In this document: positions 1 to 64,000 of the stretch, one piece after another | Layout of the letters: each line of letters begins with the position of its first letter | Numbering within the stretch: position 1 is the stretch's first letter | Virus record (IMG/VR): IMGVR_UViG_3300025129_000005 | Source: a virus | Taxonomy: Duplodnaviria; Caudoviricetes | Strand: one strand, 5' to 3' | DNA: 64,000 nucleotides | Position numbers and translations under genes: made by a program | The notes under the pieces: model-generated | The model's input: only the letters and a program-made list of their open reading frames with translations | Database searches by the model: none | Told to the model about the DNA's origin: nothing

Positions 1-76
1 TTCTGTCTTTGCTGAGGGATGTCGGCAGGAACATGCTGAACTGGTATTCCACAGATCATCAAAAGAAGCGCGGTCA

Positions 77-361
77 TTGGCGTGGAAACGCCCGCACGGT
101 AGTTTCTGCTGCGACTGGATCGACCTACGAGTTAATCGAGTAAAAGAAGTTGACCATTTGACCGACGGCAAAACAGAACCATTTGTTTGCCACGATAACG
201 CGATGTTTCGTGAGGCTGGGTGGAGGAGTGAAGATTGCTCGTCGTGTGCCAGTTGTGGATTGACCGACTTTTCGGACGGAGAAAACAGGCAATGGGCAGT
301 TTGCCTTGAGTGTGGGCAGTGTGGCGAGTGCGGACACGACGACGAGTGTATAAGCGCCTAA
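77..361 (+). CDS. Cys-rich hypothetical protein; frame is open to the window start, so probably 5'-truncated
   Basis: ORF track; CxxC pairs (CSSCASC, CLECGQCGEC); no in-frame stop between position 2 and 77. Confidence 0.55.
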   Translation: MAWKRPHGSFCCDWIDLRVNRVKEVDHLTDGKTEPFVCHDNAMFREAGWRSEDCSSCASCGLTDFSDGENRQWAVCLECGQCGECGHDDECISA

Positions 362-371
362 CAAGTATTAT

Positions 372-445
372 CGCGGAATAGAGAAATGGCATCTCGTAAG
401 GTTCATATCCTTGAGTTACGGGTTCGAATCCCGTTTCCGCTACCA
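372..445 (+). tRNA. tRNA-Met(CAT), initiator-like (C1-U72 mismatch)
   Basis: Cloverleaf CGCGGAA/TTCCGCT, anticodon loop TT-CAT-AT, TTCGAAT T-loop, encoded CCA. Confidence 0.9.
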
Positions 446-449
446 AGTT

Positions 450-583
450 CTGAGAGTGTCAGAGTATGTGTCATACAAGATCATATGCAATACGTGTAAA
501 TAGCATATTGAGTTGTCACAGGCTCGGATACATGAACCGAAAGTTCCTTTAAACACGTCAAAAGGGAACACTGACACTCTCAG
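450..583 (+). ncRNA. Candidate structured small RNA in the tRNA cluster
   Basis: Perfect 13-bp terminal inverted repeat CTGAGAGTGTCAG/CTGACACTCTCAG; internal hairpins; no ORF. Confidence 0.55.
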
Positions 584-604
584 TTAGTCTTTTATGATTT
601 ATAT

Positions 605-681
605 CTGTCGGTACGCAAGTCTGGTATGCGACCTGCCTTGGACGCAGGAAATCGTGGGTTCAAATCCTACCCGGCAGACCA
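605..681 (+). tRNA. tRNA-Pro(TGG)
   Basis: CTGTCGG/CCGGCAG acceptor, CCTGC-CTTGGAC-GCAGG anticodon arm, CCA. Confidence 0.92.
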
Positions 682-861
682 TTTATATAGACGCGACACT
701 TAGTTAGTGTCTAGTCAGGTGGCGATACCCTGATGATTGAAGGGGCTGACTATCCCAAAAAGCGCACTTTACACTCGTATGAGTATGTCCCTGTGGTGAC
801 AGGGTTAGTGTTACGGTGGAGATTAATTTCTGTGAAGCTGACGCACATCACCAAAATTTAA

Positions 862-937
862 GGGGGTAGGCAATGGGGTTGCGGCTTTTCCTTGCAAGGA
901 AAGTGACTGAGGGGTTCGATTCCCCCTACCTCCACCA
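862..937 (+). tRNA. tRNA-Ala(TGC)
   Basis: G3-U70 pair and A73 (Ala identity elements), loop CT-TGC-AA, CCA. Confidence 0.88.
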
Positions 938-951
938 AATTTATGAATTTT

Positions 952-1029
952 GACCCATTACTCCACGATGGCAGAGAGAACACGTTTAGACCGTGTACAG
1001 GGAGAGTTCGACACTCGCATGGGCTACCA
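952..1029 (+). tRNA. tRNA-Leu(TAG), short variable loop, imperfect stems
   Basis: ACACG-TTTAGAC-CGTGT anticodon arm; mismatches in acceptor and T stems; CCA. Confidence 0.65.
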
Positions 1030-1037
1030 AAGTTTAA

Positions 1038-1109
1038 GCTCGTCGAAGGTCTGATGACCTAGTATCTCTTACAAAGAGACTGGATGGTTTGATTCCATGG
1101 CGAGTACCA
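1038..1109 (+). tRNA. tRNA-Val(TAC)-like with 4-nt D-loop
   Basis: GCTCGTC/GGCGAGT acceptor, loop CT-TAC-AA, D arm AGGTC-TGAT-GACCT, T-loop TTTGATT, CCA. Confidence 0.65.
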
Positions 1110-1115
1110 GTTAAA

Positions 1116-1191
1116 TCAGGAGTTAAGATAGAGGTAAATCGTGTTGGCTGTGACCCAGCAAACAAGGGTTCGAATTCCTTACTCCTGACCA
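1116..1191 (+). tRNA. tRNA-His(GTG) with U-1:A73
   Basis: 8-bp acceptor TCAGGAGT/ACTCCTGA, GTTGG-CTGTGAC-CCAGC anticodon arm, CCA. Confidence 0.9.
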
Positions 1192-1194
1192 TAA

Positions 1195-1268
1195 GCCGGA
1201 TTAGTTAAATGGTATAACTTCTGTTTTGTAATCAGAATTTGCGGGTTCGATTCCTGCATCCGGCTCCA
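1195..1268 (+). tRNA. tRNA-Thr(TGT)
   Basis: Canonical cloverleaf, loop TT-TGT-AA, CCA. Confidence 0.95.
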
Positions 1269-1281
1269 AGTTTAAAGTTTT

Positions 1282-1355
1282 GCGGGTATAGTTAAAAGGT
1301 ATAACTACAGCCTTCCAAGTTGTAATTGTCGGTTCGATTCCGTCTACCCGCTCCA
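1282..1355 (+). tRNA. tRNA-Gly(TCC)
   Basis: GCGGGTA/TACCCGC acceptor, U73, loop CT-TCC-AA, CCA. Confidence 0.95.
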
Positions 1356-1392
1356 ATACATAAGTTGTCAATATTTTAAATTGAATATAGTG

Positions 1393-1421
1393 TTGACATA
1401 GTTACATAAAGACTGTAGAAT
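1393..1421 (+). promoter_or_regulatory. sigma70-like promoter for the second half of the tRNA cluster
   Basis: TTGACA-17 nt-TAGAAT. Confidence 0.8.
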
Positions 1422-1447
1422 ACTGATTAGTTTGTTTGAGAATTTAA

Positions 1448-1532
1448 GCCCCTTGCCCCGACAACAGACTTCTAATCTGTTCCTTAAAAGTTGGATGGAA
1501 GGTACGAGGTTCGATTCCTCCAAGGGGTTCCA
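1448..1532 (+). tRNA. tRNA-Arg(TCT)-like, lacking a D arm, with a long variable region
   Basis: GCCCCTT/AAGGGGT acceptor, ACAGA-CTTCTAA-TCTGT, GAGG-TTCGATT-CCTC, CCA; only ~9 nt between acceptor and anticodon stems. Confidence 0.65.
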
Positions 1533-1545
1533 GAATATTAAATAT

Positions 1546-1620
1546 GCTCCTGTAATTCAATGGTAGAATAGGCGACTTATAATCGCTCTATAGTAGGTTC
1601 GAATCCTCTCAGGAGTACCA
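1546..1620 (+). tRNA. tRNA-Ile(TAT)
   Basis: Canonical cloverleaf, GGCGA-CTTATAA-TCGCT anticodon arm, CCA. Confidence 0.88.
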
Positions 1621-1628
1621 GTTTTATA

Positions 1629-1716
1629 GAGGAAGTCTGATAGGCGTCATCCCAAACCTCTTTAAAAAAGTCGTGGGTGTCCGTTCCCTAAGAAGGTATG
1701 GGAGGACGAACTTCTC
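1629..1716 (+). ncRNA. Candidate ~90-nt rod-like small RNA between tRNAs
   Basis: Nested pairings GGAAGT/ACTTCT, CGTC/GACG, TCCCA/TGGGA, ACCT/AGGT. Confidence 0.4.
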
Positions 1717-1760
1717 AAGTTTACAAATCGCTGAATATAGTGTATCATGTTTATATGTAT

Positions 1761-1836
1761 AGGGGTGTAGCGCAAAGGCAGAGGCATCAGGTTTAAGCCC
1801 TGATTAGTGGGAGTTCGAATCTCCTCACCCCTACCA
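1761..1836 (+). tRNA. tRNA-Leu(TAA), short variable loop
   Basis: AGGGGTG/CACCCCT, TCAGG-TTTAAGC-CCTGA, 5-nt variable loop, CCA. Confidence 0.85.
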
Positions 1837-1849
1837 ATTTTATAGTTAT

Positions 1850-1925
1850 GGGGGCGTAGCCAAGTGGAATGGCAACAGACTTTTAATCTGTATATCGGTG
1901 GGTTCGAATCCCCCCGCCCTCACCA
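1850..1925 (+). tRNA. tRNA-Lys(TTT)
   Basis: ACAGA-CTTTTAA-TCTGT anticodon arm, canonical T arm, CCA. Confidence 0.93.
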
Positions 1926-1940
1926 TTAGCGAGGTAATCT

Positions 1941-2295
1941 ATGGATGATAAACTACATACCTTAGAAATAACTGGCGGTGAAACGATAGAATTCAGAGAT
2001 AAATTATCTGGTTTTTTATCAAGAGCCACTCGGAACCTTTGAGCTTACGGATAAAGAAAAATATCTGCACAGTTTGGTTAAAGAGTACCACACCCGCTGC
2101 GAGGAATACGACAGGACGGTATGTACAGACCCGGTAGAGCGAGATGGGATTCTCCCCGCGAATGGTTTTGAGGTACGCCAAATCAACCTAAACGCCATAG
2201 AAGTGCGAAAAAATTTACAAGATCGAGCCTACAGAGAGCGTGGGATCTCGCCCGGCGAGGTGAGCAGAGCCATTTCGGACTACAGAGCCAGATAA
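1941..2295 (+). pseudogene. Hypothetical gene interrupted by an apparent +1 frameshift in a T6 run near 2012-2017
   Basis: SD GAGG plus ATG at 1941; removing one T joins MDDKLH...LSGF to YQEPLGTFEL...SDYRAR in a single ORF. Confidence 0.45.
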
Positions 2296-2484
2296 CCGGG
2301 TTGTCGTAGGTGAACCAACCATTAAAAAAGAAGCAAAAAAATGTTTAAGTTTTATGTTTACATACGGTAAACAAACTGGTATAGTGGTTAAGTAGTCACA
2401 ATCACCCATCACAGATAACCAAGAGAGATACTTGGTGTCCAGAGATAATATCAACGGGGTAAGGGATTGTGTCAAGTTCTTTGA

Positions 2485-2879
2485 CAATTGAAAGTAAAAA
2501 CGGTTGACGGAATAATGGTTGCATGACCATAACGTACCCTGATAGGGGTTGAAATACCCAAAAGCCCGATGCGGTATATCTAAAGGGAGTGGTTAGTAAC
2601 GTCATCCTGAACAATGAACAGAACAGACCGAGGTAACGTAACCTAGTGTGGTCGCAATAAGGTCAAGGTTCTGGTTCTCCTGCTGAAATCCACACGATAG
2701 CCTATTATAGAATCAATGCCAGTGGGAGTTGGGGGTAAGGAAATTCCCCTCATCCAATGAACCCTTCGGGGGAGGTAAACAATAGGACTTGCTACCCTAT
2801 TGGGATGTGTCAGAATGTTTGGGTTGTCGAGAAATCTTGGATGATTGATGTTGTCATTCACCGTTTTTACTTTCAATTG
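2485..2879 (+). ncRNA. Candidate ~395-nt structured RNA closed by a perfect 20-bp helix
   Basis: 2485-2504 is the exact reverse complement of 2860-2879; multiple internal helices and a possible pseudoknot; no credible ORF. Confidence 0.6.
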
Positions 2880-3735
2880 CTAAAGAGCAATAAGTTCTTT
2901 CAAAATCAGAATATGGTCGCTTGAGGTCATAGAAATAAACCACGGTAACGTGGGGAAAGGGATGTACTTCTATCAGTCTCCCGCCCTATAAAAGGGATAA
3001 TCAAGCAAGCCTCGTCTTCACCCGTAATGGGTGAGTTCATCTTACCAAGGGATGGACTTGAGTAAGGACGGTAGAGTAGGACAAATAAACCAATGGGTAA
3101 CTCTGGTTGGTTTATCTTTCGGGTGGTACCGAATTACTGCATACCAAATCTACTTAATTACAAAAGATAAGGGGTAATCAACTCAGTCCGAGAGTAGTGT
3201 CAAGGGCGGTTGGTAGTTCGATAGGGAACGGATACCTACGGTAGTAGGTGGACGGAATCTTGACAAACCATTGAGTACCAATACAAACGGGAAAGATACT
3301 AGGTGTGTGGTATTTCGTAGTCGCAAGATTATGAATCCACAGGGGTCACACATCTTCGATAGTTAATTGACAGCCCTTGAAAGCTGTTGATTATTGGTTC
3401 AAATCCAATATTAATACTCAAACGCAAAGTTGACCCCGCTGTATGATGAAAGTGGCTTAATCCCCAACATGTTATGTGAATTGGGGTACTCAAAACCCGC
3501 AAGGTGGAGAGTATTGATAGGGAGTCGCACTTAGGGTGTTCGCTACACACTAGGGTAGACAAAGTATTGAATAGTCATACAGGACAGTGTTAAAGCAGAC
3601 ACTTTAATAATGCAGTCACGTTGGGATACATGAATGAGTTTCATGTGGACACGTGAGGAACCAAAGGGAATAAGTCCCCTACGGATAATCTCACAAAAGT
3701 CTTGACAACGAAGGTCTTAGTCTCAAACCTTCATA
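2880..3735 (+). ncRNA. Large ornate ncRNA, GOLLD-like
   Basis: ~850 nt without a credible ORF inside a phage tRNA cluster; many hairpins with GNRA loops; embedded tRNA-like element; terminal hairpin GAAGGT/ACCTTC followed by an A/T-rich hairpin. Confidence 0.6.
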
Positions 3736-3829
3736 CTTTTTAAAAAAAAGTATACAATGATTTACAAAGTAAATAATAAGATACACTTTTCCTGATATCT
3801 CTAAGAGGTATGAGGAAAAGTGTATATTT

Positions 3830-3913
3830 GGCGGGTAGCGTCAAGGTGACAAAAGTGGCTTGAACCCACTGCCACGGTAAAACGTGAGAGTTCGATTCTT
3901 TTACCCGCCTCCA
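3830..3913 (+). tRNA. tRNA-Ser(TGA)
   Basis: AGTGG-CTTGAAC-CCACT, long variable arm, CCA. Confidence 0.9.
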
Positions 3914-3918
3914 TTCAC

Positions 3919-4008
3919 GGAAAGCTAATCAGTAAGGTACTGACACCACCTGCTAAGTGGCTGGTTCGTGGTAACACGGATGGATTTCGAATATCCAGCT
4001 TTCCTCCA
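3919..4008 (+). tRNA. tRNA-Ser(GCT)
   Basis: Loop CT-GCT-AA, long variable arm, GGAAAGC/GCTTTCC acceptor, CCA. Confidence 0.9.
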
Positions 4009-4026
4009 TTAAACATAAGGACTCTT

Positions 4027-4371
4027 ATGCCCCATCTAAATGAACATGAACAACAATCCATTGAACATTTTGGCAAATCATACACAGAGGTTCATCAATT
4101 CCTTGACCAATTTCAACCACAGTTTCGTGGACCAGAACACAGACGTATCCTTCACCATACAATGGGTGTAAACGAGGTTGTAAGACGTTTTGGTGAAGAA
4201 ACAAGATCAGTGGTCGAACTTCATATAAAAGAAGATTGGAAAGGGTATTGTGGAAGTCACTATGTCCCAACGTTAAAAGAAATCGACCTTGACAATTGGT
4301 TATTGCTTAATTATAATGTAAAGGAGTATATGGACAATTTAATGATGGAGTTGTATTCCGAAAAGCTGTGA
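4027..4371 (+). CDS. Hypothetical protein, His-rich (DUF6915-like)
   Basis: H..FLDQ, HRRILHH..G and LHIKEDW pattern; SD AAGGA. Confidence 0.55.
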   Translation: MPHLNEHEQQSIEHFGKSYTEVHQFLDQFQPQFRGPEHRRILHHTMGVNEVVRRFGEETRSVVELHIKEDWKGYCGSHYVPTLKEIDLDNWLLLNYNVKEYMDNLMMELYSEKL

Positions 4372-4544
4372 AGACATTATATAAAACTATTTCGTGGAGA
4401 TTTTTTGCAACATTTTTCACTTTTATTATATCTTTTGCGTTAACAGGATCAGTTGATATTGCATCCCAAATAACCACTCTAGAGTTTGTCGTGAAAATGT
4501 TGTTGTATTATATCCATGAGAAGGTGTGGGAGAAGGTCAGATGA
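4368..4544 (+). CDS. DUF2061-like small membrane protein (58 aa, not in ORF track)
   Basis: GTG start; KTISWRF...T...LTG.....A......K..LYY.HEKVW; stop overlaps the cysC ATG (ATGA). Confidence 0.7.
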   Translation: MKTLYKTISWRFFATFFTFIISFALTGSVDIASQITTLEFVVKMLLYYIHEKVWEKVR

Positions 4545-5452
4545 AATGTGTATGGTTAACCGGTCTACCCTGTTCAGGAAAGACCACAATTGCAAATGAA
4601 TTGAATAAAGTATTAACAAATTCGGTTGTATTGGATGGGGATGATCTAAGATCAACCTATTTAGGCAAAAATGTTGGATTTTCTCCACAAGATAGACATG
4701 ATCATATTTTAAGAATGGGTGAGATTGCAAAGCTTTTTGTTAAGACTGGTACATATGCCATTTGTTCATTCATATCACCAGAAGCTAAAGCAAGAGATAT
4801 GGTACGTGAATTGTTTAATGATGGTGATTTTATTGAGATTCATGTATCAGCGTCTAAGGATACATGTGCTGAACGTGATGTAAAGGGTATGTGGAAACGC
4901 GCCATGAATGGGGATATTACCCATTTCACAGGTTTTGATGCGCCTTATGAAGAACCGATTAATCCTGAGTATACAGCATTCACAGAGTTATCCACAATCA
5001 AAGAATGTGTAGATGATATTATTGATCTATTAAAACCTTATCACAAACCAGCATGTATGTTTATAGGTCGTTGGAATGGGATTTTCCATAATGGTCATGA
5101 TTATATTATTCGTAAGAAATTAGATGAAGGTAAATCCGTAACCCTTGCCATACGTGACGTGGCACCGGATAAAAACAACCCTTGGTCTGCTAAACAAGTC
5201 AAGGAAATGATTGATTATAGATTCAAGGACTATCCAGACGTAAAAACGATTATAATTCCAGATTTAGAATCTGTGGAGTACGGTCGTGGCGTTGGGTATG
5301 AAGTCAATGAGATTAAAGTTGATAAATATATTGCAGGTATCTCAGGAACAGAATGTAGAAAGATGATTTTAGAGGGTGATGATGATTGGAAACAGTTCGT
5401 ACCTGATGAGGTGGTTGAGTATTTAACAGACTATAATAAGAGGTTTACATGA
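4541..5452 (+). CDS. cysC: Adenylyl-sulfate kinase fused to a cytidylyltransferase-like (HxGH) domain
   Basis: WLTGLPCSGKTT, LDGDDLR, RDVKG, FTGFDAPYEEP; C-terminal GRW...FHNGH. Confidence 0.92.
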   Translation: MKCVWLTGLPCSGKTTIANELNKVLTNSVVLDGDDLRSTYLGKNVGFSPQDRHDHILRMGEIAKLFVKTGTYAICSFISPEAKARDMVRELFNDGDFIEIHVSASKDTCAERDVKGMWKRAMNGDITHFTGFDAPYEEPINPEYTAFTELSTIKECVDDIIDLLKPYHKPACMFIGRWNGIFHNGHDYIIRKKLDEGKSVTLAIRDVAPDKNNPWSAKQVKEMIDYRFKDYPDVKTIIIPDLESVEYGRGVGYEVNEIKVDKYIAGISGTECRKMILEGDDDWKQFVPDEVVEYLTDYNKRFT

Positions 5453-6033
5453 ATAATTTTGAAGAATTTAACGGATCTTTGTCTATATTAGAAAGTTTTG
5501 ACTTGAATAAAACATCGACACTATCAAAAAAAGTTACTCCTTCCCAGTTTTATACGATGATGACTGATTTGATGGATAATTCTGATTGGTCTGAACAAGA
5601 TTATAATGACGCTAGGGATGATTTAAAGAAGTCTATAGACTATATTAGGGGGTATACTTTCGTTGATAATGGCGAAATGTTCTTGGTTTTCTTTGTAAAG
5701 AATGTCAAAAACGAGATAGAAGTACATTTTATAAACGTTACACAGAATAGATTTAATGTTAAAACCCATACTCACGGTAAAACTTCACAGGTTGTTTTTG
5801 CTACGGTAGTTAAGACAACGTTGGACTTTTTGAAAACATCTGGTTATGATAAAATAAGAATTAGAACCGATACCGGAAGAGATAAACTCTATAAAAAAAT
5901 ACTTGATGTTGCCGTGGAAAAGTATCTAAGTGATTGGTCGTTTGTAAGCCGAGAGCAATCAGGTGATGACGTTTCTTTTTTGTACAAGAAAAGGGATAGA
6001 TTATTGGAAGGTCTAATTGGGAGATATACATGA
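5449..6033 (+). CDS. Hypothetical protein
   Basis: 194-aa ORF translationally coupled to both neighbours. Confidence 0.75.
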   Translation: MNNFEEFNGSLSILESFDLNKTSTLSKKVTPSQFYTMMTDLMDNSDWSEQDYNDARDDLKKSIDYIRGYTFVDNGEMFLVFFVKNVKNEIEVHFINVTQNRFNVKTHTHGKTSQVVFATVVKTTLDFLKTSGYDKIRIRTDTGRDKLYKKILDVAVEKYLSDWSFVSREQSGDDVSFLYKKRDRLLEGLIGRYT

Positions 6034-6683
6034 GTAGTGTTAAACTTGTTGCGATAACGAAACCTGTTATTGAAGAGTGTGAAACGGCAGAGGAATTGAT
6101 TGCTTATGTTGCAAGGGTATCAAACCCTAACAATCAAGCAAACCACAAAACTGCGGGGAAACTGTTGAAATATTGTGCTGATCACGCACATTGGTCGATC
6201 TTTGAAACTGCCAGTATGACCATGGAAATTAAATGTACCAGAGAAATTGGTAGGCAGATCATCCGTCACAAGTCATGCAAGTTTCAGGAATTCTCACAAA
6301 GGTATGCAGAGGTCACAGAGGATTCGTTTGAACTATCCGAGGCACGTCTACAGGACAAGAAGAACCGACAGAGTTCTATCGAAGTTCATGACAAAGGGCT
6401 ACAGGATTGGTGGACACTGAATCAAGCACGTCTTCGTGACAGTGCGGTCGAGCTATATCAAGCAGCCTTGGCAAAAGGTATCGCTAAAGAGGTCGCAAGG
6501 AAGGTTCTTCCTGAAGGGTTGACCAAAACGACATTGTACCTCACAGGGGATATACGCTCCTTTATCCACTATTGTATCCTACGTTGTGATGACGCAACAC
6601 AGAAGGAACATAGGGTGATAGCACAGGAAATCAAGGTTATCTTGTTGGAACAATTTCCGTCATTGACAGAATTGTTTGAATAG
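6030..6683 (+). CDS. thyX: FAD-dependent thymidylate synthase
   Basis: HWSIFE, RQIIRHKSCKFQEFSQRY, ARKVLPEG, HYCILRC...TQKEH. Confidence 0.95.
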   Translation: MSSVKLVAITKPVIEECETAEELIAYVARVSNPNNQANHKTAGKLLKYCADHAHWSIFETASMTMEIKCTREIGRQIIRHKSCKFQEFSQRYAEVTEDSFELSEARLQDKKNRQSSIEVHDKGLQDWWTLNQARLRDSAVELYQAALAKGIAKEVARKVLPEGLTKTTLYLTGDIRSFIHYCILRCDDATQKEHRVIAQEIKVILLEQFPSLTELFE

Positions 6684-6709
6684 GATAAGATTATAGTTAT
6701 AGAAATTGA

Positions 6710-6782
6710 AGCGGTGACAGTTGATACTGATGACACTCTCATAAGGTGTTCAGTAAGGGTTTGATTCCCTTCACCGCTACCA
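6710..6782 (+). tRNA. tRNA(CAT) with 4-nt D-loop (Met or Ile2)
   Basis: AGCGGTG/CACCGCT, D arm CAGT-TGAT-ACTG, ACACT-CTCATAA-GGTGT, T-loop TTTGATT, CCA. Confidence 0.75.
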
Positions 6783-7179
6783 AAATTAAAGGAAACTTAT
6801 GACATACGATGAATGGGCAGACGAAGTAGGAATCTTTAAGGATTCTGAAAGTCGTGAAGCATGGGATTATCAACAGAAACGGATTGATAAACTCGTAAAA
6901 CAGATACAGGATTTAGGTCAAGAAGGATATGATGATGTTTAAGTTTCGGAGAAAAAGGTCAAATTGTAACAAAAACCCATACAATTTCTTTGATGAATAC
7001 GAGAAACACTATTCGTGGGATATAGGGAGACAAACACGTGATAAGTAAAAAATTGAAGGAAATGACCTACAATGATTATGCGGCACTGTCTTTAGGTGAA
7101 GCGCAAGCATTGAAGCGAATGATTGACGCAGAACTTAAACGTCTGGAAGACACTATTGCAGATCTGAAAGCAAAGGCTA

Positions 7180-7863
7180 ATGAATAATTGGATTCGCATT
7201 AAAGATCAGAAACCCGAAGATGGACAAGATGTGTTCTATTTTTTCGATGTTTTGGGTGTTTATAAAGGCAGATATTTAAGAAAAGAGTATCCAAGGGAAA
7301 TGTTTGAAGAGGGTACTGAACCTGTATATGGTGACTGTTTCTACGGTAAGAAGGGGTTTCTGACTGATGACGTAACTCATTGGATGCCTGCGCCTACTGA
7401 TGGAGAATGGGATAAAGTGTTACCTGATGGTCCAGAGGATTATGTCAAGATTCATGATGGTCATTTTGATGGTTGGGCACACAAAGATAATGTCCTCATT
7501 GTCAGGAAAGACCGTTATGAGGGTATGAAAGCACAAATCAAATACCTTGAAGATGGTCACAAGACAGGTCTTGTATGTCCTGATGATGATTGTCCTTGTC
7601 ATATTTACTGGCAGGAAGAACACGATGGTTATCGTTGTGGGTGTTGCTTGAAGACCTATCCTACCGAAGAGGTAGAGAGTGGTCACCCGAAATACATTAG
7701 CAAGTATGAACGTCCTTGTCCTCACTGTAATCCTCATAAAGAGAACACGAAAGAGTTTTTTAAGAATGGGTTCTTGGTGTATACCGCAGGAGTGGAACCG
7801 TATATCACAGAACATTACGTCTGTGAAAAATGTTACAGTACATATTGTATAGAATCAATCTAA
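7180..7863 (+). CDS. Hypothetical protein: DUF551-like N-terminus, Cys-rich C-terminus
   Basis: WIRIKDQKPE...VTHWMP; several CxxC pairs. Confidence 0.7.
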   Translation: MNNWIRIKDQKPEDGQDVFYFFDVLGVYKGRYLRKEYPREMFEEGTEPVYGDCFYGKKGFLTDDVTHWMPAPTDGEWDKVLPDGPEDYVKIHDGHFDGWAHKDNVLIVRKDRYEGMKAQIKYLEDGHKTGLVCPDDDCPCHIYWQEEHDGYRCGCCLKTYPTEEVESGHPKYISKYERPCPHCNPHKENTKEFFKNGFLVYTAGVEPYITEHYVCEKCYSTYCIESI

Positions 7864-7957
7864 GGAAGTTTAACTAGATAGGATACTAGTCTTGATTGGA
7901 AATCAATGAGTTCGTGCTGATACCACGGATACGGTTCAAGTCCGTAACCTTCCTCCA
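7864..7957 (+). tRNA. tRNA-Ser(GGA)
   Basis: Loop TT-GGA-AA, long variable arm, TACGG-TTCAAGT-CCGTA, CCA. Confidence 0.82.
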
Positions 7958-8076
7958 TGTGAATATTGTGATGAATGTTTATAACGCACAACCACTGAAT
8001 GGTACAAGGGAATTATTAAAACATATCGAGCGTGATGTGTTGACGTAAATCTTTATCCGTAGAACAGGAGAAATAT

Positions 8077-8283
8077 ATGTCAAAATTGCAAAATTTTATT
8101 TTAGCACCAGATCAGATGAATGAAGCTGCTTATCACGGTAATATCGGTTTTGAGGAAATGGTCAAGTTTTACGGTAAAGCTACCAAAGCAGAGATAATTA
8201 AAATGGAATTATTTATTAAAGAAAACGATTGGGACGGATTTAAATCAATTATTAAAAAGGTGGTTGGAGTTGCATTAAAATAA
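8077..8283 (+). CDS. Hypothetical protein
   Basis: SD AGGAG plus ATG. Confidence 0.7.
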   Translation: MSKLQNFILAPDQMNEAAYHGNIGFEEMVKFYGKATKAEIIKMELFIKENDWDGFKSIIKKVVGVALK

Positions 8284-8300
8284 TTCATAATATTATTTAC

Positions 8301-8376
8301 GGGCCTTTAGTTCAGTTGGTAGAACCCCCGGCTCATAACCGGGTTGTCGTAGGTTCGAATCCTGCAGGGCCCACCA
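8301..8376 (+). tRNA. tRNA(CAT), Ile2 (lysidine)-type body
   Basis: GGGCCTT/AGGGCCC acceptor and CTCATAA loop, resembling bacterial tRNA-Ile2. Confidence 0.85.
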
Positions 8377-8474
8377 TAAATAAAATAACTATCTAAATGT
8401 AGGTAGATGTATAGTGATATCGGGTATCAAACAGTGTTAAATAAAGGTAACACTAACACAAAGGAGATTTGTTT

Positions 8475-8768
8475 ATGAAAAAAGTATTGTTAATCGTTTT
8501 AATGTTGTTCTGTGCAAGCTTCGCTTATGCGGAATTAGGTTCACCAAATTTCACCAAGGTCTATCCGACCAGCAAGGGTGAAGTTACATTCAATCACTTG
8601 TCTCATTCAGTGAAAGGTGACAGTTGTGACGCCTGTCATGAGTGGGTCAATCAGTTCACCGAAGTTGGAATGAATAAGGATGTTGGTCACAAGGTTTGTA
8701 AAGTTTGTCATAAGGCAGATAAAACCAAGACCGCCCCGACTATTTGTACTGGATGCCATAAAAAATGA
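8475..8768 (+). CDS. Periplasmic triheme cytochrome c7 (PpcA-like), copy 1
   Basis: Signal peptide ending AYA; FNHLSH; CDACH; GH..CKVCH; CTGCH. Confidence 0.88.
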   Translation: MKKVLLIVLMLFCASFAYAELGSPNFTKVYPTSKGEVTFNHLSHSVKGDSCDACHEWVNQFTEVGMNKDVGHKVCKVCHKADKTKTAPTICTGCHKK

Positions 8769-9028
8769 AAAAAATAATTATGACTCTGTTGTTGGTATTG
8801 ATATCAGAGTTTTGTTTTTCCTCAACAATATCGACAAAAAGGGGTCCTGTGGATTTTCCACATCAACCTCACACGTCAATAATGGGGTGTATGACTTGTC
8901 ATAACCCTCATGGTGGTATGATGGGTGGGTTTGGTGCCGCAGAAAGAACTCATGCGTTTTGTCAGTCGTGTCATGACCCGAACTTATTACCAGATAAGTG
9001 TAAATTTTGTCATAAACCAAAAAAGTAA
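8765..9028 (+). CDS. Periplasmic triheme cytochrome c7 (PpcA-like), copy 2
   Basis: Signal peptide; FPHQPH; CMTCH; TH..CQSCH; CKFCH. Confidence 0.88.
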   Translation: MKKIIMTLLLVLISEFCFSSTISTKRGPVDFPHQPHTSIMGCMTCHNPHGGMMGGFGAAERTHAFCQSCHDPNLLPDKCKFCHKPKK

Positions 9029-9036
9029 TATAAATA
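9029..9036 (+). promoter_or_regulatory. T4-type late promoter (endolysin)
   Basis: TATAAATA. The same motif occurs at 10998, 11913, 14877, 18748, 27560, 29889, 30524, 37688, 46815 and on the minus strand at 45224-45231. Confidence 0.75.
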
Positions 9037-9063
9037 CCTTCGATGTGTAATTGGAGGTAGAAT

Positions 9064-9642
9064 ATGAGTTACTTTTGGGATGCGTATGCAATAACAATGT
9101 CACATGAGGGTGGATACTCATTTGATGAAGATGATGTTGGTGGTGAGACATATAAGGGAATTTCTAGGGTATACAACCCATCTTGGATAGGTTGGGATCA
9201 CATTGATTATGTGAGATCCAATTTCGATTTTCCAAAGTGTCTTGAATTTTCTGAAACTTTACAAGAAGATGTTAAACGGTATTATAAAGAGAGGTACTTT
9301 GACCCATATTGTGGCGATGATATGCCTAAAATGTTGGCTTTGGAGATGTTTGATACCAGTGTTAACATGGGGGTAGGTCGTGCGGTAAAGTTTATGCAAA
9401 TCGGGTTAAACGTTCTTAATAGAAACGGCGAACTGTATCCAGATATGGTTGTTGATGGTGGATATGGATCAACAACACATAAATATCTTTATACATATTT
9501 ACAAACTGATAGTGAAGAATTACTATGTAAGATAATAAATATTTTACAAGGTAATCACTATATTGAATATATGACAAAATCTCCCAAACAGGAGAAGTAT
9601 GCTCGTGGTTGGTTCAATAGAGTGGATATTAGAAAACGATGA
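9064..9642 (+). CDS. Glycoside hydrolase family 108 endolysin with peptidoglycan-binding C-terminus
   Basis: HEGGY...D.GGETYKGI; FDTSVNMG; Q..LN; C-terminal GWFNR. Confidence 0.88.
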   Translation: MSYFWDAYAITMSHEGGYSFDEDDVGGETYKGISRVYNPSWIGWDHIDYVRSNFDFPKCLEFSETLQEDVKRYYKERYFDPYCGDDMPKMLALEMFDTSVNMGVGRAVKFMQIGLNVLNRNGELYPDMVVDGGYGSTTHKYLYTYLQTDSEELLCKIINILQGNHYIEYMTKSPKQEKYARGWFNRVDIRKR

Positions 9643-9664
9643 AGGTGGGAGAAAATAGGGAATA

Positions 9665-10309
9665 ATGGGAATCAGAGAACATTTAATAGGCGAAGAGTTT
9701 GCAAGATGTGATATTAACGCACTTAATGAATCTTCGTTGTCAAGGGTTTGGAGACAGACCCAAGAACACGATTCTGGTACTATATCTGCATATCGTGACG
9801 CAAGAGATTGTGGGGATGGTGTGAAGTATACGAAATCCGAGAAACAGAAGAGAAACAATATTCTGGCATCCAGACTAGAAAGAATGGGATATGGTATCAC
9901 TAAGATTAAAGGTACTTATATAGAGAATTATGGTTCAGATAATGAAGTACCTGTTAAAGAGGAATCATTTCTTGTTATTGATTTGAAGGACAAAGGAACA
10001 TTAAAAAATGATTTGATATCTTTAGGTACAGAGTTCGACCAAGACTCCATTACTTATAGTAAGTCATCTGGCGAATACTACATCATTTCTACTAATGAAT
10101 GTCCTAATGGGTATCCCGGTAACGGTAGAATTGGTGTTGAGAATAAACTAGGAAAGTCAATGTTCGGCAAGAAAGGTGAGTTTTATTCAAAAGTTAACGG
10201 TAGACCTTTCGTGTTTGAGTCAATCCAGAATAGGATTAGAACGATACTTGACCACACTCCGACAGAAATGCGATCAGTTAGACATTTTTCTGAACAAAAA
10301 GTTGAATAA
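9665..10309 (+). CDS. Conserved phage protein, paralogue A
   Basis: ESSLSR..., G.ISAYR, G.Y.E, E.SF.V, QDSI. Confidence 0.8.
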   Translation: MGIREHLIGEEFARCDINALNESSLSRVWRQTQEHDSGTISAYRDARDCGDGVKYTKSEKQKRNNILASRLERMGYGITKIKGTYIENYGSDNEVPVKEESFLVIDLKDKGTLKNDLISLGTEFDQDSITYSKSSGEYYIISTNECPNGYPGNGRIGVENKLGKSMFGKKGEFYSKVNGRPFVFESIQNRIRTILDHTPTEMRSVRHFSEQKVE

Positions 10310-10328
10310 TAAACCAATAGGCAAATCA

Positions 10329-10967
10329 ATGGGAATTAGAGAATATCTGATAGAGAGTTCATTGAGTAGATTATGGAAACATAATGAAGAACACGATTGT
10401 GGTGGAATTACTGCGTTTAGGTTATACACTAATTGTGGATATATGGATAACAAACAACCATGTTACCCCGATAAACCGCCTGTGAGGATAACAAGAAAAG
10501 AAAATGACAAGAGAAATAAGGCACTCATGGCAGACCTCATAAAAATGGGGTATAAAGGTGCCACAAAACTTGTCGGGTCTTATCTTGAGGGTGGTGTTTC
10601 TACAAAGGAGATATCATTCTTTGTGGTCGATTTTGACAATAAAGGTACTCTTGAGAATGACTTGATTCGTCTTGGTAAAAAGTATGAACAAGATACTATT
10701 CTGTTTGTACCAAAAGGGTCAATCCAGAACAAAGATAAAGCTTATTTGGTTGGTACTAATAATTGTCCTAATAATGACACAAAAATAGGACAAAAGATGA
10801 TATTTAATAGAGGTAAAGTTGGATATGATTCACCATTTTACACATCACGTGTTAACGGTAGACCTTTGATATTCGAAGGAATTGAATTATATGAAGGATT
10901 GGGGTTTAGTTCGGGTTCTAATGCAATGATGGCTGGAAGATATGCGGAAGAATATGAAAAAAAATGA
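10329..10967 (+). CDS. Conserved phage protein, paralogue B
   Basis: Tandem paralogue of 9665-10309 (MGIRE..I, ESSLSR, SRVNGRP..FE); likely ATG at 10329. Confidence 0.8.
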   Translation: MGIREYLIESSLSRLWKHNEEHDCGGITAFRLYTNCGYMDNKQPCYPDKPPVRITRKENDKRNKALMADLIKMGYKGATKLVGSYLEGGVSTKEISFFVVDFDNKGTLENDLIRLGKKYEQDTILFVPKGSIQNKDKAYLVGTNNCPNNDTKIGQKMIFNRGKVGYDSPFYTSRVNGRPLIFEGIELYEGLGFSSGSNAMMAGRYAEEYEKK

Positions 10968-11065
10968 TTAATTTTTATTAATAATTTGTTTTTGTGATAT
11001 AAATAGTGTTAGGGAAGACCTCTGCCGAATCTCGCTTAAATCTAAAGGAGATGGAGGTGCTTATT

Positions 11066-11506
11066 ATGAGAAAAGACCTTATGCCAGTAGGACGAATTAA
11101 CCAATTGTCCATGTTTAACGATTTTGAGAGGATTTTTGATCACGTATTTGGCAACGTGGCTCCCCTCACTCAGCAAAATAGTTATCCTGTATGCAACGTT
11201 TTTGTTGATAAGGATGAGGTATTGAACTTTGAGTTCGCTTTAGCTGGGTTCAAAAAAGAAGAAGTTGTCGCAGAAGTTGAGGACAATGTTCTGACTGTAA
11301 AGGCAGAGAAGTTGACCGATGAGACAGACAACAAGTACATCATCAGAAAGTTTGCGAGACGTTCTTTCACAAAGCAGTATAATTTAGGTGATTTTCATGA
11401 TCCAGATACTGCACAAGCAAAGTTTGAAGATGGTGTTCTTACAGTGACCTTCGCTAAGAAGGTTCTGGAACAACCAGAAACTAAAGTCAAGAGACTAGAA
11501 ATCTAA
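11066..11506 (+). CDS. Hsp20/alpha-crystallin small heat-shock protein
   Basis: YPVCNV, EFALAGFKKEEV, RRSFTKQY, A.FEDGVLTV; SD GGAGGT. Confidence 0.93.
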   Translation: MRKDLMPVGRINQLSMFNDFERIFDHVFGNVAPLTQQNSYPVCNVFVDKDEVLNFEFALAGFKKEEVVAEVEDNVLTVKAEKLTDETDNKYIIRKFARRSFTKQYNLGDFHDPDTAQAKFEDGVLTVTFAKKVLEQPETKVKRLEI

Positions 11507-11705
11507 GGAGTTCCAGAGGTCTTCCCTACAATTAATATTTATAACACCTATTTCCGGGGTATTCTTCGGGACACTAAACACTAAATCAGATGTAATATGT
11601 GTGAAAAGGTCAATCTCTTGGCAAATGGCAAACTTGACAAGACAGTGTTGATATGATATTTTATGGTTAAATCAATATAATGGCAAACTGAAAGGGATTT
11701 ATAAT

Positions 11706-11897
11706 ATGAAATATCCTTATTGTGACTACAAAGATGGCTGGGATAGTAAAAACCTAAAAGTGGTTGAAGGTGATTCCGGTGAGTTATTTACTCTGTCCAA
11801 TGATATTAAAGCAGAAAGAACTTACGAGAGTGGATATTTAAGACGTGAGACTGTTTACTTTTGCCCTGAATGTGGTAAGCCTTTTATTGATGTGTAG
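11706..11897 (+). CDS. Small Zn-ribbon hypothetical protein
   Basis: YPYC...CPECG. Confidence 0.6.
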   Translation: MKYPYCDYKDGWDSKNLKVVEGDSGELFTLSNDIKAERTYESGYLRRETVYFCPECGKPFIDV

Positions 11898-11950
11898 TGC
11901 ATTATTCAAAGATATAAATAAAAGAACAAGCAGCAAAAATAAAATAAAGT

Positions 11951-12142
11951 GTGAGGTGTAGTATGTCAATTGCAGCATTTGGTGTTCCAGTTTTTAATTC
12001 TCAAGGAAATTCAAGAAAACCACCCATTATTGTCGGGGAAATTAATGATAAACTTAGACAATTAGGAGTTTCATCTCAAGATGTTATAACAATTCAAGTG
12101 GAGCAGGACTTTTATCACGTATTTTATCGTAAATCCGACTAA
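11951..12142 (+). CDS. Small hypothetical protein downstream of a late promoter
   Basis: ORF followed by a terminator-like hairpin at ~12150-12200. Confidence 0.6.
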   Translation: MRCSMSIAAFGVPVFNSQGNSRKPPIIVGEINDKLRQLGVSSQDVITIQVEQDFYHVFYRKSD

Positions 12143-12299
12143 ATGCAAAAAAGCACATACCCCCCATTGTACCAGATGTGGGGGGTGTAGCTATTTTTTG
12201 TCTATATTAAGTTAACACCTTTACTTATAATATACTTTTATTATTATAATAAAGGATAAATTTATTCAATTTTAGTGGTGTTAATATAAAGGAGAACTT

Positions 12300-13025
12300 A
12301 TGTCTGATGAGCAAGAAATAGATATATCAAATTTAAAACAATATCTTGACTCTGATCATCCATTGTTAAATAAATTTAAAAGTGCTGCACCGGGGACGTT
12401 TAGGCACTCAATGAACATTGCTGATTTATCGGAATCAGTTGTATCTGATCTTGGTCTAGATGCCACCCTTATGAGAGTGTGTGCATACTATCATGATATT
12501 GGTAAGATGATGAATCCTAAATATTTCACCGAAAATCAAAATGGTGAAGGAAACCCTCATGATAATCTTGAACCGCATATTTCATATCAGTTAATAACAC
12601 GACATGTATCAGATAGTTTGTTAATATTAATCAATGAGACTGATATGCCTAAAAATGTTCTTGAAATTATATCAGAACATCACGGGGATTGTTTGTTGAA
12701 ATCGATATTCAAAAAATCATCAAGTAAAAGTGAAGATTCTTTCAGGTATAGATGTAAGAAACCATCAAACGAATATTCATCCATCCTAATGATTGTTGAT
12801 GCAGTAGAGGCAACCGCTCGTTCTGTTGCTGATAAATTAATCACACCCGAAGCAAAGAAAAAAGTTGTCAAGGATACAATTGATAGATTAAGGGATGATC
12901 AACAATTAGATGAAATGAAGGTTGGAACTTTAAGACAGGTGCAGCAGAGATTGACGCGAGAACTGGACGGGATATATCATACTCGTTTGGATTATGATGA
13001 AGAATTAAAAATGGAAGAAAAATGA
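12300..13025 (+). CDS. Soluble HD-domain phosphodiesterase resembling the catalytic domain of PgpH/7TM-HD proteins
   Basis: APGTFRHS, AYYHDIGK..NP.YF.ENQ, NPHD, EHHG, MIVDAVEA; no transmembrane region. Confidence 0.85.
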   Translation: MSDEQEIDISNLKQYLDSDHPLLNKFKSAAPGTFRHSMNIADLSESVVSDLGLDATLMRVCAYYHDIGKMMNPKYFTENQNGEGNPHDNLEPHISYQLITRHVSDSLLILINETDMPKNVLEIISEHHGDCLLKSIFKKSSSKSEDSFRYRCKKPSNEYSSILMIVDAVEATARSVADKLITPEAKKKVVKDTIDRLRDDQQLDEMKVGTLRQVQQRLTRELDGIYHTRLDYDEELKMEEK

Positions 13026-13171
13026 ATTATTTTGAACACATGAGGGCCAATTTTAAAGTATCTTTTCGTTGCTTCATGTTGATGATTTTTCATTGTATGC
13101 ATGGTTTGATACCAATAAAATGGACAAGTCATGAGTTTTGGAAATTTTAAATAAAAATAAGGAGAATTTGT

Positions 13172-13387
13172 ATGGAACCAGAAATGGTAAAATGTGGTAA
13201 CTGTGAGAGTGAGGCATGGAACGAGATTATCATGTTTGCTAAGGTGTCAGCTGTGGTTAGTCAGACAGGTAAAGCGGGGATTGCTCCTGTAGGAAGTACT
13301 TATATTTGTATGAATTGTGGTACCAGTATTGAAGAATCCGATGCAGTAAAATCGTTATCCGATAAAGAATCGACCTTGATTGTTTAA
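13172..13387 (+). CDS. Small Zn-finger hypothetical protein
   Basis: CGNC...CMNCG. Confidence 0.65.
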   Translation: MEPEMVKCGNCESEAWNEIIMFAKVSAVVSQTGKAGIAPVGSTYICMNCGTSIEESDAVKSLSDKESTLIV

Positions 13388-13431
13388 GGTTTTTGTGATA
13401 CTATTTAGTTGAGGTCGGGATAGAGGAGTCT

Positions 13432-13962
13432 ATGATGGTACTTAGGGCAAAAAAATTCGCATTAAAGGCTCATGAGGGCGATACATACGGGAAAAACTAT
13501 CCCTACTCTAAACATTTGAATGATGTTTACAACGTTTTGGTGACATTTGGAGTCTTTGATGAAAAGGTTCTCATGGTAGCATGGTTACATGACACCATTG
13601 AGGATACAATGGTTGTTTTTGAGGACATAGAAGGTGAGTTTGGTACTCAAATAGCAAATCTAACTTATCTGTTGACCGATAAACAGGGAAAGAATCGTAA
13701 GGAACGGCAAGGACTAACATATCCCTTATTGGCAGAAGATCATTATGCAAGGTTGGTAAAACTTGCTGATCGTATTGTTAACGTCACTATGACAATGCAT
13801 GATAGCCAAGAAAAATTTGGTATGTATGCCAAAGAATTTCCTTATTTTATGGAAACCTTTATACCTAAAATGAAACCCGCTGATGAATATCATGACGTTG
13901 AAGTTCATATGTGGGAACATCTTAAAAAATTGATGGTGGTTGGACCTTTTATCGAATACTAA
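13432..13962 (+). CDS. RelA/SpoT-type HD hydrolase (small alarmone hydrolase-like)
   Basis: KAH.G...YPY..H, LHDTIEDT, LVKLADRIVN. Confidence 0.82.
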   Translation: MMVLRAKKFALKAHEGDTYGKNYPYSKHLNDVYNVLVTFGVFDEKVLMVAWLHDTIEDTMVVFEDIEGEFGTQIANLTYLLTDKQGKNRKERQGLTYPLLAEDHYARLVKLADRIVNVTMTMHDSQEKFGMYAKEFPYFMETFIPKMKPADEYHDVEVHMWEHLKKLMVVGPFIEY

Positions 13963-14046
13963 ATTTTACCCTTGACGTTGACATAAATGCCGTGGTACAA
14001 TTCCTTGTAATGAGGTTCTATCACGGCTTTTTTATTGGAGGAAGTT

Positions 14047-14250
14047 ATGAAACGGAGATATTTTTTCGAAGAAACGAAAGGACTCAAGGCTGACATTAAA
14101 CGTCACCGTGAGACTGAGCAAGAACTGCGTGACAAGATTTCCGAATCCGAGGCAAACGATCAAGAAGCATTCGCCCGTTCCTATCGTAACCTTCTGGACA
14201 TTCTTCTGTGTTCCAAAGCACAAGTTGTTGGTAAGATTGGAAAAAAATAA
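14047..14250 (+). CDS. Hypothetical protein
   Basis: SD GGAGG upstream of ATG. Confidence 0.6.
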   Translation: MKRRYFFEETKGLKADIKRHRETEQELRDKISESEANDQEAFARSYRNLLDILLCSKAQVVGKIGKK

Positions 14251-14308
14251 CTAAAGAGAATGGAGTGTTCTTTGGGTCATTACTCTAAAGATAGGGTATA
14301 TAAAAATC

Positions 14309-14881
14309 ATGGTTGAGTGTTTTTTTAGTTCTGATCATCATCTATTCCACACGAATATTATCAAGTATTGCAACCGAACCTTTGCTAATTTGGATGAAAT
14401 GCACCAGTTTGGTATTGAAGAGTGGAATAGTGTAGTAACACCTAATGATATTGTTATCCATTTGGGTGACTATATCTGTGGTGGTACGAAAGAACAAATT
14501 ACCGAAATTACCCAACAATTGAATGGAACGAAGATTCTCATTATGGGTAACCATGACCGTAAAGGAAAACAATGGTTCTTGGATGTAGGATTTACACGTG
14601 TATTCAAACACAGGTGGTCAATGGGTATGTACTGTTTCAGTCACAGACCCCAAGAAGCCGAGTATTTGACTGCCCTTGGAGTACGATATAATCTACATGG
14701 TCATTCCCATAAACATGATTACGGTGACCCATATTACAATTTCGGGGTTGATGTAGTGGGTTGGAGACCAAAGAAAGTGAAATTAAATTTAGAAAAGGAT
14801 GATTTATTAAATGGCGAAGGTATAACCGCCCCTGATGAGTTGATTGACTATAAACACGGTAAGAAAAGGAACTATGTATAA
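14309..14881 (+). CDS. Calcineurin-like metallophosphoesterase
   Basis: SDHH..H, HLGD, GNHD, HGHSH. Confidence 0.9.
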   Translation: MVECFFSSDHHLFHTNIIKYCNRTFANLDEMHQFGIEEWNSVVTPNDIVIHLGDYICGGTKEQITEITQQLNGTKILIMGNHDRKGKQWFLDVGFTRVFKHRWSMGMYCFSHRPQEAEYLTALGVRYNLHGHSHKHDYGDPYYNFGVDVVGWRPKKVKLNLEKDDLLNGEGITAPDELIDYKHGKKRNYV

Positions 14882-14889
14882 ATACAGGT

Positions 14890-15567
14890 ATGGATATCTT
14901 TGACTATGAACATACAGGTATAATTTACAGGGTCACTAACTTGACCAATGGTAAACTATATGTGGGTCAGACCACCAGACCACTACGCCAGAGGTATAGT
15001 CAACATAGAAGGTTTAAGAATGGCACGTTGTATCCTGTCATACAGAAGTATTCAGACGAAGAGTTGTTGTGGGAAATAGTTTGTGAGTGTTCTAATATTG
15101 ATGACCTGAATTATTGTGAGGATTTTATAATAAGACGATATGTGTCTGATGGATATACCTTATACAATAGAACCGTTGGTGGTGGTCTTAATGCAGAACA
15201 TACCGATGAGGTTAAAAAGAGGATAAGTGATTCGTTGAAGGGTAGGTTTACTGGTGAAGACAATTCCATGTATGGATGTATAGGTGCCTATCATGGAAAA
15301 TCTCTATCAGAAGAACATAGAAGGAAGATGAGTGAATCCCATAAGGGTAAACCATTAACCAATGAACACAGAGCATTGATAAGTGATGGTATGAAATATT
15401 CGTATTCTGTTTACTTTGATGATGGAAGTGTGAGAGAATACATAAATGCCGACCAGAGGGATATTTGTAAAGAAATTGGACTTGGTTCAGCGGTAACGTT
15501 CCGTTCCTTTTTTGGTGACAGAAAACCCTTTAAAGGTATAGTAAAGATAGAAAAAATGAAATTGTGA
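14890..15567 (+). mobile_element. Free-standing GIY-YIG homing endonuclease with NUMOD3-like repeats
   Basis: IIYRVTNLTNGKLYVGQT; YN...GG; HT.E.KKRIS, SEEHRRKMSESHKGK; late promoter immediately upstream. Confidence 0.88.
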
Positions 15568-15575
15568 GGTAGTAT

Positions 15576-15875
15576 ATGGCAAAGGTAAACTTAAGTGTCA
15601 CAAGGACGCTTACTATAAACACGGGAAATTACGAAAGTATTAAACCATCGGTAACATTAACTGTTGTTGATGTTGACCCTGATAATGTGAGTGATGCCTA
15701 TTTAGCAGTAGAAGAGGCAATCAGCGGTTTAATTAAGATGGAAATCTTGAATTGTTATAGTGATGGGAAGAAATTAAGCGAAGGAATTGATCGATATTGT
15801 CGTGACGTTAACAATAATATGGCAGAAATTGGTACAAACATTGAGAAATCTCTTCATGAACTGAGCAAATTTTAA
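15576..15875 (+). CDS. Hypothetical protein
   Basis: SD GAGG plus ATG. Confidence 0.7.
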   Translation: MAKVNLSVTRTLTINTGNYESIKPSVTLTVVDVDPDNVSDAYLAVEEAISGLIKMEILNCYSDGKKLSEGIDRYCRDVNNNMAEIGTNIEKSLHELSKF

Positions 15876-15911
15876 TAAATAAAAGAAATATGTTAAAACA
15901 GGAGAACGTTT

Positions 15912-16184
15912 ATGCCCCGTTGCGTAAAATGTGATAAATATTTTCATCCAGATTTCAGTGTTTTAATGGAACCGAACACCGGAAGCAAGGCATGCAAATG
16001 TGTATTTTGTTATACAGAAAAAAATGAAGTAACTGTTGCCAGTGAAGAAACAGGTAAACCAGACTATGTAGTAACCAAACAACAAGCAATTGAAAATTAC
16101 AGAGTTTATATTGCAAAATTAAAAGATGATCCGAAAGTTGCAAAAGTGTTAACCGGAAATGAATCAAATAAATTTTCTATATAG
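15912..16184 (+). CDS. Zn-binding hypothetical protein
   Basis: CVKC...CVFC; SD AGGAG. Confidence 0.7.
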   Translation: MPRCVKCDKYFHPDFSVLMEPNTGSKACKCVFCYTEKNEVTVASEETGKPDYVVTKQQAIENYRVYIAKLKDDPKVAKVLTGNESNKFSI

Positions 16185-16204
16185 AAGGATAGGTGGTGTG
16201 AAAA

Positions 16205-16723
16205 ATGGAACCAGTGATTGTGCTTAATGCAGATTATTCATTCCTAAGTGTTACTTCATGGCAAAATGCTATTTGTCTTTTGTATGAAGGAAAGGCTCAT
16301 CCCGTTGAAGAATCAGACCGAGTTGTACGTAATTTTGACGGAACAGTTAAAATGATTGTTCCTATGATGATTCGTGTGATTACGTATATTCGTAAAAGAT
16401 TTGGTCAAAGTGTGCCGTACTCAAAAAGAAATGTTTTTATGAGAGATGACCAAACCTGTCAATTCTGTGGGACATATATTGAATATGAATCAGATTGTAC
16501 TATCGATCATGTGATACCTAAATCAAGAGGAGGAAAGTCAACTTTTGAGAATTGCGTTACTGCATGTAAACCTTGTAATCATAGGAAAGCTGACCGCTTA
16601 TGCTCTGAATCCAAAATGTTTTTGAGACGAAAGCCATTTAGACCTACGATTGGGGAATATGTTCAATATTGGACTAAAAAGTATAGAATTCATGAAAGGA
16701 TTGAAATGTCAATGAAAGATTGA
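16205..16723 (+). CDS. HNH endonuclease
   Basis: RD..TCQFCG, TIDHVIPKSRGG...N.V.ACKPCN..K. Confidence 0.9.
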   Translation: MEPVIVLNADYSFLSVTSWQNAICLLYEGKAHPVEESDRVVRNFDGTVKMIVPMMIRVITYIRKRFGQSVPYSKRNVFMRDDQTCQFCGTYIEYESDCTIDHVIPKSRGGKSTFENCVTACKPCNHRKADRLCSESKMFLRRKPFRPTIGEYVQYWTKKYRIHERIEMSMKD

Positions 16724-17493
16724 TAACAAGGGGTGGTTTTCTTTTAAATCACCTCTTTTGTCATTTACATATCTCAAATTTTACATTATATTGTCACTCG
16801 TATAAAATTAATAATATAAATGATGGAGTATATTTAGTGATTACAAATAAAGATGTGTATATTTCCTTTAGAAGGGCACAAGGAAACTCAAGTGGTAGAG
16901 GATTTCGTATTCCGAAGGATTGGGATCAGTTCCTTGAAAAGATGAATCCTAATAACCTTAAATGGTTGAATGATGCTACTATGTACTTTAACACAACATA
17001 TTCTAATATCGATCTTGATGTATATATGTCATGTGGTTTTGAGTTATGGAAAGGGTTTACATATAAACACCTTCTTAATGAAAAGGTTATTAATTTATAT
17101 ATCCATAAAGATAAAGTTTGTAAAAGAAAGATTGAAGTTACTCACCAAGAAATCAAAGATTCATTTGACAATATTTTTGATTACATGTTGGATAAACCTA
17201 TCAGACCCGGATATAGTGAATTACAGAATTTTTGCAAATTCCGCGACGGTGAGATAAGAGTCTGTGTGAATATGTATGTACAGGGAAATATTGACTCAAT
17301 AACATTAGCTTACTGTGTTAATAAAGGGTATATAAATCTCACTGATGATGAACGCGCACTTTCTCCCTACCTTGTGAAGCGATACAGGGAAATATTAGCG
17401 CAACTTGAAGACATAAAACCATTTATCATACAAAAGGAGAATGAATTGAATGAAAAAGTCAGAGGACAAACCTTATCTCGAGAAACCTCTTAA
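16720..17493 (+). CDS. Hypothetical protein, possibly gp59-like helicase loader (true start may be the GTG near 16837)
   Basis: Lies immediately upstream of gp32 as in T4-like phages; motif evidence is weak. Confidence 0.4.
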   Translation: MITRGGFLLNHLFCHLHISNFTLYCHSYKINNINDGVYLVITNKDVYISFRRAQGNSSGRGFRIPKDWDQFLEKMNPNNLKWLNDATMYFNTTYSNIDLDVYMSCGFELWKGFTYKHLLNEKVINLYIHKDKVCKRKIEVTHQEIKDSFDNIFDYMLDKPIRPGYSELQNFCKFRDGEIRVCVNMYVQGNIDSITLAYCVNKGYINLTDDERALSPYLVKRYREILAQLEDIKPFIIQKENELNEKVRGQTLSRETS

Positions 17494-17645
17494 AAAAGAG
17501 ACAACCAAAGAACAGCTTATTTATGGTACAGGGGAAACTTTAAAGGAAAAAGAGGAAAGATCTGAGAATCAAAAAAAGATTTTGATTACCGAATAAACAA
17601 GTTAAAAAATAAATGTATTATTTGTGCTAAAAATATCAGATAGGG

Positions 17646-17674
17646 TTTACATAGCAACACAAAAACCTTATAAT
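17646..17674 (+). promoter_or_regulatory. T4-early-like promoter upstream of gp32
   Basis: G-TTTACA-17 nt-TATAAT; similar at 21166-21194 and 30099-30127. Confidence 0.75.
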
Positions 17675-17734
17675 TCAGTAACCGTTAAAAGAACGGAACA
17701 GACATTAATTTAATCTACAGTATAGGAGACAAAC

Positions 17735-18709
17735 ATGAGTAAATGGCTAAGAAAAGACGATTATGATGATTTTGCTAACCAAAAAGCGAAAGAGGCAGAA
17801 AACAATAAGGATGATTCATCTAATCACTTTTTTCGAAAATGGAAAAACCCTCAAATGGGTACAGTGGATCGAGCCAAGGAATATAAAATTCGACTTTTAC
17901 CTGATCCAGTAAAGGGATTTTATAAGGAATATATGTATCACGGTTTTCGTGTTGGGGAAAAATTCAAGTATTTCCTTTGTAATAAAACCTACGGTCTTGA
18001 GGAATATTGTCCATTTTGCGAAGCTACCAAGATTCTTTATCAAGGCAACGACACAGACAAACGTAAGGCAAGTCAGTACAAACGTAACACACGTTATGTG
18101 TCTAACGTGTATGTCATTGAGGATCCTCGAGATGTAGATGTCAAGGATGAGGCATACAAAGTGAACAACACTGTTCGTTTGTATGAGTTCCCCTCTACAG
18201 TGGAATCAAAAATTTCCAATGAAATCAATGATAAAGATCAGGGATACGGAATGAAAATTTTCGATCCAGAAGATGGATTTGACTTCATCTTGAAGGTCAA
18301 AGCGAAGCCCAAGGACAAAAATGGTAAAGAATGGCCCGATTACGGTGATACAATTTTTGCCCGTAGAGCAACTCCAATTGCTGAAACAGAGGAAAAAATA
18401 TCTGAGATTATGGCGCAATGTATTTCTCTTGAAGAGTACATCAAATCTTTGGTTCTTTCTGTGGATGAGATGGAAACACTTTTGAAATCTGAGATGCTGT
18501 GGGATGATGTGGGTCATAACTTCGAGAAGTATTATAAACGTGGGACTTCGGATACCGTTATGAGTTCTTCTGATACTAAAATGTCATCAGAAAGCCCCGT
18601 TAACGCGAATACAACTCAGGAATCTCAAGCATCATCAAACGTTGCCGAATCAAATGATAATGATCAAGATGATACTGATGCATTGTTGGCAGAATTACAA
18701 AAAATGTAA
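17735..18709 (+). CDS. gp32: T4 gp32-like single-stranded DNA-binding protein
   Basis: IRLLP, CPFCE, NVYVIEDP, V.LYEF, FDP..G.DF.LK, acidic tail DDTDALLAEL. Confidence 0.85.
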   Translation: MSKWLRKDDYDDFANQKAKEAENNKDDSSNHFFRKWKNPQMGTVDRAKEYKIRLLPDPVKGFYKEYMYHGFRVGEKFKYFLCNKTYGLEEYCPFCEATKILYQGNDTDKRKASQYKRNTRYVSNVYVIEDPRDVDVKDEAYKVNNTVRLYEFPSTVESKISNEINDKDQGYGMKIFDPEDGFDFILKVKAKPKDKNGKEWPDYGDTIFARRATPIAETEEKISEIMAQCISLEEYIKSLVLSVDEMETLLKSEMLWDDVGHNFEKYYKRGTSDTVMSSSDTKMSSESPVNANTTQESQASSNVAESNDNDQDDTDALLAELQKM

Positions 18710-18817
18710 TCATTATAAAATCATTTAAATGTGAAAGGGTTCTTTAGTATAAATACTATTGAACCCTTTTTATTAGATTTAAAATTTATATTACTACAAG
18801 GACTGTATATTAGAGTC

Positions 18818-19372
18818 ATGACACAATTTAAAGTTTATTTGAATGAAATCACAGGAACTGTTGCTTATTGGATATCACCGAGAGGTGAAGTTCTTCCTGT
18901 ATCAACTAATCACATCGATGTTGTTATTAAAAACCCCAAAAAGTTTGGATTAACCACTGATGTGATTGAGAAGACGTATGAAAAATACAATGAACGTATG
19001 GGACAAGAAGGTAAAGCTAGAGAAGAGATAATCATTAATTTATTAAATAAAGGATTTATTCGTATTCGAAGATACAAGAATCAATACTCATTAAACATTG
19101 GCAAAATGACAAAAAAGATTAAAGATATTCTATTTGATTGGGCGGATAAACTTTTAAATACTGGTATTAATGGAATGAGGGAACGAGATAAATATATGCC
19201 CATTAAAATACTTGGATTTGGTGATAATTTTCAAAAAACCTTGACTATTCAGGATGTGGCTAATGATAAGTTATATGAAGGGGACGAGTCATTTGACATA
19301 AGCAATGCAGTAGTCATAGTCGAGTCTTCGGAGGATTTTATGTATGAACAGAAATTATTGGACAATCTATGA
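18818..19372 (+). CDS. Hypothetical protein under a late promoter
   Basis: N-terminus MTQFKVYLNE; YWISP.G. Confidence 0.7.
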   Translation: MTQFKVYLNEITGTVAYWISPRGEVLPVSTNHIDVVIKNPKKFGLTTDVIEKTYEKYNERMGQEGKAREEIIINLLNKGFIRIRRYKNQYSLNIGKMTKKIKDILFDWADKLLNTGINGMRERDKYMPIKILGFGDNFQKTLTIQDVANDKLYEGDESFDISNAVVIVESSEDFMYEQKLLDNL

Positions 19373-19587
19373 TGATGATAGTAGAAAATTTCAACGAAAA
19401 TTGATAGATACTTATGCAGTTGATGTAGACTTTGATCACACATTAACAAAAGTTTTAAAGATAGTGTCTATGGGACAAGGCACGTTAGATCATTTCGATA
19501 AAGAATCCGATTTATTTGAAGTATAATTATAGATATTAATGAGAAAATAGAAAAGTAGAAACCGAAGTTTAATTGGAGAAATAATCT

Positions 19588-20109
19588 GTGGCGAAAGGAA
19601 AAGGTAAGGGTGGGACATGGGAACGTGATGTTGCTAAAACATTAACTAAATGGTTGACAGGAGTAGAGAAACCCTATGTCTGGTGGAGAGCGCCGGGTAG
19701 TGGTTCCGTGGCAACCGTGTCCATAGAAAACAAAGAACTTTCTGGTGATATAATATCATTAAGACCAGAGGGAACATTTCTTACCTCAAAGTTTAGTATT
19801 GAATGTAAGGTAGGTTACCCTAATAGTAATTTTCATAAGCATCTGAAAGGCGTTAAGAATGACGAAATCCGTCTATTCTGGGAGCAATGTTGTAACGACG
19901 CCTGTAGAGCAGATAAATTACCTATGTTGATATATAAGAAAAAACAATTTAACGCTTTGATTGGCATATCTATAATAAACGACGATTTACGAAAAATCCC
20001 TTCTATTACAATGACATGGGGCGAATGTAATAATTTATCTATATGTCATTTTTTTGACATGACAGAGTTTTTAAATACAGTAACTCCAGAGGATATTAAG
20101 ATTTTATGA
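19588..20109 (+). CDS. Holliday junction resolvase, Hjc/PD-(D/E)XK type
   Basis: KG..WER..A..L, GDI, IECK, WEQC..DA. Confidence 0.75.
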   Translation: MAKGKGKGGTWERDVAKTLTKWLTGVEKPYVWWRAPGSGSVATVSIENKELSGDIISLRPEGTFLTSKFSIECKVGYPNSNFHKHLKGVKNDEIRLFWEQCCNDACRADKLPMLIYKKKQFNALIGISIINDDLRKIPSITMTWGECNNLSICHFFDMTEFLNTVTPEDIKIL

Positions 20110-20375
20110 ATACAGAGATGACGGTAGATGAGTTTCATGAGCTATTAACAGTATATATTGTTCAGTTATCTCGTGAAACCAGAGGAATGTTAAGTGATCC
20201 TAATAATACAGTATTTACTCCAGAATTTGATGATCTGTTGAGATATATTCAATCAAAAAGTTTGGGCAAAATAAAAACAGTTTACATGAGAGAAAGTGCG
20301 GCTACAAAATTAAGATATAATCGATTAAAGAAGTCCATTAAAAATGCAAATAATATAAGATTGACGGTGATATGA
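20106..20375 (+). CDS. Hypothetical protein
   Basis: Translationally coupled ORF. Confidence 0.6.
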   Translation: MNTEMTVDEFHELLTVYIVQLSRETRGMLSDPNNTVFTPEFDDLLRYIQSKSLGKIKTVYMRESAATKLRYNRLKKSIKNANNIRLTVI

Positions 20376-20809
20376 GTAGTATAGGTGTACATTCAGATGA
20401 ATTTTGTGATATTGTCATGATATATCTATTTGATATGTTACGTGACGAAGGTCTTTTGCCTGAAAATATAAGATTTGTCGATTTTATTAAAAAAATGGAA
20501 GGGAGAGGAGCAAAAGCAATACTTTATGGAAAGTATTTGGATATGAATACCAATACCAGAATAAAGTACAAGATGATCAAAGATGCTCTACAGGGGACAG
20601 GTGTCGCCAGAATTGAGATAAATAAAGGTGAAACGGAATATATAAACGAAGATGTCCCATTTGATCGCGAACTATGCAAACAAATATTCAGGACGATAAA
20701 AGATGTGCGTATGAAGCATCCTTCCAAGATATTACGAGAGGATAGGATAGATAAAATAATAGATTATTGTGTGGAACAAAAAAAGAAAATGGAGGCACAG
20801 AATGGGTGA
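20372..20809 (+). CDS. Hypothetical protein
   Basis: Translationally coupled ORF. Confidence 0.65.
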   Translation: MSSIGVHSDEFCDIVMIYLFDMLRDEGLLPENIRFVDFIKKMEGRGAKAILYGKYLDMNTNTRIKYKMIKDALQGTGVARIEINKGETEYINEDVPFDRELCKQIFRTIKDVRMKHPSKILREDRIDKIIDYCVEQKKKMEAQNG

Positions 20810-21164
20810 ATTTATGGGTGATAGTGGTGCTAATCACGCCAATGATAATAGAAACGTTGTAACTATGGGTGGAGAAAATCAAAACACCAATGCATCGGGA
20901 ACGGAATCACAACCTTCAGGATATGAGACTGATGTTGATGGTGTTATGGCTAATGATATCATAAAACAAGGTAAGGATGAGTTTCCTTGTTTTGATGTAT
21001 CTCCCGAAGAATTTAATCAGAACATGCAAGACGGTCGTAGACGTTTGCGTTGGAAGTCGGAATCTCCTGCACAGAAATATATGTCAGGAACAAAATATAA
21101 TCGACCTTTTTATGTTAGAACAACTGATGATTCTGGTAAAAAGTATGTCAGAAAGATTAAATAA
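20802..21164 (+). CDS. Hypothetical protein
   Basis: SD GGAGG; ATG at 20802. Confidence 0.65.
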   Translation: MGEFMGDSGANHANDNRNVVTMGGENQNTNASGTESQPSGYETDVDGVMANDIIKQGKDEFPCFDVSPEEFNQNMQDGRRRLRWKSESPAQKYMSGTKYNRPFYVRTTDDSGKKYVRKIK

Positions 21165-21217
21165 GTTTACATTTCATATTACATAACATAATATAAAAGA
21201 AAAATTGGAGTAATAAT

Positions 21218-22114
21218 TTGAAAAAAACAATTTGTTTCGACGTGAATAACCTTGCTATGAGGAATTTATTCGGTCAAGATGTTTTAAAGTACGATCCTGA
21301 TAATAGTAAGAAAGTGGTTGATATGGATACGGAAACATTCAAATTTCGTGTCTTTGATTCTATCTACAAGTCTTTGTTAAACGTTCACGGGGTCAATGAA
21401 ATAGTTTTGGCTATGGATGATAGACATTCGTGGAGAAAACTTTATTGGTCTAAATATAAATCACATCGCAAAGAATCCAGAGATAAATTAGAGTTTGATT
21501 GGGATGGATATTATGATATGTATGAAAGTTTCCTTTTGGAAATCAAAAATCATTTTCCATTTAAAGTCATTAGATGTAAAGACACCGAGGCTGATGATGT
21601 TATAGGTGTGTTATGCCTTGAAAAGCAACAGGAATGGTATATTATTTCTAACGATAAAGATTTTTTGCAATTATGTAAAAAGAATGTTACTATATATAAC
21701 CCTTTAAAAAAGACTCATGTAGCACATCCAAACCCCGAACTTTTCTTGGTAGAGGAATGCATGAAGGGTCAGGCAAAGGATAACATTTTTAATATTAAAA
21801 CGCCTTTGGAGCATCCAGATGACAAAAGAAAGCCGGGGTTTGGTGACAAAGCATTCGAAAAGGTGTTATCATATGCTGGTGGATGGGAAAAATGGTTAGA
21901 AGATAACAATTTACGTGAACGTTATGAATTTAATCGTAATTTAATGGATTTTTCTCGTATTCCCTCAGAAATAAGAAGACGTGTTCTTCGTGACTATGAC
22001 GAATATATTAAACCGAATCCTGATAATATATTAAGTTTTTTTAAGAAATATAAATGGCCGGATTATTTGGAAAATTTCACCCAAGTAGAGAATAAAATAT
22101 TGAACGTGTATTGA
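21218..22114 (+). CDS. rnh: T4 RNase H-like 5'-3' exonuclease (FEN family)
   Basis: SWRK..W..YK..R, EADD.IG, ISNDKDFLQL, G...DNI. Confidence 0.88.
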   Translation: MKKTICFDVNNLAMRNLFGQDVLKYDPDNSKKVVDMDTETFKFRVFDSIYKSLLNVHGVNEIVLAMDDRHSWRKLYWSKYKSHRKESRDKLEFDWDGYYDMYESFLLEIKNHFPFKVIRCKDTEADDVIGVLCLEKQQEWYIISNDKDFLQLCKKNVTIYNPLKKTHVAHPNPELFLVEECMKGQAKDNIFNIKTPLEHPDDKRKPGFGDKAFEKVLSYAGGWEKWLEDNNLRERYEFNRNLMDFSRIPSEIRRRVLRDYDEYIKPNPDNILSFFKKYKWPDYLENFTQVENKILNVY

Positions 22115-22190
22115 CACAATACGATGAACTTGGTAATATTAATCATACTGAGTTTCCTAACCTATAACCACTAACAAAAAGGATTAATCA

Positions 22191-22394
22191 ATGAACAACT
22201 ATGACGGGGCTTACAAGGTAGTCAACAAAGAATGGCATCAATCACTTCCTCAATTTTTTGATACGTTTGAAGAAGCACTTTTGGCTCTTAACAAATGGGA
22301 TAAAGGTGCTTGTATCGAACAGATTGTTGGGGATTCCGTTGATGTAGTCTGGGAACCGAAATATGTGTTATTCATAAGTAATGTCGATTTTTAA
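22191..22394 (+). CDS. Small hypothetical protein
   Basis: sigma70-like TTGACA-17-TAATAT upstream. Confidence 0.55.
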   Translation: MNNYDGAYKVVNKEWHQSLPQFFDTFEEALLALNKWDKGACIEQIVGDSVDVVWEPKYVLFISNVDF

Positions 22395-22488
22395 ATAATA
22401 ACAATATATGTAAAAATTATTAAGGGTCTTAATTGACCCTTAATTTTTTTATTTACAGTTATGTTGTTGTAAAAAGGAGAAATTTGTT

Positions 22489-23028
22489 ATGAAAAAAGAA
22501 GAGTATGTTAATATGTTCTCTAACATTGCCGGACACATTTACGATACATTATTTAAGTCAGATGTCGAGATCCCGGTAAAGATCGTTTATCTTGATACTT
22601 ATAATGGTGGTGAGGACAATCAAAAACTTTTGTACGCTAAAGAAGGTGATAGTGGATTTGACCTGAGAGCATCCACAAATGAACAAGGTGGATATCAGAT
22701 TGCCCCCGGTGGTACGATTGTTGTACCGACAGGCATCAAGGTGGCTACACCAAAAGGTACAGAATTACAGGTAAGAACCCGTTCAGGTTCACCCCTTAAA
22801 AGAGGATTTAATGTCGCTAACTCTCCGGGCACAGTGGATTCTGGCTACACTGGTGAAGTTGGGGTGTTGTGTCATAACCTTTCCGATAAAGTCATTGAAA
22901 TTGAGTGTGGCGAAAGAATTGCCCAAGGTGTTATTTGTCCTGTTTATAAAGCCAACTTCGTTGAAGTTGATGAACTTGACCAGACAGAACGTGGTGAAGG
23001 TGCATACAACAGTACAGGAGTTAAATAA
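22489..23028 (+). CDS. dut: Trimeric dUTPase
   Basis: SGFDL, RSG, NSPGTVDSGYTGE, RIAQ, RGEGAYNSTG. Confidence 0.95.
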   Translation: MKKEEYVNMFSNIAGHIYDTLFKSDVEIPVKIVYLDTYNGGEDNQKLLYAKEGDSGFDLRASTNEQGGYQIAPGGTIVVPTGIKVATPKGTELQVRTRSGSPLKRGFNVANSPGTVDSGYTGEVGVLCHNLSDKVIEIECGERIAQGVICPVYKANFVEVDELDQTERGEGAYNSTGVK

Positions 23029-23088
23029 CGGACGAAGGAATTGTTGGGAATATTACGTTTAATCTAACACAAAAAATGTGAGGTAATT

Positions 23089-23427
23089 ATGGTAACTATA
23101 GACGGAAGAAAAATTCAAGAGATTAAAGAACATTATCAAGAAATGGCAAAAAAAGAGATTGATGGAGCGAGAAATGACCCTGAAACTAAAGAATTAAAAG
23201 AAGATGATATTCAGGCGATTGAGAGTAAATATCAGTTTAAAGCAAATTCTAAAATTACAGAACTTAAAAAATTAGGTCCAGAAAAATTGTTCAAATTGGG
23301 ATATGCTCATGACCTTAGTGGGTGGAGATCTGGGTACACAAAACCTACCATTGAAGCCCGAAAAGAAAAGAATCGTGCCAAAAATAAGCTGTCACGTAAA
23401 GCAAGACGATCACAGAATAAAAAATAA
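23089..23427 (+). CDS. Basic hypothetical protein
   Basis: SD GAGG plus ATG. Confidence 0.65.
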   Translation: MVTIDGRKIQEIKEHYQEMAKKEIDGARNDPETKELKEDDIQAIESKYQFKANSKITELKKLGPEKLFKLGYAHDLSGWRSGYTKPTIEARKEKNRAKNKLSRKARRSQNKK

Positions 23428-23493
23428 GATATTGTAATAAACACCGCTGCTCTGGCGACCTTATTAGAGTAGTGGTGTTTTTTGGGAGGAAAA

Positions 23494-25407
23494 ATGTCAT
23501 TAGAAAACTTAAATACAGCAGAATATTCTAAATTTATCCATAAGAGTAGATATGCTCGTTGGGATGATAAAATAAAAAGACGTGAAGAATGGGATGAAAC
23601 TATTGACCGTCTTATAAATTTTTGGAAAGAAGAAAAGCCAGAATTCAATGAAGTCGCAGATGAAATTCGAGAAGCGATTATAAACACTAAAGTTATGCCA
23701 TCTATGCGAAGCATGATGACCGCAGGCAAAGCACTAAATCGTGACAATGTTGCTGGTTACAACTGTTCAGCGGTGGCAGTAGATCATCCGAGAGTTTTTG
23801 ATGAGACTATGTTTATTTTGATGTGCGGAGTTGGTCTCGGGTTCTCTGTAGAGCGTCAATATATTAATCAGTTACCTGAAATCGCGGAGGAAATGCATAA
23901 AACTGATACAACCATCGTGGTCGCAGACTCTAAAATTGGTTGGGCATCTTCATTTCGCCAGTTAATCTCCTTGTTATATCAAGGCATGATCCCTAGATGG
24001 GATGTGTCAAAGGTTCGTAAAGCAGGTGAGAAGCTGAAAACTTTTGGTGGTCGTGCGTCAGGACCAGATCCATTGGTTGATTTGTTCGAGTTTACCGTTA
24101 AACTGTTTATAGATGCTCGTGGGCGCAAACTTAATTCTATAGAATGTCACGATCTTATGTGTAAAATTGCCGATATCGTGGTAGTAGGTGGTGTTAGACG
24201 TTCTGCCCTTATCTCTTTATCTAACCTAACAGATCAGAGGATGAGGAATGCAAAACAAGGACAATGGTGGATATCCGACCCACAAAGAGCGTTGGCAAAT
24301 AATTCTGTCGCATATACAGAGAAGCCTGATATGGCTATTTTTATGGATGAATGGAAGGCTTTATATATGTCAAAATGTGGCGAAAGAGGTATTTTTAATC
24401 GCGTTGCCGCTATAAAACAACAACCAAAAAGACGTGCTGATCTGGGATATGTTGACTATCTAACCAATCCATGTTCCGAAATAGTTCTAAGATCAAAGCA
24501 ATTTTGTAATCTAACGTCTTGTGTGATAAGATGTGATGATACACTAGATGATTTGTTGGAGAAGGTCAGATTAGCAACAATTTTAGGAACTTTCCAAAGC
24601 ACATTAACCAGATTCCGATATCTATCATCTGCTTGGACAAAGAACTGCGAAGAAGAGAGATTATTAGGGGTATCCATGACAGGTATTATGGATCATCCTG
24701 TAATGAATGGCAGTCAAGGGTACGATGTTTTGAAAAAATGGTTGAATGAGTTAAGGGAGTGTGCTAAATCGGTAAATGCAGTTTGGGCGAAAAAATTAGG
24801 CATTAATCCATCTACCGCGATAACATGCATCAAACCAGAAGGTACAGTATCACAATTGGTTGATTCCTCAAGTGGTATACATCCTAGATACAGCCAGTAT
24901 TACATACGTACAATCAGGGCTGATAAAAAAGACCCTTTAGCCCAATTAATGGTTGATAAGGGGTTTCCTGTAGAAGATGATGTAATGAAGCCTGACACTG
25001 GTTATGTATTCTCATTTCCAATAAAAGCACCAGAAAGTTCGGTATTTCGTAATGATATGAATGCCATACAACAACTTGAATTATGGAAGATTTACCAAGA
25101 AGAGTATTGTGAACATAAACCATCTATTACAGTATACGTTGAGGATCATGAGTGGATGGAAGTAGGTGCATGGGTGTATAGTCACTTTGATATTCTTAGT
25201 GGGGTTGCGTTTTTACCAAAAGAAAGTCACTCTATACCACAATCACCATATCAAGAGATAGATAAAGAAAAGTATGACATGTTTTTAAGTAAAATGCCCG
25301 CCAATATTGACTGGACAGAACTTTCAAACTATGAAAAGGTTGATACAACAGAAGGTATGAAGGAGTATGCATGTACTGGTAATTCGTGTGAATTTGTGGG
25401 AGTTTAA
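23494..25407 (+). CDS. nrdJ: Class II (adenosylcobalamin-dependent) ribonucleoside-triphosphate reductase
   Basis: PSMR, YNC, GGVRRSA.I, TNPCSEI, CNL, TCIKPEGTVSQL, EHKPS.TV, C-terminal C...C. Confidence 0.95.
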   Translation: MSLENLNTAEYSKFIHKSRYARWDDKIKRREEWDETIDRLINFWKEEKPEFNEVADEIREAIINTKVMPSMRSMMTAGKALNRDNVAGYNCSAVAVDHPRVFDETMFILMCGVGLGFSVERQYINQLPEIAEEMHKTDTTIVVADSKIGWASSFRQLISLLYQGMIPRWDVSKVRKAGEKLKTFGGRASGPDPLVDLFEFTVKLFIDARGRKLNSIECHDLMCKIADIVVVGGVRRSALISLSNLTDQRMRNAKQGQWWISDPQRALANNSVAYTEKPDMAIFMDEWKALYMSKCGERGIFNRVAAIKQQPKRRADLGYVDYLTNPCSEIVLRSKQFCNLTSCVIRCDDTLDDLLEKVRLATILGTFQSTLTRFRYLSSAWTKNCEEERLLGVSMTGIMDHPVMNGSQGYDVLKKWLNELRECAKSVNAVWAKKLGINPSTAITCIKPEGTVSQLVDSSSGIHPRYSQYYIRTIRADKKDPLAQLMVDKGFPVEDDVMKPDTGYVFSFPIKAPESSVFRNDMNAIQQLELWKIYQEEYCEHKPSITVYVEDHEWMEVGAWVYSHFDILSGVAFLPKESHSIPQSPYQEIDKEKYDMFLSKMPANIDWTELSNYEKVDTTEGMKEYACTGNSCEFVGV

Positions 25408-25441
25408 AAATCACTTGACTTCATTTTTCATTTAAGTTAGG

Positions 25442-25693
25442 ATGAACCATTACATAAACCCATATGAGAAGGAGTATCCAATGAAAATTGAAGTAGGCGA
25501 AGAAGTTAAAGATGTTGTATATAATTTCCCGGTAACACTGGATGAAGAAGCTAGAGCTTTACTGGTAAAGTCAGCAAAAGATAAGATCACTTTTGAAGAA
25601 CTCGAAAATCTTATGATTGAATGGTATATGGTAAAGGTTGTTTGTGAAAAGGCAGAAGAAATGGTAAATTCATTGCCCAAAGAGGATAAATAA
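25442..25693 (+). CDS. Hypothetical protein
   Basis: ORF track. Confidence 0.55.
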   Translation: MNHYINPYEKEYPMKIEVGEEVKDVVYNFPVTLDEEARALLVKSAKDKITFEELENLMIEWYMVKVVCEKAEEMVNSLPKEDK

Positions 25694-25694
25694 T

Positions 25695-25991
25695 ATGGAA
25701 CGTGTTAGATCGAAGACGGGATCTGAAATTGCACGTGAAATGGGTATTTCACGACAGGCGGTTAGCCAAACACTCAAACGATCAATCAAAAAGATTTATG
25801 ATGGTTTGCTTGAGAGAGGTATTACAGATAATCCAACACAAACATTGATGTATATGATGGAGTGGTTTGGTTTGACTGATGACGAAGACATTCAGCAATT
25901 TTATGATATGTTCCCCAAAAAAATAAAGGATGAAGTTAAGATGCATGCAAGAACTTATACTATTGGAGAATATAGAGACTCTTTACACTAA
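25695..25991 (+). CDS. Sigma region 4-like helix-turn-helix protein
   Basis: SEIAREMGISRQAVSQTLKR. Confidence 0.75.
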   Translation: MERVRSKTGSEIAREMGISRQAVSQTLKRSIKKIYDGLLERGITDNPTQTLMYMMEWFGLTDDEDIQQFYDMFPKKIKDEVKMHARTYTIGEYRDSLH

Positions 25992-26227
25992 ATTGTGCAG
26001 GGAGTGTGTATATTGTATCATTTTAGATGGCATTAGAGAATGTGAATGGGATCTTTTTGAACCTGTTTGCAAAATAAAATCCGAACTTTATACACCAATT
26101 GAGTTTGATTGTATAAATTTCATACAAAGATAACTGTCAAGAAATGGTTTATTCTAATCATGAATATCAATGAATTTGTAGTTAAAAGTTGGGTAAATAT
26201 CAATAATAATTATGTTACTATTCACCC

Positions 26228-26530
26228 ATGACAACAGTAATACATATCAATTGGGCACCGAAAGGTTGGGAAGAGAATCCCGAATATGTTTACATTGGTC
26301 GTTCCGGTAAAGGGATGAGTGGTTACTTCGGTAACCCATTTCCCATACAGACAGGACGGAAACGTGGTTCTACGCTTGAAAAGTATCGCAAATATCTTGA
26401 ACACAGACTTATGACTGACACTGAGTTTTATCGAAGGGTTAAAGACCTCAAAGGTAAGACTTTGGTGTGCTTCTGTAAACCGAAACCTTGTCACGGTGAT
26501 ATCCTGATCGAATATATTGAGAGAATTTAA
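26228..26530 (+). CDS. DUF4326 family protein
   Basis: YIGRSG...FGNPF, L.GK.LVCFCKP.PCHGDIL. Confidence 0.85.
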   Translation: MTTVIHINWAPKGWEENPEYVYIGRSGKGMSGYFGNPFPIQTGRKRGSTLEKYRKYLEHRLMTDTEFYRRVKDLKGKTLVCFCKPKPCHGDILIEYIERI

Positions 26531-27564
26531 TGAGTGTTGAGCAATATAAAGTCGAAGATTTTGTTTATTCAAGACTACAAAAGTCTAAAAAAAGGGGGAG
26601 TGGGTATATAGCCCGTTGTCCCATTTGTGGTGATTCTCAAAAAAATCCCAATATGCGTAGATTGAATATTGACTTTTATCCAAGGTATGATGAATGGATT
26701 TATAAGTGTTACAATGGTGGATGTCCTGAGAACTCAGGGAATATACAGTCGTTATATTCTCGCGTTGTTGGTTGTACTTGGAAGGAAGCGAATGATGCTC
26801 TTAGCGAAAGCAAGACATACCATTCACAGGAATTACTCGATAAATTGGATGGCAAGAAGAAATATGAGGATTCTAATGATGAGCAGGGTGTTCTAGACCT
26901 TGATTTTAATGATTGTATATCGCTTAAAGATGAACCAGATGGAAGAATAGAAAAACGTTACCATGATGAACTCAAAAAGTTCATTGTAGATCGAAAAATC
27001 CCCATTAGAAGGGAAGTTACAGTAGCGTTTAGGGGTAAGTATAAAAATAGATTTATTTTACCTGTATATGATGAATTAGGGCGTATGACATACTTTCAAG
27101 GTCGTGCTATGTCCAAAGACATATTACCGAAATATAAGAATCCTAAATTCATTAAGAAAGATATTGTGTTAAATAGTCATTTGTTTGACCCTGATAAGTA
27201 TATTATCGTATGTGAGGGTCTAATTGATGCTTGGATGATTGAAGGCAACCAAGGCACCTCATGTTTAGGCGCATCAATTGATGATGATTTTCTAGAAAAA
27301 GTAATACATTTATCTAGAAAAGGTGTCATATGTGCATTAGATAATCCCAGAATTGATACATCGGGGTATGAGAACTATAAAAAGCTATTAGAAAATTCAA
27401 AGTATAGACAACAATTGAAGTATTTCTATATGCCCACTGATACTGACAAAGATCTTAATGATATAAGGATTAGGATGGGAAATCAGTTCAACATATATAA
27501 TTTTATTATAGAAAATTCATTTAATTCCTTTAAAACCTCCATGATTATGAAAAAGGTTGTATAA
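26530..27564 (+). CDS. gp61: DNA primase (gp61-like; Zn finger plus TOPRIM)
   Basis: RCPICGDS, YKCYN.GC, FQGR, KY.NP, CEGLIDA, D...DKD.N. Confidence 0.9.
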   Translation: MSVEQYKVEDFVYSRLQKSKKRGSGYIARCPICGDSQKNPNMRRLNIDFYPRYDEWIYKCYNGGCPENSGNIQSLYSRVVGCTWKEANDALSESKTYHSQELLDKLDGKKKYEDSNDEQGVLDLDFNDCISLKDEPDGRIEKRYHDELKKFIVDRKIPIRREVTVAFRGKYKNRFILPVYDELGRMTYFQGRAMSKDILPKYKNPKFIKKDIVLNSHLFDPDKYIIVCEGLIDAWMIEGNQGTSCLGASIDDDFLEKVIHLSRKGVICALDNPRIDTSGYENYKKLLENSKYRQQLKYFYMPTDTDKDLNDIRIRMGNQFNIYNFIIENSFNSFKTSMIMKKVV

Positions 27565-27586
27565 ATATAATTAAATTGTATATTTA

Positions 27587-28057
27587 ATGGAGGAAAGTGT
27601 AATGAAAATAACAACTATGGGGAGTGATTATGTTCGTATAAATGAATTAAATATGACAGATCAAAAAATTCAGTCAATACCACGTATTCATTTAATAAAA
27701 TTGGAATTTAAAAATCCTTCCCTTGAAAAAGTAGAGTATGTATTAAAGACATTCAAATTAACAAATAGATTCGTAATTGATAGTAATGTAAAATTTTATA
27801 ACGACATTTTACGGAACACAAACAAAAAATATTATATATCCAATGTTGAAGGTGATAAACTGATTACATTTTTTAAAAGAAATAATAAAGTTTTATTGGA
27901 TACAACAAAATTGAGTATATTAGAAAAGGCATTTGTGTTTTCTGTGTCACTAGAAGATATTCTACTAAACACCGAAGTTATGATTGTCGGTCATAAGTTT
28001 TACAAAGAGAACCCGGCTCCTTATAACAATTGGTCAGGAAATCTTATATTAGTGTAA
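27587..28057 (+). CDS. Hypothetical protein
   Basis: Late promoter at 27560. Confidence 0.65.
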   Translation: MEESVMKITTMGSDYVRINELNMTDQKIQSIPRIHLIKLEFKNPSLEKVEYVLKTFKLTNRFVIDSNVKFYNDILRNTNKKYYISNVEGDKLITFFKRNNKVLLDTTKLSILEKAFVFSVSLEDILLNTEVMIVGHKFYKENPAPYNNWSGNLILV

Positions 28058-28068
28058 AAGGGTATAAT

Positions 28069-28905
28069 ATGGATAGAAGAATTCTCGCTTTAGGTCCATT
28101 TATTGGATCGTTTGAACAGGAAATATTGACATTTAGACCTCATATGAGATGGATTGAGTTAAATACTGAAAGCAAAACGGTATTCTATTCATCTCATTTT
28201 AATAGAAAATTTCTTTATCCGCAGATTTCCAATAAGAAGTTTATACCTGTATACAAACAGATTACGCGGCAAGAAATTCATCATAATGGATATTCTCATA
28301 AAGATGTAGATCAACGTGATTTTATGTCAATTGTTAAAGAATATAAGGATGATATTGTTGAGCAGATAGGTTGTATTAAAAAAGACATTAATCACCAATC
28401 ACTACCATATGTCAAATACATATCACCTATATCAATGTATCATAAGGTTTTTGAACCAATTAAAGTTTCCATTTCAAAGAAGAGAGGGAACATTGTTTTT
28501 ATTCCAGATGAATGTATGTCACCCGCTGATGCCATTCATATATGGGACTTTTTACAAAAAAACTACAGAGTATCGTTGATAGGTGATATGAAGTGTCACT
28601 TACCAGATGATAATGAAATTTTAAAAAATGTTGATTATTTACGGAATGGTTATAAAAAAATTGTAACAGCAATCACAAACGCCACCGCTGTCGTGTGTCC
28701 ATGTTCTCATTGGGCAGTTATATCTAACCTACAAGGCGCTCCTTGTATATCATGGGGTGAGAATGTAGGACAATTCAAAGAGGGTGGTATCTACAATTTC
28801 GGTAATAAAAAATCATCATCCGTTTATTTCGACAGTGATGGTAATGTAAAAAATTTAATCAATAATATAAGAAACTTTTTGGAGAGAATAGATGCCACTA
28901 CTTGA
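28069..28905 (+). CDS. Hypothetical protein, possibly GT-B glycosyltransferase-like
   Basis: C-terminal AVVCPCSHW..ISNLQGAPCISW loosely resembles the GT9 tail. Confidence 0.4.
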   Translation: MDRRILALGPFIGSFEQEILTFRPHMRWIELNTESKTVFYSSHFNRKFLYPQISNKKFIPVYKQITRQEIHHNGYSHKDVDQRDFMSIVKEYKDDIVEQIGCIKKDINHQSLPYVKYISPISMYHKVFEPIKVSISKKRGNIVFIPDECMSPADAIHIWDFLQKNYRVSLIGDMKCHLPDDNEILKNVDYLRNGYKKIVTAITNATAVVCPCSHWAVISNLQGAPCISWGENVGQFKEGGIYNFGNKKSSSVYFDSDGNVKNLINNIRNFLERIDATT

Positions 28906-28994
28906 TACGAGTTTAAGTGTCATAAATTTTTTATATACAATAAAAGCAACATCTTACAAACTTAAATATTTGTGTGAGATGGAGGAGGTGTGTC

Positions 28995-29180
28995 ATTCCT
29001 ATATATGAATTTAAATGCAAGGTATGTGGATGTGTTAAAGAAAATCTCATACCAATGAGTCACTCTTATATTAATAAAATGAAATGTTCGGATTGTGGTG
29101 GTGATGCTATAAAAATACCTAGTGTGTCATCATTTGAATTGAAAGGCGGGGGTTGGTATGATAGTGGTTATTCAAAATGA
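28995..29180 (+). CDS. FmdB-family Zn-ribbon protein with probable ATT start
   Basis: (M)PIYEFKCKVCG...CSDCGG...F.LKGGGWY; SD GGAGG 6 nt upstream of ATT. Confidence 0.8.
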   Translation: MPIYEFKCKVCGCVKENLIPMSHSYINKMKCSDCGGDAIKIPSVSSFELKGGGWYDSGYSK

Positions 29181-29204
29181 TATTAATAAAAAGAGAGGAG
29201 TGAT

Positions 29205-29474
29205 ATGTCTAAAAAAGTGTTGATAGATATAGTTTGTGTGAATTGTGGGATTATTAAAGAAGATTTATGGCTTTCATATGGAGAAGATCCAAAAGATGTC
29301 TGTCCTGTGTGTGGGAAACAAATGACAAAAAAACCTGATTTCGGTTCATTTGAGTTGAAGTATAATAACAAGACTGATATGTGTGATTGGACAGGTGAAA
29401 CGTCACAGTATTGGAGAGCATTTAAAGAGGCAAAAGGTCGTGGTGAAAATGTTAAACCTGTTAACGAGGATTAA
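29205..29474 (+). CDS. Second FmdB-like Zn-ribbon protein
   Basis: CVNCG...CPVCG..M.K..DF.SFELK. Confidence 0.7.
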   Translation: MSKKVLIDIVCVNCGIIKEDLWLSYGEDPKDVCPVCGKQMTKKPDFGSFELKYNNKTDMCDWTGETSQYWRAFKEAKGRGENVKPVNED

Positions 29475-29864
29475 TGTTTACATCTTATATGAAACATGGT
29501 AGTGTGTTTTATACGAGAAAGGGGCTACTAATGGAAAAAGTTGAGATTAAATTTTGTGTAAGACCTTATTATCACGATGTTGTGAAAAAAATCACAAGGA
29601 AACCAAAGCATAACAAGACCCTGAACAAACATTTTGTAAGATATAATGGGCAGGATTACATCCTACAAAAGAGTTCTGATGGTTTTGTTGTCTGGATTGA
29701 TGAAGATGATAGAGAAAAATACTAATTATGCCAGTGATAGTAAAATCGTTGTTATTGAGGGTGAACGATACCCCTTATTGAAAACTACAGAGAAGATGGT
29801 CTTCTATATGTGTGAAGACGAAGTTAAACGTACCAAAATTGATAAGGTTGAGGAAGTTTTATAA
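29474..29864 (+). other. Two small overlapping hypothetical ORFs (29474-29725, ~29646-29864)
   Basis: ORF track. Confidence 0.45.
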
Positions 29865-29896
29865 AAATTTTATTAGAAGTCAAGATTTTATAAATA

Positions 29897-30087
29897 CTTT
29901 CGGATGGTTCGGGGGTTTTCCTTAAAAATCCCCCTTATACACGGTCTGTAAAGGTAACATGCTCAGACCAACCTATAGGGTGAGAGGTTACTTCGCCCAT
30001 CCCCTCTTTAACAGCGGATTCGCTGTTGATATATAAGGTTTTTCTTAGGGCTTTTTCCTCAGCAATGAATAAAAGCCCTTCTTTTTT
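29897..30087 (+). ncRNA. Candidate late small RNA
   Basis: TATAAATA at 29889, then four hairpins ending in AGGGCTTTT/AAAAGCCCT plus a T-run; no ORF. Confidence 0.55.
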
Positions 30088-30554
30088 GTCCAAAGGGGTT
30101 TACATACCCATTCCTATTTGATATTCTATAGACTCTTAAAGGGTGATGACCGACACATTAGCGATGATGATGAAGGAATCCTCCTAGCTTGCGGCCACAG
30201 GTTGAAAAACGTTACTGAAAAGTGTATAACTGACAGGAGAACGTATGATTGGAACTAGACTAGTAAAAATCCGAGGTTCGCCGTAGTAGAAACACTAATT
30301 AAAGAAACTTAAAGAAGATAACTTAACGATGGTAGTATATCCTTGTTCGTAATTCAAGGGTTAGGAGATTACAAGGACACAAATCTAAAAAAATTCTTGC
30401 CCTCCCGTATGATCTAGACTTATATAAAGATTATACATTATACTAGAGACTATATAACTAGAGAAGACGAAGGGATACTACACTCACATTGTGGCATCCC
30501 TTCAATTTTTTTGTGTAAAATTTTATAAATACTCTTGTAATAAACACAACAGGA

Positions 30555-30812
30555 GTGTATAATATGGATTTACTAGAAAAGATTGACCTCTTCCTTGGTG
30601 AAGGGGGGAGTGACGGTAAAAATTTCCCGGCAAAGAAGAAGAATGATGATAAAGATTCTGATGAACAGGCATCAGATTCAGAGTCTGATACCGATGAAGA
30701 GGGTGACGATCCATATGACCCTGAAACGGATTCGGATAGAGAGAAGAAACAAAAAGAACTTAAGAAAAAATCTGTAAACACATCGTATATCCCTGTTTAT
30801 CAAACAAAATAA
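30555..30812 (+). CDS. Acidic low-complexity hypothetical protein under a late promoter
   Basis: TATAAATA at 30524; SD AGGAG. Confidence 0.65.
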   Translation: MYNMDLLEKIDLFLGEGGSDGKNFPAKKKNDDKDSDEQASDSESDTDEEGDDPYDPETDSDREKKQKELKKKSVNTSYIPVYQTK

Positions 30813-31008
30813 TAAAGGTTCGTTGCCATGAAAAAGAATAAAAATAAATCAGTTTTTGATAAAATTAGGAAACCTATCGCACCTCCTACTCAAAGACATG
30901 GTGATAAGAAATATTCACGTAAAGAGAAACATAAAGGTTTACATTTACAGTAAAATTCAATATTATTGATAGTAAATAATTTGTTGAAGTTGAGGAGAGT
31001 TTAAATTT

Positions 31009-31281
31009 ATGAATAAAGCAAAGCTAGTAGAATATGTTGCAAACCAAACAGGAACATACAAAAAAGATGTAAAAATTTTTGTGGATGCTATTTTGGAAGG
31101 TATTGAATTTGGTATGAAAAAAGACGGTAAGGTGACTTTGGTTGGTTTTGGGAACTTTATTGTAAGACAAAGAAAACCTAGATTGGCACGTAATCCGCAA
31201 ACTGGTACTCCGGTTCGTGTTCCACCTAAAAGAATTCCCACGTTCAAACCATCTCAACAGCTAAAGGATACAATCGAATAA
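31009..31281 (+). CDS. hup: HU-like DNA-binding protein
   Basis: MNKAKLV, VTLVGFGNF, R..RNPQTG, P.FKPS..LKD. Confidence 0.93.
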   Translation: MNKAKLVEYVANQTGTYKKDVKIFVDAILEGIEFGMKKDGKVTLVGFGNFIVRQRKPRLARNPQTGTPVRVPPKRIPTFKPSQQLKDTIE

Positions 31282-31345
31282 TTATCAAATAATCTATTAT
31301 ATTAATGTCATAAAAGGATGGTTTACATTCCACCCTTTCGCTTTA

Positions 31346-32290
31346 ATGTCAATAAAAACAAAAAAAGGATTATCTGTGAATACTACTCCCTATGAATTTA
31401 AATACATGCCAAAATCATTTGAAGAAATGATTGTGTCGGAAGAACTCAAACCGGTTTTAAAGAAAGCACTTGATGAATTACCTAACATGATACTTAGCGG
31501 ACCTCCCGGTACAGGAAAAGGAACATTCGTCGATGTTCTCAGGTCAACACATCCTGATATAGATATCCTTAAGATTAATTGTTCGGATTATACGAGCATT
31601 GATGATGTTCGTGATAAAGTTAAACCATTTGCAACATCCATCGGTTTTGGTGCCCTTAAGATAGTTTTTCTTAATGAGGTTGATTATCTTTCGCACAACG
31701 GACAGGCTATGTTGCGTGATTTAATTGAACAGACACAAAAATACACCAGATTCATTTTGGCATGTAACTATCCCCATAAAATTATGGATGAAATGTTTTC
31801 TAGGTGTCAGCACGTGGAATTAAACAATCCGCCAGCAGTCGATGTTGTTAAACGTTGTTGGTCTATTCTTGACCAAGAAGGGGTTAAGTATAACAAAAAA
31901 ACTGTAGTTGAAATGGTCAAGTCTATATGGCAGAAAAAGCCCGATGTCCGTAATACATTGGTAACATTAAGAATGAATGTTATTGATGGTGTGTTACGAG
32001 ACAACTTTGTATTATCTGCATCAGAAGAGACGTATAAGGAAATCTTGGACGGATTATATAAAGGCGAATTGGATAAGATAAGGGCTATTCTAAAATCCAA
32101 TCCTATTGACTATACAAGTCTTTATATGTTTATATGTGATATATTATTTAATGATGATGAGAAGTTTAAAAACGCAGGTGTGGCGATAGAATTGGTTGGT
32201 GAACATGACTATCGCGATAATATGGTAGCTAACAGGGAGATAAACTTTATAAGTATGTGTGTGAAAATGATGAGAGGTGGTGCGGTATGA
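31346..32290 (+). CDS. gp44: Clamp loader large subunit (gp44/RFC-like)
   Basis: KY.P, GPPGTGK, LNEVDYL, RFILACNY, SRC. Confidence 0.92.
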   Translation: MSIKTKKGLSVNTTPYEFKYMPKSFEEMIVSEELKPVLKKALDELPNMILSGPPGTGKGTFVDVLRSTHPDIDILKINCSDYTSIDDVRDKVKPFATSIGFGALKIVFLNEVDYLSHNGQAMLRDLIEQTQKYTRFILACNYPHKIMDEMFSRCQHVELNNPPAVDVVKRCWSILDQEGVKYNKKTVVEMVKSIWQKKPDVRNTLVTLRMNVIDGVLRDNFVLSASEETYKEILDGLYKGELDKIRAILKSNPIDYTSLYMFICDILFNDDEKFKNAGVAIELVGEHDYRDNMVANREINFISMCVKMMRGGAV

Positions 32291-32481
32291 AATCAAAAAA
32301 GAGGTATGACAATCAAAAGAAAAAGAACTTTGAAGTGACTCCTGATATCTTAAAAAAGCTACAAGATTCTTTGAATGATAACATAAAACCAGATTTCAAG
32401 GAGAAAACTGATGATAAAAAGAAAGTCCCCAACAAAAAAAGGAAACCATCTAACAGAGGTGTTGAACGCAATAAACACTAA
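32287..32481 (+). CDS. Small basic hypothetical protein
   Basis: ATG at 32287 overlaps the gp44 stop. Confidence 0.5.
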   Translation: MKSKKRYDNQKKKNFEVTPDILKKLQDSLNDNIKPDFKEKTDDKKKVPNKKRKPSNRGVERNKH

Positions 32482-32770
32482 AACCCCTTGTAATTATAAT
32501 CCGAAAGAGGTTAGTGCATGGGTTATCTCATTGTTTCTGTCAGAAGATCCAGAACTTATTGAAATTGTTAATAAAATAAATCAATATCATTTTTCCCTTG
32601 ACGATAAACTAATATTCCGGTATTATGTATCAAAGATTCCAAAAAAGAAGAGATTTATTAAATTTACAAAAAAATCCAAGGAATCAAAAGATAATGAGAA
32701 AGTTAAATCTCTCATGGAAACTTACGGAGTCTCAAAAAGAGAAGCACTTCTTTCAATAGGGAAAGGGTAG
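32411..32770 (+). CDS. gp62: Clamp loader small subunit (gp62-like)
   Basis: LNAIN.K, V..IN.Y, RFIKF.KK, YGVS.REA; follows gp44. Confidence 0.7.
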   Translation: MIKRKSPTKKGNHLTEVLNAINTKTPCNYNPKEVSAWVISLFLSEDPELIEIVNKINQYHFSLDDKLIFRYYVSKIPKKKRFIKFTKKSKESKDNEKVKSLMETYGVSKREALLSIGKG

Positions 32771-32774
32771 AACT

Positions 32775-33104
32775 ATGTCAGAAAAAAAGAGTGATGTTGT
32801 TATGAGTCAAGGGGTTGATGTATCAGAAGAAGAACTTATGTCGAAGATTAATCGAACATCGAGTAAGCTTAAGAAAGTTTTGTATTTAGAAGAGTTTATG
32901 AGTGCTTTTTTGGCGTGTGCATTTGGTCTTAATGTAGCATGTTTTATGTTCAATCCCATAGGGTTAAGTATTATTAATATACTGTTGGCAATATGGTTCT
33001 TGTCTCATTTCAAAACAACAGTTTTACGACAAGAAAAATACCACTTACATCTGAAACTTCTTGAAAATTTTAAGGAGAATAAAGTTTGGATTGAGTGCGA
33101 TTAA
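32775..33104 (+). CDS. Two-TM hypothetical membrane protein
   Basis: Two hydrophobic stretches. Confidence 0.6.
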   Translation: MSEKKSDVVMSQGVDVSEEELMSKINRTSSKLKKVLYLEEFMSAFLACAFGLNVACFMFNPIGLSIINILLAIWFLSHFKTTVLRQEKYHLHLKLLENFKENKVWIECD

Positions 33105-33122
33105 AAATAAAGGGATATATAT

Positions 33123-33860
33123 ATGAATATTAATGTAAATAATTTACAAGAATTGATCAAAAAAGCGACATTGAACTATGTGATTCCCTCTGTTCACTTG
33201 AACATTCAAAGAGATAGAGTGATATCAAAAATGAGAAGTCAGGGGAACTCTGTTGTTATTTCATTGGATCTTCCTAATGATGTAGTTACGGAATTGCCAG
33301 ATGAAGTGGATTTATATTTTGATGAGCCAAATGTAAATGTTAAACCATACTTGAACCTGATTGATAATGATGTTGTTGATCTAAGTGTTAATACTGCAGG
33401 GATTGTACTAAAAGCTGGTAGACATAAAACAGACCTGTTTTTTTGTATGCCAAGCACTGTTACAACGTTCACCGGAAATACTCCAAACATTCAGCCATTC
33501 TATGAATTAGAATTGACCAATGAACTCAAAAGTAATTTTGATAAAATTCGTAAAATTGCTGGTAAATTTGAAGTTGTCTACTTTACAGTTTGTGATAATA
33601 AGTTTATAATTGAAACAACTGACAGATCTAACAGATTTATGAATGGGATTAGTTTTGAACTTGCAACCATTAATGTTTCTAATTGTGATATTTGTTTGGA
33701 TTATAAGAATTTTAATGCTCTTTTGCAGGTTATTGATGATAATTTTACGAATTTTAAGGTAAAATTTGTATGGATGGATTCACAAGAATCTGGTATGGTA
33801 TCATTTGAAAGAAACGATGGCAGAGAAAATTACTATCTTTTACAGAAATCAGAAGATTGA
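33123..33860 (+). CDS. gp45: Sliding clamp (gp45-like)
   Basis: Size, beta-rich duplicated pattern and position next to the clamp loader. Confidence 0.7.
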   Translation: MNINVNNLQELIKKATLNYVIPSVHLNIQRDRVISKMRSQGNSVVISLDLPNDVVTELPDEVDLYFDEPNVNVKPYLNLIDNDVVDLSVNTAGIVLKAGRHKTDLFFCMPSTVTTFTGNTPNIQPFYELELTNELKSNFDKIRKIAGKFEVVYFTVCDNKFIIETTDRSNRFMNGISFELATINVSNCDICLDYKNFNALLQVIDDNFTNFKVKFVWMDSQESGMVSFERNDGRENYYLLQKSED

Positions 33861-34395
33861 TATCGAGATTGAAAGGAAAAGTATGAACATATTCAAATGG
33901 GTACATGAAAGGATTGATAATTGGCTCCATAAAGAGGAAAGTGAAATCATTTTTGGTGTCAAAAAAATTCAGGATTCAAATCTTGATCTACAAAGTAAAC
34001 AAGAGAAAGAATTTCAAGATGCCCTTAAAGCTGAAATTGAATTGATTTCAAAAGAAGATCACAGTGTGATTCCAACCAAGGGTGATATTGATCGTTACTA
34101 CGCATATCATGTAAATTTTGTAACAAACATCAAGAAACTCGAAAAATATTTTAATATAAATATTCCAACCGAAATCCCATTGGATATAGTTGAATTTGAT
34201 GATTATTACAAAAAATCGGTCACAGAAGGATGGGAATACCTTCGTAAATCGTGTGGTCTTCCGTTAACGAATCCGTTGGGTCATGGCTTATGGAATGCAT
34301 CGAAAAAAGAAAACGTTTGGACGGTTGATGATACCGAACAAAAATGGACAACAGAGTCTAGCAATAAATCAACTTACCATAAACGTGGAATGTGA
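33766..34395 (+). CDS. Hypothetical protein (true start probably downstream, ~33882)
   Basis: ORF track. Confidence 0.6.
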   Translation: MYGWIHKNLVWYHLKETMAEKITIFYRNQKIDIEIERKSMNIFKWVHERIDNWLHKEESEIIFGVKKIQDSNLDLQSKQEKEFQDALKAEIELISKEDHSVIPTKGDIDRYYAYHVNFVTNIKKLEKYFNINIPTEIPLDIVEFDDYYKKSVTEGWEYLRKSCGLPLTNPLGHGLWNASKKENVWTVDDTEQKWTTESSNKSTYHKRGM

Positions 34396-34403
34396 AAAAA
34401 GTG

Positions 34404-34432
34404 TTGACATACCGAGGACGAGTTGATAATAT
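34404..34432 (+). promoter_or_regulatory. sigma70-like promoter for the Ubl gene
   Basis: TTGACA-17-TAATAT. Confidence 0.7.
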
Positions 34433-34509
34433 GTTCCTGTCTTAAGCGAAACAATAATTTTTATCCTCATGGTGAGGAAATTCACACTTCTCTTGAAAGG
34501 AGATTTAAT

Positions 34510-34728
34510 ATGACTGAAAGTACTACTCTTACCATTAATGGTTCCACCAACACTATCGAAGCCGGTTCTTCTTTTCGCGATACTGTTGTTAACGCTGCAC
34601 GTAACGCAGGTCTTGGCAAGTTCCGGGTTATTCTGAACGGTTCTGAAATTGATCCTGCAGATGCACCAGAATCCCTTAACCCCAGCATGTCTCTGGAAAT
34701 TCGCCCTTATGAAGTGGCTGGTGCTTAA
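34510..34728 (+). CDS. Ubiquitin-like (beta-grasp) protein, 72 aa, C-terminus ...YEVAGA
   Basis: SD AGGAG; beta-beta-alpha-beta-beta pattern (TLTING.TNTIE, helix, FRVILNGSEI, LEIRPY); Gly near the C-terminus; adjacent to E1 and JAB. Confidence 0.75.
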   Translation: MTESTTLTINGSTNTIEAGSSFRDTVVNAARNAGLGKFRVILNGSEIDPADAPESLNPSMSLEIRPYEVAGA

Positions 34729-34748
34729 CCGAGTATAACCATTTAATC

Positions 34749-34780
34749 GAGTTGGGTCAATCAAGACCCAACTCTTCTTT
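34749..34780 (+). terminator. Rho-independent terminator after Ubl
   Basis: GAGTTGGGTC-AATCAA-GACCCAACTC followed by TTCTTT. Confidence 0.8.
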
Positions 34781-34799
34781 ATAATTTTAAACTTTACTG

Positions 34800-34828
34800 T
34801 TGACAATCCCAATCATTAAATATAAGAT
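34800..34828 (+). promoter_or_regulatory. sigma70-like promoter for the E2-like gene
   Basis: TTGACA-17-TAAGAT. Confidence 0.7.
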
Positions 34829-34863
34829 GTTCATATCGGTTTGATTTACAGAAAGGAATTAAA

Positions 34864-35769
34864 ATGGCAGTGTGGGATGTGAATATCGCTGAATCGATTA
34901 AAAGTGACATAGATTCAGTATTGGATGATATCAATATTGATAATATTAAATCCGAGGGTATGACCGTTCGTATCGGTGGTAGACTTGTTAAATTAGAATT
35001 CACCGAAGAAACTTCTCTCCCGGAAGATGAAATTAGGGCTGAATATTCAGCAAAACTTACTGAAAAACTTCAAGCCATAAAAAATGTTGTTAATAAAAAG
35101 ATCTCTGAAATGTCTTATATGGTTGAACAGAATCGTATTGATTTTGAGGAAAAAGAGCGAAATCTTCAAGTACGCTTGTCTAGTGCAAACTTGATGCCGG
35201 ATATCACGTATGAACAAGCAAAAGCCGGACTGTCCGTGGTCAAGGGTCACCCAAGTTACAGAGAAAATGATGTTTTAACTTGGTTATATCAAGGTGTTTA
35301 TTGGCCAAAATTTGTTGATGGTGAGCCGATTGATCCGAAATATGCAAAACGTCTCGTTTCTCCGGTAACACTGGTAATTGTTACTGTTAAAGATAAAGTT
35401 CGTTCTGTAACGGTTTGTAAAACAATCGGTCTTTCCAAATTTAAACATTATCATTCAATGGGTAATAGTTCGGATTGTTGGGGTCAATGGAAAATCCCGT
35501 CAAATTGGTCTGAACCTAAAGATATTCTATCTATTGCCCGCCATGCTATGGGGGTTCTGGAAAACGTTAATACTCAGTCTCCGGGTAATCGTAACCCGGA
35601 TGGTCTTCCCCGACTGAATACTTTGTCACAACACGTTCTTAGGGGTGAAGCAGCTGTTAACGTTGAATATGTGACTTCACAATCCGATGATAGGGCTGGT
35701 ATTGATCGTAACACTGACAGGGGTGATCAAGGAACTCGCGGTTCGGTAGGTCAAGTCTGGTCAACATAA
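34864..35769 (+). CDS. Coiled-coil plus prokaryotic E2-like domain
   Basis: HYH...(N)SSDCWG resembles the E2 HPN...G.ICL/CWG active-site flap; context between Ubl and E1. Confidence 0.55.
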   Translation: MAVWDVNIAESIKSDIDSVLDDINIDNIKSEGMTVRIGGRLVKLEFTEETSLPEDEIRAEYSAKLTEKLQAIKNVVNKKISEMSYMVEQNRIDFEEKERNLQVRLSSANLMPDITYEQAKAGLSVVKGHPSYRENDVLTWLYQGVYWPKFVDGEPIDPKYAKRLVSPVTLVIVTVKDKVRSVTVCKTIGLSKFKHYHSMGNSSDCWGQWKIPSNWSEPKDILSIARHAMGVLENVNTQSPGNRNPDGLPRLNTLSQHVLRGEAAVNVEYVTSQSDDRAGIDRNTDRGDQGTRGSVGQVWST

Positions 35770-35777
35770 TTTCAAAA

Positions 35778-35805
35778 AAAAGAGGGTTTGAAAAGACCCT
35801 CTTTT
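35778..35805. terminator. Terminator-like hairpin after the E2-like gene
   Basis: AAAAGAGGGT/ACCCTCTTTT flanked by A and T runs. Confidence 0.7.
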
Positions 35806-35842
35806 AATTTCAGAACCTCTCCGATGGATGGTCAAAAAGTGA

Positions 35843-35871
35843 TTGACATATAAAAATTTGTGTGGTAGTTT
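35843..35871 (+). promoter_or_regulatory. sigma70-like promoter for E1-JAB
   Basis: TTGACA-17-TAGTTT with TG upstream of the -10. Confidence 0.6.
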
Positions 35872-35907
35872 AGCATTATCTTTGGGCATAAAAGAAAGGA
35901 ATTTATT

Positions 35908-36498
35908 ATGAGTTTTTATGATCGGCAGGATTTGATTGATGGTATTAATAACAAAATTAAAGTTTGTGTAATCGGGGCTGGCGGTATCGGTTTTCATGTC
36001 GCTAAAGGTCTTGCAATGTCAGGTGTCGAAACAATTTATGTTTTTGATCCTGATACCATCGAAGAATCAAACCTTAACCGTCTTGATGTAACAGTTGATG
36101 TTATTGGGAAAAATAAAGCTGATGTGGTCAAGCAGGTGGTAAAATCTCTTCGTCCGAACTGTATGGTCAAATCGTTTCCGTTTCCACTGAAAGATCATAC
36201 CTATCCTAAAGGTGTTGACTGGATTGTTGACTGTACTGATAATCATAAAAGTCAGTTAGAAAACCAACGTATGGCTCAAGAAAATGAAGCACGGTATCTT
36301 AAAGTGGGGTATGACGGGACCAGGATGTCGATCAATGATCGAGTCGCAACATGGGATTCAGGAGAAACCCAAGATGGGTATCGTATAACCCCGAGTTGGG
36401 CACCACCAGCTATCATCGTTGCGTATCTGGGTGTGGCCAAAATCCTCAAATATCACAATGGCGAAATGGGTTGCGATTTATCAGAAATATATCGATAA
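35908..36498 (+). CDS. ThiF/MoeB-family E1-like adenylating enzyme (minimal; no Zn motifs)
   Basis: YDRQ, VIGAGGIG, DPDTIEESNLNR, G..K, VDCTD. Confidence 0.93.
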   Translation: MSFYDRQDLIDGINNKIKVCVIGAGGIGFHVAKGLAMSGVETIYVFDPDTIEESNLNRLDVTVDVIGKNKADVVKQVVKSLRPNCMVKSFPFPLKDHTYPKGVDWIVDCTDNHKSQLENQRMAQENEARYLKVGYDGTRMSINDRVATWDSGETQDGYRITPSWAPPAIIVAYLGVAKILKYHNGEMGCDLSEIYR

Positions 36499-36514
36499 TA
36501 AATTGTGAGGTATT

Positions 36515-37603
36515 ATGGGGAAGAAAAGAAAATTAAAAAAAAAACTAAAAAAGCATAAGAAGGGATTTTATATGTTTGGTATTAAAGAAAATAAAGCACT
36601 TGAACTTATTTCAGATAAAGACTTTGATGATCTGATCAAACTCCATGATAAGGGCGGGGCATTTAACGTAAAAGAATCTAAATTCAATTGTTGGGATTCG
36701 GGTATTAAGATCATCAAAACTTGCGGTCATATAAATGTGTCTAAGTATCACATCGAATTTCACCTTCTTGCACATAAAAAAATTGAAAAATTAAAGAAAG
36801 TTTATCCTAATTTGGAATGGTTGGCGTACTTGGTTGGATCTGTTGACCACGATAATCATAAAGTATCTGTTACTGACTTGGTTATTCCTGATTCTCAAAA
36901 GGTTACCGGCACTAGCGTTTATAACGTTGAATATAATTGGGAATCCTTGGCTGATAATAAAGTTATAATTGGTGTTATCCATAGTCATAATACCATGGGA
37001 GCATTCTTCTCAGGGACAGATGATGCTTATATCAACCAAAATCATGACGTATCAATTGTGGTCTCTACTGCTGCAGGTCGTGAAATCAAAGCGCAAGTCA
37101 GGGTTAAAACTCTTTGTAATTCTTACATTCTTGCCGAAAACATTGAGTTTTCAGTAAAATACCCCCAACTTTTTGATGAAAGTGAATTTGAGTCCGAACT
37201 TTCAGAGAAAATAATTTCTCATTCTTCAATTAGTAGCTGTAGAGGTATTATAGGTCGAAGCTTTTTGAATAATTTCACTGGTTATGATACCGAAAACAAT
37301 GATTTTCTTGATCTTGAAGAACTTGAATATGAATATCCCGAAAAAATGACCAAACTAGATATTCGTGATGAACTTCTTTTCTATTATGAAGAAGAAGATG
37401 TTGATGAGATGATTAGAGATGGATCAGCTGTCAATGAACTTAAAATTATTCGTAAAAAAGTAAAAGAGAATTCGGATAAAGGCTTTTTGGATCAAGAGGA
37501 TGGCTGGTCTTCGGTAGACTTTGAAGAAGAATTTGAAGAAGACGAGGATGAGGACGAAGATTACGAATTTGATGATAAATTTGATTATTTTAAGTTGTTG
37601 TAG
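36515..37603 (+). CDS. JAB/MPN+ metallopeptidase (deubiquitinase-like) with acidic tail
   Basis: LEWLAYL.G, IP.SQ.VTG, GVIHSH.TM.AFFSGTDD. Confidence 0.9.
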   Translation: MGKKRKLKKKLKKHKKGFYMFGIKENKALELISDKDFDDLIKLHDKGGAFNVKESKFNCWDSGIKIIKTCGHINVSKYHIEFHLLAHKKIEKLKKVYPNLEWLAYLVGSVDHDNHKVSVTDLVIPDSQKVTGTSVYNVEYNWESLADNKVIIGVIHSHNTMGAFFSGTDDAYINQNHDVSIVVSTAAGREIKAQVRVKTLCNSYILAENIEFSVKYPQLFDESEFESELSEKIISHSSISSCRGIIGRSFLNNFTGYDTENNDFLDLEELEYEYPEKMTKLDIRDELLFYYEEEDVDEMIRDGSAVNELKIIRKKVKENSDKGFLDQEDGWSSVDFEEEFEEDEDEDEDYEFDDKFDYFKLL

Positions 37604-37652
37604 ATGATTTCATAGATAAGACTCAAGAATATAAAAATCCTCCGATGTAATT

Positions 37653-37686
37653 GGAGTATTAACTTAAAGGTTAGTACTCCTTTTTT
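37653..37686 (+). terminator. Terminator after JAB
   Basis: GGAGTATTAAC/GTTAGTACTCC followed by T6. Confidence 0.75.
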
Positions 37687-37707
37687 ATATAAATATATAT
37701 ATGCTTA

Positions 37708-38022
37708 ATGGAGGTTACTATGAGTGTCATTAAAAAAATATGGGAGTTCTTCATTCCTTTACTATCCGAGAGAAATGATAAAGGTGAATATAAACGAGCA
37801 TCTTTAGGTAGAATCTCGTTCTGGATCGTGTTTGGTATAGCAATTTGGATCTGGATAGCAGGAACGGGTGATATTCAAGCATCACATTTACAAATGCTTT
37901 ACATTACAGCTACCTATAATCTCATGAAAAAAGCATCATGGTTTAATAGGTCAGATCTTTCTGCGGGACCAGATGCAAAAAATTATAGTGATCCTTATAA
38001 TGATAGATCTCCAAGAATCTAA
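37708..38022 (+). CDS. Putative holin
   Basis: SLGRI.FW plus TM segments; late promoter at 37688; precedes the spanin-like pair. Confidence 0.55.
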   Translation: MEVTMSVIKKIWEFFIPLLSERNDKGEYKRASLGRISFWIVFGIAIWIWIAGTGDIQASHLQMLYITATYNLMKKASWFNRSDLSAGPDAKNYSDPYNDRSPRI

Positions 38023-38031
38023 GGAGTTAAT

Positions 38032-38457
38032 ATGTGGACAACAATACTGACTATAATTAAAAGACCAACAGTGGTCGCCATAATTGTGTTGCTTTTGTTA
38101 TGCGGAACATTATACATTAATAACGCTAGACAGGATGTTAAAATTGCGGAATTGGGCACTAAAATCGCAAAAATAGAATTAAATTATTCTACTTGTAAAA
38201 CCAGTAAATCTACACTACAAGAAGCTATCAACGTTTGTAATGGTCAGTCTGATGCTTGGGTTGCAAGTAATGATGCTCTAAGAGAACAGATAACCAAATG
38301 TTACGATGAAGTTGCTTATTGGCAAAATTTATATGATAACAAAATCTGTTTCACTAATGAAGACGAAACCCCTGTTGTCCCCTCTCAGGGTAAGGTGGTC
38401 AATGATGTTAAAAGTTCCGAAGCTGTTCATCGTATTAACATTATTTTTGGGGATTAA
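38032..38457 (+). CDS. Putative i-spanin (Rz-like)
   Basis: N-terminal TM anchor followed by coiled coil. Confidence 0.65.
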   Translation: MWTTILTIIKRPTVVAIIVLLLLCGTLYINNARQDVKIAELGTKIAKIELNYSTCKTSKSTLQEAINVCNGQSDAWVASNDALREQITKCYDEVAYWQNLYDNKICFTNEDETPVVPSQGKVVNDVKSSEAVHRINIIFGD

Positions 38458-38713
38458 TGGATGTGGTTGGTTTTCCAAACCTGAACCTGAAATTGTTACA
38501 AAAATATCATATATTTACGTATATAATAAATGTCCTATACCAAAAGTACCAGAATATACAAAGCTTGATAATTCTAGTCATATAGGAAGTGCTTTTAATA
38601 TAAATATTCTTGTAGGAAATGTAGAAAAAATGAAATCCTATAATAAAAGTTTGTTGGGGTCATTGGAGTGTTATGACAAACAAACCAAGGAGATAAATAA
38701 TGATAGACATTGA
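38402..38713 (+). CDS. Putative o-spanin lipoprotein (Rz1-like)
   Basis: Lipobox ING-C, Pro-rich segment CPIP..P, overlaps the i-spanin 3' end. Confidence 0.7.
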   Translation: MMLKVPKLFIVLTLFLGINGCGWFSKPEPEIVTKISYIYVYNKCPIPKVPEYTKLDNSSHIGSAFNINILVGNVEKMKSYNKSLLGSLECYDKQTKEINNDRH

Positions 38714-38958
38714 TTTATTAGTTGAAAGATATATAATAGATGCTAATATTTATTCGGGGAATAAAACTCCGATGTCCAGAGTAGAAGCTTTGAGTGAGTA
38801 GATTGGAAAAATCAAAAGACAAAGATGAAATGGGGTTTCTTGTCAGAGTTGCTAGTTTTGCCGGTGCGACTCGACATGAACTAGAAGATGCTCTTAATGG
38901 TAGAAAATATAATTTCTATACAGCAGATATCAACAAAGAAAAGCGATGGAGATGGTGA
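38700..38958 (+). pseudogene. Small gene disrupted by a 4-bp tandem duplication (GAGT at 38792-38799)
   Basis: Removing one GAGT fuses MIDIDLLVE...EAL to SRLEKSKD...RWRW. Confidence 0.5.
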
Positions 38959-39173
38959 TGAATAACATATTAGATCGAATTAATGATAAACTGGATGAGA
39001 TGGCAAAAGGAGATTTTGCTGGATGGGTTGCTATGTATGGTGGTAAGCGCATTGAAATTACCAAAGATCAAGCAACAGATTTATATGGAGCAAAACAGCT
39101 TGCTATCAAACAGTTAAAAGTTCCCAAATCAAAACAAGGTCTTTTAGCTATAAAGCTGGGTTATGAAGAATAA
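38946..39173 (+). CDS. Hypothetical protein
   Basis: ORF track; translationally coupled. Confidence 0.65.
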   Translation: MEMVMNNILDRINDKLDEMAKGDFAGWVAMYGGKRIEITKDQATDLYGAKQLAIKQLKVPKSKQGLLAIKLGYEE

Positions 39174-39559
39174 TGAGATTTGAACGATACATAAACGAAG
39201 GTGATGGTGATTTTGACTTAAATAAACGTATCGTTTTTTCATGGAAAGGTCATAAGGTAGTTAATACCGAGCATGGTAAGCAACGCATCAAACAACGTAG
39301 TGATATTACGGACTTTCAAATGTTGACAATGTTCAAAAATGCTATTAAGAAGATTGAAAGTAAATCCGTAAAGATAGGGGAAAAAATTGTTTTTTGGTCT
39401 AAAACATTAGGACAAGCTTTTATAGCAAAGATAGATGATGTTAAGGATTTGATATTACTTACGTTCTTTCCGAGACACAAGAAACCGAGTGGAGTAAATG
39501 ATCCATATCAACGAGAAGTTGTTATAGAAGGCGAACATTTAAGAATAGTGGAGATATGA
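39173..39559 (+). CDS. Hypothetical protein
   Basis: N-terminus MRFERYINE. Confidence 0.7.
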   Translation: MRFERYINEGDGDFDLNKRIVFSWKGHKVVNTEHGKQRIKQRSDITDFQMLTMFKNAIKKIESKSVKIGEKIVFWSKTLGQAFIAKIDDVKDLILLTFFPRHKKPSGVNDPYQREVVIEGEHLRIVEI

Positions 39560-40263
39560 AATTAATGAGGCTTGAGCAGTATATAACCGAAAGCATTAAC
39601 GATAAGGGTATTTTCAAGGCCATATTCATGGCAGGTTCGCCGGGATCAGGAAAGTCGTTTGTAAGAAAAAAATTGTCAGGTGGGTATGAACCCAGAGTCG
39701 TAAATACCGATAAATTCACAGAATTCTTCGGGGGGTGGAATGGTTTTAGTGAGAAGATAAAACTTCTTAATAATAATCAATTATTGTTATATTTAAATTC
39801 TATGTTACCTCTTTGGATTGACGGAACTTCTGGTAATAGAAACAATCTCATGACAAGAGAAGGTCTTTTGTCAGGGATGGGATACGATACTGGTATGATA
39901 TGGGTCAATACTGACCTTGACGAAGCAGTTAAGAGGGCACAGGAGCGCGAAGCCCATGGCGGTAGACATGTTGATATCCCTTGGTTAAAAGAAACTTACG
40001 AAAAAATTCAGAAGATGAAATCATTCTATATGACTCGTTTTCAATGGTTCTTAGAGGTTGACAATAATACTGGACAATTAACTGATGAAGTGGTACAAAA
40101 TCTATACTCAAAAACACTTCCATTTTTTGGGGGACCAGTGAAAAACCCACATGGGCAAGAAATTATAAATACTTTAAAAGAGATGGGTGGAAAATACCTT
40201 ACGGATATGGAAGAATATGATATGAAGTTTATTCAAAATAGAACAAAAGCGTGGTTTACGTGA
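39556..40263 (+). CDS. P-loop kinase (AAA_33/zeta-toxin-like)
   Basis: KAIFMAGSPGSGKS, VN.D, IDGTS, A..RA..R..RGGR-like segment. Confidence 0.8.
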   Translation: MKLMRLEQYITESINDKGIFKAIFMAGSPGSGKSFVRKKLSGGYEPRVVNTDKFTEFFGGWNGFSEKIKLLNNNQLLLYLNSMLPLWIDGTSGNRNNLMTREGLLSGMGYDTGMIWVNTDLDEAVKRAQEREAHGGRHVDIPWLKETYEKIQKMKSFYMTRFQWFLEVDNNTGQLTDEVVQNLYSKTLPFFGGPVKNPHGQEIINTLKEMGGKYLTDMEEYDMKFIQNRTKAWFT

Positions 40264-41099
40264 TGAAAAAGTTCTACGATAAATTAAATGAGGCGACAAC
40301 TCTATCTTCCGGTGGATATACTAATCCCGGTGATGGATCTGGTATTACAGGTGATGATGATCTTCCTACTGGTACGACTGTGTTTGGTGATAAAATGGTG
40401 CCTGTTGTTGTAAATAATCGATTAACAGGTAAAACCATAAAGTATGTACCAGCCGAGGATCTAGGTCAAGGGTGGAATTATGATGAATTTGAAAATTCAT
40501 CTGGTATGGGATCAATAAAAGGGTATTCAACGACACTCTTAGGTTTAAGAGAATTATTAGGGAAAAGGTTGTTTAAACATGCCCAAAAAGAGAAACTTAA
40601 GATGCAGACTGATAAATGGGATAAGCGTTCAGGGGATCAAGATGATAGCGGTACTAATCAAACAGCAAAGATCAGTGATGATGATCCTTCAAAAATAGAA
40701 TTATCTAAGGGTGGAACTGAAAGTGAAATTAAGAATGAAAAACCCGAAACAAATGATCATTGGAGAGAAGTGCCTATGAAACATATTGGCGATTTAGACA
40801 TAATGGAGAAAATTAACAATTACTTAGGGGAACCCGAAGAGATGGTTAATGAGGTGGTTGCTGATGCGAATGACAGGAAATTATTAGCACAAGCTATCAT
40901 AAAAGGCAAGAACACAAAGATAAGTATTAAGAGTTTAGGTGTTCAGGCGATTGTGACCAATTCTGAGGCTGAAACTATTGTAACATACCAAAAAAATGAA
41001 GATTTTACTCTAATTTTAGTGGATATTGCTGATACTTTGGGCATGGAATTTAAATTAACCAAAGATGGTGGAAAACAAGCTTTCCGTTTAATAAAATAA
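40251..41099 (+). CDS. Hypothetical protein
   Basis: N-terminus MKKFYDKLNE. Confidence 0.7.
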   Translation: MVYVMKKFYDKLNEATTLSSGGYTNPGDGSGITGDDDLPTGTTVFGDKMVPVVVNNRLTGKTIKYVPAEDLGQGWNYDEFENSSGMGSIKGYSTTLLGLRELLGKRLFKHAQKEKLKMQTDKWDKRSGDQDDSGTNQTAKISDDDPSKIELSKGGTESEIKNEKPETNDHWREVPMKHIGDLDIMEKINNYLGEPEEMVNEVVADANDRKLLAQAIIKGKNTKISIKSLGVQAIVTNSEAETIVTYQKNEDFTLILVDIADTLGMEFKLTKDGGKQAFRLIK

Positions 41100-41109
41100 A
41101 ACCCTGTTA

Positions 41110-41451
41110 TCAATCGAACAGGGTTTCTTTATACCTCTGACCTTCTATGATATTGTATTCTGTCACATCAAAACCTTCAATGTTGTAATATTTGAGTCTA
41201 GTCTCTGAGTTTTTGGTTAGATTCTTCTCTGTATCGCAAATATCCCAAACAATTGCACCATTATCTTTATCTGCATGAAGTCTCAAGGTTCGTCCTATAC
41301 TCTGTAAGATTCTTATCTTACTTTTAAATGGTGATGCAAGTATTAAGTGTCTCAGTGATTTAATGTTTATTCCCTGCTGGAAAATCCCGTAAGTGGCGAT
41401 AAGAACTATTTTCTTTGCCACGAAATCCTCCTTTACTTCTGTTGGTTTCAT
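41110..41451 (-). CDS. uvsW: UvsW helicase, C-terminal piece (motifs V-VI)
   Basis: IATYGIFQQGINIKSLRHLILASPFKSKIRILQSIGRTLR. Confidence 0.9.
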   Translation of the reverse strand: MKPTEVKEDFVAKKIVLIATYGIFQQGINIKSLRHLILASPFKSKIRILQSIGRTLRLHADKDNGAIVWDICDTEKNLTKNSETRLKYYNIEGFDVTEYNIIEGQRYKETLFD

Positions 41452-41468
41452 GCGTCACGTATCTCCTG

Positions 41469-42626
41469 TTATGCTAGCTTTTCCCAAGCTATATTTTGTG
41501 GACTTTTTAGTTCTTGTAAACGAACCGTGGCATTTGCACCAAATACTCTATTTGCGTATCTCAACCACAAATCCATAGTTGAGGTTTCCTTAGATCCTTT
41601 TCTTCCGATCTTCACTTTCAATACAAAACCAGTAGCTTTTTTATCAGTAATATTATATGAAATATCTTTAATTTCTAAGGGGTTGTTTGTCAGTTCTGAT
41701 CTTGAAGGAACATAATATAGACTCTTCTGTGACTGATAAAAATATGGTTTAACGGAAAAGTTTAGCAATTTTTCTATAACATGTGTGTTTGTTAATGCAT
41801 TAGATATTAGAGGCAAAACACCATTAGCAGCCGCTTCAAATACCTGCTTTGATAATGTGCTGAATTCTTGGGTATTTGCTGTTAAATGTGCCCCAAACAC
41901 AGAATGTAATTCAATATTATGCCCAACTTCGGCTAGCAATCCACTTTCTGTGTAATCTTTACTTTTGTTTTTAGCAACAACAGTATATGAATTATCCGTA
42001 TTATATCTGATATTATAGTGTGGTGACCTTTTATCGGGAACATAAATTTCTCCCTTCATACTCTTGGCTTTTGCTAGAGTTGACTTCATAACCACAGTCT
42101 TCCATTTATCATATAATCCCGTACTAACTTTATCACAATAAAATTTTATACTATCAACTCCTTTGGGGTTTTCTATACCAAGATGTGAGGGTGACAAATT
42201 AGATAATGTGATACCTTGCTTCCCTTTAATCGAAATGCCGAACGCAGAAGAACCAACAAATTCAACGTCAGCTGGATTACTATCATCACCCTTGGCATTT
42301 GTACCGCCCACCCAAAATAATTTTGGTATTGATCCGACTTTACCTGTGACTAATTTTTTTCTGGACTTTGATATTTCATAATATGTATTGAATACGTTAG
42401 CGTTATAGTTTATAGGAAGAAATTTAAGTATTTCTGAATAAACGTGATCAGGATTTTCCAATTTATTGGAATCCCACCATAAACTAGGGTCAAACTCAAG
42501 ACTGGTAGGATCAAATCCTTTTAAATTCTGAGTCTTTGTAGTATATGCTAGAAGACATGCTAATTCGGTATTGTACCGTTCGGCACCAGACTTCCCACCC
42601 TCAAGTAAATATTGTTCGAATTTCAT
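41469..42626 (-). CDS. Putative PD-(D/E)XK restriction-like endonuclease
   Basis: PADVEF...GISIK core; coupled to a methyltransferase gene; N-terminus MKFEQYLLE. Confidence 0.55.
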   Translation of the reverse strand: MKFEQYLLEGGKSGAERYNTELACLLAYTTKTQNLKGFDPTSLEFDPSLWWDSNKLENPDHVYSEILKFLPINYNANVFNTYYEISKSRKKLVTGKVGSIPKLFWVGGTNAKGDDSNPADVEFVGSSAFGISIKGKQGITLSNLSPSHLGIENPKGVDSIKFYCDKVSTGLYDKWKTVVMKSTLAKAKSMKGEIYVPDKRSPHYNIRYNTDNSYTVVAKNKSKDYTESGLLAEVGHNIELHSVFGAHLTANTQEFSTLSKQVFEAAANGVLPLISNALTNTHVIEKLLNFSVKPYFYQSQKSLYYVPSRSELTNNPLEIKDISYNITDKKATGFVLKVKIGRKGSKETSTMDLWLRYANRVFGANATVRLQELKSPQNIAWEKLA

Positions 42627-43447
42627 AAGTTATCTTTATTATCCTCGTATAATTGTATAAATTCCCCTATTGTAAACGTGGGGCTTATTGCAGTTGTATC
42701 ATACGAATATTTATACAATAAATGATTTAGTTTTTTTAACTTTGAAACAATAATATCACTGTCAACTTTTAAGAATATAAATTGTGTTATTGGGGTTGCA
42801 TAGCTAGATTCAATTAACTCACCTACACGATTGCTGTATCCTGTTCTACGAATAGCATAGTTAGTGTTGTTTATATCAAATTTATTCCCCTGTGGTATGA
42901 CTTGGAAATCAGATGAATGTTTTGGTAATATTATTTTCTTTCTAGGAAAAAAATCTTTTTTCCAGACCTGAATACAACATCTAGCGTTTGTACCTGATAC
43001 AAATGATCCAATATCAACATTCAATTGCTGATCCAAGTGAAATCTTGTGTCAAGCTGGTTAATTATATATGCTTTTTTAAACGATCTTGGTAGTATAAAT
43101 GCTATAGTATCACTATACTTTGCTGCATGATTAAAGAATTCGATAGCCAATTGCGCTCTGAATCCAAATGGCGGATTGCCGATGGTTAGAATTTTCTGAC
43201 CATCTTTGGGGCGCATATCAAAATCAAAGAAGTCCATTTTTTTTATAACATCATCATTTTCGGGTGCGATATCTAAGGCAATTAGCTTTGATGCATCTAT
43301 AAAATTACATATAGAACCATCACCAGCAGAGGGTTCTATTATGTGGTCATAATCATCCTGATTTATAAGGCTCACCAATTTCTTCGAAACATCAACATTT
43401 GTGTAATGTTTGTCTAGTTTTTCTTTTGTCTGTTTTTGTGTCATCAT
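42623..43447 (-). CDS. N6-adenine (amino) DNA methyltransferase
   Basis: HYT, IIEPSAGDGS (motif I), IGNPPFG (motif IV), AFILP.SF. Confidence 0.88.
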   Translation of the reverse strand: MMTQKQTKEKLDKHYTNVDVSKKLVSLINQDDYDHIIEPSAGDGSICNFIDASKLIALDIAPENDDVIKKMDFFDFDMRPKDGQKILTIGNPPFGFRAQLAIEFFNHAAKYSDTIAFILPRSFKKAYIINQLDTRFHLDQQLNVDIGSFVSGTNARCCIQVWKKDFFPRKKIILPKHSSDFQVIPQGNKFDINNTNYAIRRTGYSNRVGELIESSYATPITQFIFLKVDSDIIVSKLKKLNHLLYKYSYDTTAISPTFTIGEFIQLYEDNKDNL

Positions 43448-43476
43448 TTATTATGTGTCACACCTTATATTCGTAA

Positions 43477-44280
43477 TCAATCTTTACTAATATTACTTGT
43501 AATCCAATCGTCAGCAATATCATCATCAATGGTGATTTCTGATGCTTTCTTGAAACTGCCATCCGTGAGAGGAATATTTTCATCAGGACTAATTTGTATC
43601 TCAGTTTCACCGAAAAAAAGTTTAATCACCTTTTCACCCTGATCATCCATACATTTACGCCATCTTTCTCTTTTTGTAGCAGAATCTTTACCACTTAAGA
43701 ACTTTATTTCATGATCTTTAAGGGTCTCATCTTCCTCTAAAACCGTCTTTAATGTTTCACCCTCATCCGACACCTTACCTACAAGAATCAACACATTACC
43801 GTCCGAATTCTTAATGATGTCCTTGATTAGACCCTGACGATATGAATTATTAAAACATATATCCTTTATTTCGTTATAATTAGCTAGACCTTGGCGATGT
43901 GAATTATCAGAGCATATATCCTTTTTTCCTGTATGACTACTTCTCGGTGGTACTTTATATTCAATATGAACCATTTTAATGAATGCTTCTGCAACGTAAC
44001 CCATCTTGGCTAATCTTGAGGCACCATATTCACGTAATACCGGACCGAGATAGGATTGAACTTGTAGACAATCCAACTGTTGAGAGGGCATTGTACCAGT
44101 AAAACCAAATCTCCATCTTGCATTAGGACACATTTGTAACAATTCATTTAATACGATTGCTTTGCAGCCATGACAATTGGATACAACTATATCATTGGCG
44201 ATATAATTGTTATTATTTTTTACATGGAGATTGTATACCTTATCAGGTTTTTCAATTTCAGTTCTTTTTACGAGTCGCAT
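43477..44280 (-). CDS. uvsW: UvsW helicase, middle piece: split-intein C-part plus helicase motifs III-IV plus Hint-like tail
   Basis: VYNLHV..N.NYIAN.IVVSN|CHG; RFGFTGT; final ~58 aa resemble a degenerate Hint domain. Confidence 0.88.
   Translation of the reverse strand: MRLVKRTEIEKPDKVYNLHVKNNNNYIANDIVVSNCHGCKAIVLNELLQMCPNARWRFGFTGTMPSQQLDCLQVQSYLGPVLREYGASRLAKMGYVAEAFIKMVHIEYKVPPRSSHTGKKDICSDNSHRQGLANYNEIKDICFNNSYRQGLIKDIIKNSDGNVLILVGKVSDEGETLKTVLEEDETLKDHEIKFLSGKDSATKRERWRKCMDDQGEKVIKLFFGETEIQISPDENIPLTDGSFKKASEITIDDDIADDWITSNISKD
44176..44280 (-). other. Split intein C-fragment (35 aa)
   Basis: Blocks F/G ending Ser-Asn, followed by Cys+1. Confidence 0.88.
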
Positions 44281-45190
44281 TTAATTTCCTTGTGGTTTCT
44301 TCATCAAACACACCATCAGCGAGACGATGAATGTTATCTGTTATATATTCTTCTGTTAAAATGTCATAAGTGTATCCGTTAAGATAACACCATTCAGACA
44401 AACACTCTTCTTTGGTACGTTCTACCTTCCCATTAACTCTACACATTGGTTTTAGTTCTACAATGTGTTTTGTGTTATGATTAACAAAATCCACGATATA
44501 TATCTTATCTTTGCCTTCAATATTATACGGTATTCTCAAGGTTTCGTATTCATAATCTTGATTGAAGTGGTGAAAGAATGCTTCCCATGACGATCTATAT
44601 TTTTTATTGTTATAATATACTTGCCAATGTGTATGTGAATTATGAATATTTGGTGTAAAATCTCCATTCATAATCAACTTTTTAACAGAAACAGATTGTT
44701 TATATCTTTGCTCTTTTGTAGGTATAACACCAAATGAAGGGTTGCCTTCACCCATCCTATCACAAGAAAGTTTTAACAAACGGTCATCATCTTCTTTTGT
44801 TAGTCCTTTATTCCAAGGAGATAATCCTGTTTGTATGTCTTTATTCCAAGGGTTACCAGTGTTTAAGTTGTTACGTATCTTATCACCATGTTTGTCCTGA
44901 CAACCAAGACCGCCCTTTTTTGCAATATCATGCTTCATTTGTCTATAATATTTTTCCCTTATATTAGAGTCTATGTTATATAATAAATCAAACATGGTTA
45001 CATATGGCGATTTTAATATTCTTCTGTTAAGAGTAATTACATCGTTTCTTCTTTCAATAACAAGACCATTAGACAATACAGATTTCGTTGGGCTGTAGTT
45101 CTTTACTCTGAGTAATTGATTATTTTTTTCTAATACATCGTTTAGTTTGTTTCTATGGTTGTTATGTCTTGATATTTCGTTGTTTCTCAT
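44258..45190 (-). mobile_element. Free-standing homing endonuclease between the split-intein halves
   Basis: PWNKG/NUMOD3-like repeats; YRSSWE, Y..DF, IVELKP (TnsA-like PD-(D/E)XK); late promoter at 45224-45231. Confidence 0.8.
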
Positions 45191-45236
45191 AATACATACC
45201 CTCTTGTGATGTGAACTTATAGGTATTTATATTTTT

Positions 45237-46190
45237 TTATTCAAACCCTATAACATCATGTTCACAAGTTAACTCATCTGCCCTGATATAACCTTTATCG
45301 GTAAGTATTTTATGATTACCTGTAACTCTTAATATTTCACCACCATCAAATTCTAACTCATACATTCTCTCGTTAGATGATATAGTCATGTTTTCGTATA
45401 CATCTTCAATTATATCTTGTTCATATTCATTAGTTTCGGTGTTATACGAAATAACGATGTCCCCTATAACCAAATCTTTTATCTTTTTATAGCCATTGTC
45501 GGTTTTTATGAGAGTATCGCCATCAACACACTCATCCACAATAACCATATCCATATGTTCCATATAGTGTTTTACATTGTTTAGTGACTGCCAAGTACTG
45601 ATAATTAAAGGGTTGTTCCATTCCTTCCACTTATCACCAACACGCCCAACAGTAGACATATCCACTCCATATTCTTTCATATCACCATAGAACTGAGTGA
45701 CCAGACCAACAGAAGGCACAATAATTATACCGTTTTTTGTTAAATTCTTTTCTTGTAGTGCTTTAACAACATATGATATCATTAAACTTTTACCACTGGC
45801 CGTTGCAGACCTGATGATGCCTTTACCTGTCTTAAGACACGCAGAGATACAATCATCTTGATAGTTATATGGTTGAAATTTTAAGTTTTTGTGATATTCG
45901 GGTTTGATTCCGACAAATAAAGACTTTACTTCGGATGAAAGTGTATAAGGTAATTCTGACCATTCTTTCTTATGATACTTAATTAACTCTAATAGTAGAC
46001 CATAAGGTATAGTCCTCTTCACGGAGTCCATAAGACCAACTTTACCATCCCAGCTTCCGCACTTATATTGTAACATAAACTTATAACCGTCAACGTAATG
46101 ACGGAAATATTCTTTTACTTCGGTGAGATATGTCCAATTTTCTGTATCGATTCTGATATGAAGAGGATCATGTAATTCTAAATTAACCAC
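45237..46190 (-). CDS. uvsW: UvsW helicase, N-terminal piece plus split-intein N-part
   Basis: PYNYQ, SATASGKS, IVPS..LV.Q, ISTWQS, VIVDE|CVDGDT. Confidence 0.92.
   Translation of the reverse strand: MVNLELHDPLHIRIDTENWTYLTEVKEYFRHYVDGYKFMLQYKCGSWDGKVGLMDSVKRTIPYGLLLELIKYHKKEWSELPYTLSSEVKSLFVGIKPEYHKNLKFQPYNYQDDCISACLKTGKGIIRSATASGKSLMISYVVKALQEKNLTKNGIIIVPSVGLVTQFYGDMKEYGVDMSTVGRVGDKWKEWNNPLIISTWQSLNNVKHYMEHMDMVIVDECVDGDTLIKTDNGYKKIKDLVIGDIVISYNTETNEYEQDIIEDVYENMTISSNERMYELEFDGGEILRVTGNHKILTDKGYIRADELTCEHDVIGFE
45240..45530 (-). other. Split intein N-fragment (97 aa)
   Basis: Block A CVDGDTLI; block B VTGNHKI. Confidence 0.9.
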
Positions 46191-46193
46191 TAA

Positions 46194-46676
46194 TCAATAA
46201 CCGCCTTTACCGTTCTCACAGAATAATTTCATATTCCATTGTAATTTATCCATTGCTTGCCAAATAGTCTCGAAATATTTAACCCTCATTTCCTGCTTTC
46301 TGACCAAACCTTTTAATTTTATCAGATCAGGATCTTTAGGTAAATAATATCGTTCTATTTCAGTTTTTGTTAAAGTGACCGCACCGTCTTTCAATGATAT
46401 ATATTTATCACCGATCATCTGTGCCAAACGGTCTTCGACGGTAGATAACTTGGACTGTTCTTGCAAAAATTTGAGGCGAAAGTCTTTCATGTGGAACGAT
46501 AGACGTTGTAATCTTTCTTGAATATTAAATTCATTAAAAGTAAGAAGATCATATACATTATATTCCTCTTCCAACTTTTTAAATATACTATCCTCGTTCA
46601 ATTCTTCACGTATTTTATTGAGGACTGCTTTAGTTTCCTCGTTATAAACACTTAACATGTGAGTGTAATCTGTCAT
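46194..46676 (-). CDS. uvsY: UvsY-like recombination mediator
   Basis: Helical protein next to uvsW; Y...D.D, W.MK..E pattern. Confidence 0.65.
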   Translation of the reverse strand: MTDYTHMLSVYNEETKAVLNKIREELNEDSIFKKLEEEYNVYDLLTFNEFNIQERLQRLSFHMKDFRLKFLQEQSKLSTVEDRLAQMIGDKYISLKDGAVTLTKTEIERYYLPKDPDLIKLKGLVRKQEMRVKYFETIWQAMDKLQWNMKLFCENGKGGY

Positions 46677-46910
46677 ATAATAAACAAATCCTTTATTTTT
46701 TTTTTTGAAATGGACGTAAACATCAAGATTTCATTTGATCAGTGTAGCCGGGGTTACTTCCAAAAATTCCATAAGAACTATTCCATTGTCATTGACACAA
46801 TGTACCATATTTAGTATAAATAGTAAATATAAAGTAGTGAAATAAAATGAAAAATTTTTGGGGTATAGAGGTTATAAAAGTTATGAACCTGTAAGATGAC
46901 ATAGCTGCTT

Positions 46911-48347
46911 TTGTGTGATAGTATGCTAAAAAACTGTGGAGTAAACGCTTTGTCAGAATTAACAACAGATCCCCAATATCTCGAAATGGTTATAGCTAAA
47001 GCTTTGATGGAAGACAAAGACTTTGTTGCAACCATCACTAATGTTTTTGAAGAAAATTACTTCGACTCTCCTGATGTGAAGTCTTTGTTCACTTTCACAA
47101 AAAGCTATTTCGCGGAATATAATGAGATTCCTACTCGTAGTATTGTCATAAACAGTATTCCCTTGGATTCAAGAAGTTCTCTTGAAACATACCTGAATCA
47201 CACTAATAACACTGACATAAATATTCCACAAAACCGTGATTGGTTAATGACACAGACTGATCTATATCTAAAAGACAAAGCAATTAAGGATGCGATTAGA
47301 AAATCGGTTGATGTCATTGATAGTCGTGGAGATACTCACGATATCAGGAAAATGGTCGAAGAAGCATTATGTCGATCAATAAATATTGATATCGGACTAA
47401 ACTATTTCAGGGATATAGGTCCACGACTAACACGAATGTTTACGGATGAAAACCAACGACTTAAGACCTATTTTCCGGTATTTGATGAGTTTATTAATGG
47501 GGGTTTCCCGCCTAAAACGCTAAGTGTGTTTGTTGCTAAAATCCACGGATTTAAATCAAATGTTATGGCGAATATGATAGCCCGACAGGTTTTAAATGGC
47601 AAAAACATTGCTCTTGCCTCACTTGAAATGTCCGAGGATATGTTTGCTCAACGATTCGATGGTATTTATTCATTATTAGATATAAATAGATTTTATTTCA
47701 ACCGTAGATTGAAGCAAAGATTGGTTGGAAGATTGCGTGAAATTAAAGATTTACCGGGTCGAGGCGATCTTCATATTAAAGCGTTTCCTACAGGTAAAGC
47801 GTCAGTGAATGATTTCAGGAAATGGGTTCGTGAATTGAAGATGAGGGGTGTTCAATTAGACGGGTTTTTCTTTGACTATCTTAATCTTATGGCATCTACC
47901 GAAGTCGGTAAATCAGATAATACCTACAGTTCAGTTAAAAGTATTGCAGAAGAAACTCGCGCCATGGGATTTGAGTTTGATATCCCAATGATTTCAGTAA
48001 GTCAGTTAAATCGTGCTGGTACTTTTATGAATTTTGATGATGTTGATATGAATAGCATTGCTGAGTCAATGGGTGTTCCTGCTACTGCTGATTTTATGAT
48101 GATTATGGGTTCTAATGACGAACATATGGTATACAACAACGAGGTTCATTATAAAATAGTCAAAAACCGTCTTGGGGGTAGAGTAGGTGAAATGGACAAA
48201 TTTTATTATGATGCTCGTTCAATGAAAATGTATTGTTCGTCTGAAATGGAACAATGGATGCAAGACGTAGATATTTCTGGAGATGATAGGATGATATCCC
48301 CTCAACCAGAATCGCAGCAACATCAAGGGAGAAGAAGGAGAGAATGA
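46911..48347 (+). CDS. gp41: Replicative DNA helicase (gp41/DnaB-like)
   Basis: GG...KTL.VF.A..HGFKS, SLEMSE, DYLNLM, S.SQLNR, ES.G.PATAD, KNR.GG. Confidence 0.92.
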   Translation: MCDSMLKNCGVNALSELTTDPQYLEMVIAKALMEDKDFVATITNVFEENYFDSPDVKSLFTFTKSYFAEYNEIPTRSIVINSIPLDSRSSLETYLNHTNNTDINIPQNRDWLMTQTDLYLKDKAIKDAIRKSVDVIDSRGDTHDIRKMVEEALCRSINIDIGLNYFRDIGPRLTRMFTDENQRLKTYFPVFDEFINGGFPPKTLSVFVAKIHGFKSNVMANMIARQVLNGKNIALASLEMSEDMFAQRFDGIYSLLDINRFYFNRRLKQRLVGRLREIKDLPGRGDLHIKAFPTGKASVNDFRKWVRELKMRGVQLDGFFFDYLNLMASTEVGKSDNTYSSVKSIAEETRAMGFEFDIPMISVSQLNRAGTFMNFDDVDMNSIAESMGVPATADFMMIMGSNDEHMVYNNEVHYKIVKNRLGGRVGEMDKFYYDARSMKMYCSSEMEQWMQDVDISGDDRMISPQPESQQHQGRRRRE

Positions 48348-48865
48348 TATTTGTTATAGGCATACATAAAACAGGGTTAACATCACTATCTCATGCCATG
48401 AGGGAGTTGGGTCTTGAAGGCTGGCAATATCCCCATCCAAACAATGTTAGTATGTTGAGAATGGGGCGAGTCAAGATAGATTTTGGGTGCGATTGTCCAT
48501 TTATGTATGATTACAGAAAATGGGGTGCTATGTTCCCTAATTCAAAATTTATTGTTACAACCAGAGAAGACGAAAAAGAATGGATTTCCTCAAACAGAGC
48601 GCAGCAAGAAAAGAGGAGATTTCCTTATTACAGAGATATTTATACTATGGGTTTATGGGGTCAACTTGAGTTTACAGATGAACATATGTTGAAGGTAAAA
48701 GAAAAACATTACTCAGGTATAGCGGAATACTTCAAAGGCAGACCACAAGATGTATTATATATGAATGTTATAGAACATGGTGATGGTTGGGATAAACTTT
48801 GCCCATTCATTGGGAAAGATATTCCTAATACACCATTTCCACATAGGAATAAGAGAGATGATTGA
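48344..48865 (+). CDS. PAPS-dependent sulfotransferase-like protein
   Basis: IG.HKTG.TSL (5'PSB loop), FPNSKFI.T.R...W..S, GW..LC.F.G..P..PFP..N. Confidence 0.82.
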   Translation: MIFVIGIHKTGLTSLSHAMRELGLEGWQYPHPNNVSMLRMGRVKIDFGCDCPFMYDYRKWGAMFPNSKFIVTTREDEKEWISSNRAQQEKRRFPYYRDIYTMGLWGQLEFTDEHMLKVKEKHYSGIAEYFKGRPQDVLYMNVIEHGDGWDKLCPFIGKDIPNTPFPHRNKRDD

Positions 48866-49196
48866 GACATTAGAACTTGGTGAAAATTTAATAGATAATC
48901 ATATAATACCTGATTGTATTAAACGATATACAACAGACAAATTACCTATCCATCTAGCAGTACATGAGATAAATGCTAATGATAATTTTGATGTTTATTG
49001 TGATGTGCATGAACATGAAGGTGAAGATGAACTGAATATAATTTTAGGTGATGTGGAATTTGAACTATTAGTAGGGTCTGATTATCAAAGAGTTAATAGT
49101 AGAACTGCAGTTTGGATACCAGCAGGAGTACCCCACTCTGCAAACGTCACAAGAGGAACAGGTTATTTTATATGTATAAGATTCAAGAAGATTTAG
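48858..49196 (+). CDS. Cupin-domain protein
   Basis: H.HE..DE.N, WIPAGVPHSA. Confidence 0.75.
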   Translation: MIETLELGENLIDNHIIPDCIKRYTTDKLPIHLAVHEINANDNFDVYCDVHEHEGEDELNIILGDVEFELLVGSDYQRVNSRTAVWIPAGVPHSANVTRGTGYFICIRFKKI

Positions 49197-49612
49197 AACA
49201 TTGGCAAAATCTACAACCGCCACTGTCACCGAATAGTTATGAGATTTCCCTGTATAGTGAATTAACTAGTCATGGAATCGCGGGGGGTAATGTTTTATTG
49301 TTGGGAGAAACCAAGTCATTAATGGGGTTTGCCGCAAAAACAATAGATCTTCATCCGATTCGCGGGGAATATGGCGACTGGTTTGATATACAGGGGCTTT
49401 ATAGTACAATTATAGGGGATGGTGTTATAAATCTTGCAGGGATGGAGTTAGTTGATGTGGTTAGACCTCACTGTAAACGGTTTGTAACAAGAGTTTTTAC
49501 GAAAAGATTACCCGGTATGAAATATGCCACTTATTTTCCGACAGTGTTTCCAGATTCTAGTCTAAATTTCAAGACACAAGATGGATGTAGAATGATAATT
49601 TGGGAGTTTTAA
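49172..49612 (+). CDS. Hypothetical protein, possibly methyltransferase-like
   Basis: LLLGET, IDL.P, GDW, IIGDG..N. Confidence 0.45.
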   Translation: MYKIQEDLEHWQNLQPPLSPNSYEISLYSELTSHGIAGGNVLLLGETKSLMGFAAKTIDLHPIRGEYGDWFDIQGLYSTIIGDGVINLAGMELVDVVRPHCKRFVTRVFTKRLPGMKYATYFPTVFPDSSLNFKTQDGCRMIIWEF

Positions 49613-50231
49613 ATGAATATTTTATGTATGTTTTCTGGTGGACTGGATAGCACAGGAGCTTTATACTCATTGTTAACCCAATCTGAGTATAAAGATTACA
49701 ATATTCACGTGCATTCTATGGGTCTATCTAATATAGAAAACAGGAGTGGTGCAGAATTTCAGGCAACGATGAATATCAAAAAAATGGTTCATTGACAAAG
49801 GATATAAATTTAAGTTTACACGAAGTGTTCATGAATATAAATTTATGTCAAATTGTTTTATATGGGATTCTGATATATGTGCATTTATGGCAGGACAGAT
49901 CACTAGATGCTCACCAAGAAGCTACAACTATATTGTTATGGGTAGAACAAAAACAGATGATGATATGAATCACTCGAATATGACAGGTCGTATTAAGAGA
50001 GCTAGAGAGATATTCCATGCTTCTTATGGAGAATCTTCCAAACAAAAACCTGAATATCTTTATCCTGTTATAGACATGACCAAGCAGGATATATGGGATA
50101 TGTTGCCCGAGGAGTTAAGAAATTATACATGGTCGTGCAGAACACCAAAACAAAATAATAAATTTGATTGGGTGACCTGTGGGTCATGTATCACATGTAA
50201 TGATATAAAAAAGTATATAAGGAGTGATTGA
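49613..50231 (+). pseudogene. queC: QueC-like PP-loop protein split by an apparent +1 frameshift in an A7 run (49778-49784)
   Basis: FSGGLDS at the N-terminus, TWSC...CG.C..C at the C-terminus; deleting one A gives a continuous ORF. Confidence 0.65.
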
Positions 50232-50584
50232 TGGTAACTGAATTAAATGCCGAAAAATGGAAAGAAATACTTGACAAAGAAAGGATTGCAGTGGTTAAAT
50301 GTTATGCTTCATGGTGTGGTCCATGTAAATTTTACGCACCTCATTTTCAGAAAGTTTCCGACAATTTAAGTGTTTACAATGACACTGAAATCAAGTATTA
50401 TCAAATGAACAATGATAAAAGTCTAAGTTTTAAGCGATCATTTAATGTAATGGTCTTGCCGTCTGTGTTATTTTTTGTGTATGGAGTTTTGGTTTATAAA
50501 ATCCAAGGAATAACAAGATCTGCTATTTTTGAGGAAATACTCGATAAAACACTGAAAGTACCTTTTTCTATAAAAGAACCATAA
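50228..50584 (+). CDS. Thioredoxin
   Basis: YASWCGPC, V..LP. Confidence 0.88.
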   Translation: MMVTELNAEKWKEILDKERIAVVKCYASWCGPCKFYAPHFQKVSDNLSVYNDTEIKYYQMNNDKSLSFKRSFNVMVLPSVLFFVYGVLVYKIQGITRSAIFEEILDKTLKVPFSIKEP

Positions 50585-50759
50585 TGACATTTCATGAATT
50601 AAACATTGATTAAAAACTCATTAAAGGAGTGGATATAAAGAATGATAGAGTATAAAGTTGTGGAAAACCCCCCTAATTTTGGGGGATGTGAGTTAATATT
50701 AAACGAATTAGCCGAAGATGGTTGGAGAGTCATAGGATTTTCTCAATATCAAATATGCC

Positions 50760-51392
50760 TTGAAAGGGAAAAACAAAATGAAGATGACGAAGTTAAGCAA
50801 ATCTGTGGATAATGTTGTTGAAAAATTTGAGGACTTGATTGAAGGAACTTTCTTCGAAAATGTATATTACTACTGTTATCGCAAATTTAAATGGGGGTGG
50901 TGGAATCCACGCACTGCATGGTATAAGGTCAAATATGGTGTAGGAAATCTCATTAGTTATTTCTATTTGATCTGGAATGATCGTGATTGGGATTATCACT
51001 ATTGGGTCAGTATGAACATCAAAAAACTTGAGAGAATGGAAAACCTCATCCGTAATCACGGTAACCATCTATACAATGTTCGTGACGCCGACAATATCCA
51101 CCTTGCCGTGTTGATCCTCAAGAGAATTCAGGCTGACGAATATCATGAGAATGCTTTCAGGGATCACAATAAAAAGTGGGGTAACTTAAATATTTCATGG
51201 AAAAAATTAAATGATGGAACTGAATGTAGTCAGATGTTGTCTGAAAGGGAGAATGTCAAAACCGAAAGCGACGAGAAATACGAAATTAAGGCTAGCCGTA
51301 GACTGATTATGCACAGTGATTACATGAAAAAACAAGACCTTGAATATGTAACAAAGATAATCAATAAGTACTTGTTTAGTTGGTGGGATTGA
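50760..51392 (+). CDS. Hypothetical protein
   Basis: W.DRDWD pattern; ORF track. Confidence 0.7.
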   Translation: MKGKNKMKMTKLSKSVDNVVEKFEDLIEGTFFENVYYYCYRKFKWGWWNPRTAWYKVKYGVGNLISYFYLIWNDRDWDYHYWVSMNIKKLERMENLIRNHGNHLYNVRDADNIHLAVLILKRIQADEYHENAFRDHNKKWGNLNISWKKLNDGTECSQMLSERENVKTESDEKYEIKASRRLIMHSDYMKKQDLEYVTKIINKYLFSWWD

Positions 51393-51940
51393 TGACGGAG
51401 AAATTGCGTCATATAACAGAAAAAATACATCAGTGTAGAAAATGTCCCTTATGTGATAACGATAAAACGTTACCATATATCGGGGAGTATGCAAAAAATA
51501 TATTCCTACTGGATTTTATCCGACATGATGCACATGATTACATGGATAAATTATGGAAATTATTCAAAGAAGTTGGATTATCTAAACAAGAATTTATTGT
51601 TATATATACAACTCAGTGTATGACAAAACCAACAAAACGTGGAGGAAAAATACATACGTCGCCACCCGCAAAAATTCACCGAGAAAAATGTAAACTTTGG
51701 CTAAATGAGTTTGTACATGCCTTGGATAAACCTAAGATGTTAATCATGGGTAATGTGGCAATGGAGCATGTAACGAATCAGTTTTCTGGTATTGTTGAGT
51801 TGAATGCGACCACAATCAAACCAAAAATAGAAGGTGTTATTGTGCCATGTGTTTTATCCGTAAGCCCTAGTTATTTAAAAGAGTGGGGGGAAGGGTATTA
51901 TATGGTGAAAAAAAGTCTTGAAGTCTTCAAACATCTGTGA
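51380..51940 (+). CDS. Uracil-DNA glycosylase family 4-like protein (divergent)
   Basis: I.QC.KCPLC, C..P, C..WL...P...MGN.A, SP.Y. Confidence 0.6.
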   Translation: MVGLMTEKLRHITEKIHQCRKCPLCDNDKTLPYIGEYAKNIFLLDFIRHDAHDYMDKLWKLFKEVGLSKQEFIVIYTTQCMTKPTKRGGKIHTSPPAKIHREKCKLWLNEFVHALDKPKMLIMGNVAMEHVTNQFSGIVELNATTIKPKIEGVIVPCVLSVSPSYLKEWGEGYYMVKKSLEVFKHL

Positions 51941-52153
51941 TATAGTCTATTTGTCTCTAGCGAATAGGAGTTCATAATATTTTTAAATTTTTATAAAGAA
52001 AAATTAGTTGAAGCGCAAAAACTTGATCCTAATTCTAAACTTGTAGTAAAACGAGACGGTAGATCAGCAAAGATTTTCTATGGCAAGTTTGTTGACTTTT
52101 ATCAGCATAAGAGTCTGGTCGCTCACCTTCTCAATTAAAGGAAATGGAATATT

Positions 52154-52459
52154 ATGAAAGTATTTCTTGATGATGAAAGAGTTACCCCAGATGGGTGGTT
52201 TCGTACCTATGACCCGACTCAGACCATCGGCATCCTTGAAATGGGTTTAGTTACACATTTAAGTTTAGACCATGATTTGGGTGACGATGAATTGATAGGT
52301 ACGGGTTATGATGTTATTCTATGGATTGAAGAAAATGTTGTGTTGAACGACTTCAAGCCGCCTATCATTATGATTCACTCCGCAAACCCCTCTGCCCGTC
52401 AGAAGATGGAAGCGGGTATTAAACAGATAAGGAAATTGTATGAAAATTCAGGTAGTTAG
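52154..52459 (+). CDS. Divergent receiver-like domain (cyclic-phosphate-processing receiver type)
   Basis: FLDDER..P.GW, SLDHDLG, GYD...WIE, IHSANP. Confidence 0.8.
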   Translation: MKVFLDDERVTPDGWFRTYDPTQTIGILEMGLVTHLSLDHDLGDDELIGTGYDVILWIEENVVLNDFKPPIIMIHSANPSARQKMEAGIKQIRKLYENSGS

Positions 52460-53324
52460 CGATATCCATGCAGAATTTGGATTAATTCAGAAAAATTATG
52501 ACAAGATGGTTGATACCCCTGCTGATGTATTAGTATTGGCAGGGGATATTGCATCATCCAATTCAATTATATCGGTTCTCAAAAAAATCAAAAAGGATTG
52601 TAGCCATAAACAGATCATATTTGTTGCTGGTAACCACGAATTTTATGGAACCTCAAGAAAAACACTTGATCCTGAGTTAATGTCTGTAAGCGGTGGTAAT
52701 TTAAACATTTTAATCGAACGTGATATTGTTATTGGTGGCATCATCTTCGTTGGTACTACCGGATGGTGGGATGGTTCAGGTGGTACTCTTGGTATGACCG
52801 TAAAGTATGGATTAAACGACTTCCGTATGATATATGATCTTATGGATAACGGTGATGGTGTGTGGTGGGGTCAGAAATCAAAAACATTCATTGACAGTAA
52901 ATTATACTTCTATAGAGATACTTTCCCTGACATGAAAAGGGTTATAGTCACTCACCACTTTCCTCACAGGGGTAGTATTAGCTCTAAATTTCAAGGTTCA
53001 GCATTGAATGTGTGTTTTTATAACGCATGGGAAGACCTTATTCAAGAATACCGCCCTGAACTGTGGATTCATGGTCATACCCATGATTCTTTTGATTATA
53101 AAGTTGGGGGTAATTGGAGTAAACCCGATGAACCCTCTGATGATAAAGGGTATACTCGTATTGTATGCAATCCGCAAGGTTACCCAGAGAAGTTTATATC
53201 ACCGAAGGACGCACTCAGGGAACATTACGAAAATGATGAACTTTTATCAAAGGGATCAGAATATAATACTTATCTTTGTGCTGAAAATGATCAATTTGAC
53301 CCTTGTAAGGTAGTAGAAATCTAA
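52440..53324 (+). CDS. Calcineurin-like metallophosphoesterase
   Basis: SDIH.E, LAGDI, AGNHEFY, THH.P, WIHGHTH, CNPQGY. Confidence 0.9.
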   Translation: MKIQVVSDIHAEFGLIQKNYDKMVDTPADVLVLAGDIASSNSIISVLKKIKKDCSHKQIIFVAGNHEFYGTSRKTLDPELMSVSGGNLNILIERDIVIGGIIFVGTTGWWDGSGGTLGMTVKYGLNDFRMIYDLMDNGDGVWWGQKSKTFIDSKLYFYRDTFPDMKRVIVTHHFPHRGSISSKFQGSALNVCFYNAWEDLIQEYRPELWIHGHTHDSFDYKVGGNWSKPDEPSDDKGYTRIVCNPQGYPEKFISPKDALREHYENDELLSKGSEYNTYLCAENDQFDPCKVVEI

Positions 53325-53340
53325 TAAAAAGGACTATAAA

Positions 53341-53874
53341 ATGAACGCGAAAAAAACAGCCAGACGTAAAGCAATTCTTGATGGGATTATGGAATCACTA
53401 AAACATGATGAGGTTTTTGACCGTGTAAAATACAAACAAAAGACCGAATCAGAACTACAAAACCGTATGGCAGTACCTTTGAATAGAACTGTTGCAAAAC
53501 TGTTCGAGGAATATAAGGGTTATAACCATGACCGTGCTGTATCAGAGGCACGTGTGAGATTTGCAAGTGAGGAAGATCCGAATACAACAGTCAAAAACTT
53601 TATGTTCATGGGGGTACAACATCGCCCAGACTTCACTATAGATTTTGATGATATTCGTATCGCAGTTGAAATCAAAAAAGGTCATTCAGGTCAATCAGTC
53701 CGTGAATGTATTGGTCAATCCGTGGTATACAACACAAATTATGATTTTACATGTGTTTTATACGTGGATACCTCCGCCGATGAGCGTATTAAAAACTCCC
53801 TTAACGGTGAGCGTGAGAAAGAATTGATTGAATCTCTTTGGAAAAATCATAATGTAATGTTGGACGTTATTTAA
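53341..53874 (+). CDS. PD-(D/E)XK-like nuclease-domain protein
   Basis: HRPDFTI...IAVEIKKG...IGQ..VY. Confidence 0.6.
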   Translation: MNAKKTARRKAILDGIMESLKHDEVFDRVKYKQKTESELQNRMAVPLNRTVAKLFEEYKGYNHDRAVSEARVRFASEEDPNTTVKNFMFMGVQHRPDFTIDFDDIRIAVEIKKGHSGQSVRECIGQSVVYNTNYDFTCVLYVDTSADERIKNSLNGEREKELIESLWKNHNVMLDVI

Positions 53875-54836
53875 TGACAAGTTTATGGGAAGACGTGTTC
53901 GATCAACCTGAACCAGAAATCGAGAAAGTGTCTATTGTTCCAAAGGATGAGCATGTTAATATTCTCAAGCGAATGGACGATTACGAAAAAAATCATTGCT
54001 GGCAGTATGATATAAGACTTAAAAATATGGAACAAGACTTAATTGATGTCGGATTAACCAAGGAGATTACAGATAACTTACGAGTATCAGATTTTGAATT
54101 TCGCTTTGTTGAGGATAAAAAAGAACGACAAAAATTAATTGAGTTTATAAAAAGACATGAGTGGTTAGGGAATCTATCACAATTCACCACGCATTGGTTT
54201 GGTGCATATTATAACGACATTCTATCAGGTGTCGTATTGATGAATATGCCTAATGCGTTTTCTAATGTTGTTGGTGAAAACACAAAAAACCTTGAGAGAC
54301 TGATAAGCAGGGGTGCCTGTATTTCATGGAGTCCCAAAAACTTAGCATCCTCTATGTTGATGTGGTGTATTAATTGGATGGTTGCTAATACCAGATACCG
54401 TGTATTTTCGGCATACTCCGATCCAACAGCTAAAGAACTCGGAACGATTTATCAAGCATGTAATTTCTATTACATAGGACAAAAATCTGGTACCACAAAA
54501 AGATATGTGAATCCTTTCACTGGCAGGCTCGTATCTGACCGATTTTTTAGGGCAAGGAGCGCATATAAGCAGTATGCTAAACAATTGGGGATTGAATGGC
54601 AGAAAAACTGGAACAATGATCAATCAATACTGTGGCATAATATGCCTAAAGAAATAGAACAACAATTAAGACAGCAATCCAAGAAAATGCAATCAGAAGC
54701 AAAATATTTTACATTTCCTCCTAAACATAAGTACATATATATCAAAGGAAAGACAAAAAAAGAAGATAAAATGCTTAAGACTATCTTTATGGAGAAAACA
54801 AAGGTCTATGATTACCCCAAAAAAAGGGGAAATTAA
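53874..54836 (+). CDS. mom: Mom-like (GNAT-fold) DNA adenine modification protein
   Basis: FI..H.WL, LISRG, PKN.AS, AYSDP...LGTIYQACNF.YIG. Confidence 0.7.
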   Translation: MTSLWEDVFDQPEPEIEKVSIVPKDEHVNILKRMDDYEKNHCWQYDIRLKNMEQDLIDVGLTKEITDNLRVSDFEFRFVEDKKERQKLIEFIKRHEWLGNLSQFTTHWFGAYYNDILSGVVLMNMPNAFSNVVGENTKNLERLISRGACISWSPKNLASSMLMWCINWMVANTRYRVFSAYSDPTAKELGTIYQACNFYYIGQKSGTTKRYVNPFTGRLVSDRFFRARSAYKQYAKQLGIEWQKNWNNDQSILWHNMPKEIEQQLRQQSKKMQSEAKYFTFPPKHKYIYIKGKTKKEDKMLKTIFMEKTKVYDYPKKRGN

Positions 54837-54934
54837 TAGTTTGTGCGTGTATGTAAATAAATCGAAATTTACATGATATCCCCCTATGGTAACATGGGTG
54901 GTATAAAATTTTATAGATATAGGGAAGGTGTATT

Positions 54935-57685
54935 ATTTTTCGTAATATTCACTATGACACAAAACGTAGTCGTGTATATCTTTGGGAACAAACAACAGGA
55001 ACCAATGACTATCGTATAATAGATTGGGTTCCGTATGTCTTCGAGCCTGACGATCACGGACATATTGAAACTGTTGAGGGAATTCCTGTAAGAAAGGTCG
55101 AATTCAAATCATACAGTGAGTATGTAGACTACCAGAAAAATAACATATCCAATGTATATGAAAATGAAAGCCCAAAAGAAATCCAATTCTTATCCGAGTG
55201 GTATCACAATATCCCTGATGATGCTATTGATCCTCCGAAACTTAAGATATACTCATTAGATATTGAGGTTCATACCGAAAAGGGGTTTCCTAAACCCGAT
55301 CAAGCAGCGTATCCAATTCCATTGATTAATGTCAGAGAGTTTGGAGAGGGTGGTATTAACAAGTCTTGGGGAACGAAACCATACACTGGTGAATATGATG
55401 TTGATTTTGTTCATTGTAAAAATGAACATGACCTATTAACACAGTTCTTTGATTGGTGGTATCGTAACGCTCCTGATGTTGTTACGGGCTGGAATATATC
55501 ACCGCATAACAAAACTAATGAGAGGGGAGGGTTTGACCTTCCATATCTTGTCAATCGATCAAAGAATCTCTTTGGCACGAAAGCAGATGTATATAAAAAA
55601 CTGTCACCGATTGGCATCGTTCGTTGTTGGGATGATAATAAATCTGGTGCTATGTATGTTGATATTGCAGGTGTATCTGTTCTTGATTATTTTGCGTTAT
55701 ACAAATGGTATACAACCAAGAACCCAGAGAACTATAAACTTGATACAATCGCACGTGAAGAATTAGGATTGGGTAAATTGGATTATTCAGAATACACCGA
55801 TCTTCGTACTCTATATAATGCTAACTGGAATTTGTATGTCGAGTACAACATTATTGATAACCAGAGAATTATGGAGCTTGAAGATAAATTAGGGTATATT
55901 TTGCTTGCACAATCACTTGCTCTATTATGTCGTTGTAAAATGGAACACTATACCGCATCGACCCATTTGGTTGAAGGTTTGATGTTAACGCACTTTAGAC
56001 GTAATAACCTTTGTGCGCCTAGAATGGAAGGTGGACACCAAGAATGGTTCCCTGCGGCTTTCGTCAAAGAACCTCAAAAAGGTCAGTATGACTGGATTAT
56101 AGACCTCGATATTGCATCATCCTACCCTACAGCTATCATCACCCTTAATATGTCATCAGAGACCTATTATGGGCGTTGTATCGGATATAAAGACATACAC
56201 GGAAGATGGATTGATACTGTTACAGGACGTGGTGACATGGATATTGTGGATGTTGCGCGGGCAGAAGCCCCAATATGTGATTTTGTTAAGAATCGTGAGT
56301 TTCCAACATTCAAACTATTGAAGGGTGAAGACGTTGTTTTAATGAAAGGTGACAAATTAGATAAATTCAACCGAGCATTAAAAGCGGGGCTATTAGCAGT
56401 TGCGCCGTCAGGATCTATGTATTTACAAAATAAAAAGGGATCATATGCTCAGGTTGTCCAACAGACTTATGCAAAAAGACAGGAGATCAATAAACTCAAA
56501 AAAGAGTTCAAAGGTAAAGCAACAAGAGCGAGGAATGAAGACAAAATTAAAGAATACAATATTCAGGCGAATAAATATCATGCATTACAATGGGCGTTAA
56601 AGATTGTCATCAATTCAGCATATGGTGTTACAGGTGTTCCTTATTCAAGGTTCTTTAATATTCATACCGCAGAGGCGATTTGTTCTTGTGGACGTAGAGC
56701 AATCATTACAGGACAAAATTACGTCAACCGTTGGTTCCATGATGGTGTCTGGAAGAACGAGGAAACCCTTGAACTTCTGAACAGATTAGGAGAAGTTGAT
56801 ACAGATTTCAACATCATAGAAGACATGGTATCATATATTGATACGGACTCCGTTTTCATTAAGTTGGGTGCATTTGTGGACAAGGTTGTTGGTGGGGATT
56901 GGAAAACTGCTTATGAGCAGGAGTTAATTTCTGATACAATCCTGGCATTATCAAAACACGTAGAGACATATGTTAATGATAGTGCTTATGAAGAGACACA
57001 AGTGGGTGAATACAATTCAAGGATGAGCAAAGAAGAGTTCAGTATCATGTTCAAACAGGAGATTGTCTGTAAGTCAGCATTGTTCATTACGAAGAAAAAG
57101 TATGGATATCATGTTGTTAATGAGGAAGGTGTACCATGTGATAAGATTGATGTTACTGGAATGGAAATTATCAGGTCAGAAACACCATCAGCATTTAAAG
57201 ACGCATTGAAAGATTTATTGAGTATGGTGTTGCGAAACGCACCTGATGATGTTATATTTGAGACATACAAAAAAGCAAAAGCAGAAATAAAGTTCACTTA
57301 TCCAGAAGAGATATCAGAGAACAAGGGTGTCAAAGGGTTGGGTAAGTGGTTGAGGGATGGTGAACCTATGAAGGGAACACCGTATCATGTGAAGGCGGTT
57401 GCCGCTTATCATAAGCTGTTGAGAGAATTGGAACTTGAAGATAAGTACATCAAAATAGAAGAAGATACCAAGAATAAACTTGTGTATGTGAAAAAGAACC
57501 CTTATGGAGTCAAATGTGTAATGTATGACCGTTGGCCCAAGGAGTTCACAGATGCAGGGGTTGAGCCAGATATAAAACAAATGATCGAAAAGTACCTCAC
57601 AAATAAACTCAGAATGTTACTTGAACCTGCGAAAAGGGAACATATATTAGAACAAAACCAAGCATTTAACGCATTTTTTGGATAA
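54935..57685 (+). CDS. gp43: Family B DNA polymerase (gp43-like); probable ATT start at 54935
   Basis: LDIE (ExoI), GWN...FDLPY, DIASSYP, K...NSAYG, YIDTDS, KKKY; frame is open ~129 codons upstream of the ORF-track start. Confidence 0.95.
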   Translation: MFRNIHYDTKRSRVYLWEQTTGTNDYRIIDWVPYVFEPDDHGHIETVEGIPVRKVEFKSYSEYVDYQKNNISNVYENESPKEIQFLSEWYHNIPDDAIDPPKLKIYSLDIEVHTEKGFPKPDQAAYPIPLINVREFGEGGINKSWGTKPYTGEYDVDFVHCKNEHDLLTQFFDWWYRNAPDVVTGWNISPHNKTNERGGFDLPYLVNRSKNLFGTKADVYKKLSPIGIVRCWDDNKSGAMYVDIAGVSVLDYFALYKWYTTKNPENYKLDTIAREELGLGKLDYSEYTDLRTLYNANWNLYVEYNIIDNQRIMELEDKLGYILLAQSLALLCRCKMEHYTASTHLVEGLMLTHFRRNNLCAPRMEGGHQEWFPAAFVKEPQKGQYDWIIDLDIASSYPTAIITLNMSSETYYGRCIGYKDIHGRWIDTVTGRGDMDIVDVARAEAPICDFVKNREFPTFKLLKGEDVVLMKGDKLDKFNRALKAGLLAVAPSGSMYLQNKKGSYAQVVQQTYAKRQEINKLKKEFKGKATRARNEDKIKEYNIQANKYHALQWALKIVINSAYGVTGVPYSRFFNIHTAEAICSCGRRAIITGQNYVNRWFHDGVWKNEETLELLNRLGEVDTDFNIIEDMVSYIDTDSVFIKLGAFVDKVVGGDWKTAYEQELISDTILALSKHVETYVNDSAYEETQVGEYNSRMSKEEFSIMFKQEIVCKSALFITKKKYGYHVVNEEGVPCDKIDVTGMEIIRSETPSAFKDALKDLLSMVLRNAPDDVIFETYKKAKAEIKFTYPEEISENKGVKGLGKWLRDGEPMKGTPYHVKAVAAYHKLLRELELEDKYIKIEEDTKNKLVYVKKNPYGVKCVMYDRWPKEFTDAGVEPDIKQMIEKYLTNKLRMLLEPAKREHILEQNQAFNAFFG

Positions 57686-57700
57686 AAAGGAGAATAATTT

Positions 57701-57931
57701 ATGGTGAATGATAAACTTTTTGGTGATGAAACATCCCACGTAAGGAAAGATCCTGTGTTTAGGCGTTATATGGAAGAGTATAAAATCATTGACAATCAGA
57801 TTGAGCAAATGCAGAGGCGTAGAGGGTATTTAAGTTACAATGAAGTTATAGAATTAACCAAGTTAAAGAAAATGAAACTAGCAGCTAAAGATAAATTAAA
57901 GCAATGTAAACAAAGGCAAGCGAGATATTAA
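57701..57931 (+). CDS. Small coiled-coil hypothetical protein
   Basis: SD AGGAG; LKKMKLAAKD. Confidence 0.6.
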   Translation: MVNDKLFGDETSHVRKDPVFRRYMEEYKIIDNQIEQMQRRRGYLSYNEVIELTKLKKMKLAAKDKLKQCKQRQARY

Positions 57932-58330
57932 ATGGATAAATCATGTATAGATAAAATGATCACTCAAGAATATCTGAGAGATCATCCTGATCACATATTT
58001 GTTTTCGGGGATAACATGATAGGTAAGGGTAAGAAAGATGCAGCTATACACCGAGATGAGCCTAACTCATATGGATTTATCACAAAAAAGCGACCTTCTT
58101 ATGACAATAATGCATACTACAAACCGAAAGAATATGAAAGTGTATTCAAAGAAGAAATGAGGAAATTGGTGAGAGATATAGAAGTATGTCCACATTTAAC
58201 CTTTCTCATATCTAAACTAGGCGCTGGACTGGCAAATAAGTATGGTATCTACGAAAAAGTCATCCATGACGGATTGAGAGTTCTAAAAAAATATCCAAAC
58301 GTTAAATTTTTGTTTGACTTGGATCATTAA
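57932..58330 (+). CDS. Hypothetical protein with FVFGDN motif (possibly macrodomain-like)
   Basis: FVFGDN..G.G...AA..R..PN..G..TK; LG.GLA. Confidence 0.55.
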   Translation: MDKSCIDKMITQEYLRDHPDHIFVFGDNMIGKGKKDAAIHRDEPNSYGFITKKRPSYDNNAYYKPKEYESVFKEEMRKLVRDIEVCPHLTFLISKLGAGLANKYGIYEKVIHDGLRVLKKYPNVKFLFDLDH

Positions 58331-58344
58331 AAGGAGTTTTTAAG

Positions 58345-58527
58345 ATGAAACCTGATATTAGAAAAGTATTATGCAGATGTATTGAATATGGGTTGGAAAG
58401 TGGTTATAATAGAGCGCATAAGCATGATTCAAATCCAAACAAAGATCGCATCTTGGAAGAAATCGATAATGCTATTTGGCTAGAAATATACGAATATTTT
58501 AATTTTGATGACGAAAATTCGTATTGA
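58345..58527 (+). CDS. Small hypothetical protein
   Basis: SD AGGAG. Confidence 0.6.
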   Translation: MKPDIRKVLCRCIEYGLESGYNRAHKHDSNPNKDRILEEIDNAIWLEIYEYFNFDDENSY

Positions 58528-58592
58528 CTATATCCATGGATATGGTAGTATGTAGTTGTATTTGAGAATAACCCATTCCCAAAGGATTCTAA

Positions 58593-59276
58593 ATGAACTT
58601 CCTAAAAGTTGTTGACCATACCCTTCTAAAAAATACCACAAATCTTAATGATATTGTCCGTCACTGCGACGAAGCCGTTGAAATGGAAGCATATTCTATC
58701 TGTGTTAACCCCGTATGGGTCAGAGAGTGCGCCGGTCTTCTTGAAAATGATGATGTTAAAGTCTGTACCGTTGTTGGTTTTCCTCTCGGGGCCAATTCAG
58801 CCAAGGTTAAAGCCTTTGAGGCCAAAGTTGCGGTCGAAGACGGCGCTGACGAAATCGACATGGTTATCAACATCGGTTTTGCCAAGTCCGGTTTTTTTGC
58901 TGAAATACTCGAAGAAATCAACATGGTCAAAGCCGCCATAGGTGACACAATTCTGAAAGTCATTGTTGAGACTAGTGAATTTGATGAGAAGGTCAAGAAT
59001 TCCCTGTACAAACTCGTCGCAATGAGCGATGCTGACTATATCAAGACCAGTACCGGAACTACGGAAAAAGGAGCAACGGTCGAAGACGTAAGGAAAATGG
59101 TTGAAATCGGCGGTGGTCGTTACAAGGTCAAAGCAAGCGGGGGTGTCAACAACCTCAAAATCATGAGGGAAATGATCGAAGCGGGTGCTGATCGCATTGG
59201 TACCTCTGGTGGTCTTCGTATCACAGAAGAACTTAAAGGTCACAACGTGAGTGGTCTGAAAGTTAGTAATTACTAA
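58593..59276 (+). CDS. deoC: Deoxyribose-phosphate aldolase
   Basis: DHTLLK, CVNP, TVVGFPLG, GADEIDMV, KVIVET, KTSTG, VKASGG, GA.RIGTS. Confidence 0.96.
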   Translation: MNFLKVVDHTLLKNTTNLNDIVRHCDEAVEMEAYSICVNPVWVRECAGLLENDDVKVCTVVGFPLGANSAKVKAFEAKVAVEDGADEIDMVINIGFAKSGFFAEILEEINMVKAAIGDTILKVIVETSEFDEKVKNSLYKLVAMSDADYIKTSTGTTEKGATVEDVRKMVEIGGGRYKVKASGGVNNLKIMREMIEAGADRIGTSGGLRITEELKGHNVSGLKVSNY

Positions 59277-59422
59277 TAGAACTTCAAAGAGGGGAAATTA
59301 GAAGGTAAAATTAAAGATGAATTAATAGAAATCCGACAGTAAAATAATCCTTGACTCATAATAGAATATTAGATAGAATAGGGTTGTGTCGTTGACAGAA
59401 TCCTATTCTTTTTGGAGAAAGT

Positions 59423-62400
59423 ATGAAAAAATCACTGTTAGAAATGAAACTTTGGGAAGCCCCTATTTGGTGGAATGTGATTTGTTTCGGAACGGTACTC
59501 TCATGGTTGCTCATGTTGGGCGCCAAAGCATATGTGGGTAAAACATTGACTATGTTCTTCTTTGGTGGTTGGGCGATTGGCACTTTCGCCTTTTTCGTGA
59601 CCCTGTTGTTCTTCCAAAAACAAGAACCTCGCAAAGGTGGAAAATAATGGACTACTACAAACGAATCTATAAAGGTGTTAAGAATTGTCCTTGTTGTGGT
59701 GGTGTGTCTTATTTCGGTATCGTATCGGGTGGTACCTATGCTGTTCAATGCGGAGACTGTGACCTTACAGGTAAACAAGTCAGTCTGCCTGGATATTGGT
59801 CAAAAGGTGGTGTTCGACTGATGGGTCGATTGTTCATGAGAGCATTAAAACCTTGGAATAGAAGGGTGTAATAAAGTATGAAAAATCAAGAAATTTTACA
59901 TAAACCAAGGAGAAACATCATGGCAAAACAACTTAAAGTATGGAATGGTCGCTTCATTCCGCAACCGAAAGACCAAACGGATGCCGACCTATTCAAAGCT
60001 CATAGGGGGATGTACACGCCAACGTATGCGCCTATTCCCGCGCTGATGCCTGTAGGGTTATCGAAGAGTACCTTGGGTATAGCTTCAGGGAATCTGAAAT
60101 TAAAGTGTACTGGTCACCTTGTTGGGGTAACTCCATGAAGGGTGTTAAACCTGAACGTGGTCTTTGGCTTGAGTTCAATCAATATGGGAAAGAATCATTT
60201 ATCAAGAGGGTCGTATGATGGAGTATAATAAAGTATGAAAAATCAAGAAATTTTCAGTATTATCCGAAACGAATTCACCGAGGAAATCGCGGTTAACGCA
60301 ACTATCCTCATTTTAATCAATAAAACTCTTATGCCATATAATGAAGAAATGGTCAACAATGGTCTGTATGTTGAACGTCTAAAAAGTCAATATGTTAATG
60401 TTCTGTGGCAGCTTGACAAAGAAAAACAAGATCTCTGTATGAAGATTTGGGATGTCTGGCATACATTCGAGATTGGTCATAATATGGATGGTCTTGGTGG
60501 GTGTAAGAAAAAAACTCTCAAAGAACTAATTGGTATTGAACAAGTTGATGAACCCTTGACATCGAAACAAATTCTTGATAATATGGATAGGTGAAAGGAT
60601 AATAAAATGAACGAAGACTATAATAGTAGGATAAAGAAAGTGTATTTTCTTTTAAATTATGCATTAAGTCACCTTCCACCCAATGAAGAGGAAAATCACC
60701 CATTTAAAAATGACTATGAATTAAATGTAAAACTAGCAAGAAGAAATGTATTAGAAGCATATAGTGAAATTATGAATATGATTTATGAAGAACAAGATTG
60801 TTAAAACGAATTCTTGATAATATGGATAGGTGAGTGATGAATAAATTATCAGACAATGATATAGATGAAATAATTGATCTTGTGGATCATTCATGGGAAA
60901 ATAATAAAGATTTTCGTGGTAGATATAGGAAAGAATATTTTATATCAGACTTGAGATGTTTATTGCGAAACAGGAGTTCCGGTCTGCGTGAAAATGTATG
61001 TATTCATTGTTTGGGGACAGGATATAAAACAAATGAGTAATTTTAAAGTATCAGCAACTCTACAAGCATCATTGAATGTTGATTGTCCGAAATGTGAAGA
61101 AACATTCGATGCTTTTGACCAAGACAATGCAGGTGATATCCTTACACCAATTTTTTATAATGCATGGGATGATCTAATTGGTTGTGAGTTGAGTTGTCCC
61201 TATTGTAAAGAAGAAATTGAACTTACAGAAATTATCTGGTAGGAGATAATAATTGTGCGTAAGTATAAAATTGAAATTATGGAAACTCGAATGTTATCCG
61301 AGTTGAACTGTGATATCTGTGGAATGGATATCATAAACACACCACTCGAAGAACAAGAATCAATCTCAATCTCAGATGTCGGTGGATATGGCTCTGTTTG
61401 GGGTGATGGATACGAGTACCAACTAGATATGTGTCAGCACTGCTTCAAGGAGAAACTTGGTCAATATGTGAGGATTTTGTGATATGTCCTGAATGTGATG
61501 ATACTGTTATGACCGAGGGATTATGTAAAGATTGTAGAAATACAATGTTATCTAAACATAATTGTACTGATTGTGCATGTGAATCATGGATACAACCATG
61601 TGAATCATGTGATAATCATATAAATCAAAGGAATCATTATAAATGAAACAGAAATATACACTCAAATTTGCTCTTGAAGTAGAGATTGAGATCAACGGCG
61701 AAAGACCAAGTGATGAAATTCTACAAGATCGATTTATTGATGCTGTGAGTGAGAGATTTCCTAGTGTCGTATTTGATGATGATGAACTTGATTGTACTGT
61801 ATTTGTAAATTCATGGTGTTATGATATGTTCACAATCAACGAGAACAAATAAGTGAATAGTGAATACGGAATAACTTATTATATAACAGCAGAAGACCCA
61901 AGATATCCTATTTTGGTCTTACAAGGTGAATTTGGGTCTGTTGGATATTCATTAAATAAGGAAACAGGACACTTGCATAGAGTTTGTCTATGTCATGCTC
62001 ATAATGATAATGAATGTTGCTGTGGAGCATGGAGTGAGGATATATGAATTTAACTGATGATGATTTTGTAAAAATTTGTGAAGACGCCAACGAATCGTAC
62101 AATAAACAGTCTGATTATTTTGTTGTTCAGAAAGACTTTCGTGATAGTTATGATTATCATTTGATTATGTCTACAGCAAAACATCTATTCAAAAAAGAGA
62201 ATGATTTGAGGGATGTCATCAGAGAAGTTCAAAATATCTGTATTGAATCACTTGATAATGTTGGTGAAATTTGTATGAATACCGAAGATTCAGCAAAAGT
62301 CTTAACTATGCTAAATTATAAAGTGAAATAAAAAGTGTTGAATATGAGAAATAAATTCTTATCAGAGTTAATGGGATTAAAATATCATGAAGTAACACAT

Positions 62401-63518
62401 TCTCCATACGTGTTTGAGCTTGAAGGTATATCCGAGACTCGTTACAAACATAAATGTTCATGTGGTGCTGGATGGAATTCTATTCACGAATATGATGTAT
62501 GTATTACAAGAAACCTTGATTTTTCCACATGGGATAGTTTCGGTAAACTGTGGGAGTTCTCAGTCAAAAAAGACTGGTGGAATGAATTTGCTTGTGAACA
62601 AATTGAAACTATCACAGGTAACTATAGTTCATGGCTTGACGAAGAAATGATTAATCCTAGCGTATTTGCAGATAAAATTTACGAATTCTTGAAGGAGAGA
62701 TAAAATGAGTGGTGGACATTTTGATTATCAACAATACCGTCTTCATGATATAGCACAAAGTATTGAAGAAATTATTGCTCATAATAATGTTGAAAATGAG
62801 TATGGATATTCTTATGGATTTTCAGAAGAAACTCTTGAAGAATTTCGTAAAGCAGTAGACTACTTAAAAATTGCTGAAGTTTATGTTCAACGTGTTGACT
62901 GGTTGGTATCTGGTGATGATGGTGAAGATGATTTCCATAAACGGCTGAAAAAAGAACTTCAAAAAATTGTTGCGAGATAAATTATATGAAATATGAAGAA
63001 GCAAAAATCCGGTGTCACATAAGATCCGCGATTTATCGGGAAGCGGAACCTCACATCAAATATTGGAAGAATCATCCAAAAACATTAGATGAAAGGGTTA
63101 TAGAATATGATAAACTATGCAGTGATTGGAAAGAGTATGATCCTAGAGAAGACGATGATTGTTCGTTATCATTTTTTAACGATTAAAGATTGAAAAAAAC
63201 AGATGTTGACTTTTTCTTTGTATTAGGATATGATATATGTATAAACGATGAAGGGATTCTAAAATGTTCTATAAAACTGTGGAATTTAAGAAACGTATTG
63301 ATGGTACCATGTATGCACATTTTCAGAATGTACCGGGGGATCGAGAGGAAATTGAGACCAAACCGAATCCTTGCGGTTTCTACGATCATCCACAAGATAT
63401 GCCTGATCAAGAGGCTTTTGTGACGCTTAAACAAGCCATGATAGATAATTATAAAAATGAAATAAAAGCCTTAGAAAAATTAATAGCTTCTGTGGAGAAT
63501 GTACAATATAAAAACTGA
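59423..63518 (+). other. Array of ~20 small hypothetical ORFs, many Cys-rich, typical of a phage early/accessory region
   Basis: Tightly packed + strand ORFs with SD sequences; Lar-like CPCCG..CGDC at 59648; direct repeats at junctions. Confidence 0.7.
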
Positions 63519-63547
63519 ATTTATTAATTTAATCGATACGTTAAAAG

Positions 63548-63576
63548 TTGACTTGAATAATCGTTTATAGTATCAT
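63548..63576 (+). promoter_or_regulatory. sigma70-like promoter for the rRNA-mimic RNA
   Basis: TTGACT-17-TATCAT. Confidence 0.75.
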
Positions 63577-63592
63577 ATACATAGTGGTTGAG

Positions 63593-63858
<266 letters not shown>

Positions 63859-64000
63859 AAATGAATAGTAGTTGTAGAAGTGTCGATGTATGAAATTCGC
63901 TCTTTCGTTATTAGGTAGCACCTATAAAATTCGATAACTACAACTACTGTTCATACATTAATACTAACAAAACCTCATCATTTATGAACAAGTGATGAGG

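Follow-up and report, generated by a model that had tools for sequence, protein, structure and literature searches.

Directly upstream of a phage GOLLD RNA gene, a non-coding element is closed on itself by a helix of 27 positions that is real, lies far beyond chance and is dominant in every fold computed. The DNA analysed here (hereafter the window) is the whole stretch of 64,000 nucleotides, and comes from an uncultured, giant, T4-like phage (it encodes a DNA polymerase, a ribonucleotide reductase, a DnaB-type helicase and a thymidylate synthase). We tentatively read the element as an extra non-coding module in the GOLLD leader, carried by an rRNA-operon-like precursor in which the helix would act as an RNase III-type leader-trailer stalk, and we consider this quite possible, although we hold it with reserve.

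The closing helix and its setting

The preliminary description had claimed an exact 20-bp inverted repeat at the ends of the element. The repeat search bore this out (2485-2504/2860-2879) and extended the repeat to 27 positions (2478-2504/2860-2886), of which one is a G.U wobble and another an A/C mismatch (93% complementary; duplex energy of -31.6 kcal/mol). None of 100 shuffles of the window contained a comparable inverted repeat, and a further copy of either arm or of the element was not found in the 64 kb. The 5' arm (2478-2504, + strand, perfect over 2485-2504) displayed pair probabilities of about 1.0, and the 3' arm (2860-2886, + strand, perfect over 2860-2879) was supported by the repeat search, the pair probabilities and the whole-transcript fold. 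In the minimum free energy (MFE) structure of the whole putative transcript (2392-3760, 1369 nt), 26 of the 27 helix positions were paired and no predicted pair joined the interior to outside sequence. An rRNA-operon-type leader-trailer helix requires flanks that pair over more than about 17-20 bp; here they form 26 pairs in 27 positions, 20 of them contiguous and perfect.

The element lies in a tRNA island with 15 tRNA genes at 372-8376 (ARAGORN). Together with GOLLD, it occupies a non-coding span (2296-3829) between the last real gene upstream (2074-2295, phrog_27964) and a tRNA-Ser gene that begins at 3830. A sigma-70-type promoter-like site at 2357-2385 on the + strand (TTTACA, 17-nt spacer, TATAGT and an upstream TG; 10/12 matches, extended -10) is the sole good + strand match upstream of the element and GOLLD, and it is followed by a putative 5' leader of about 86 nt (2392-2477, + strand) in which folding predicted a 6-bp hairpin (ACCAAG/CTTGGT, 2418-2436). 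No promoter-like site was found on the + strand at 2520-2900, and neither a promoter-like nor a terminator-like site was found between the element and GOLLD, which argues for a single transcript.

Two other long stems were seen in the island. Between the end of GOLLD and tRNA-Ser(TGA), a near-perfect hairpin of 21 pairs (3778-3828, -27.2 kcal/mol) falls in a 120-nt window with a z of -7.2. As no T run follows it, we do not read it as an intrinsic terminator, and in sequence it looks like an RNase III-type processing site. The second, a 94% complementary long-range stem of 16 bp at 450-583, is located between tRNA-Met and tRNA-Pro; it encloses 102 nt and starts directly after AAGTTCT, a word similar to the start of the repeat at 2474; it is a second helix-clamped module of the tRNA island.

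Whereas the clamp proved real and exceptional, the fold proposed inside it was not supported. The interior (2505-2859, + strand) is a purine-rich, non-coding sequence of 355 nt and about 44% G+C, in which we detected no family and no structural signal. The preliminary description had proposed a structured RNA with a pseudoknot on the basis of short complementary words, and all of these are indeed present (GTGTGG 2646/CCACAC 2690, CAGAAC 2619/GTTCTG 2668, CCTATT 2701/AATAGG 2781, and CCC-TTCG-GGG at 2762). However, internal helices were not above chance, as dinucleotide shuffles had 16.5 +/- 5.6 perfect complementary pairs of 6 bp and the interior had 13, and in the nested ensemble the pair probability was 0.003 for GTGTGG/CCACAC and 0.0 for CCTATT/AATAGG. 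Folding energies lower than those of shuffled controls, the generic mark of a structured RNA, were not found in the interior either globally (MFE z +0.92, and +0.55 for the opposite strand) or locally, the mean z of 120-nt windows being +0.95 as compared with -1.64 in the adjoining GOLLD. [quoted passage not shown]

A hidden or decayed gene was considered and ruled out, since no open frame of the element matched Pfam or PHROGs, and there was no gene call in the element within a collection of 5.8 billion proteins. The longest open frames are on the minus strand, which is a consequence of the purine-rich + strand. The G+C content is nearer to that of RNA genes than to that of most neighbouring genes (33-38%).

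As the preliminary description had anticipated, the element did not match any known RNA family. Using cmscan on 1.8 kb and, with lax filters, on the 515 nt of 2386-2900 alone, we obtained only noise among 4227 families at E <= 10, and the absence of RNase P and tmRNA signatures was corroborated by cmscan and ARAGORN. For RNase P RNA, the bacterial A/B, archaeal and type T models (P4 pseudoknot, CR-I to CR-V) gave no match at E <= 10, and the look-alike short words AGGAAAUUCC and ACAGAAC do occur in the element, but in the wrong order. No tmRNA was found in 1-12000 by ARAGORN or by Rfam, and ARAGORN predicted no tRNA in the element. Group I and group II introns were also discarded, as there was no Rfam match and the flanks are a leader and GOLLD and not a split gene.

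Searches for homologues gave similar results. Distant-mode blastn of 2300-3830 against 50,697 phage records yielded no match, and no related RNA was present in the loci anchored on APS kinase (L001-L160, from metagenomes and IMG/VR). Contigs that are 99% and 50-70% identical do exist, as seen through the APS-kinase neighbour (protein clusters P0001-P0060), and the DNA-polymerase relatives found in IMG/VR were short fragments. Finally, 12 degenerate 24-mer probes, derived from the open frames of the element taken as pseudo-peptides, found no copy in IMG/VR or in 185,579 GTDB species genomes; their sole match (L287) was due to chance, and so was another match inside a coding region (L282).

GOLLD proper and its boxA-like leader

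To place the element with respect to GOLLD, the start of GOLLD proper has to be located. The 3' domain (3300-3729, + strand) was identified by Rfam RF02032 (177.2 bits, E = 4e-48), a model that spans only the 3' half of GOLLD. Considering that the nanocage-forming GOLLD env-38 has 833 nt, with a 5' region at 1-420 and a 3' region at 421-833 (PMC12286853), GOLLD proper was expected to begin at about 2900. In fact, a 5' domain lying beyond the Rfam model was delimited at 2905-3299 (+ strand) by alignment with two related loci (L188 and L283), and its size agrees with that of the env-38 5' region (PMC12286853). In the linker, at 3357-3417, we also noted a tRNA-like stretch that matched Rfam tRNA weakly (21.6 bits, E = 0.18), which fits reports of tRNAs that are sometimes covalently embedded in GOLLD linkers (PMC12286853).

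We gathered 118 GOLLD loci from IMG/VR with a 3'-core pattern and searched for the nearest subfamily with two 5'-domain patterns, which found L283 and L188 as the only members. In a BLAST comparison, L283 showed 76% identity with the window over 757 columns (2896-3630), so that the GOLLD homology begins inside the word GTTCTTTCAAA described below. In L283 the same promoter hexamers (TTTACA/TATAGT), with the same 17-nt spacer, stand directly before GOLLD and the element is absent; the homologous word, GATCTTTGAAA, lies about 20 nt past the -10 hexamer, and the leader at 2392-2477 has no counterpart there. In L188 the order is promoter, GTTCTTTGAAT and GOLLD, again with the element absent. Nothing like 2386-2900 was found in either the loci or the whole records of L283 and L188 (62.5 kb and 210 kb), and nhmmer with 2300-2900 yielded no match at E <= 1 in the 118 loci. 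The RF02032 covariance model did not match within 2386-2900 even at E <= 10, and a comparison of the element with the 5' domain of the same RNA revealed no similarity (z between -0.8 and +1.2). We considered a tandem duplicate of that domain, with which the 418-nt spacing of the direct repeat described below would fit, and rejected it because the alignment scores equalled those of shuffles.

These comparisons agree with the preliminary description in that the element is a separate unit directly upstream of the GOLLD RNA: the homology starts at 2896, and L283 and L188 do without the element. Since, in addition, it does not resemble the 5' domain, the alignments point to an addition to the GOLLD leader and not to a domain of GOLLD. 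Also in support of a separate unit, the element carries a copy of the leader word found in front of GOLLD genes.

This word resembles boxA, the antitermination signal of rRNA (rrn) operons. The left copy (2474-2488, + strand; core GTTCTTTGACA at 2476-2486) overlaps the 5' arm of the helix, and the right copy (2892-2906, + strand; core GTTCTTTCAAA at 2894-2904) is at the 5' edge of GOLLD. The two 15-mers are identical at 13/15 positions and thus form a direct repeat, and they are the only two intergenic copies of the word in the window, one on each side of the element. Each core fits 10/11 positions of GYTCTTTAANA, a consensus that is gamma-proteobacterial (PMC5725501) and may not be that of the host, and both are intermediate between the rrn boxA consensuses of E. 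coli (UGCUCUUUAACA) and B. subtilis (AUGAUCUUUGAAA) (PMC13753749). Hence, both words combine a fit to the boxA consensus with a place in the 5' leader of a non-coding RNA unit. Their position 8, however, departs from every published boxA consensus (G or C against A in E. coli; in the right copy, C against G in B. subtilis). A loose boxA pattern occurred four times in the window against 1.5 expected, and 7/100 shuffles reached four. These window-only statistics are weak, so that the case for boxA rests on the pattern found across GOLLD loci.

Two nucleotides before the right word there is a mini-hairpin, ATTGCT-AAAG-AGCAAT (2876-2891, + strand, stem 2876-2881/2886-2891, -5.0 kcal/mol), whereas none was found in the 32 nt upstream of the left word. 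The mini-hairpin, the right word and GOLLD make up an ordinary GOLLD start. Positions 2876-2886 are part of both the mini-hairpin and the 3' arm of the long helix, so that the two structures are mutually exclusive.

Among L161-L278, 91 loci had enough upstream sequence to be searched with the pattern G.TCTTT.A[AC]A, and 77 of these 91 carried the boxA-like word (nearly always GTTCTTTGAAA; GOLLD consensus GUUCUUUGAAA) at the GOLLD 5' edge, 740-1050 nt upstream of the GOLLD 3' motif. There its density was 1.58 per kb, as compared with 0.042 per kb in the rest of the loci. Moreover, of 50 distinct leaders, 30 had a Watson-Crick hairpin of at least 5 bp that ended 0-5 nt before the word, whereas random positions gave 6.3%. 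The stems vary by locus (TCGGA/TCCGA, GTCAC/GTGAC, GTTCTC/GAGAAC, TTTAGT/ACTAAA, TCAGG/CCTGA) and, as their sequences differ while pairing is kept, this amounts to covariation of the mini-hairpin. In many leaders, a promoter-like sequence of the TTGACA type also lies shortly before the hairpin. Judged by its sequence, the hairpin-boxA arrangement is best described as an rrn-type leader for GOLLD, although an alternative is that the mature RNAs contain the word as a conserved 5' element. In the literature searched we did not find GOLLD linked to boxA, Nus factors or antitermination; an earlier notice of the motif is possible.

Some related arrangements were observed in other loci. In L194 (3170-3500) there are two tandem promoter/mini-hairpin/boxA-like units 244 nt apart, and about 170 nt of non-coding sequence, headed by the first unit, come directly before GOLLD; by its sequence, this is a candidate for another extra boxA-led module before GOLLD. 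In L162, L209 and L215, GTTCTTTAACA, an exact fit to GYTCTTTAANA, occurs between tRNA genes upstream of GOLLD, so that the word is not specific to GOLLD but a feature of the RNA island as a whole. Likewise, in the alignment of supplementary file 5 of PMC12286853, several ROOL sequences have UCUUUGAAAA, UCUUUGAUAA or UUCUUUGAAAAA at their beginning, in the 5' flank, and a boxA-like leader may therefore precede ROOL RNAs too.

The GOLLD-wide pattern bears on the possibility that GOLLD is oversized here, at about 1.35 kb, and includes the element as an additional, integral 5' domain, which would remain attached and either decorate the nanocage or be packed into it. The element appears to share a transcription unit with GOLLD, it has the size of a GOLLD 5' domain (about 400 nt), and the closing helix insulates it as an independent domain would be; furthermore, GOLLD 5' regions are variable, and GOLLD sometimes contains covalently embedded tRNAs (PMC12286853). 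It lies, however, upstream of the hairpin-boxA leader that marks the GOLLD start in 77 of 91 loci, it lacks similarity to its own 5' domain and to any of the 118 loci, it gives no folding signal in contrast to both GOLLD domains, and the relatives do without it. We thus regard an oversized GOLLD as improbable.

The overlap of the repeats with leader signals is also relevant to a DNA-level alternative, in which a recombinase acting on the 27-bp inverted repeats would flip the 355 bp that they enclose and would thus gate transcription from the promoter at 2357 into GOLLD. The geometry would fit such an inverton, as inverted repeats of 20-30 bp bracket a few hundred bp between a promoter and a gene. 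Nevertheless, neither the ORFs within 9 kb nor the eight large ORFs that were scanned revealed an invertase or integrase, and the repeats overlap RNA-level signals, the leader mini-hairpin and the boxA-like word. Of the two imperfect positions, moreover, one is a G.U on the transcribed strand, which fits RNA pairing, although this is weak evidence. An inverton is, in our opinion, very improbable.

Possible processing or insertion of the element

We believe that the element and GOLLD probably come from one precursor that is cut apart as rRNA is, an interpretation built on analogy. In B. subtilis, rrn leaders have a small 5' hairpin followed at once by boxA (PMC13753749). In rrn operons, a boxB-boxA-boxC set follows the promoter and a second set precedes the 23S gene, and the leader-trailer helices exceed 17 bp, that of E. 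coli pre-23S, which is cut by RNase III, being of 27 bp (PMC10250234).

By this model, the promoter at 2357-2385 would drive a precursor composed of the leader, a boxA-like word, the 27-bp helix around 355 nt, the mini-hairpin, the second boxA-like word and GOLLD. The boxA-like words would, in the manner of rrn operons, bring in the NusB/NusE antitermination complex of the host, and, because the first one overlaps the 5' arm, this arm would be held at the polymerase until the 3' arm emerges, a tethering equivalent to the looping model put forward for the leader-trailer helices of rrn operons (PMC10250234). With its 26 pairs, the helix would then be a leader-trailer stalk of the size cut by RNase III. 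Once cut, it would yield an RNA of about 355-395 nt, and positions 2876-2886, no longer held in the helix, would be free to form the mini-hairpin and so restore the standard hairpin-boxA 5' end of GOLLD. This RNA may work by way of its sequence or of partners that bind it, or it may consist mostly of stuffer. We infer that the unit is co-transcribed, that Nus factors bind it and that RNase III cuts it, and any function of the RNA set free is likewise putative.

Several lines of evidence argue for the rRNA-operon-like precursor. The helix is beyond chance, the two words flank the element, and the mini-hairpin overlaps the 3' arm; the hairpin-boxA pattern extends across GOLLD loci and matches the published rrn leader layout; and the homology with L283, where the same promoter hexamers are found and the element is missing, starts in the right word. 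A second boxA-containing stem encloses a cassette in two other loci (L219 and L248, see below), and the stems at 3778-3828 and 450-583 show that further long stems are found in the RNA island. On the other side, we count an interior that gives no sign of structure, the lack of any homologue found, the left word without a mini-hairpin, the deviation at position 8 and the weak window-only boxA statistics.

The cassettes of L219 (10528-10972, - strand) and L248 (8886-9323, + strand) deserve attention because they can be read in two ways. After a tRNA, a long-range inverted repeat of 12-14 bp (GTAGACGTTCT...AGAACGTCTAC) contains the boxA-like word and brackets an ORF of 125/126 aa whose product is a predicted membrane and coiled-coil protein; the bracketed cassettes are of 438-445 nt, and the outermost pair of the stem changes from G:C to T:A between the two loci, which is compensatory. 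The element showed no residual similarity to the protein of these cassettes.

Although they support the existence of boxA-containing stems, cassettes of such similar size bracketed by boxA-like-word repeats in other GOLLD islands are also in line with a view of the element as the relic of a DNA-level insertion. It would then be an inverted-repeat cassette in the GOLLD leader, either MITE-like or a decayed version of the ORF cassette of L219 and L248, landed by recombination at the repeated hairpin-boxA, with the helix as a tolerated by-product and a functionless interior. The absence of the element from the GOLLD loci and whole records of L283 and L188, the 13/15 direct repeat that flanks it and an interior that looks like unstructured non-coding filler are in keeping with this. 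As regards the features of a MITE or transposable element, terminal inverted repeats are present, whereas an abutting target-site duplication and dispersed copies are missing: the direct repeats are offset from the ends of the inverted repeat, unlike a classical target-site duplication, and the bases beside the perfect repeat differ (TTCTTTGA to the left and CTAAAGAG to the right); the 64 kb contain one copy and the records of L283 and L188 none; and the 24-mer probes found none in IMG/VR or the 185,579 GTDB species genomes. There is no transposase or recombinase within 9 kb, no similarity to the protein of L219 and L248 is left, and the G+C of about 44% resembles RNA genes and not most of the neighbouring genes (33-38%). 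Furthermore, a perfect 20-bp repeat that is interlocked with RNA signals is unlikely to persist unselected when the GOLLD of relatives is at 76% identity. We therefore consider an insertion relic unlikely, but it is a serious rival to the precursor reading, whereas an oversized GOLLD and an inverton are less likely.

GOLLD RNAs form 14-mer nanocages. It is conceivable, though we find it doubtful as a whole and argue it by analogy, that phage GOLLD genes and the module are made as rRNA-like precursors in which the hairpin-boxA recruits the Nus complex of the host, with its antitermination and RNA-chaperone roles, to make and fold giant RNAs, while the stalk excises an orphan RNA of about 355-395 nt that works with the GOLLD cage. 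If GOLLD genes carry an rrn-type hairpin-boxA leader, their synthesis would be tied to the host Nus machinery. The helix-clamped module would mean that further RNA cargo can enter the GOLLD leader and is probably cut out again. Such an insert-and-excise design, if true, would be a natural system for the co-expression and separation of large RNAs.

Comparison with known systems

When compared with the GOLLD RNA itself, the element is in the same locus and strand and probably in the same transcript, it is near the size of one GOLLD domain and its setting, a phage tRNA island, is the same. It differs in that it has no sequence or covariance-model similarity and no folding signal, lies outside the conserved hairpin-boxA start and is missing from the GOLLDs of L283 and L188. 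MITEs and invertons, for their part, likewise have a few hundred non-coding bp enclosed by terminal inverted repeats of 20-27 bp, but the element is single-copy, lacks an abutting target-site duplication and a recombinase nearby, and has its repeats interlocked with RNA signals.

T4-type phages reportedly carry PeSL "mobile regulatory cassettes", units of an early promoter plus a stem-loop that flank ORFs and that Arbiol et al. are said to have described in 2010. There, as here, repeated regulatory motifs flank small modules in plastic T4-like regions and could mediate gain by recombination, the repeated motif in the window being then the hairpin-boxA leader; the differences are that the repeat here is boxA-like and the module non-coding.

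Hairpins processed by RNase III are found between the cistrons of phage T7 early RNA and of T4 transcripts. These and the helix have in common at least about two turns of near-perfect double-stranded RNA between the units of a phage polycistronic transcript, and the window has a second such hairpin at 3778-3828. However, those of T7 and T4 are local, whereas the strands of the element are 355 nt apart, as in rRNA precursors.

Lastly, in comparison with rRNA operons (E. coli pre-16S/pre-23S; rrnTAC), the element is phage-borne and encloses a 355-nt RNA that belongs to no known family and has no detectable fold. Its boxA overlaps the helix, whereas that of the operons is 18-19 nt upstream of boxC; GOLLD, the downstream RNA, is not bracketed by a comparable helix; and Nus binding and RNase III cleavage are, for the element, predictions drawn from the analogy. 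Against these differences, the flanks of a large non-coding RNA pair in both cases, over 27 positions here and 27 bp in pre-23S, a boxA-type word stands immediately 5' of the leader strand or inside it, with a second one before the next large RNA in the unit, a small hairpin stands right before boxA, as in B. subtilis rrn leaders, and tRNAs are found within the unit.

Follow-up and report, generated by a model that had tools for sequence, protein, structure and literature searches.

A divergent GOLLD RNA from the tRNA island of a large uncultured phage, in a layout resembling a small rRNA operon

What a long stretch without genes represents in the middle of a phage tRNA island is the question raised by positions 2880-3735 of the window, that is, the whole 64-kb stretch of viral DNA analysed here (IMG/VR record IMGVR_UViG_3300025129_000005). 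The window contains 15 tRNA genes in a run (372-8376), and the stretch is located in a gene-free gap of 1.9 kb within this run, between a tRNA-Lys gene (1850-1925) and two tRNA-Ser genes (3830-4008), just as a preliminary description had placed it. The same window encodes DNA polymerase, clamp loader, primase, helicases, single-strand DNA-binding protein, and ribonucleotide reductase, and the host element is an uncultured large phage with a tRNA island. Phages and prophages encode GOLLD RNAs, in many cases close to tRNA islands, and their linker sometimes holds a tRNA (Kretsch et al. 2025, PMC12286853). The best overall explanation, with a probability of roughly 93%, is that a GOLLD RNA of about 820 nt belonging to a divergent clade is encoded at ~2913-3732 on the plus strand of this island, together with the steps of transcription, processing, and assembly proposed below. 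Neither the family nor its occurrence in phages and beside tRNAs is new; of interest here are a missing P21b contact, an apparently decaying tRNA in the linker, and an rRNA-operon-like unit that includes an unclassified 355-nt RNA. The features are collected in Table 1.

Table 1. Positions of the features of the GOLLD locus in the window
Feature	Position	Strand	Basis
Putative sigma-70-type promoter, TTTACA-17 nt-TATAGT with TG before the -10	2357-2385	+	Consensus scan
boxA-like word 1, GTTCTTTGACA	2476-2486	+	Matches GYTCTTTRANA; overlaps the 5' arm of the long helix
Unclassified ~355-nt structured RNA in a 27-bp helix	2478-2886; arms 2478-2504 and 2860-2886	+	Inverted repeat, 93% complementary
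boxA-like word 2, GTTCTTTCAAA	2894-2904	+	One mismatch to GYTCTTTRANA; 9 nt before the canonical GOLLD start
GOLLD 5' domain	~2913-3299	+	Homologous in L121, L120 and L122
Hairpin CCACG-GTAA-CGTGG	2940-2953		Present in sequence
Hairpin TGTCAAG/CTTGACA	3199-3205 and 3260-3266		Present in sequence
Hairpin ACCTAC/GTAGGT	3235-3250		Present in sequence
GOLLD 3' domain	3300-3729 (part covered by Rfam; domain 3300-3732)	+	RF02032
Hairpin CGTAGTC-GCAA-GATTATG	3317-3334		Present in sequence
Degenerate tRNA-like insert	3357-3417	+	Rfam tRNA model, 21.6 bits (threshold 29)
Last hairpin GAAGGT/ACCTTC, then ATACTTTTT	3711-3716 and 3727-3732; element to 3741	+	Final helix of the Rfam model

The preliminary description had assigned the stretch to GOLLD by pattern recognition, and the covariance-model check that it proposed bore this assignment out. 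The Rfam model RF02032, which represents only the conserved 3' domain, matched 3300-3729 (+) from end to end (positions 1-416 of 416) with 177.2 bits and an E value of 4e-48, the curated gathering threshold being 150 bits. The ROOL and OLE models, whose use had also been proposed, were run as well. Both families are large, highly structured, and non-coding like the RNA described here, and ROOL is furthermore phage-borne, located near tRNAs, and cage-forming (a feature of ROOL), but neither of them gave an Rfam match in 1900-4100 even at E <= 1. The earlier view that the stretch holds no credible ORF was also right, since the longest ORFs, in 2643-3562, are of 31-77 aa and each of them is disrupted by stops or frame shifts in relatives. 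Concerning the dense structure that had been noticed, the 849-nt stretch folds better than its own shuffles (z = -5.1).

Relatives of the locus were not found among deposited phages, as blastn of 1926-3829 against 50,697 INPHARED records gave zero matches, and the neighbouring APS-kinase fusion protein retrieved no relatives when used as a query in IMG/VR. DNA pattern scans and the neighbouring DUF6915 protein were the means by which three related GOLLD loci were recovered: L121 (also L001, one 240-kb contig in IMG/VR and JGI), L120 (a 1.2-kb GenBank metagenome contig), and L122 (a 30-kb Logan contig). Two further sequences, L125 and L126, belong to the same phage as the window and are identical to it over 1926-3830. 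This phage is present in groundwater samples, among them JGI 3300008086 and ENA ERZ17986939. In the assembly collection, its neighbouring protein appears in the index of 110 blocks, and the clade-specific GOLLD pattern was absent from GTDB genomes in a pattern scan. Positions 1-55 of L120 are a copy (96% identity) of GOLLD-internal sequence corresponding to window 3439-3493, an assembly artefact that masks the true 3' end. In related phages a tmRNA gene lies a few kb downstream (10313-10635 in L122 and 3321-3658 in L123); none was detected by Rfam or ARAGORN anywhere in the 64-kb window.

The three relatives also score above the RF02032 threshold (183.7 bits for L121, 201.8 for L120, and 188.7 for L122). 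The clade of the window thus covers 177-202 bits, whereas 14 unrelated metagenomic GOLLDs from IMG/VR reach 270-330 bits, so that the window GOLLD, a genuine member of the known family, belongs to a divergent branch of it.

Regarding the 5' half, homology across the four sequences of the clade starts near 2893. Their consensus fold of 2887-3300 contains 106 pairs, 37 of which present compensatory changes, and 97.9% of the cells pair, a share that falls to 38-50% once the partners are shifted by one to three columns; the observed values were reached by none of 500 shuffles. In the 3' domain, the fold of the four sequences comprises 111 pairs, 26 of which have changed in both partners. All five hairpins named in the preliminary description are present in the sequence, and four of them are either compensated in relatives or helices of the Rfam model. 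The fifth, TGTCAAG/CTTGACA, is unproven: only an invariant core of 5 bp (TCAAG/CTTGA) is retained, and in the RNAalifold fold these bases have other partners.

The 5' boundary was approached with a covariance model (R2; window 2909-3000) built on the first three hairpins. In 100 other GOLLD loci it found 72 matches, each of them on the GOLLD strand, and for 71 of these the distance to the conserved 3'-terminal motif downstream is 545-771 nt (median 741), the offset in the window being 736 nt. Among the other loci with enough upstream DNA, 70 of 82 carry the first hairpins at the family offset. Moreover, the construct used for cryo-EM of the env-38 GOLLD begins at the equivalent base, AUGGCCGCUAUGGUCGU... 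(supplement of PMC12286853). The canonical RNA is placed at ~2913-3732 because of this family-wide offset and the start of the env-38 construct, and the limits of 2880-3735 proposed earlier were essentially correct (within 35 nt), enclosing the canonical RNA and the boxA-like word ahead of it. A closing helix of the 5' domain between TCTTT (2896-2900) and AAAGA (3293-3297) was considered and dropped: it presents zero covariation, falls outside the env-38 construct, and coincides with the family-wide boxA-like word.

The env-38 GOLLD has 833 nt, with a 5' domain (1-420), a 3' domain (421-833), and a disordered variable linker (497-538) (Kretsch et al. 2025, PMC12286853). The window RNA is similar to it in size (~820 nt), in its division into two domains, of which the 3' one is conserved and the 5' one more variable, and in the opening hairpins of the 5' domain. 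The model of the middle 5' domain (R1) had no matches among the GOLLD loci searched and that of the distal 5' domain (R3) matched L081 only, among 100 GOLLD loci, so that these parts are not recognisably common to mainstream GOLLDs and are shared only by the clade and L081. These sparse matches fit the published statement that the 5' region of GOLLD is less conserved (PMC12286853), and they speak neither for nor against membership of the family. The single R3 match is at 1150-1246 (-) of L081, an IMG/VR locus which also has the closest 3' domain outside the clade and, judging from these similarities, is probably its nearest outgroup.

Within the 3' domain, a variable linker (~3352-3431) is closed by the helix GGGGTCA/TGACCCC, which covaries. 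ARAGORN called no tRNA in the insert that it holds (3357-3417). The homologous inserts of L121 (31.3 bits) and L122 (33.7 bits) exceed the tRNA threshold of 29, and that of L120 is mostly deleted. The insert of the window looks like a decaying tRNA; a linker able to hold a tRNA is shared with other GOLLDs and fits the published statement that tRNAs sometimes occupy it (PMC12286853), the difference being that the tRNA is degenerate here.

In env-38, the loops L21a and L21b form self-kissing contacts that join the half-shells, and L21a covaries between GC and CG (PMC12286853). These P21a/P21b contacts are a feature of the solved env-38 and stand outside the Rfam threshold criterion. The cmscan alignment of the window has about 20 consensus positions deleted at P21b, where the four clade members are collinear, and a single longer hairpin stands in the clade where the P21a/P21b pair would be expected. 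The loop of this hairpin may be the equivalent of L21a, according to its approximate position in the Rfam model. It reads UCGCU in the window, UAGCU in L120, UUAGCUG in L122, and AUUAAUU in L121, so that self-complementary words are found in all of them (GC/CG in the window, AGCU in L120 and L122, and AAUU/UUAA in L121). The 4-nt palindromes AGCU and AAUU of the relatives would fit a self-kissing loop, and the GC/CG dinucleotide of the window is of a kind that chance alone gives in most 5-nt loops. Since the P21b loop provides one of the two contacts joining the halves of env-38, its absence may result in a different or weaker assembly.

The last hairpin is compensated in L121 (GGTGGGT/ACCCACC), with a T-rich run after it, and L122 presents an extra strong GC hairpin with a T run 25 nt beyond the last GOLLD hairpin. 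These features suggest that the 3' end of the RNA, or the termination of its transcription, would be near 3740. Further downstream, at 3778-3828, there is an imperfect hairpin with 25-nt arms (88% complementary) that ends one base before the tRNA-Ser(TGA) gene at 3830, and it could be a processing site or a terminator between GOLLD and the tRNAs.

On the other side of the RNA, the 430 nt that follow tRNA-Lys (1926-2356) have no gene call, RNA-family match, or homology in L122. They are followed by the putative promoter TTTACA-17-TATAGT, which is the sole exact match to this pattern in the 64-kb window. Its hexamers and their spacing recur, with a divergent spacer, in L122 directly before an additional RNA module and in L121 directly before GOLLD. 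This module is the structured RNA of about 355 nt enclosed by a long helix (Table 1), and since the shared promoter precedes it in the window and L122, or GOLLD in L121, the module is placed inside the GOLLD transcription unit. The enclosed RNA thus probably shares a transcript with GOLLD.

In L122, one compensatory change and a 2-nt insertion matched between the arms keep the 27-bp helix of this module paired. Its interior is predicted to be more stably folded than shuffled versions (z = -3.8), and the few substitutions there are mostly pair-preserving. No family was assigned to the enclosed RNA by Rfam at E <= 10, and no other copy was found in the window, in 119 GOLLD loci (profile search), in INPHARED phages, or in a pattern scan of IMG/VR. 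A scan of GTDB gave three pattern matches, all of them due to chance and inside coding sequence.

The promoter is followed by words resembling the boxA of bacterial rRNA operons. The published gammaproteobacterial consensus is GYTCTTTAANA (PMC5725501), and the pattern used here, GYTCTTTRANA, loosens it at one position. For comparison, the rrn boxA word of Escherichia coli is UGCUCUUUAACA, and that of the Bacillus subtilis leader, which binds NusB, is AUGAUCUUUGAAA (PMC13753749). At the position of boxA-like word 2, L122 carries GTTCTTTAAAA and L121 carries GATCTTTGAAA, the latter being identical to the B. subtilis word (PMC13753749). Taken by itself, the window shows no enrichment of the pattern: it has three matches where 0.96 would be expected, and three are also reached in 7 of 100 shuffles. 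However, GYTCTTTRANA occurs on the sense strand at the 5' edge of GOLLD in 55 of 72 other unique IMG/VR loci, with 0.005 expected per 160-nt interval, the interval scanned (740-900 nt upstream of the 3' motif) being just before the canonical 5' end. It is this conservation of position across the family, and not an enrichment in the window, that gives weight to the boxA case. The GOLLD locus lies behind an rRNA-style boxA-like signal that could recruit NusB/NusE. No paper linking GOLLD with boxA or Nus factors was found in the literature.

Some other occurrences of these words should be mentioned. At 2470-2486, TGTCAA-GTTCT-TTGACA could form a local hairpin of 6 bp that would hide boxA-like word 1; this hairpin is not conserved in L122. 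In other GOLLD phages (L004, L010, L078, L002, L006, L045, L051, and L032) a boxA-like word precedes tmRNA, tRNA, and unassigned RNAs, each with its own promoter; in L032 the word is ahead of an unassigned stretch of ~240 nt. Furthermore, four rows of the published ROOL alignment contain UGUUCUUUGAUAU (supplementary file 5, PMC12286853), and a boxA-like word may therefore be present in or beside some ROOL RNAs too.

The relation between the module and GOLLD admits another reading, in which both form one oversized RNA of ~1.26-1.34 kb (from ~2392 or 2475 to ~3740) and the 400-nt module is retained at the 5' side of GOLLD as an additional domain, which might decorate the shell or serve as a tethered cargo, instead of being released separately. 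The block shared with L122, which starts 420 nt before GOLLD, is unbroken over 2475-3731; the common promoter is upstream of the module, with no second one of this kind between module and GOLLD; and the module is better conserved (88-91% identity of the interior in L122 and L120) than the adjoining GOLLD 5' domain (~75%). All of this agrees with a single RNA. Nevertheless, the module is present in three of the four clade members and has no counterpart in L121, whose GOLLD is complete and above the threshold without it. GOLLD consequently has no need of the module, which is separable and outside the canonical RNA. In addition, the canonical start point is found in 70 other GOLLD loci, a second boxA-like word stands between module and GOLLD as in rRNA spacers, and the 27-bp near-perfect helix is a duplex of the RNase III type. 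RNase III cuts near-perfect duplexes of this sort in rRNA precursors. Retention of the module in an oversized RNA is accordingly possible but unlikely.

The terminal inverted repeats raise a different possibility, namely that the module inserted itself as a selfish element (for example a miniature inverted-repeat element, or what is left of another mobile RNA gene) with no role with GOLLD, which on landing in the GOLLD leader duplicated its target, giving AAGTTCTTTGACAAT and AAGTTCTTTCAAAAT. The flanking direct repeat (13/15), the patchy presence among relatives, and an identity higher than that of the flanking GOLLD, which would fit a recent spread, agree with such an origin. However, the scans of the window, the 119 GOLLD loci, INPHARED, IMG/VR, and GTDB yielded no other copy; the interior is predicted to be tightly folded with substitutions that mostly keep the pairs; and the supposed target duplication is the boxA-like word found ahead of stable-RNA genes in many phages, which gives it a functional explanation. 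A selfish insertion is for these reasons improbable. Finally, the idea that the whole stretch is a new class of large RNA only superficially similar to GOLLD, or merely structured spacer DNA, could appeal to the low family score and to the absence of one family hairpin, but it is already refuted by the full-length RF02032 match above the curated threshold, by the 5' sub-domain model that falls at the right offset and strand in other GOLLDs (71/72 matches), and by the extensive covariation in both domains.

Returning to a GOLLD RNA of canonical length transcribed behind a separate module, the following course of events is proposed. Host RNA polymerase would start at the conserved promoter, with a transcript start near 2392. 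The boxA-like word of the nascent RNA would recruit the host antitermination factors NusB/NusE, as on rRNA operons, before it later pairs within the long stem. Antitermination and chaperoning of the Nus type would then allow this long untranslated RNA to be completed and to fold during its synthesis. The transcript would carry, in order, the ~355-nt RNA in its 27-bp stem, the second boxA-like word, and GOLLD. By analogy with rRNA precursors, the stem is probably a processing stem of the RNase III kind, the cutting of which would release the enclosed RNA, and GOLLD would end at its last hairpin and U tract. By analogy with env-38, the mature RNA would probably self-assemble into a closed shell during lytic growth. 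The env-38 cage is a homo-oligomeric 14-mer. For the window GOLLD, a cage-like assembly is an expectation drawn only from its membership of the family.

The layout of the window resembles that of a small rRNA operon. It shares with bacterial rrn operons the order of promoter and boxA-like word, the pairing of both flanks of the first RNA in a long helix, and another boxA-like word ahead of the second RNA; these words match published rrn boxA sequences (PMC5725501, PMC13753749). The differences are that the cargo is a phage RNA and an unclassified RNA instead of rRNA, and that no boxB or boxC is established in the window. Compared with other GOLLDs, the presence of an extra stem-enclosed RNA between promoter and GOLLD is also a difference. 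It could be speculated that the clade makes GOLLD from a mini rRNA-like operon in which the enclosed 355-nt RNA, as a new structural class, is a functional partner of GOLLD, for example co-assembled with the shell or enclosed in it and not an unrelated passenger; this is a tentative suggestion, and rather an unlikely one.

GOLLD is among the few natural RNAs known to form a closed shell of RNA alone. The clade described here lacks one of the two contacts between cage halves and offers a natural variant for assembly studies, in which it can be tested which contacts are needed, and the remaining loop of the relatives has a longer self-complementary word. Moreover, the locus adds to the evidence for an rRNA-like transcription of GOLLD behind boxA, which, if true, would involve the Nus machinery of the host, and the unclassified 355-nt RNA, probably in the same transcript, is a candidate partner of GOLLD.

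Follow-up and report, generated by a model that had tools for sequence, protein, structure and literature searches.

In aquifers, the redox chemistry of iron and uranium is driven by metal-reducing bacteria, whose main periplasmic electron shuttles are triheme cytochromes c7. Among phages, small electron carriers are familiar from T4-like cyanophages, whose auxiliary metabolic genes (AMGs) include petE for plastocyanin and petF for ferredoxin; both are presumed to sustain host electron transport in infection. Other multiheme proteins are the NapC/NirT family of membrane-anchored tetraheme quinol dehydrogenases and the cytochromes of Borgs, large extrachromosomal elements of Methanoperedens; the Borg cytochromes are large and contain many hemes. 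These multiheme cytochromes of a mobile element are linked to extracellular electron transfer. The nearest phage precedent, reported in a 2026 preprint, is a NapC/NirT multiheme cytochrome in amoC-phages. Solved structures of c7 proteins include those of Desulfuromonas acetoxidans c7 and of PpcA–E from Geobacter sulfurreducens (PDB 1hh5/1new, 1os6, 3bxu, 3h33, 3h4n, 3h34).

Here we describe two adjacent genes for small c7 cytochromes, Cyt1 and Cyt2, in a 64,000-nucleotide stretch of viral DNA, referred to as the window, whose positions provide all coordinates unless another contig is named. Like the NapC/NirT gene of the amoC-phages (155–338 kb), they encode multiheme c-type cytochromes read as auxiliary metabolic genes. 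However, the amoC-phage gene is highly similar to that of the predicted host, whereas the phage c7s are very diverged from the cellular genes found; they are also predicted to be soluble trihemes and form a phage clade of their own. With petE and petF they have in common that they are small soluble redox carriers of large T4-like phages, retained across a lineage. The cyanophage proteins, by contrast, have different folds with copper or iron–sulfur cofactors and serve photosynthesis, whereas the c7s carry motifs for three c-type hemes, which need covalent attachment by the periplasmic maturation system of the host, and would serve anaerobic respiratory chains. As in Borgs, multiheme cytochromes reside on a mobile element, but Borgs are archaeal and non-viral, and the proteins described here would be small shuttles in a lytic-type phage. 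A tblastn search of 50,697 GenBank phage records recovered no Cyt1 homologue, and blastn of positions 7000–12000 against GenBank phages returned tRNAs only. Neither protein matched a PHROG family, and we found no earlier literature report of a phage c7. All of this, with a single preprint as precedent, fits the claim, made earlier from the sequence alone, that multiheme cytochromes are rarely reported in phages.

The window derives from a large phage with a uniformly low GC content (36% overall). It encodes a T4-type replication set, with a family B DNA polymerase (PolB, 55322–57685), a clamp loader, a gp32-like SSB, a primase, DnaB-like and other helicases and a ribonucleotide reductase, together with an array of 15 tRNA genes predicted by ARAGORN (372–8376). 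The last of these, a plus-strand tRNA-Met (CAU, 8301..8376), lies just upstream of the cytochrome cassette. The upstream neighbour of the cassette among protein-coding genes specifies a conserved 68-residue cytoplasmic protein (8077..8283, plus strand) that matched no Pfam or PHROG family; homologues of 64–68 residues are encoded directly upstream of the cassette in three of the related phages introduced below (L010, L013 and L018). Directly downstream of the cassette, 35 nt beyond Cyt2, is an endolysin gene with GH108 and PG_binding_3 domains (9064..9642, plus strand; Pfam E 6e-21 and 1e-10). Two tandem genes of the S-adenosylmethionine (SAM) lyase family follow (PF23780; 9665–10309 and approximately 10329–10967), which probably serve anti-restriction; this pairing is kept in related phages. 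Several host-like genes also lie near the cassette, namely those for an APS kinase with an N-terminal extension (4526–5452), ThyX (6030–6683), HSP20 (11006–11506) and a protein with an HD_4 (RelA/SpoT-type hydrolase) domain (13432–13962).

The location of the cytochrome genes is reproducible across assemblies. A protein 99% identical to Cyt1 is found, with identical neighbours, on at least 20 contigs of up to approximately 216 kb from JGI, Logan and ENA assemblies, and over the 554-bp cytochrome locus these contigs differ from the window at one base, which leads to K83E in Cyt1. The stretch is present in 24 public runs from 21 studies labelled as aquifer, cold spring and hot springs. The cytochrome genes have 38–40% GC, and both their GC and GC3 values are phage-like, inside the range of other phage genes. 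They sit within a bona fide phage genome with phage genes on both sides. The sequence-only reading had taken the pair to be phage-encoded, and the T4-type module, the 15 tRNA genes and the synteny on at least 20 contigs as well as in divergent phages support it in this; the one-base difference among contigs from three assembly sources and the phage-like GC exclude a chimeric assembly. More broadly, we regard it as highly improbable that the cassette is a piece of host DNA joined to a phage contig by mis-assembly, or that it was acquired recently and has no function. Cyt2 is indeed rare, with two homologues found, and junction artefacts do happen at its A-rich start: a 1.25-kb JGI contig (L008) matches the window base for base as far as the start of Cyt2 (ATGAAAAAAATAATTAT) and then, after Cyt1, carries a YbeY-like ORF (957–1250 of that contig) that has no counterpart in the window. 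This contig is probably a short-contig chimera formed at the A-rich stretch, and possibly a variant. Against an artefact or passenger stand the constant arrangement on the contigs from all three sources, the phage-like composition of both genes, the synteny kept among phages with c7s of 43–65% identity in which every heme residue is intact, and the nearest cellular genes found, which are 40–42% identical and reside on contigs of approximately 50–52% GC.

Cyt1 (8475..8768, plus strand) encodes a predicted exported triheme cytochrome c7 of 97 residues with a signal peptide at approximately residues 1–19, and Cyt2 (8765..9028, plus strand) encodes a predicted exported triheme c7-like cytochrome of 87 residues; the two genes overlap by the four nucleotides ATGA (8765–8768). 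For Cyt1, we prefer the ATG at 8475 over the TTG at 8469 that would give the longest ORF, because the Shine–Dalgarno sequence AAAGGAG lies 8–14 nt upstream of the ATG. Inspected by eye, both N-termini have the form of signal peptides—MKK followed by a hydrophobic stretch—with a cleavage-type site AYA|E in Cyt1 and a weaker one, CFS|S, in Cyt2, for which the homologue P0007 has AFS|S. The CxxCH motifs of Cyt1 are CDACH (C51–H55), CKVCH (C75–H79) and CTGCH (C91–H95), and its distal histidines are H41 and H44, in the motif F39-x-H41-x-x-H44, and H72, three residues before the second CxxCH. Cyt2 has CMTCH (C42–H46), CQSCH (C66–H70) and CKFCH (C79–H83), with distal histidines H33 and H36 in F31-x-H33-x-x-H36 and H63 again three residues before the second CxxCH. 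The features first noted by eye in the two ORFs, that is, signal peptides, three CxxCH motifs and distal histidines in c7 spacing, are hence confirmed. A six-frame scan of the 64-kb window for ORFs of at least 40 residues found CxxCH in Cyt1 and Cyt2 only, three motifs in each, and the 12 heme-binding residues (6 Cys, 6 His) are invariant both among 25 Cyt1-type sequences and among 30 c7 sequences aligned with Cyt2; the motifs are thus not a product of chance. Residues 46–54 of Cyt2 (8900–8925) contain an extra histidine (His49) and a Met-rich loop, CHNPHGGMMGG, which is kept as CHMSHGGGMMG in P0007, the sole distant Cyt2 homologue found; on the basis of its residues, this loop may bind a metal or provide an alternative ligand.

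Profile, sequence and model comparisons all place the two proteins with the cytochromes c7. Cyt1 scores 30.0 bits against Pfam PF14522 (cytochrome c7), above the gathering threshold of 24.8, and phmmer aligns it over its full length to c7 chains in the PDB (E 2e-9). Cyt2 reaches 17.4 bits against PF14522, below the threshold, and passes that of PF09699 (Paired_CXXCH_1; 27.5 versus 20.6); its full-length phmmer matches in the PDB are 19 solved c7 chains, PpcA included (E 2.5e-8 to 6e-5). The solved proteins matched by both, at E values of approximately 1e-9 to 1e-7, are D. acetoxidans c7 and Geobacter PpcA–E. AlphaFold2 models, built heme-free, have pLDDT values of 83 for Cyt1 and 79.5 for Cyt2, and both predict the c7 fold. 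In Foldseek searches of the PDB, the top matches of the Cyt1 model are all c7 (target-normalized TM 0.67–0.78), as are the best 19 of the Cyt2 model; for the two models together, the top matches are PpcA–E or D. acetoxidans c7 with probabilities of 0.89–1.00 and target-normalized TM values of 0.59–0.78. Neighbours of Cyt2 in the ESM Atlas belong to c7/c3 clusters, mostly from Thermodesulfobacteriota. In both proteins, the three CxxCH motifs and three distal histidines have the order and spacing of c7 proteins, which would give hemes I, III and IV bis-His ligation, and the ligand residues align with the FPHKAH and CxxCH motifs of PpcA. Despite its sub-threshold PF14522 score, sequence matches and the predicted model place Cyt2 in the c7 fold class.

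Membership in the family does not extend to PpcA itself. Against the NCBIfam equivalog NF043011 (CytC7_Geobact), Cyt1 and Cyt2 align across the whole 89-position model, but with scores of 58.6 and 44.3 bits they stay far under the cutoff of 120, and we reject PpcA orthology for both. Of the earlier description as PpcA-type triheme c7 cytochromes, the c7 part stands by sequence and predicted fold, and the PpcA part does not. Identity to solved c7s is approximately 30–42%, and Cyt2 is only approximately 30–37% identical to any of the cellular c7s retrieved. Phylogenetic trees put Cyt1 outside the PpcA-like group and Cyt2 beside PpcA-like rows on a very long branch. Nor does the word tandem denote a recent duplication: Cyt1 and Cyt2 are 26% identical and fall into different parts of the tree, and we reject this origin. 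In common with PpcA–E and D. acetoxidans c7, both have a signal peptide and a mature part of approximately 70–80 residues, with CxxCH motifs and distal histidines that follow one another in like order and at like distances, the N-terminal F-x-H-x-x-H and the predicted fold (target-normalized TM 0.62–0.78). Unlike PpcA–E, Cyt1 has an N-terminal extension of approximately eight residues with an NFTKxY motif, common to its phage clade and one Desulfuromonadales subfamily; in Cyt2, unlike PpcA, a His- and Met-rich loop replaces the Lys-rich GGKIxGFGK loop. Unlike the c7 genes of Geobacter and Desulfuromonas, those of Cyt1 and Cyt2 belong to a virus of 36% GC. Owing to the identity of only approximately 30–42% and the sub-cutoff PpcA equivalog scores, redox properties and partners may differ from those of the characterized c7s.

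When 1.84 billion representative proteins were searched with a profile, 846 matched at E ≤0.001, and the best approximately 30 of these group with Cyt1 in a tree. For the top matches of this group, the genomic contexts that were read are all phage-like, with 28–43% GC. To the question whether the proteins are host-derived or form a phage clade in relation to PpcA–E, the tree answers for Cyt1 by grouping it with phage rows; its backbone has low resolution, which is to be expected with proteins of approximately 90 residues. The sequences indicate that Cyt1 belongs to a separate, mostly phage-borne c7 subfamily. Cyt1-type c7s occur in ten phage lineages—the window, L010, L011, L012, L013, L018/L019, L020, L021, L041 and the P0014 contig—with identities of 43–65%, and the heme residues are intact in all ten. 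Since synteny is conserved at this level of divergence and the heme residues remain intact, the c7 has been kept long-term in a diverging phage lineage.

The GH108 endolysin gene follows that of c7, either immediately or after one intervening gene, in eight of the ten lineages, counting the window (seven of nine without it). The order is 68-residue protein, c7 and endolysin in L010; c7, Cyt2 homologue, endolysin and SAM lyase in L011; c7 and endolysin in L012; a 64-residue protein, c7, endolysin and SAM lyase-like genes in L013, an IMG/VR contig; and monoheme cytochrome, c7, endolysin and SAM lyase in L018/L019. On the P0014 contig, genes for DUF6915 and ThyX precede, at some distance, c7, one further gene and the endolysin, and in L041 ThyX likewise precedes c7 and endolysin. 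The cytochrome of the remaining two lineages has a neighbourhood that differs from the endolysin site, with monoheme cytochrome, c7 and a PAAR-like spike-tip protein in L020 and with c7, one gene and the PAAR-like protein in L021. The latter protein has 97 residues and is encoded directly after c7 in L020 (5009–5302) and one gene on in L021 (950–1243). Cyt2 is an accessory partner, found only in the phage of the window and in L011: its homologues are P0006 (99% identity) and P0007 (56–61%, from phage L011), and scans of metagenome contigs and viral contigs gave no others. In L018 (7674–7991) and L020 (4376–4693), the gene directly before c7 instead specifies a predicted exported monoheme cytochrome c of 105 residues with a single CKICH and a weak match to PF13442 (class I type). 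The cytochrome slot is therefore modular, the second cytochrome being absent, a c7 or a monoheme protein. Small multiheme cytochromes on viral contigs are not confined to these phages: an unrelated contig (L014, IMG/VR UViG 3300033146_001603) independently encodes, at 5905–6246 and not beside an endolysin, a 113-residue tetraheme c3/TmcA-like cytochrome whose signal (IGASC) is of the lipoprotein type.

The conserved adjacency to the endolysin could mean that the cytochromes have a lysis-related rather than a metabolic role. They would then signal the redox or energy status of the envelope and adjust holin or endolysin timing or lysis inhibition, as part of a redox-linked control of lysis or infection state. 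T4 RI is a small periplasmic protein, and Cyt1 and Cyt2, small and by prediction periplasmic, resemble it; in L010, L013 and L018, moreover, c7 and endolysin are separated by 4–12 nt and may be co-transcribed. We nevertheless consider lysis control unlikely. The c7 genes of L020 and L021 do not lie beside an endolysin, no holin or antiholin partner was identified, and the adjacency may be simple inherited synteny, because the T4 lysozyme gene, too, is located near a tRNA cluster in a plastic region. The four closest lineages, furthermore, have a T4-type late-promoter motif for the endolysin and a different element for the cassette, as follows.

Upstream of the first cytochrome gene, a promoter-like element with a ribosome-binding site spans 8414..8464 on the plus strand: GTGATA (8414–8419) is followed, after a 17-nt spacer, by TTAAAT (8437–8442) and then AAAGGAG, and a palindrome, GTGTTA..TAACAC (8434–8453), overlaps the TTAAAT. 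An element of this kind precedes the first cytochrome gene in seven lineages, the window included, namely L010 (9960–10000), L011 (770–820), L012 (1520–1570), L013 (5950–6000), L018 (7625–7673) and L041 (3940–4000). Its shared form consists of a TTACA-like hexamer, 17 nt, TTAAAT, the palindrome GTGTTA..TAACAC and AAAGGAG, and it is conserved although the encoded c7s are only 43–65% identical. Within the window, the motif occurs once. A consensus promoter scanner did not call the 8414..8464 element; judged by eye, it could be a dedicated sigma-70-like promoter with an operator. A conserved RNA hairpin at this site is not supported, as the palindrome is out of register in L013 and L018.

Cyt2 and the endolysin gene are 35 nt apart, and between them lies TATAAATA (9029..9036, plus strand), the T4-type late-promoter consensus. 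In the window, L011, L012 and L041, an exact copy of TATAAATA is located 27–30 nt upstream of the endolysin ATG. Across the window there are 18 copies, compared with 8.9 expected, a number reached in 0 of 100 shuffles; this excess suggests that T4-type late promoters operate in this distant lineage. The sites often lie 8–40 nt upstream of gene starts, for example, at 9029, 10998, 11913, 14877, 27560 and 37688. From the conserved sigma-70-like element before the cassette and the late-promoter motif before the endolysin, we infer separate control, in which a promoter of host or middle type would drive the cytochromes and a late one the endolysin.

The nearest cellular relatives found belong to three metagenome-assembled genomes (MAGs) assigned to Desulfuromonadales or 'delta proteobacterium', with 40–42% identity and five or six c7 matches per MAG. 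Their contigs have 50–52% GC, with ordinary cellular neighbours around the c7 gene in the two denoted L015 and L016, and in the tree this cellular type clusters with P0025, P0030, P0044 and P0051, separately from the nine known phage rows. Sequence relationships thus seem to trace the ancestry of the c7 gene to Thermodesulfobacteriota, and the identity of 40–42% to proteins of Desulfuromonadales MAGs bespeaks an old gene origin, not the present host; the Desulfuromonadia host proposed from the sequence alone is no more than a candidate. A DNA search of positions 8377–28376 against 401 genomes of the class of the Desulfuromonadales MAG gave no spacer-like match and returned only short motif-level similarities, such as CHNPHGG in an octaheme protein; the tRNA region matched tRNA-Met of that class with 84–87% identity, which holds no host information. 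Phage relatives provide no host either, because PolB is less than 31% identical to those of cultured T4-like phages. In the tRNA array, eight of the 15 genes have U at the wobble position, suited to A-ending codons, one is tRNA-Ile (UAU) and three have CAU anticodons; such an array fits an AT-rich phage in a GC-richer host. By our analysis, the 36% GC of the phage is not evidence against a host of approximately 50–55% GC, since the GC contents of T4 and Escherichia coli differ by as much.

In our judgement, Cyt1 and Cyt2 are probably auxiliary metabolic genes that supply soluble periplasmic electron carriers. The case for this role comes from the c7 family assignment, the predicted export signals, the conserved ligands and the long persistence of the genes in phages, and also from the interchangeability of Geobacter c7s: these periplasmic carriers are reportedly abundant and largely interchangeable, so that even a diverged phage c7 could plug into the network of a host. 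In the mechanism that we propose, Cyt1 and Cyt2 would be expressed from the promoter of the cassette, apart from the late endolysin promoter, and exported through the Sec pathway as small cytochromes. The cytochrome c maturation system of the host would attach three bis-His c-type hemes to each, in a c7-like fold; no ccm or ccs genes were seen among the large ORFs of the 64-kb window. The phage cytochromes would then join or replace the host pool of soluble periplasmic multiheme carriers and pass electrons from quinol oxidoreductases of the inner membrane to acceptors in the periplasm or outer membrane. Respiration and ATP supply of an energy-limited, anaerobic host would thereby be maintained or raised while a T4-like phage of approximately 216 kb replicates. 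No RNA runs with the cytochrome genes were among the public runs listed. What speaks against the carrier role is that there is no obvious need to replace stable periplasmic cytochromes during infection.

Heme proteins of the periplasm may also act in ways other than as carriers. c7 proteins reduce chelates of Fe(III), U(VI) and Cr(VI) in vitro, and the phage proteins might directly reduce or detoxify soluble metals or oxidants, store electrons, sequester heme or iron, or interfere with receptor cytochromes and so act against superinfection. The intact ligands and the predicted c7 fold are compatible with any of these, the extra histidine and Met-rich loop that Cyt2 shares with P0007 could bind metal, and surface cytochromes can be used as phage receptors, for example, OmcA of Shewanella, which is mentioned in this capacity in a preprint. 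Such roles nevertheless appear improbable to us: the locus has no specific pointer to any of them, and a variable second cytochrome—none, c7 or monoheme—fits a general carrier better than a specific inhibitor.

We therefore return to the electron-carrier reading and to what it would mean for the phages. Phage AMGs for electron transport are well known in photosynthesis and hardly known in anaerobic respiration. It is conceivable, and we propose it tentatively, that deep-branching large T4-like phages have long carried a cytochrome family of their own, in a modular slot with a dedicated promoter, and use it to reroute electrons through the periplasm of hosts whose respiration relies on metals or on electron exchange with the environment. 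If true, viruses would possess a takeover module for anaerobic or extracellular respiration, the first of its kind, and with it a direct way to influence the redox cycling of iron, uranium and sulfur in the subsurface. The phage c7s also offer small, diverged natural variants for studying redox tuning and partner specificity in multiheme carriers. A clade-wide phage c7 in aquifer and spring metagenomes would mean that infection can directly alter the respiratory hardware of metal-reducing bacteria.

Follow-up and report, generated by a model that had tools for sequence, protein, structure and literature searches.

An invariant tyrosine at the usual crossover-loop cysteine site of a minimal E1-like protein in a ubiquitin-like gene cassette of T4-like phages

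To our knowledge, before the work on Bub a catalytic cysteine was thought to be necessary for every E1 that activates a ubiquitin-like protein (Ubl). Two related bacterial systems, Bil and Cap2 of CBASS, are directed against phages. Bub (bacterial ubiquitination-like, formerly 6E/DUF6527) is described for BubCD of Citrobacter (PDB 9ea5) and for a Type II BubBD (Ye, Gong, Chambers and Corbett 2024, PMC11601596). A tyrosine, Y370 in BubCD and Y342 in BubBD, is the only invariant residue of the crossover loop, and the substitutions Y370F and Y342F abolish conjugation in the respective protein (PMC11601596). The covalent tyrosine adduct was inferred from these Y-to-F mutants and never directly observed, and an adduct between BubA and BubCD still formed with Y370F (PMC11601596). 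A preliminary description of the DNA analysed here had said that Bub pathways reportedly run via oxyester intermediates, which is correct (PMC11601596). The E1 of Bil contains an inactive and an active adenylation domain plus a mobile Cys domain (PMC11601596).

Bub homologues were also recovered in the present analysis. A Type II Bub operon, with a fusion of DUF6791 and ThiF beside a DUF6527 gene, was found in a genome (G318) of the phylum to which the Izimaplasma HR2 MAG belongs (centre G001). At this locus (L015, G318:C4:78000-94000) the operon adjoins a Shedu (SduA) gene and a gene for a HEPN-domain protein and is part of a defence island; a multiubiquitin gene was not recognised in the adjacent 98-aa ORF. 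In addition, 127 homologues are plasmid-borne and flanked by 'multiubiquitin' and DUF6527 genes. A DUF6527 match in a further genome (G071) was rejected as a Bub operon, being a lone small gene. Seven Type II BubBD proteins, from G318 and from plasmids of four phyla, have one invariant loop tyrosine in the pattern D-D-x-Y-[AS]-x-N-I-Q.

The window, that is, the whole 64-kb stretch of viral DNA analysed here, has a GC content of about 35% and is the replication region of a T4-like phage, with PHROGs matches to ribonucleotide reductase, gp43-type DNA polymerase, gp41-type helicase, primase, gp32-type SSB and exonuclease. The large subunit of the clamp loader is encoded at 31346-32290 (an AAA/RFC-type ORF whose orthologues in related loci match PF00004 and Gp44_lid) and the small subunit at 32411-32770 (a Phage_clamp_A match). 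A 245-aa ORF at 33123-33860 takes the place expected of the gp45 sliding clamp, with the clamp-loader genes on one side and the Ubl cassette on the other; it has no Pfam or PHROG family match, and its length is kept at about 245-248 aa in related loci. Directly downstream of the clamp region, four separate ORFs on the same strand encode a Ubl, an E2-like protein, an E1 and a JAB peptidase. When the DNA of this cassette was compared by blastn with 50,697 phage records, no match was found. No description of a Ubl/E2/E1/JAB system in T4-like phages was found in the literature searched, an absence that is in itself no proof. Elsewhere in the window, the ORF at 53874-54836 encodes a Mom-like DNA-modification protein (PHROG 1384, E 1e-17), and the one at 39556-40263 a Zeta-toxin/AAA_33-type kinase-like protein, which is also kept downstream of the cassette in a related locus (L004).

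The first gene of the cassette (34510..34728, plus strand, with AAAGGAG before the ATG) encodes a putative ThiS/MoaD-like Ubl of 72 aa ending in ...RPYEVAG-A, and its conserved VAG end places the predicted mature C-terminus at Gly71 (34720-34722, plus strand). In 27 orthologues (loci L023-L057) the protein ends in [YF][DE]VAG followed by 0-5 extra residues: none, or A, SK, F, R, T, I, LV, RANR, NVNP or LERGF, the extra alanine of the present Ubl being encoded at 34723-34725. Since some Ubls end at the glycine and others carry tails, only part of these phages would need a peptidase for maturation, and the tailed forms are predicted from their sequence to be trimmed to the C-terminal Gly. The Ubl is colinear with E. 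coli ThiS, but the hhalign match is non-significant (E 0.32). It has no Pfam match; in its nearest clusters of the ESM Atlas, 10-17% of the members are annotated with PF02597 (ThiS). The last gene (36515..37603, plus strand) encodes a JAB/JAMM metallopeptidase of 362 aa, which matches Prok-JAB of Pfam (E 3.8e-8) and PRTRC_A of NCBIfam (E 1.8e-8, below the cut-off) and has an intact H-S-H-x7-S-x-x-D motif at 36980-37021. Its N-terminus is Lys-rich (MGKKRKLKKKLKKHKKG) and its C-terminal tail long and acidic; the orthologue in L001 (6591-8177) has 528 aa, with many CxxC zinc-ribbon-like repeats in a C-terminal extension.

The E1 gene (35908..36498, plus strand) encodes 196 aa, which by Pfam, fold and motifs comprise only a ThiF/MoeB adenylation domain, with neither a Zn site nor a CYS domain. 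The match to PF00899 (ThiF) reaches E 3.4e-26 and 92 bits against a cut-off of 28, and the GxGxxG motif is present as GAGGIG at residues 23-28. R6, Q7, G23xG25G26xG28, D47, D49, N55, N57, R58, K70, D108 and D111 are invariant in 93-120 homologues and match, in hhalign, the MoeB/ThiF motifs: the Arg finger of YxRQ, GxGGxG, NxxR, the lysine and DxxD. Both the Rossmann-type fold and the residues for ATP/Mg binding and adenylation are present, and the protein belongs to the superfamily of ThiF/MoeB/E1 adenylation domains.

The AlphaFold model of the E1 has a pLDDT of 91.8, with values below 50 in the crossover loop (residues 149-159). The preliminary description had proposed superposing such a model on MoeB and on BubD. 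On MoeB (1jw9_B, residues 6-233) 190 of the 196 residues were superposed with an rmsd of 2.4 A and Z 22.5 (VIA). Since the model is confident and this superposition extends over nearly the full length, the phage E1 is, as modelled, an adenylation domain that is complete, though its loops are shortened and its C-terminus is truncated. The structural Z was 21.6 for UBA5, 19.2 for BubCD (rank 13) and 17.5 for the Bil E1 (8tyz_A), and UBA5 (6h78) is the top match in Foldseek. The Cap2 (E1-E2) models of PADLOC match the protein at 1e-16, and a search for longer or fused relatives found only MoeZ-like ThiF-rhodanese proteins.

In the region with GYDG (residues 134-137) the sequence reads ...KVGYDGTRMSINDRVATWDSGETQDGYRITPSWAPPAIIVAYLGVAKILKYHNGEMGCDLSEIYR. 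The only cysteines of the protein are residues 20, 85, 109 and 189; none is found in residues 110-188, so that no Cys stands between GYDG and C189, which lies past the last helix, and CxxC is absent throughout the 196 aa. The sequence thus agrees with the preliminary description, which had noted neither CxxC pairs nor a Cys before the final helix and whose quoted stretch only omits T138. C189 was dropped as a candidate nucleophile, since no more than 51 of the 120 close homologues have it. The same description had stated that ThiF and MoeB usually carry CxxC motifs and a loop Cys, and both E. coli proteins do (NC_000913.3): MoeB has CxxC at 172/244 and loop Cys187, and ThiF has CxxC at 169/240 and loop Cys184. 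The structural Zn site made of two CxxC pairs, which is usual though not universal in the superfamily, is absent from the phage E1. A canonical thioester E1 has a Cys in the crossover loop or in an inserted domain; the phage protein has neither, and Tyr158 is found at the site.

The crossover loop (DRVATWDSGETQDGYRITPSW, 36337..36399, plus strand) is short and is marked by the dip in pLDDT and by conservation in the family; Tyr158 is the TAT codon at 36379-36381. A profile of only the loop and C-terminus gave nothing but chance matches among PDB sequences, and residue equivalence was therefore taken from hhalign. With the family profile, and W149 and P167 as anchors, Tyr158 aligns on N183 of ThiF, beside Cys184, and the claim that a Tyr lies at the usual site of the loop Cys therefore holds to within one residue. 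The first CxxC of ThiF corresponds to a 6-residue deletion in the phage E1, and the chain stops before the second. ThiF was aligned throughout; the global alignment with MoeB as a single sequence fails past residue 149.

Global and local profile-profile alignments (hhalign) with the E1 domains of the seven BubBD proteins put Tyr158 on their invariant tyrosine with a probability of 97-98%, although these loops may be pulled together by the tyrosine and the neighbouring acidic residues themselves. In these alignments the Tyr columns of the phage E1 and of Bub coincide. Structurally, the phage E1 is no closer to BubCD than to MoeB, UBA5 or UBA3. For this reason, the tyrosine shared with Bub could be convergent. 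BubCD was not among the best 60 matches of PDB sequence searches with the whole E1, either as single sequence or as profile, and appeared only in a wide structural search. The E1 domain of Type II BubBD itself, when searched against the PDB with phmmer, gave an alignment with BubCD that ended at residue 313.

Tyr158 is present in all 120 close homologues, which reach down to 47% identity and are all about 195 aa long; the same holds for W149, G157, S163 and P167. The objection, raised in advance, that the tyrosine might not be conserved in homologues therefore fails. A profile search of 1.84 billion representatives extended the family to 211 clusters (50% identity) at E < 1e-30, with 3,498 matches at E < 1e-10, and the loop was surveyed in the query and the best 150 clusters, 146 sequences being full length. 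The pattern G-Y-x3-P-S-W, with the loop Tyr, occurs in 138 of the 146. The remaining eight read x-C-G-[VET]-[TIV]-[IV]-P-[SAQ]-W, that is, they have a Cys one residue upstream and no Tyr. All 146 have at least one of the two residues, and among the Tyr types this 7-residue stretch is always free of Cys. The conservation of the loop Tyr is far beyond chance.

Trees were computed without the loop columns, with MoeB/ThiF as the root. The Cys types fall into two neighbouring clades (FastTree) or a single clade (IQ-TREE quick, support 69), and both trees nest them among the Tyr types (SH-aLRT 90 in IQ-TREE). The exchange between Tyr and Cys is therefore one or two evolutionary events, not many. As the backbone of the trees is unresolved, an ancestral Tyr and a derived Cys would be only the parsimonious reading. 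Two loci with Cys-type E1s (QCGVTIPSW; L008, 5001-5753, and L010, 1155-1757) keep a JAB and an E2-like protein with HYH..DCWG or DCTG and a C-terminal Trp; no Gly-terminated Ubl gene was found beside the E2 in either. Around the E1 of L008 there are small Cys-rich ORFs, one of 100 aa with two CxxC pairs and one of 62 aa ending in ...GVKEC, and its neighbours are TelA and Band_7 genes, not replication genes.

The E2-like protein (34864..35769, plus strand, 301 aa) consists of a long N-terminal helix (residues 54-107), a UBC-like core (about 106-258) and a disordered tail. The CWG motif pointed out in the preliminary description was found within HYHSMGNSSDCWG at residues 195-207. It belongs to a putative active site, HYH-x7-DCWG (35446..35484, plus strand, with the Cys205 codon at 35476-35478), and the whole motif F-x-H-Y-H-x7-D-C-W-G is invariant in 64 homologues. 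Y196, H197, C205, W206 and G207 are invariant and C205 is the sole conserved Cys in the two sets of homologues examined (64 and 49). The sequence has no match in Pfam (at E up to 1), NCBIfam or the PDB, including a PDB profile search with the E2-like alignment. Its model has a pLDDT of 78; the best 50 matches of the core in VIA are all UBC E2s, with a moderate Z of 6.1-6.8 over about 120 aligned residues, and the top Foldseek matches are E2s as well, but weak (E 0.08-0.5). These models give moderate support to a UBC-fold E2. In a distant branch of high GC content (57%; L059, 747-1976), the E2-like protein has 409 aa, and its gene is found beside a Tyr-type E1 and a JAB. Its active site, PHVNRSGSCMSIG, has the motif L-P-H-V-N-R-S-G-S-C-M-S-I-G, which is nearer to the canonical eukaryotic HPN...C than HYH..DCWG is. 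The disordered tail is rich in Gly, Asp and Arg and has an invariant Trp 2-4 residues from the C-terminus (Trp299, 35758-35760), in variants such as VWST, FWSA, VVWS, VWKT and ETWAA, and kept in the distant branches (L008, L010, L059). Possibly the E1 or the JAB docks at this Trp.

The cassette is found beside clamp genes in 30-odd viral contigs, and it lies downstream of them in five metagenomic loci (L001-L005) fetched via E1 homologues. A profile search found the E2-like gene in 35 viral contigs of IMG/VR, with the E1 close downstream in 26, and in most related loci a JAB follows the E1. One viral lineage (L047, which is G402, and L058) has a split cassette: the Ubl and the E2-like gene stand together and the E1 about 20 kb away on the same 97-kb contig, apparently on the opposite strand. 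In fragments related to this lineage (L033-35, L038, L046, L048) no E1 was found in the DNA fetched or the records searched. In the contig JRFF01000039.1 (27,887 bp), which NCBI lists under 'Candidatus Izimaplasma bacterium HR2', GIY-YIG homing-endonuclease genes are inserted between the Ubl and E2 and between the E1 and JAB (L004, 4241-4861 and 6573-7283; L027). An IMG/VR viral contig of equal length has the same cassette at matching coordinates, so this sequence probably comes from a phage and was placed in the MAG by binning.

Homology supports an E1 that would adenylate the Gly-terminated, ThiS-like Ubl and work together with a JAB and a UBC-like protein that carries a Cys. For the next step the preliminary description had offered two options, an oxyester on the E1 Tyr or direct transfer to the E2 Cys. 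As a pair they are supported, and the evidence leans towards the tyrosine intermediate, given the invariance of Tyr158, its alignment with Cys184 of ThiF and the Bub Tyr, and the adjacent Cys in all eight Tyr-less members. In our judgement there is an even chance that the Ubl goes from the adenylate to an oxyester on Tyr158, from there to a thioester on Cys205, and then to the target. By homology to ThiF/MoeB/E1, and with its adenylation site complete, the E1 would bind ATP/Mg; the JAB would remove the extra alanine where present, and the E1 would then adenylate Gly71 of the Ubl. The hydroxyl of Tyr158, on the short and mobile crossover loop, could attack the Ubl-adenylate and give a Ubl~Tyr aryl oxyester, which would replace the E1~Ubl thioester. 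The loop might then swing to the E2-like protein and pass the Ubl to Cys205 as a thioester, and Cys205 might hand it to a lysine of a phage or host target; the JAB might also undo the tagging. Phenolic esters are activated acyl donors, better ones than Ser esters, and an O-to-S transfer from Tyr to a thiol is therefore plausible.

The main alternative, possible though rather unlikely, is that the E1 only adenylates and that Cys205 of the docked E2-like protein attacks the Ubl-adenylate directly, Tyr158 serving to clamp the Ubl tail, gate the site or dock the E2. Cys205 is invariant and the only conserved Cys in the system, and some E1-like enzymes, MoeB among them, adenylate with no covalent enzyme intermediate (Iyer et al. 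2006, PMC1779556). Furthermore, with about 10 residues from W149 to Y158 the loop is very short and its swing limited, and the persistence of the Bub covalent adduct with Y370F (PMC11601596) is in line with such a role. However, a steric or stacking role leaves unexplained why the Tyr-less members have an adjacent Cys and not Phe, Trp or His, and Tyr158 falls in the column of the essential Bub Tyr and beside the ThiF Cys. This strict pattern of Tyr or adjacent Cys, together with the co-alignment with the ThiF Cys and the Bub Tyr, makes up the strongest arguments that Tyr158 may be the nucleophile. A sulfur-carrier or acyl-adenylate pathway of the ThiS/ThiF, MoaD/MoeB or CysO/Mec type, with a Ubl thiocarboxylate, a persulfide relay on the Cys and product release by the JAB, would agree with the likeness of the Ubl to ThiS, with best NCBIfam matches of the E1 to ThiF/MoeB models (all far below cut-offs) and with an E2 assignment that comes only from a moderate fold match (Z 6-7), but it is very improbable, because no ThiG, MoaE, rhodanese or cysteine synthase genes occur near the cassette in the window, while the 50 best fold matches of the partner are all UBC E2s, the distant branch has the HPN-like PHVN...GSC motif, and Ubl, E2, E1 and JAB together are the signature of a conjugation operon (PMC1779556; PMC11601596).

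A broader reading, which we hold tentatively and at somewhat less than an even chance, is that T4-like phages run their own Ubl cascade, from a Ubl~Tyr oxyester on a minimal E1 to a Cys E2, and that Tyr and Cys are interchangeable as the E1 nucleophile within one family. If this is true, oxyester chemistry in E1s would be no oddity of Bub but widespread, and possibly ancestral for this clade. With its 211 clusters the family would add a second set of Tyr-E1s, much larger than the first, and its wiring would be unlike that of Bub, from a Tyr E1 to a Cys E2 in an unfused, phage-borne cassette. It would also mean a private phage tagging system acting on host or phage proteins during infection, for instance in counter-defence. 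The presence of a Ubl cassette beside the replication genes of lytic-type T4-like phages raises the question of what the phage tags. The Tyr types and the natural Cys revertants or variants clearly lend themselves to paired experiments, and the E1 is an attractive minimal model for E1 chemistry because it has 196 aa, no zinc and no extra domains.

ThiF and MoeB are the best whole-length structural matches of the phage E1, with the adenylation motifs in common and, for the phage, a putatively ThiS-like substrate. The phage system differs from them in that its E1 has neither of the CxxC Zn motifs nor the loop Cys, and in being linked to an E2-like protein and a JAB, not to sulfur-transfer genes. 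UBA5, the minimal homodimeric eukaryotic E1, and Cap2 of CBASS are likewise compact and have the catalytic residue in the crossover loop itself, but both use a Cys where the phage E1 has a Tyr; in addition, Cap2 is an E2-E1 fusion and conjugates the cyclase rather than a Ubl. Bil (BilABCD, operon type 6d of Iyer et al. 2006) has separate genes for Ubl, Cys E2, E1 and JAB, as the phage has with its E2-like protein, and its JAB trims or deconjugates. However, the E1 of the phage consists of one domain and has no Cys domain, and Bil is a host defence system, whereas this cassette is phage-borne.

The likeness to Bub lies in an adenylation domain with no catalytic Cys, in which a single invariant Tyr follows acidic residues towards the C-terminal end of the loop, and in a set of Ubl, E2 (E2-like in the phage), E1 and peptidase on a mobile genome in both systems. 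The differences are several. The E2-like protein of the phage has an invariant Cys where the E2 of Bub has a Ser with His/Asp or Lys/His; the phage proteins are all separate, in contrast with the Ubl-E2, JAB-E1 or E2-E1 fusions of Bub; the phage E1 has 196 aa and a loop of about 16 residues, compared with 31 in BubCD; the phage Ubl is a putative single beta-grasp domain; and the phage system is found on a lytic-type T4-like phage, Bub in a bacterial defence island. PF20137 (DUF6527, BubE) was not detected in the four cassette proteins and 11 flanking ORFs (32411-41099), and, as the E2-like protein has no Pfam match at all, it has no match to the DUF6791 of the N-terminus of Type II BubBD either. 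The phage system therefore has the Cys-less loop with an invariant Tyr that is typical of Bub, and lacks its Ser E2, a nearby DUF6527 gene and fusions. The route proposed here would be a hybrid of the chemistry of Bub, Tyr then Ser, and the canonical one, Cys then Cys.
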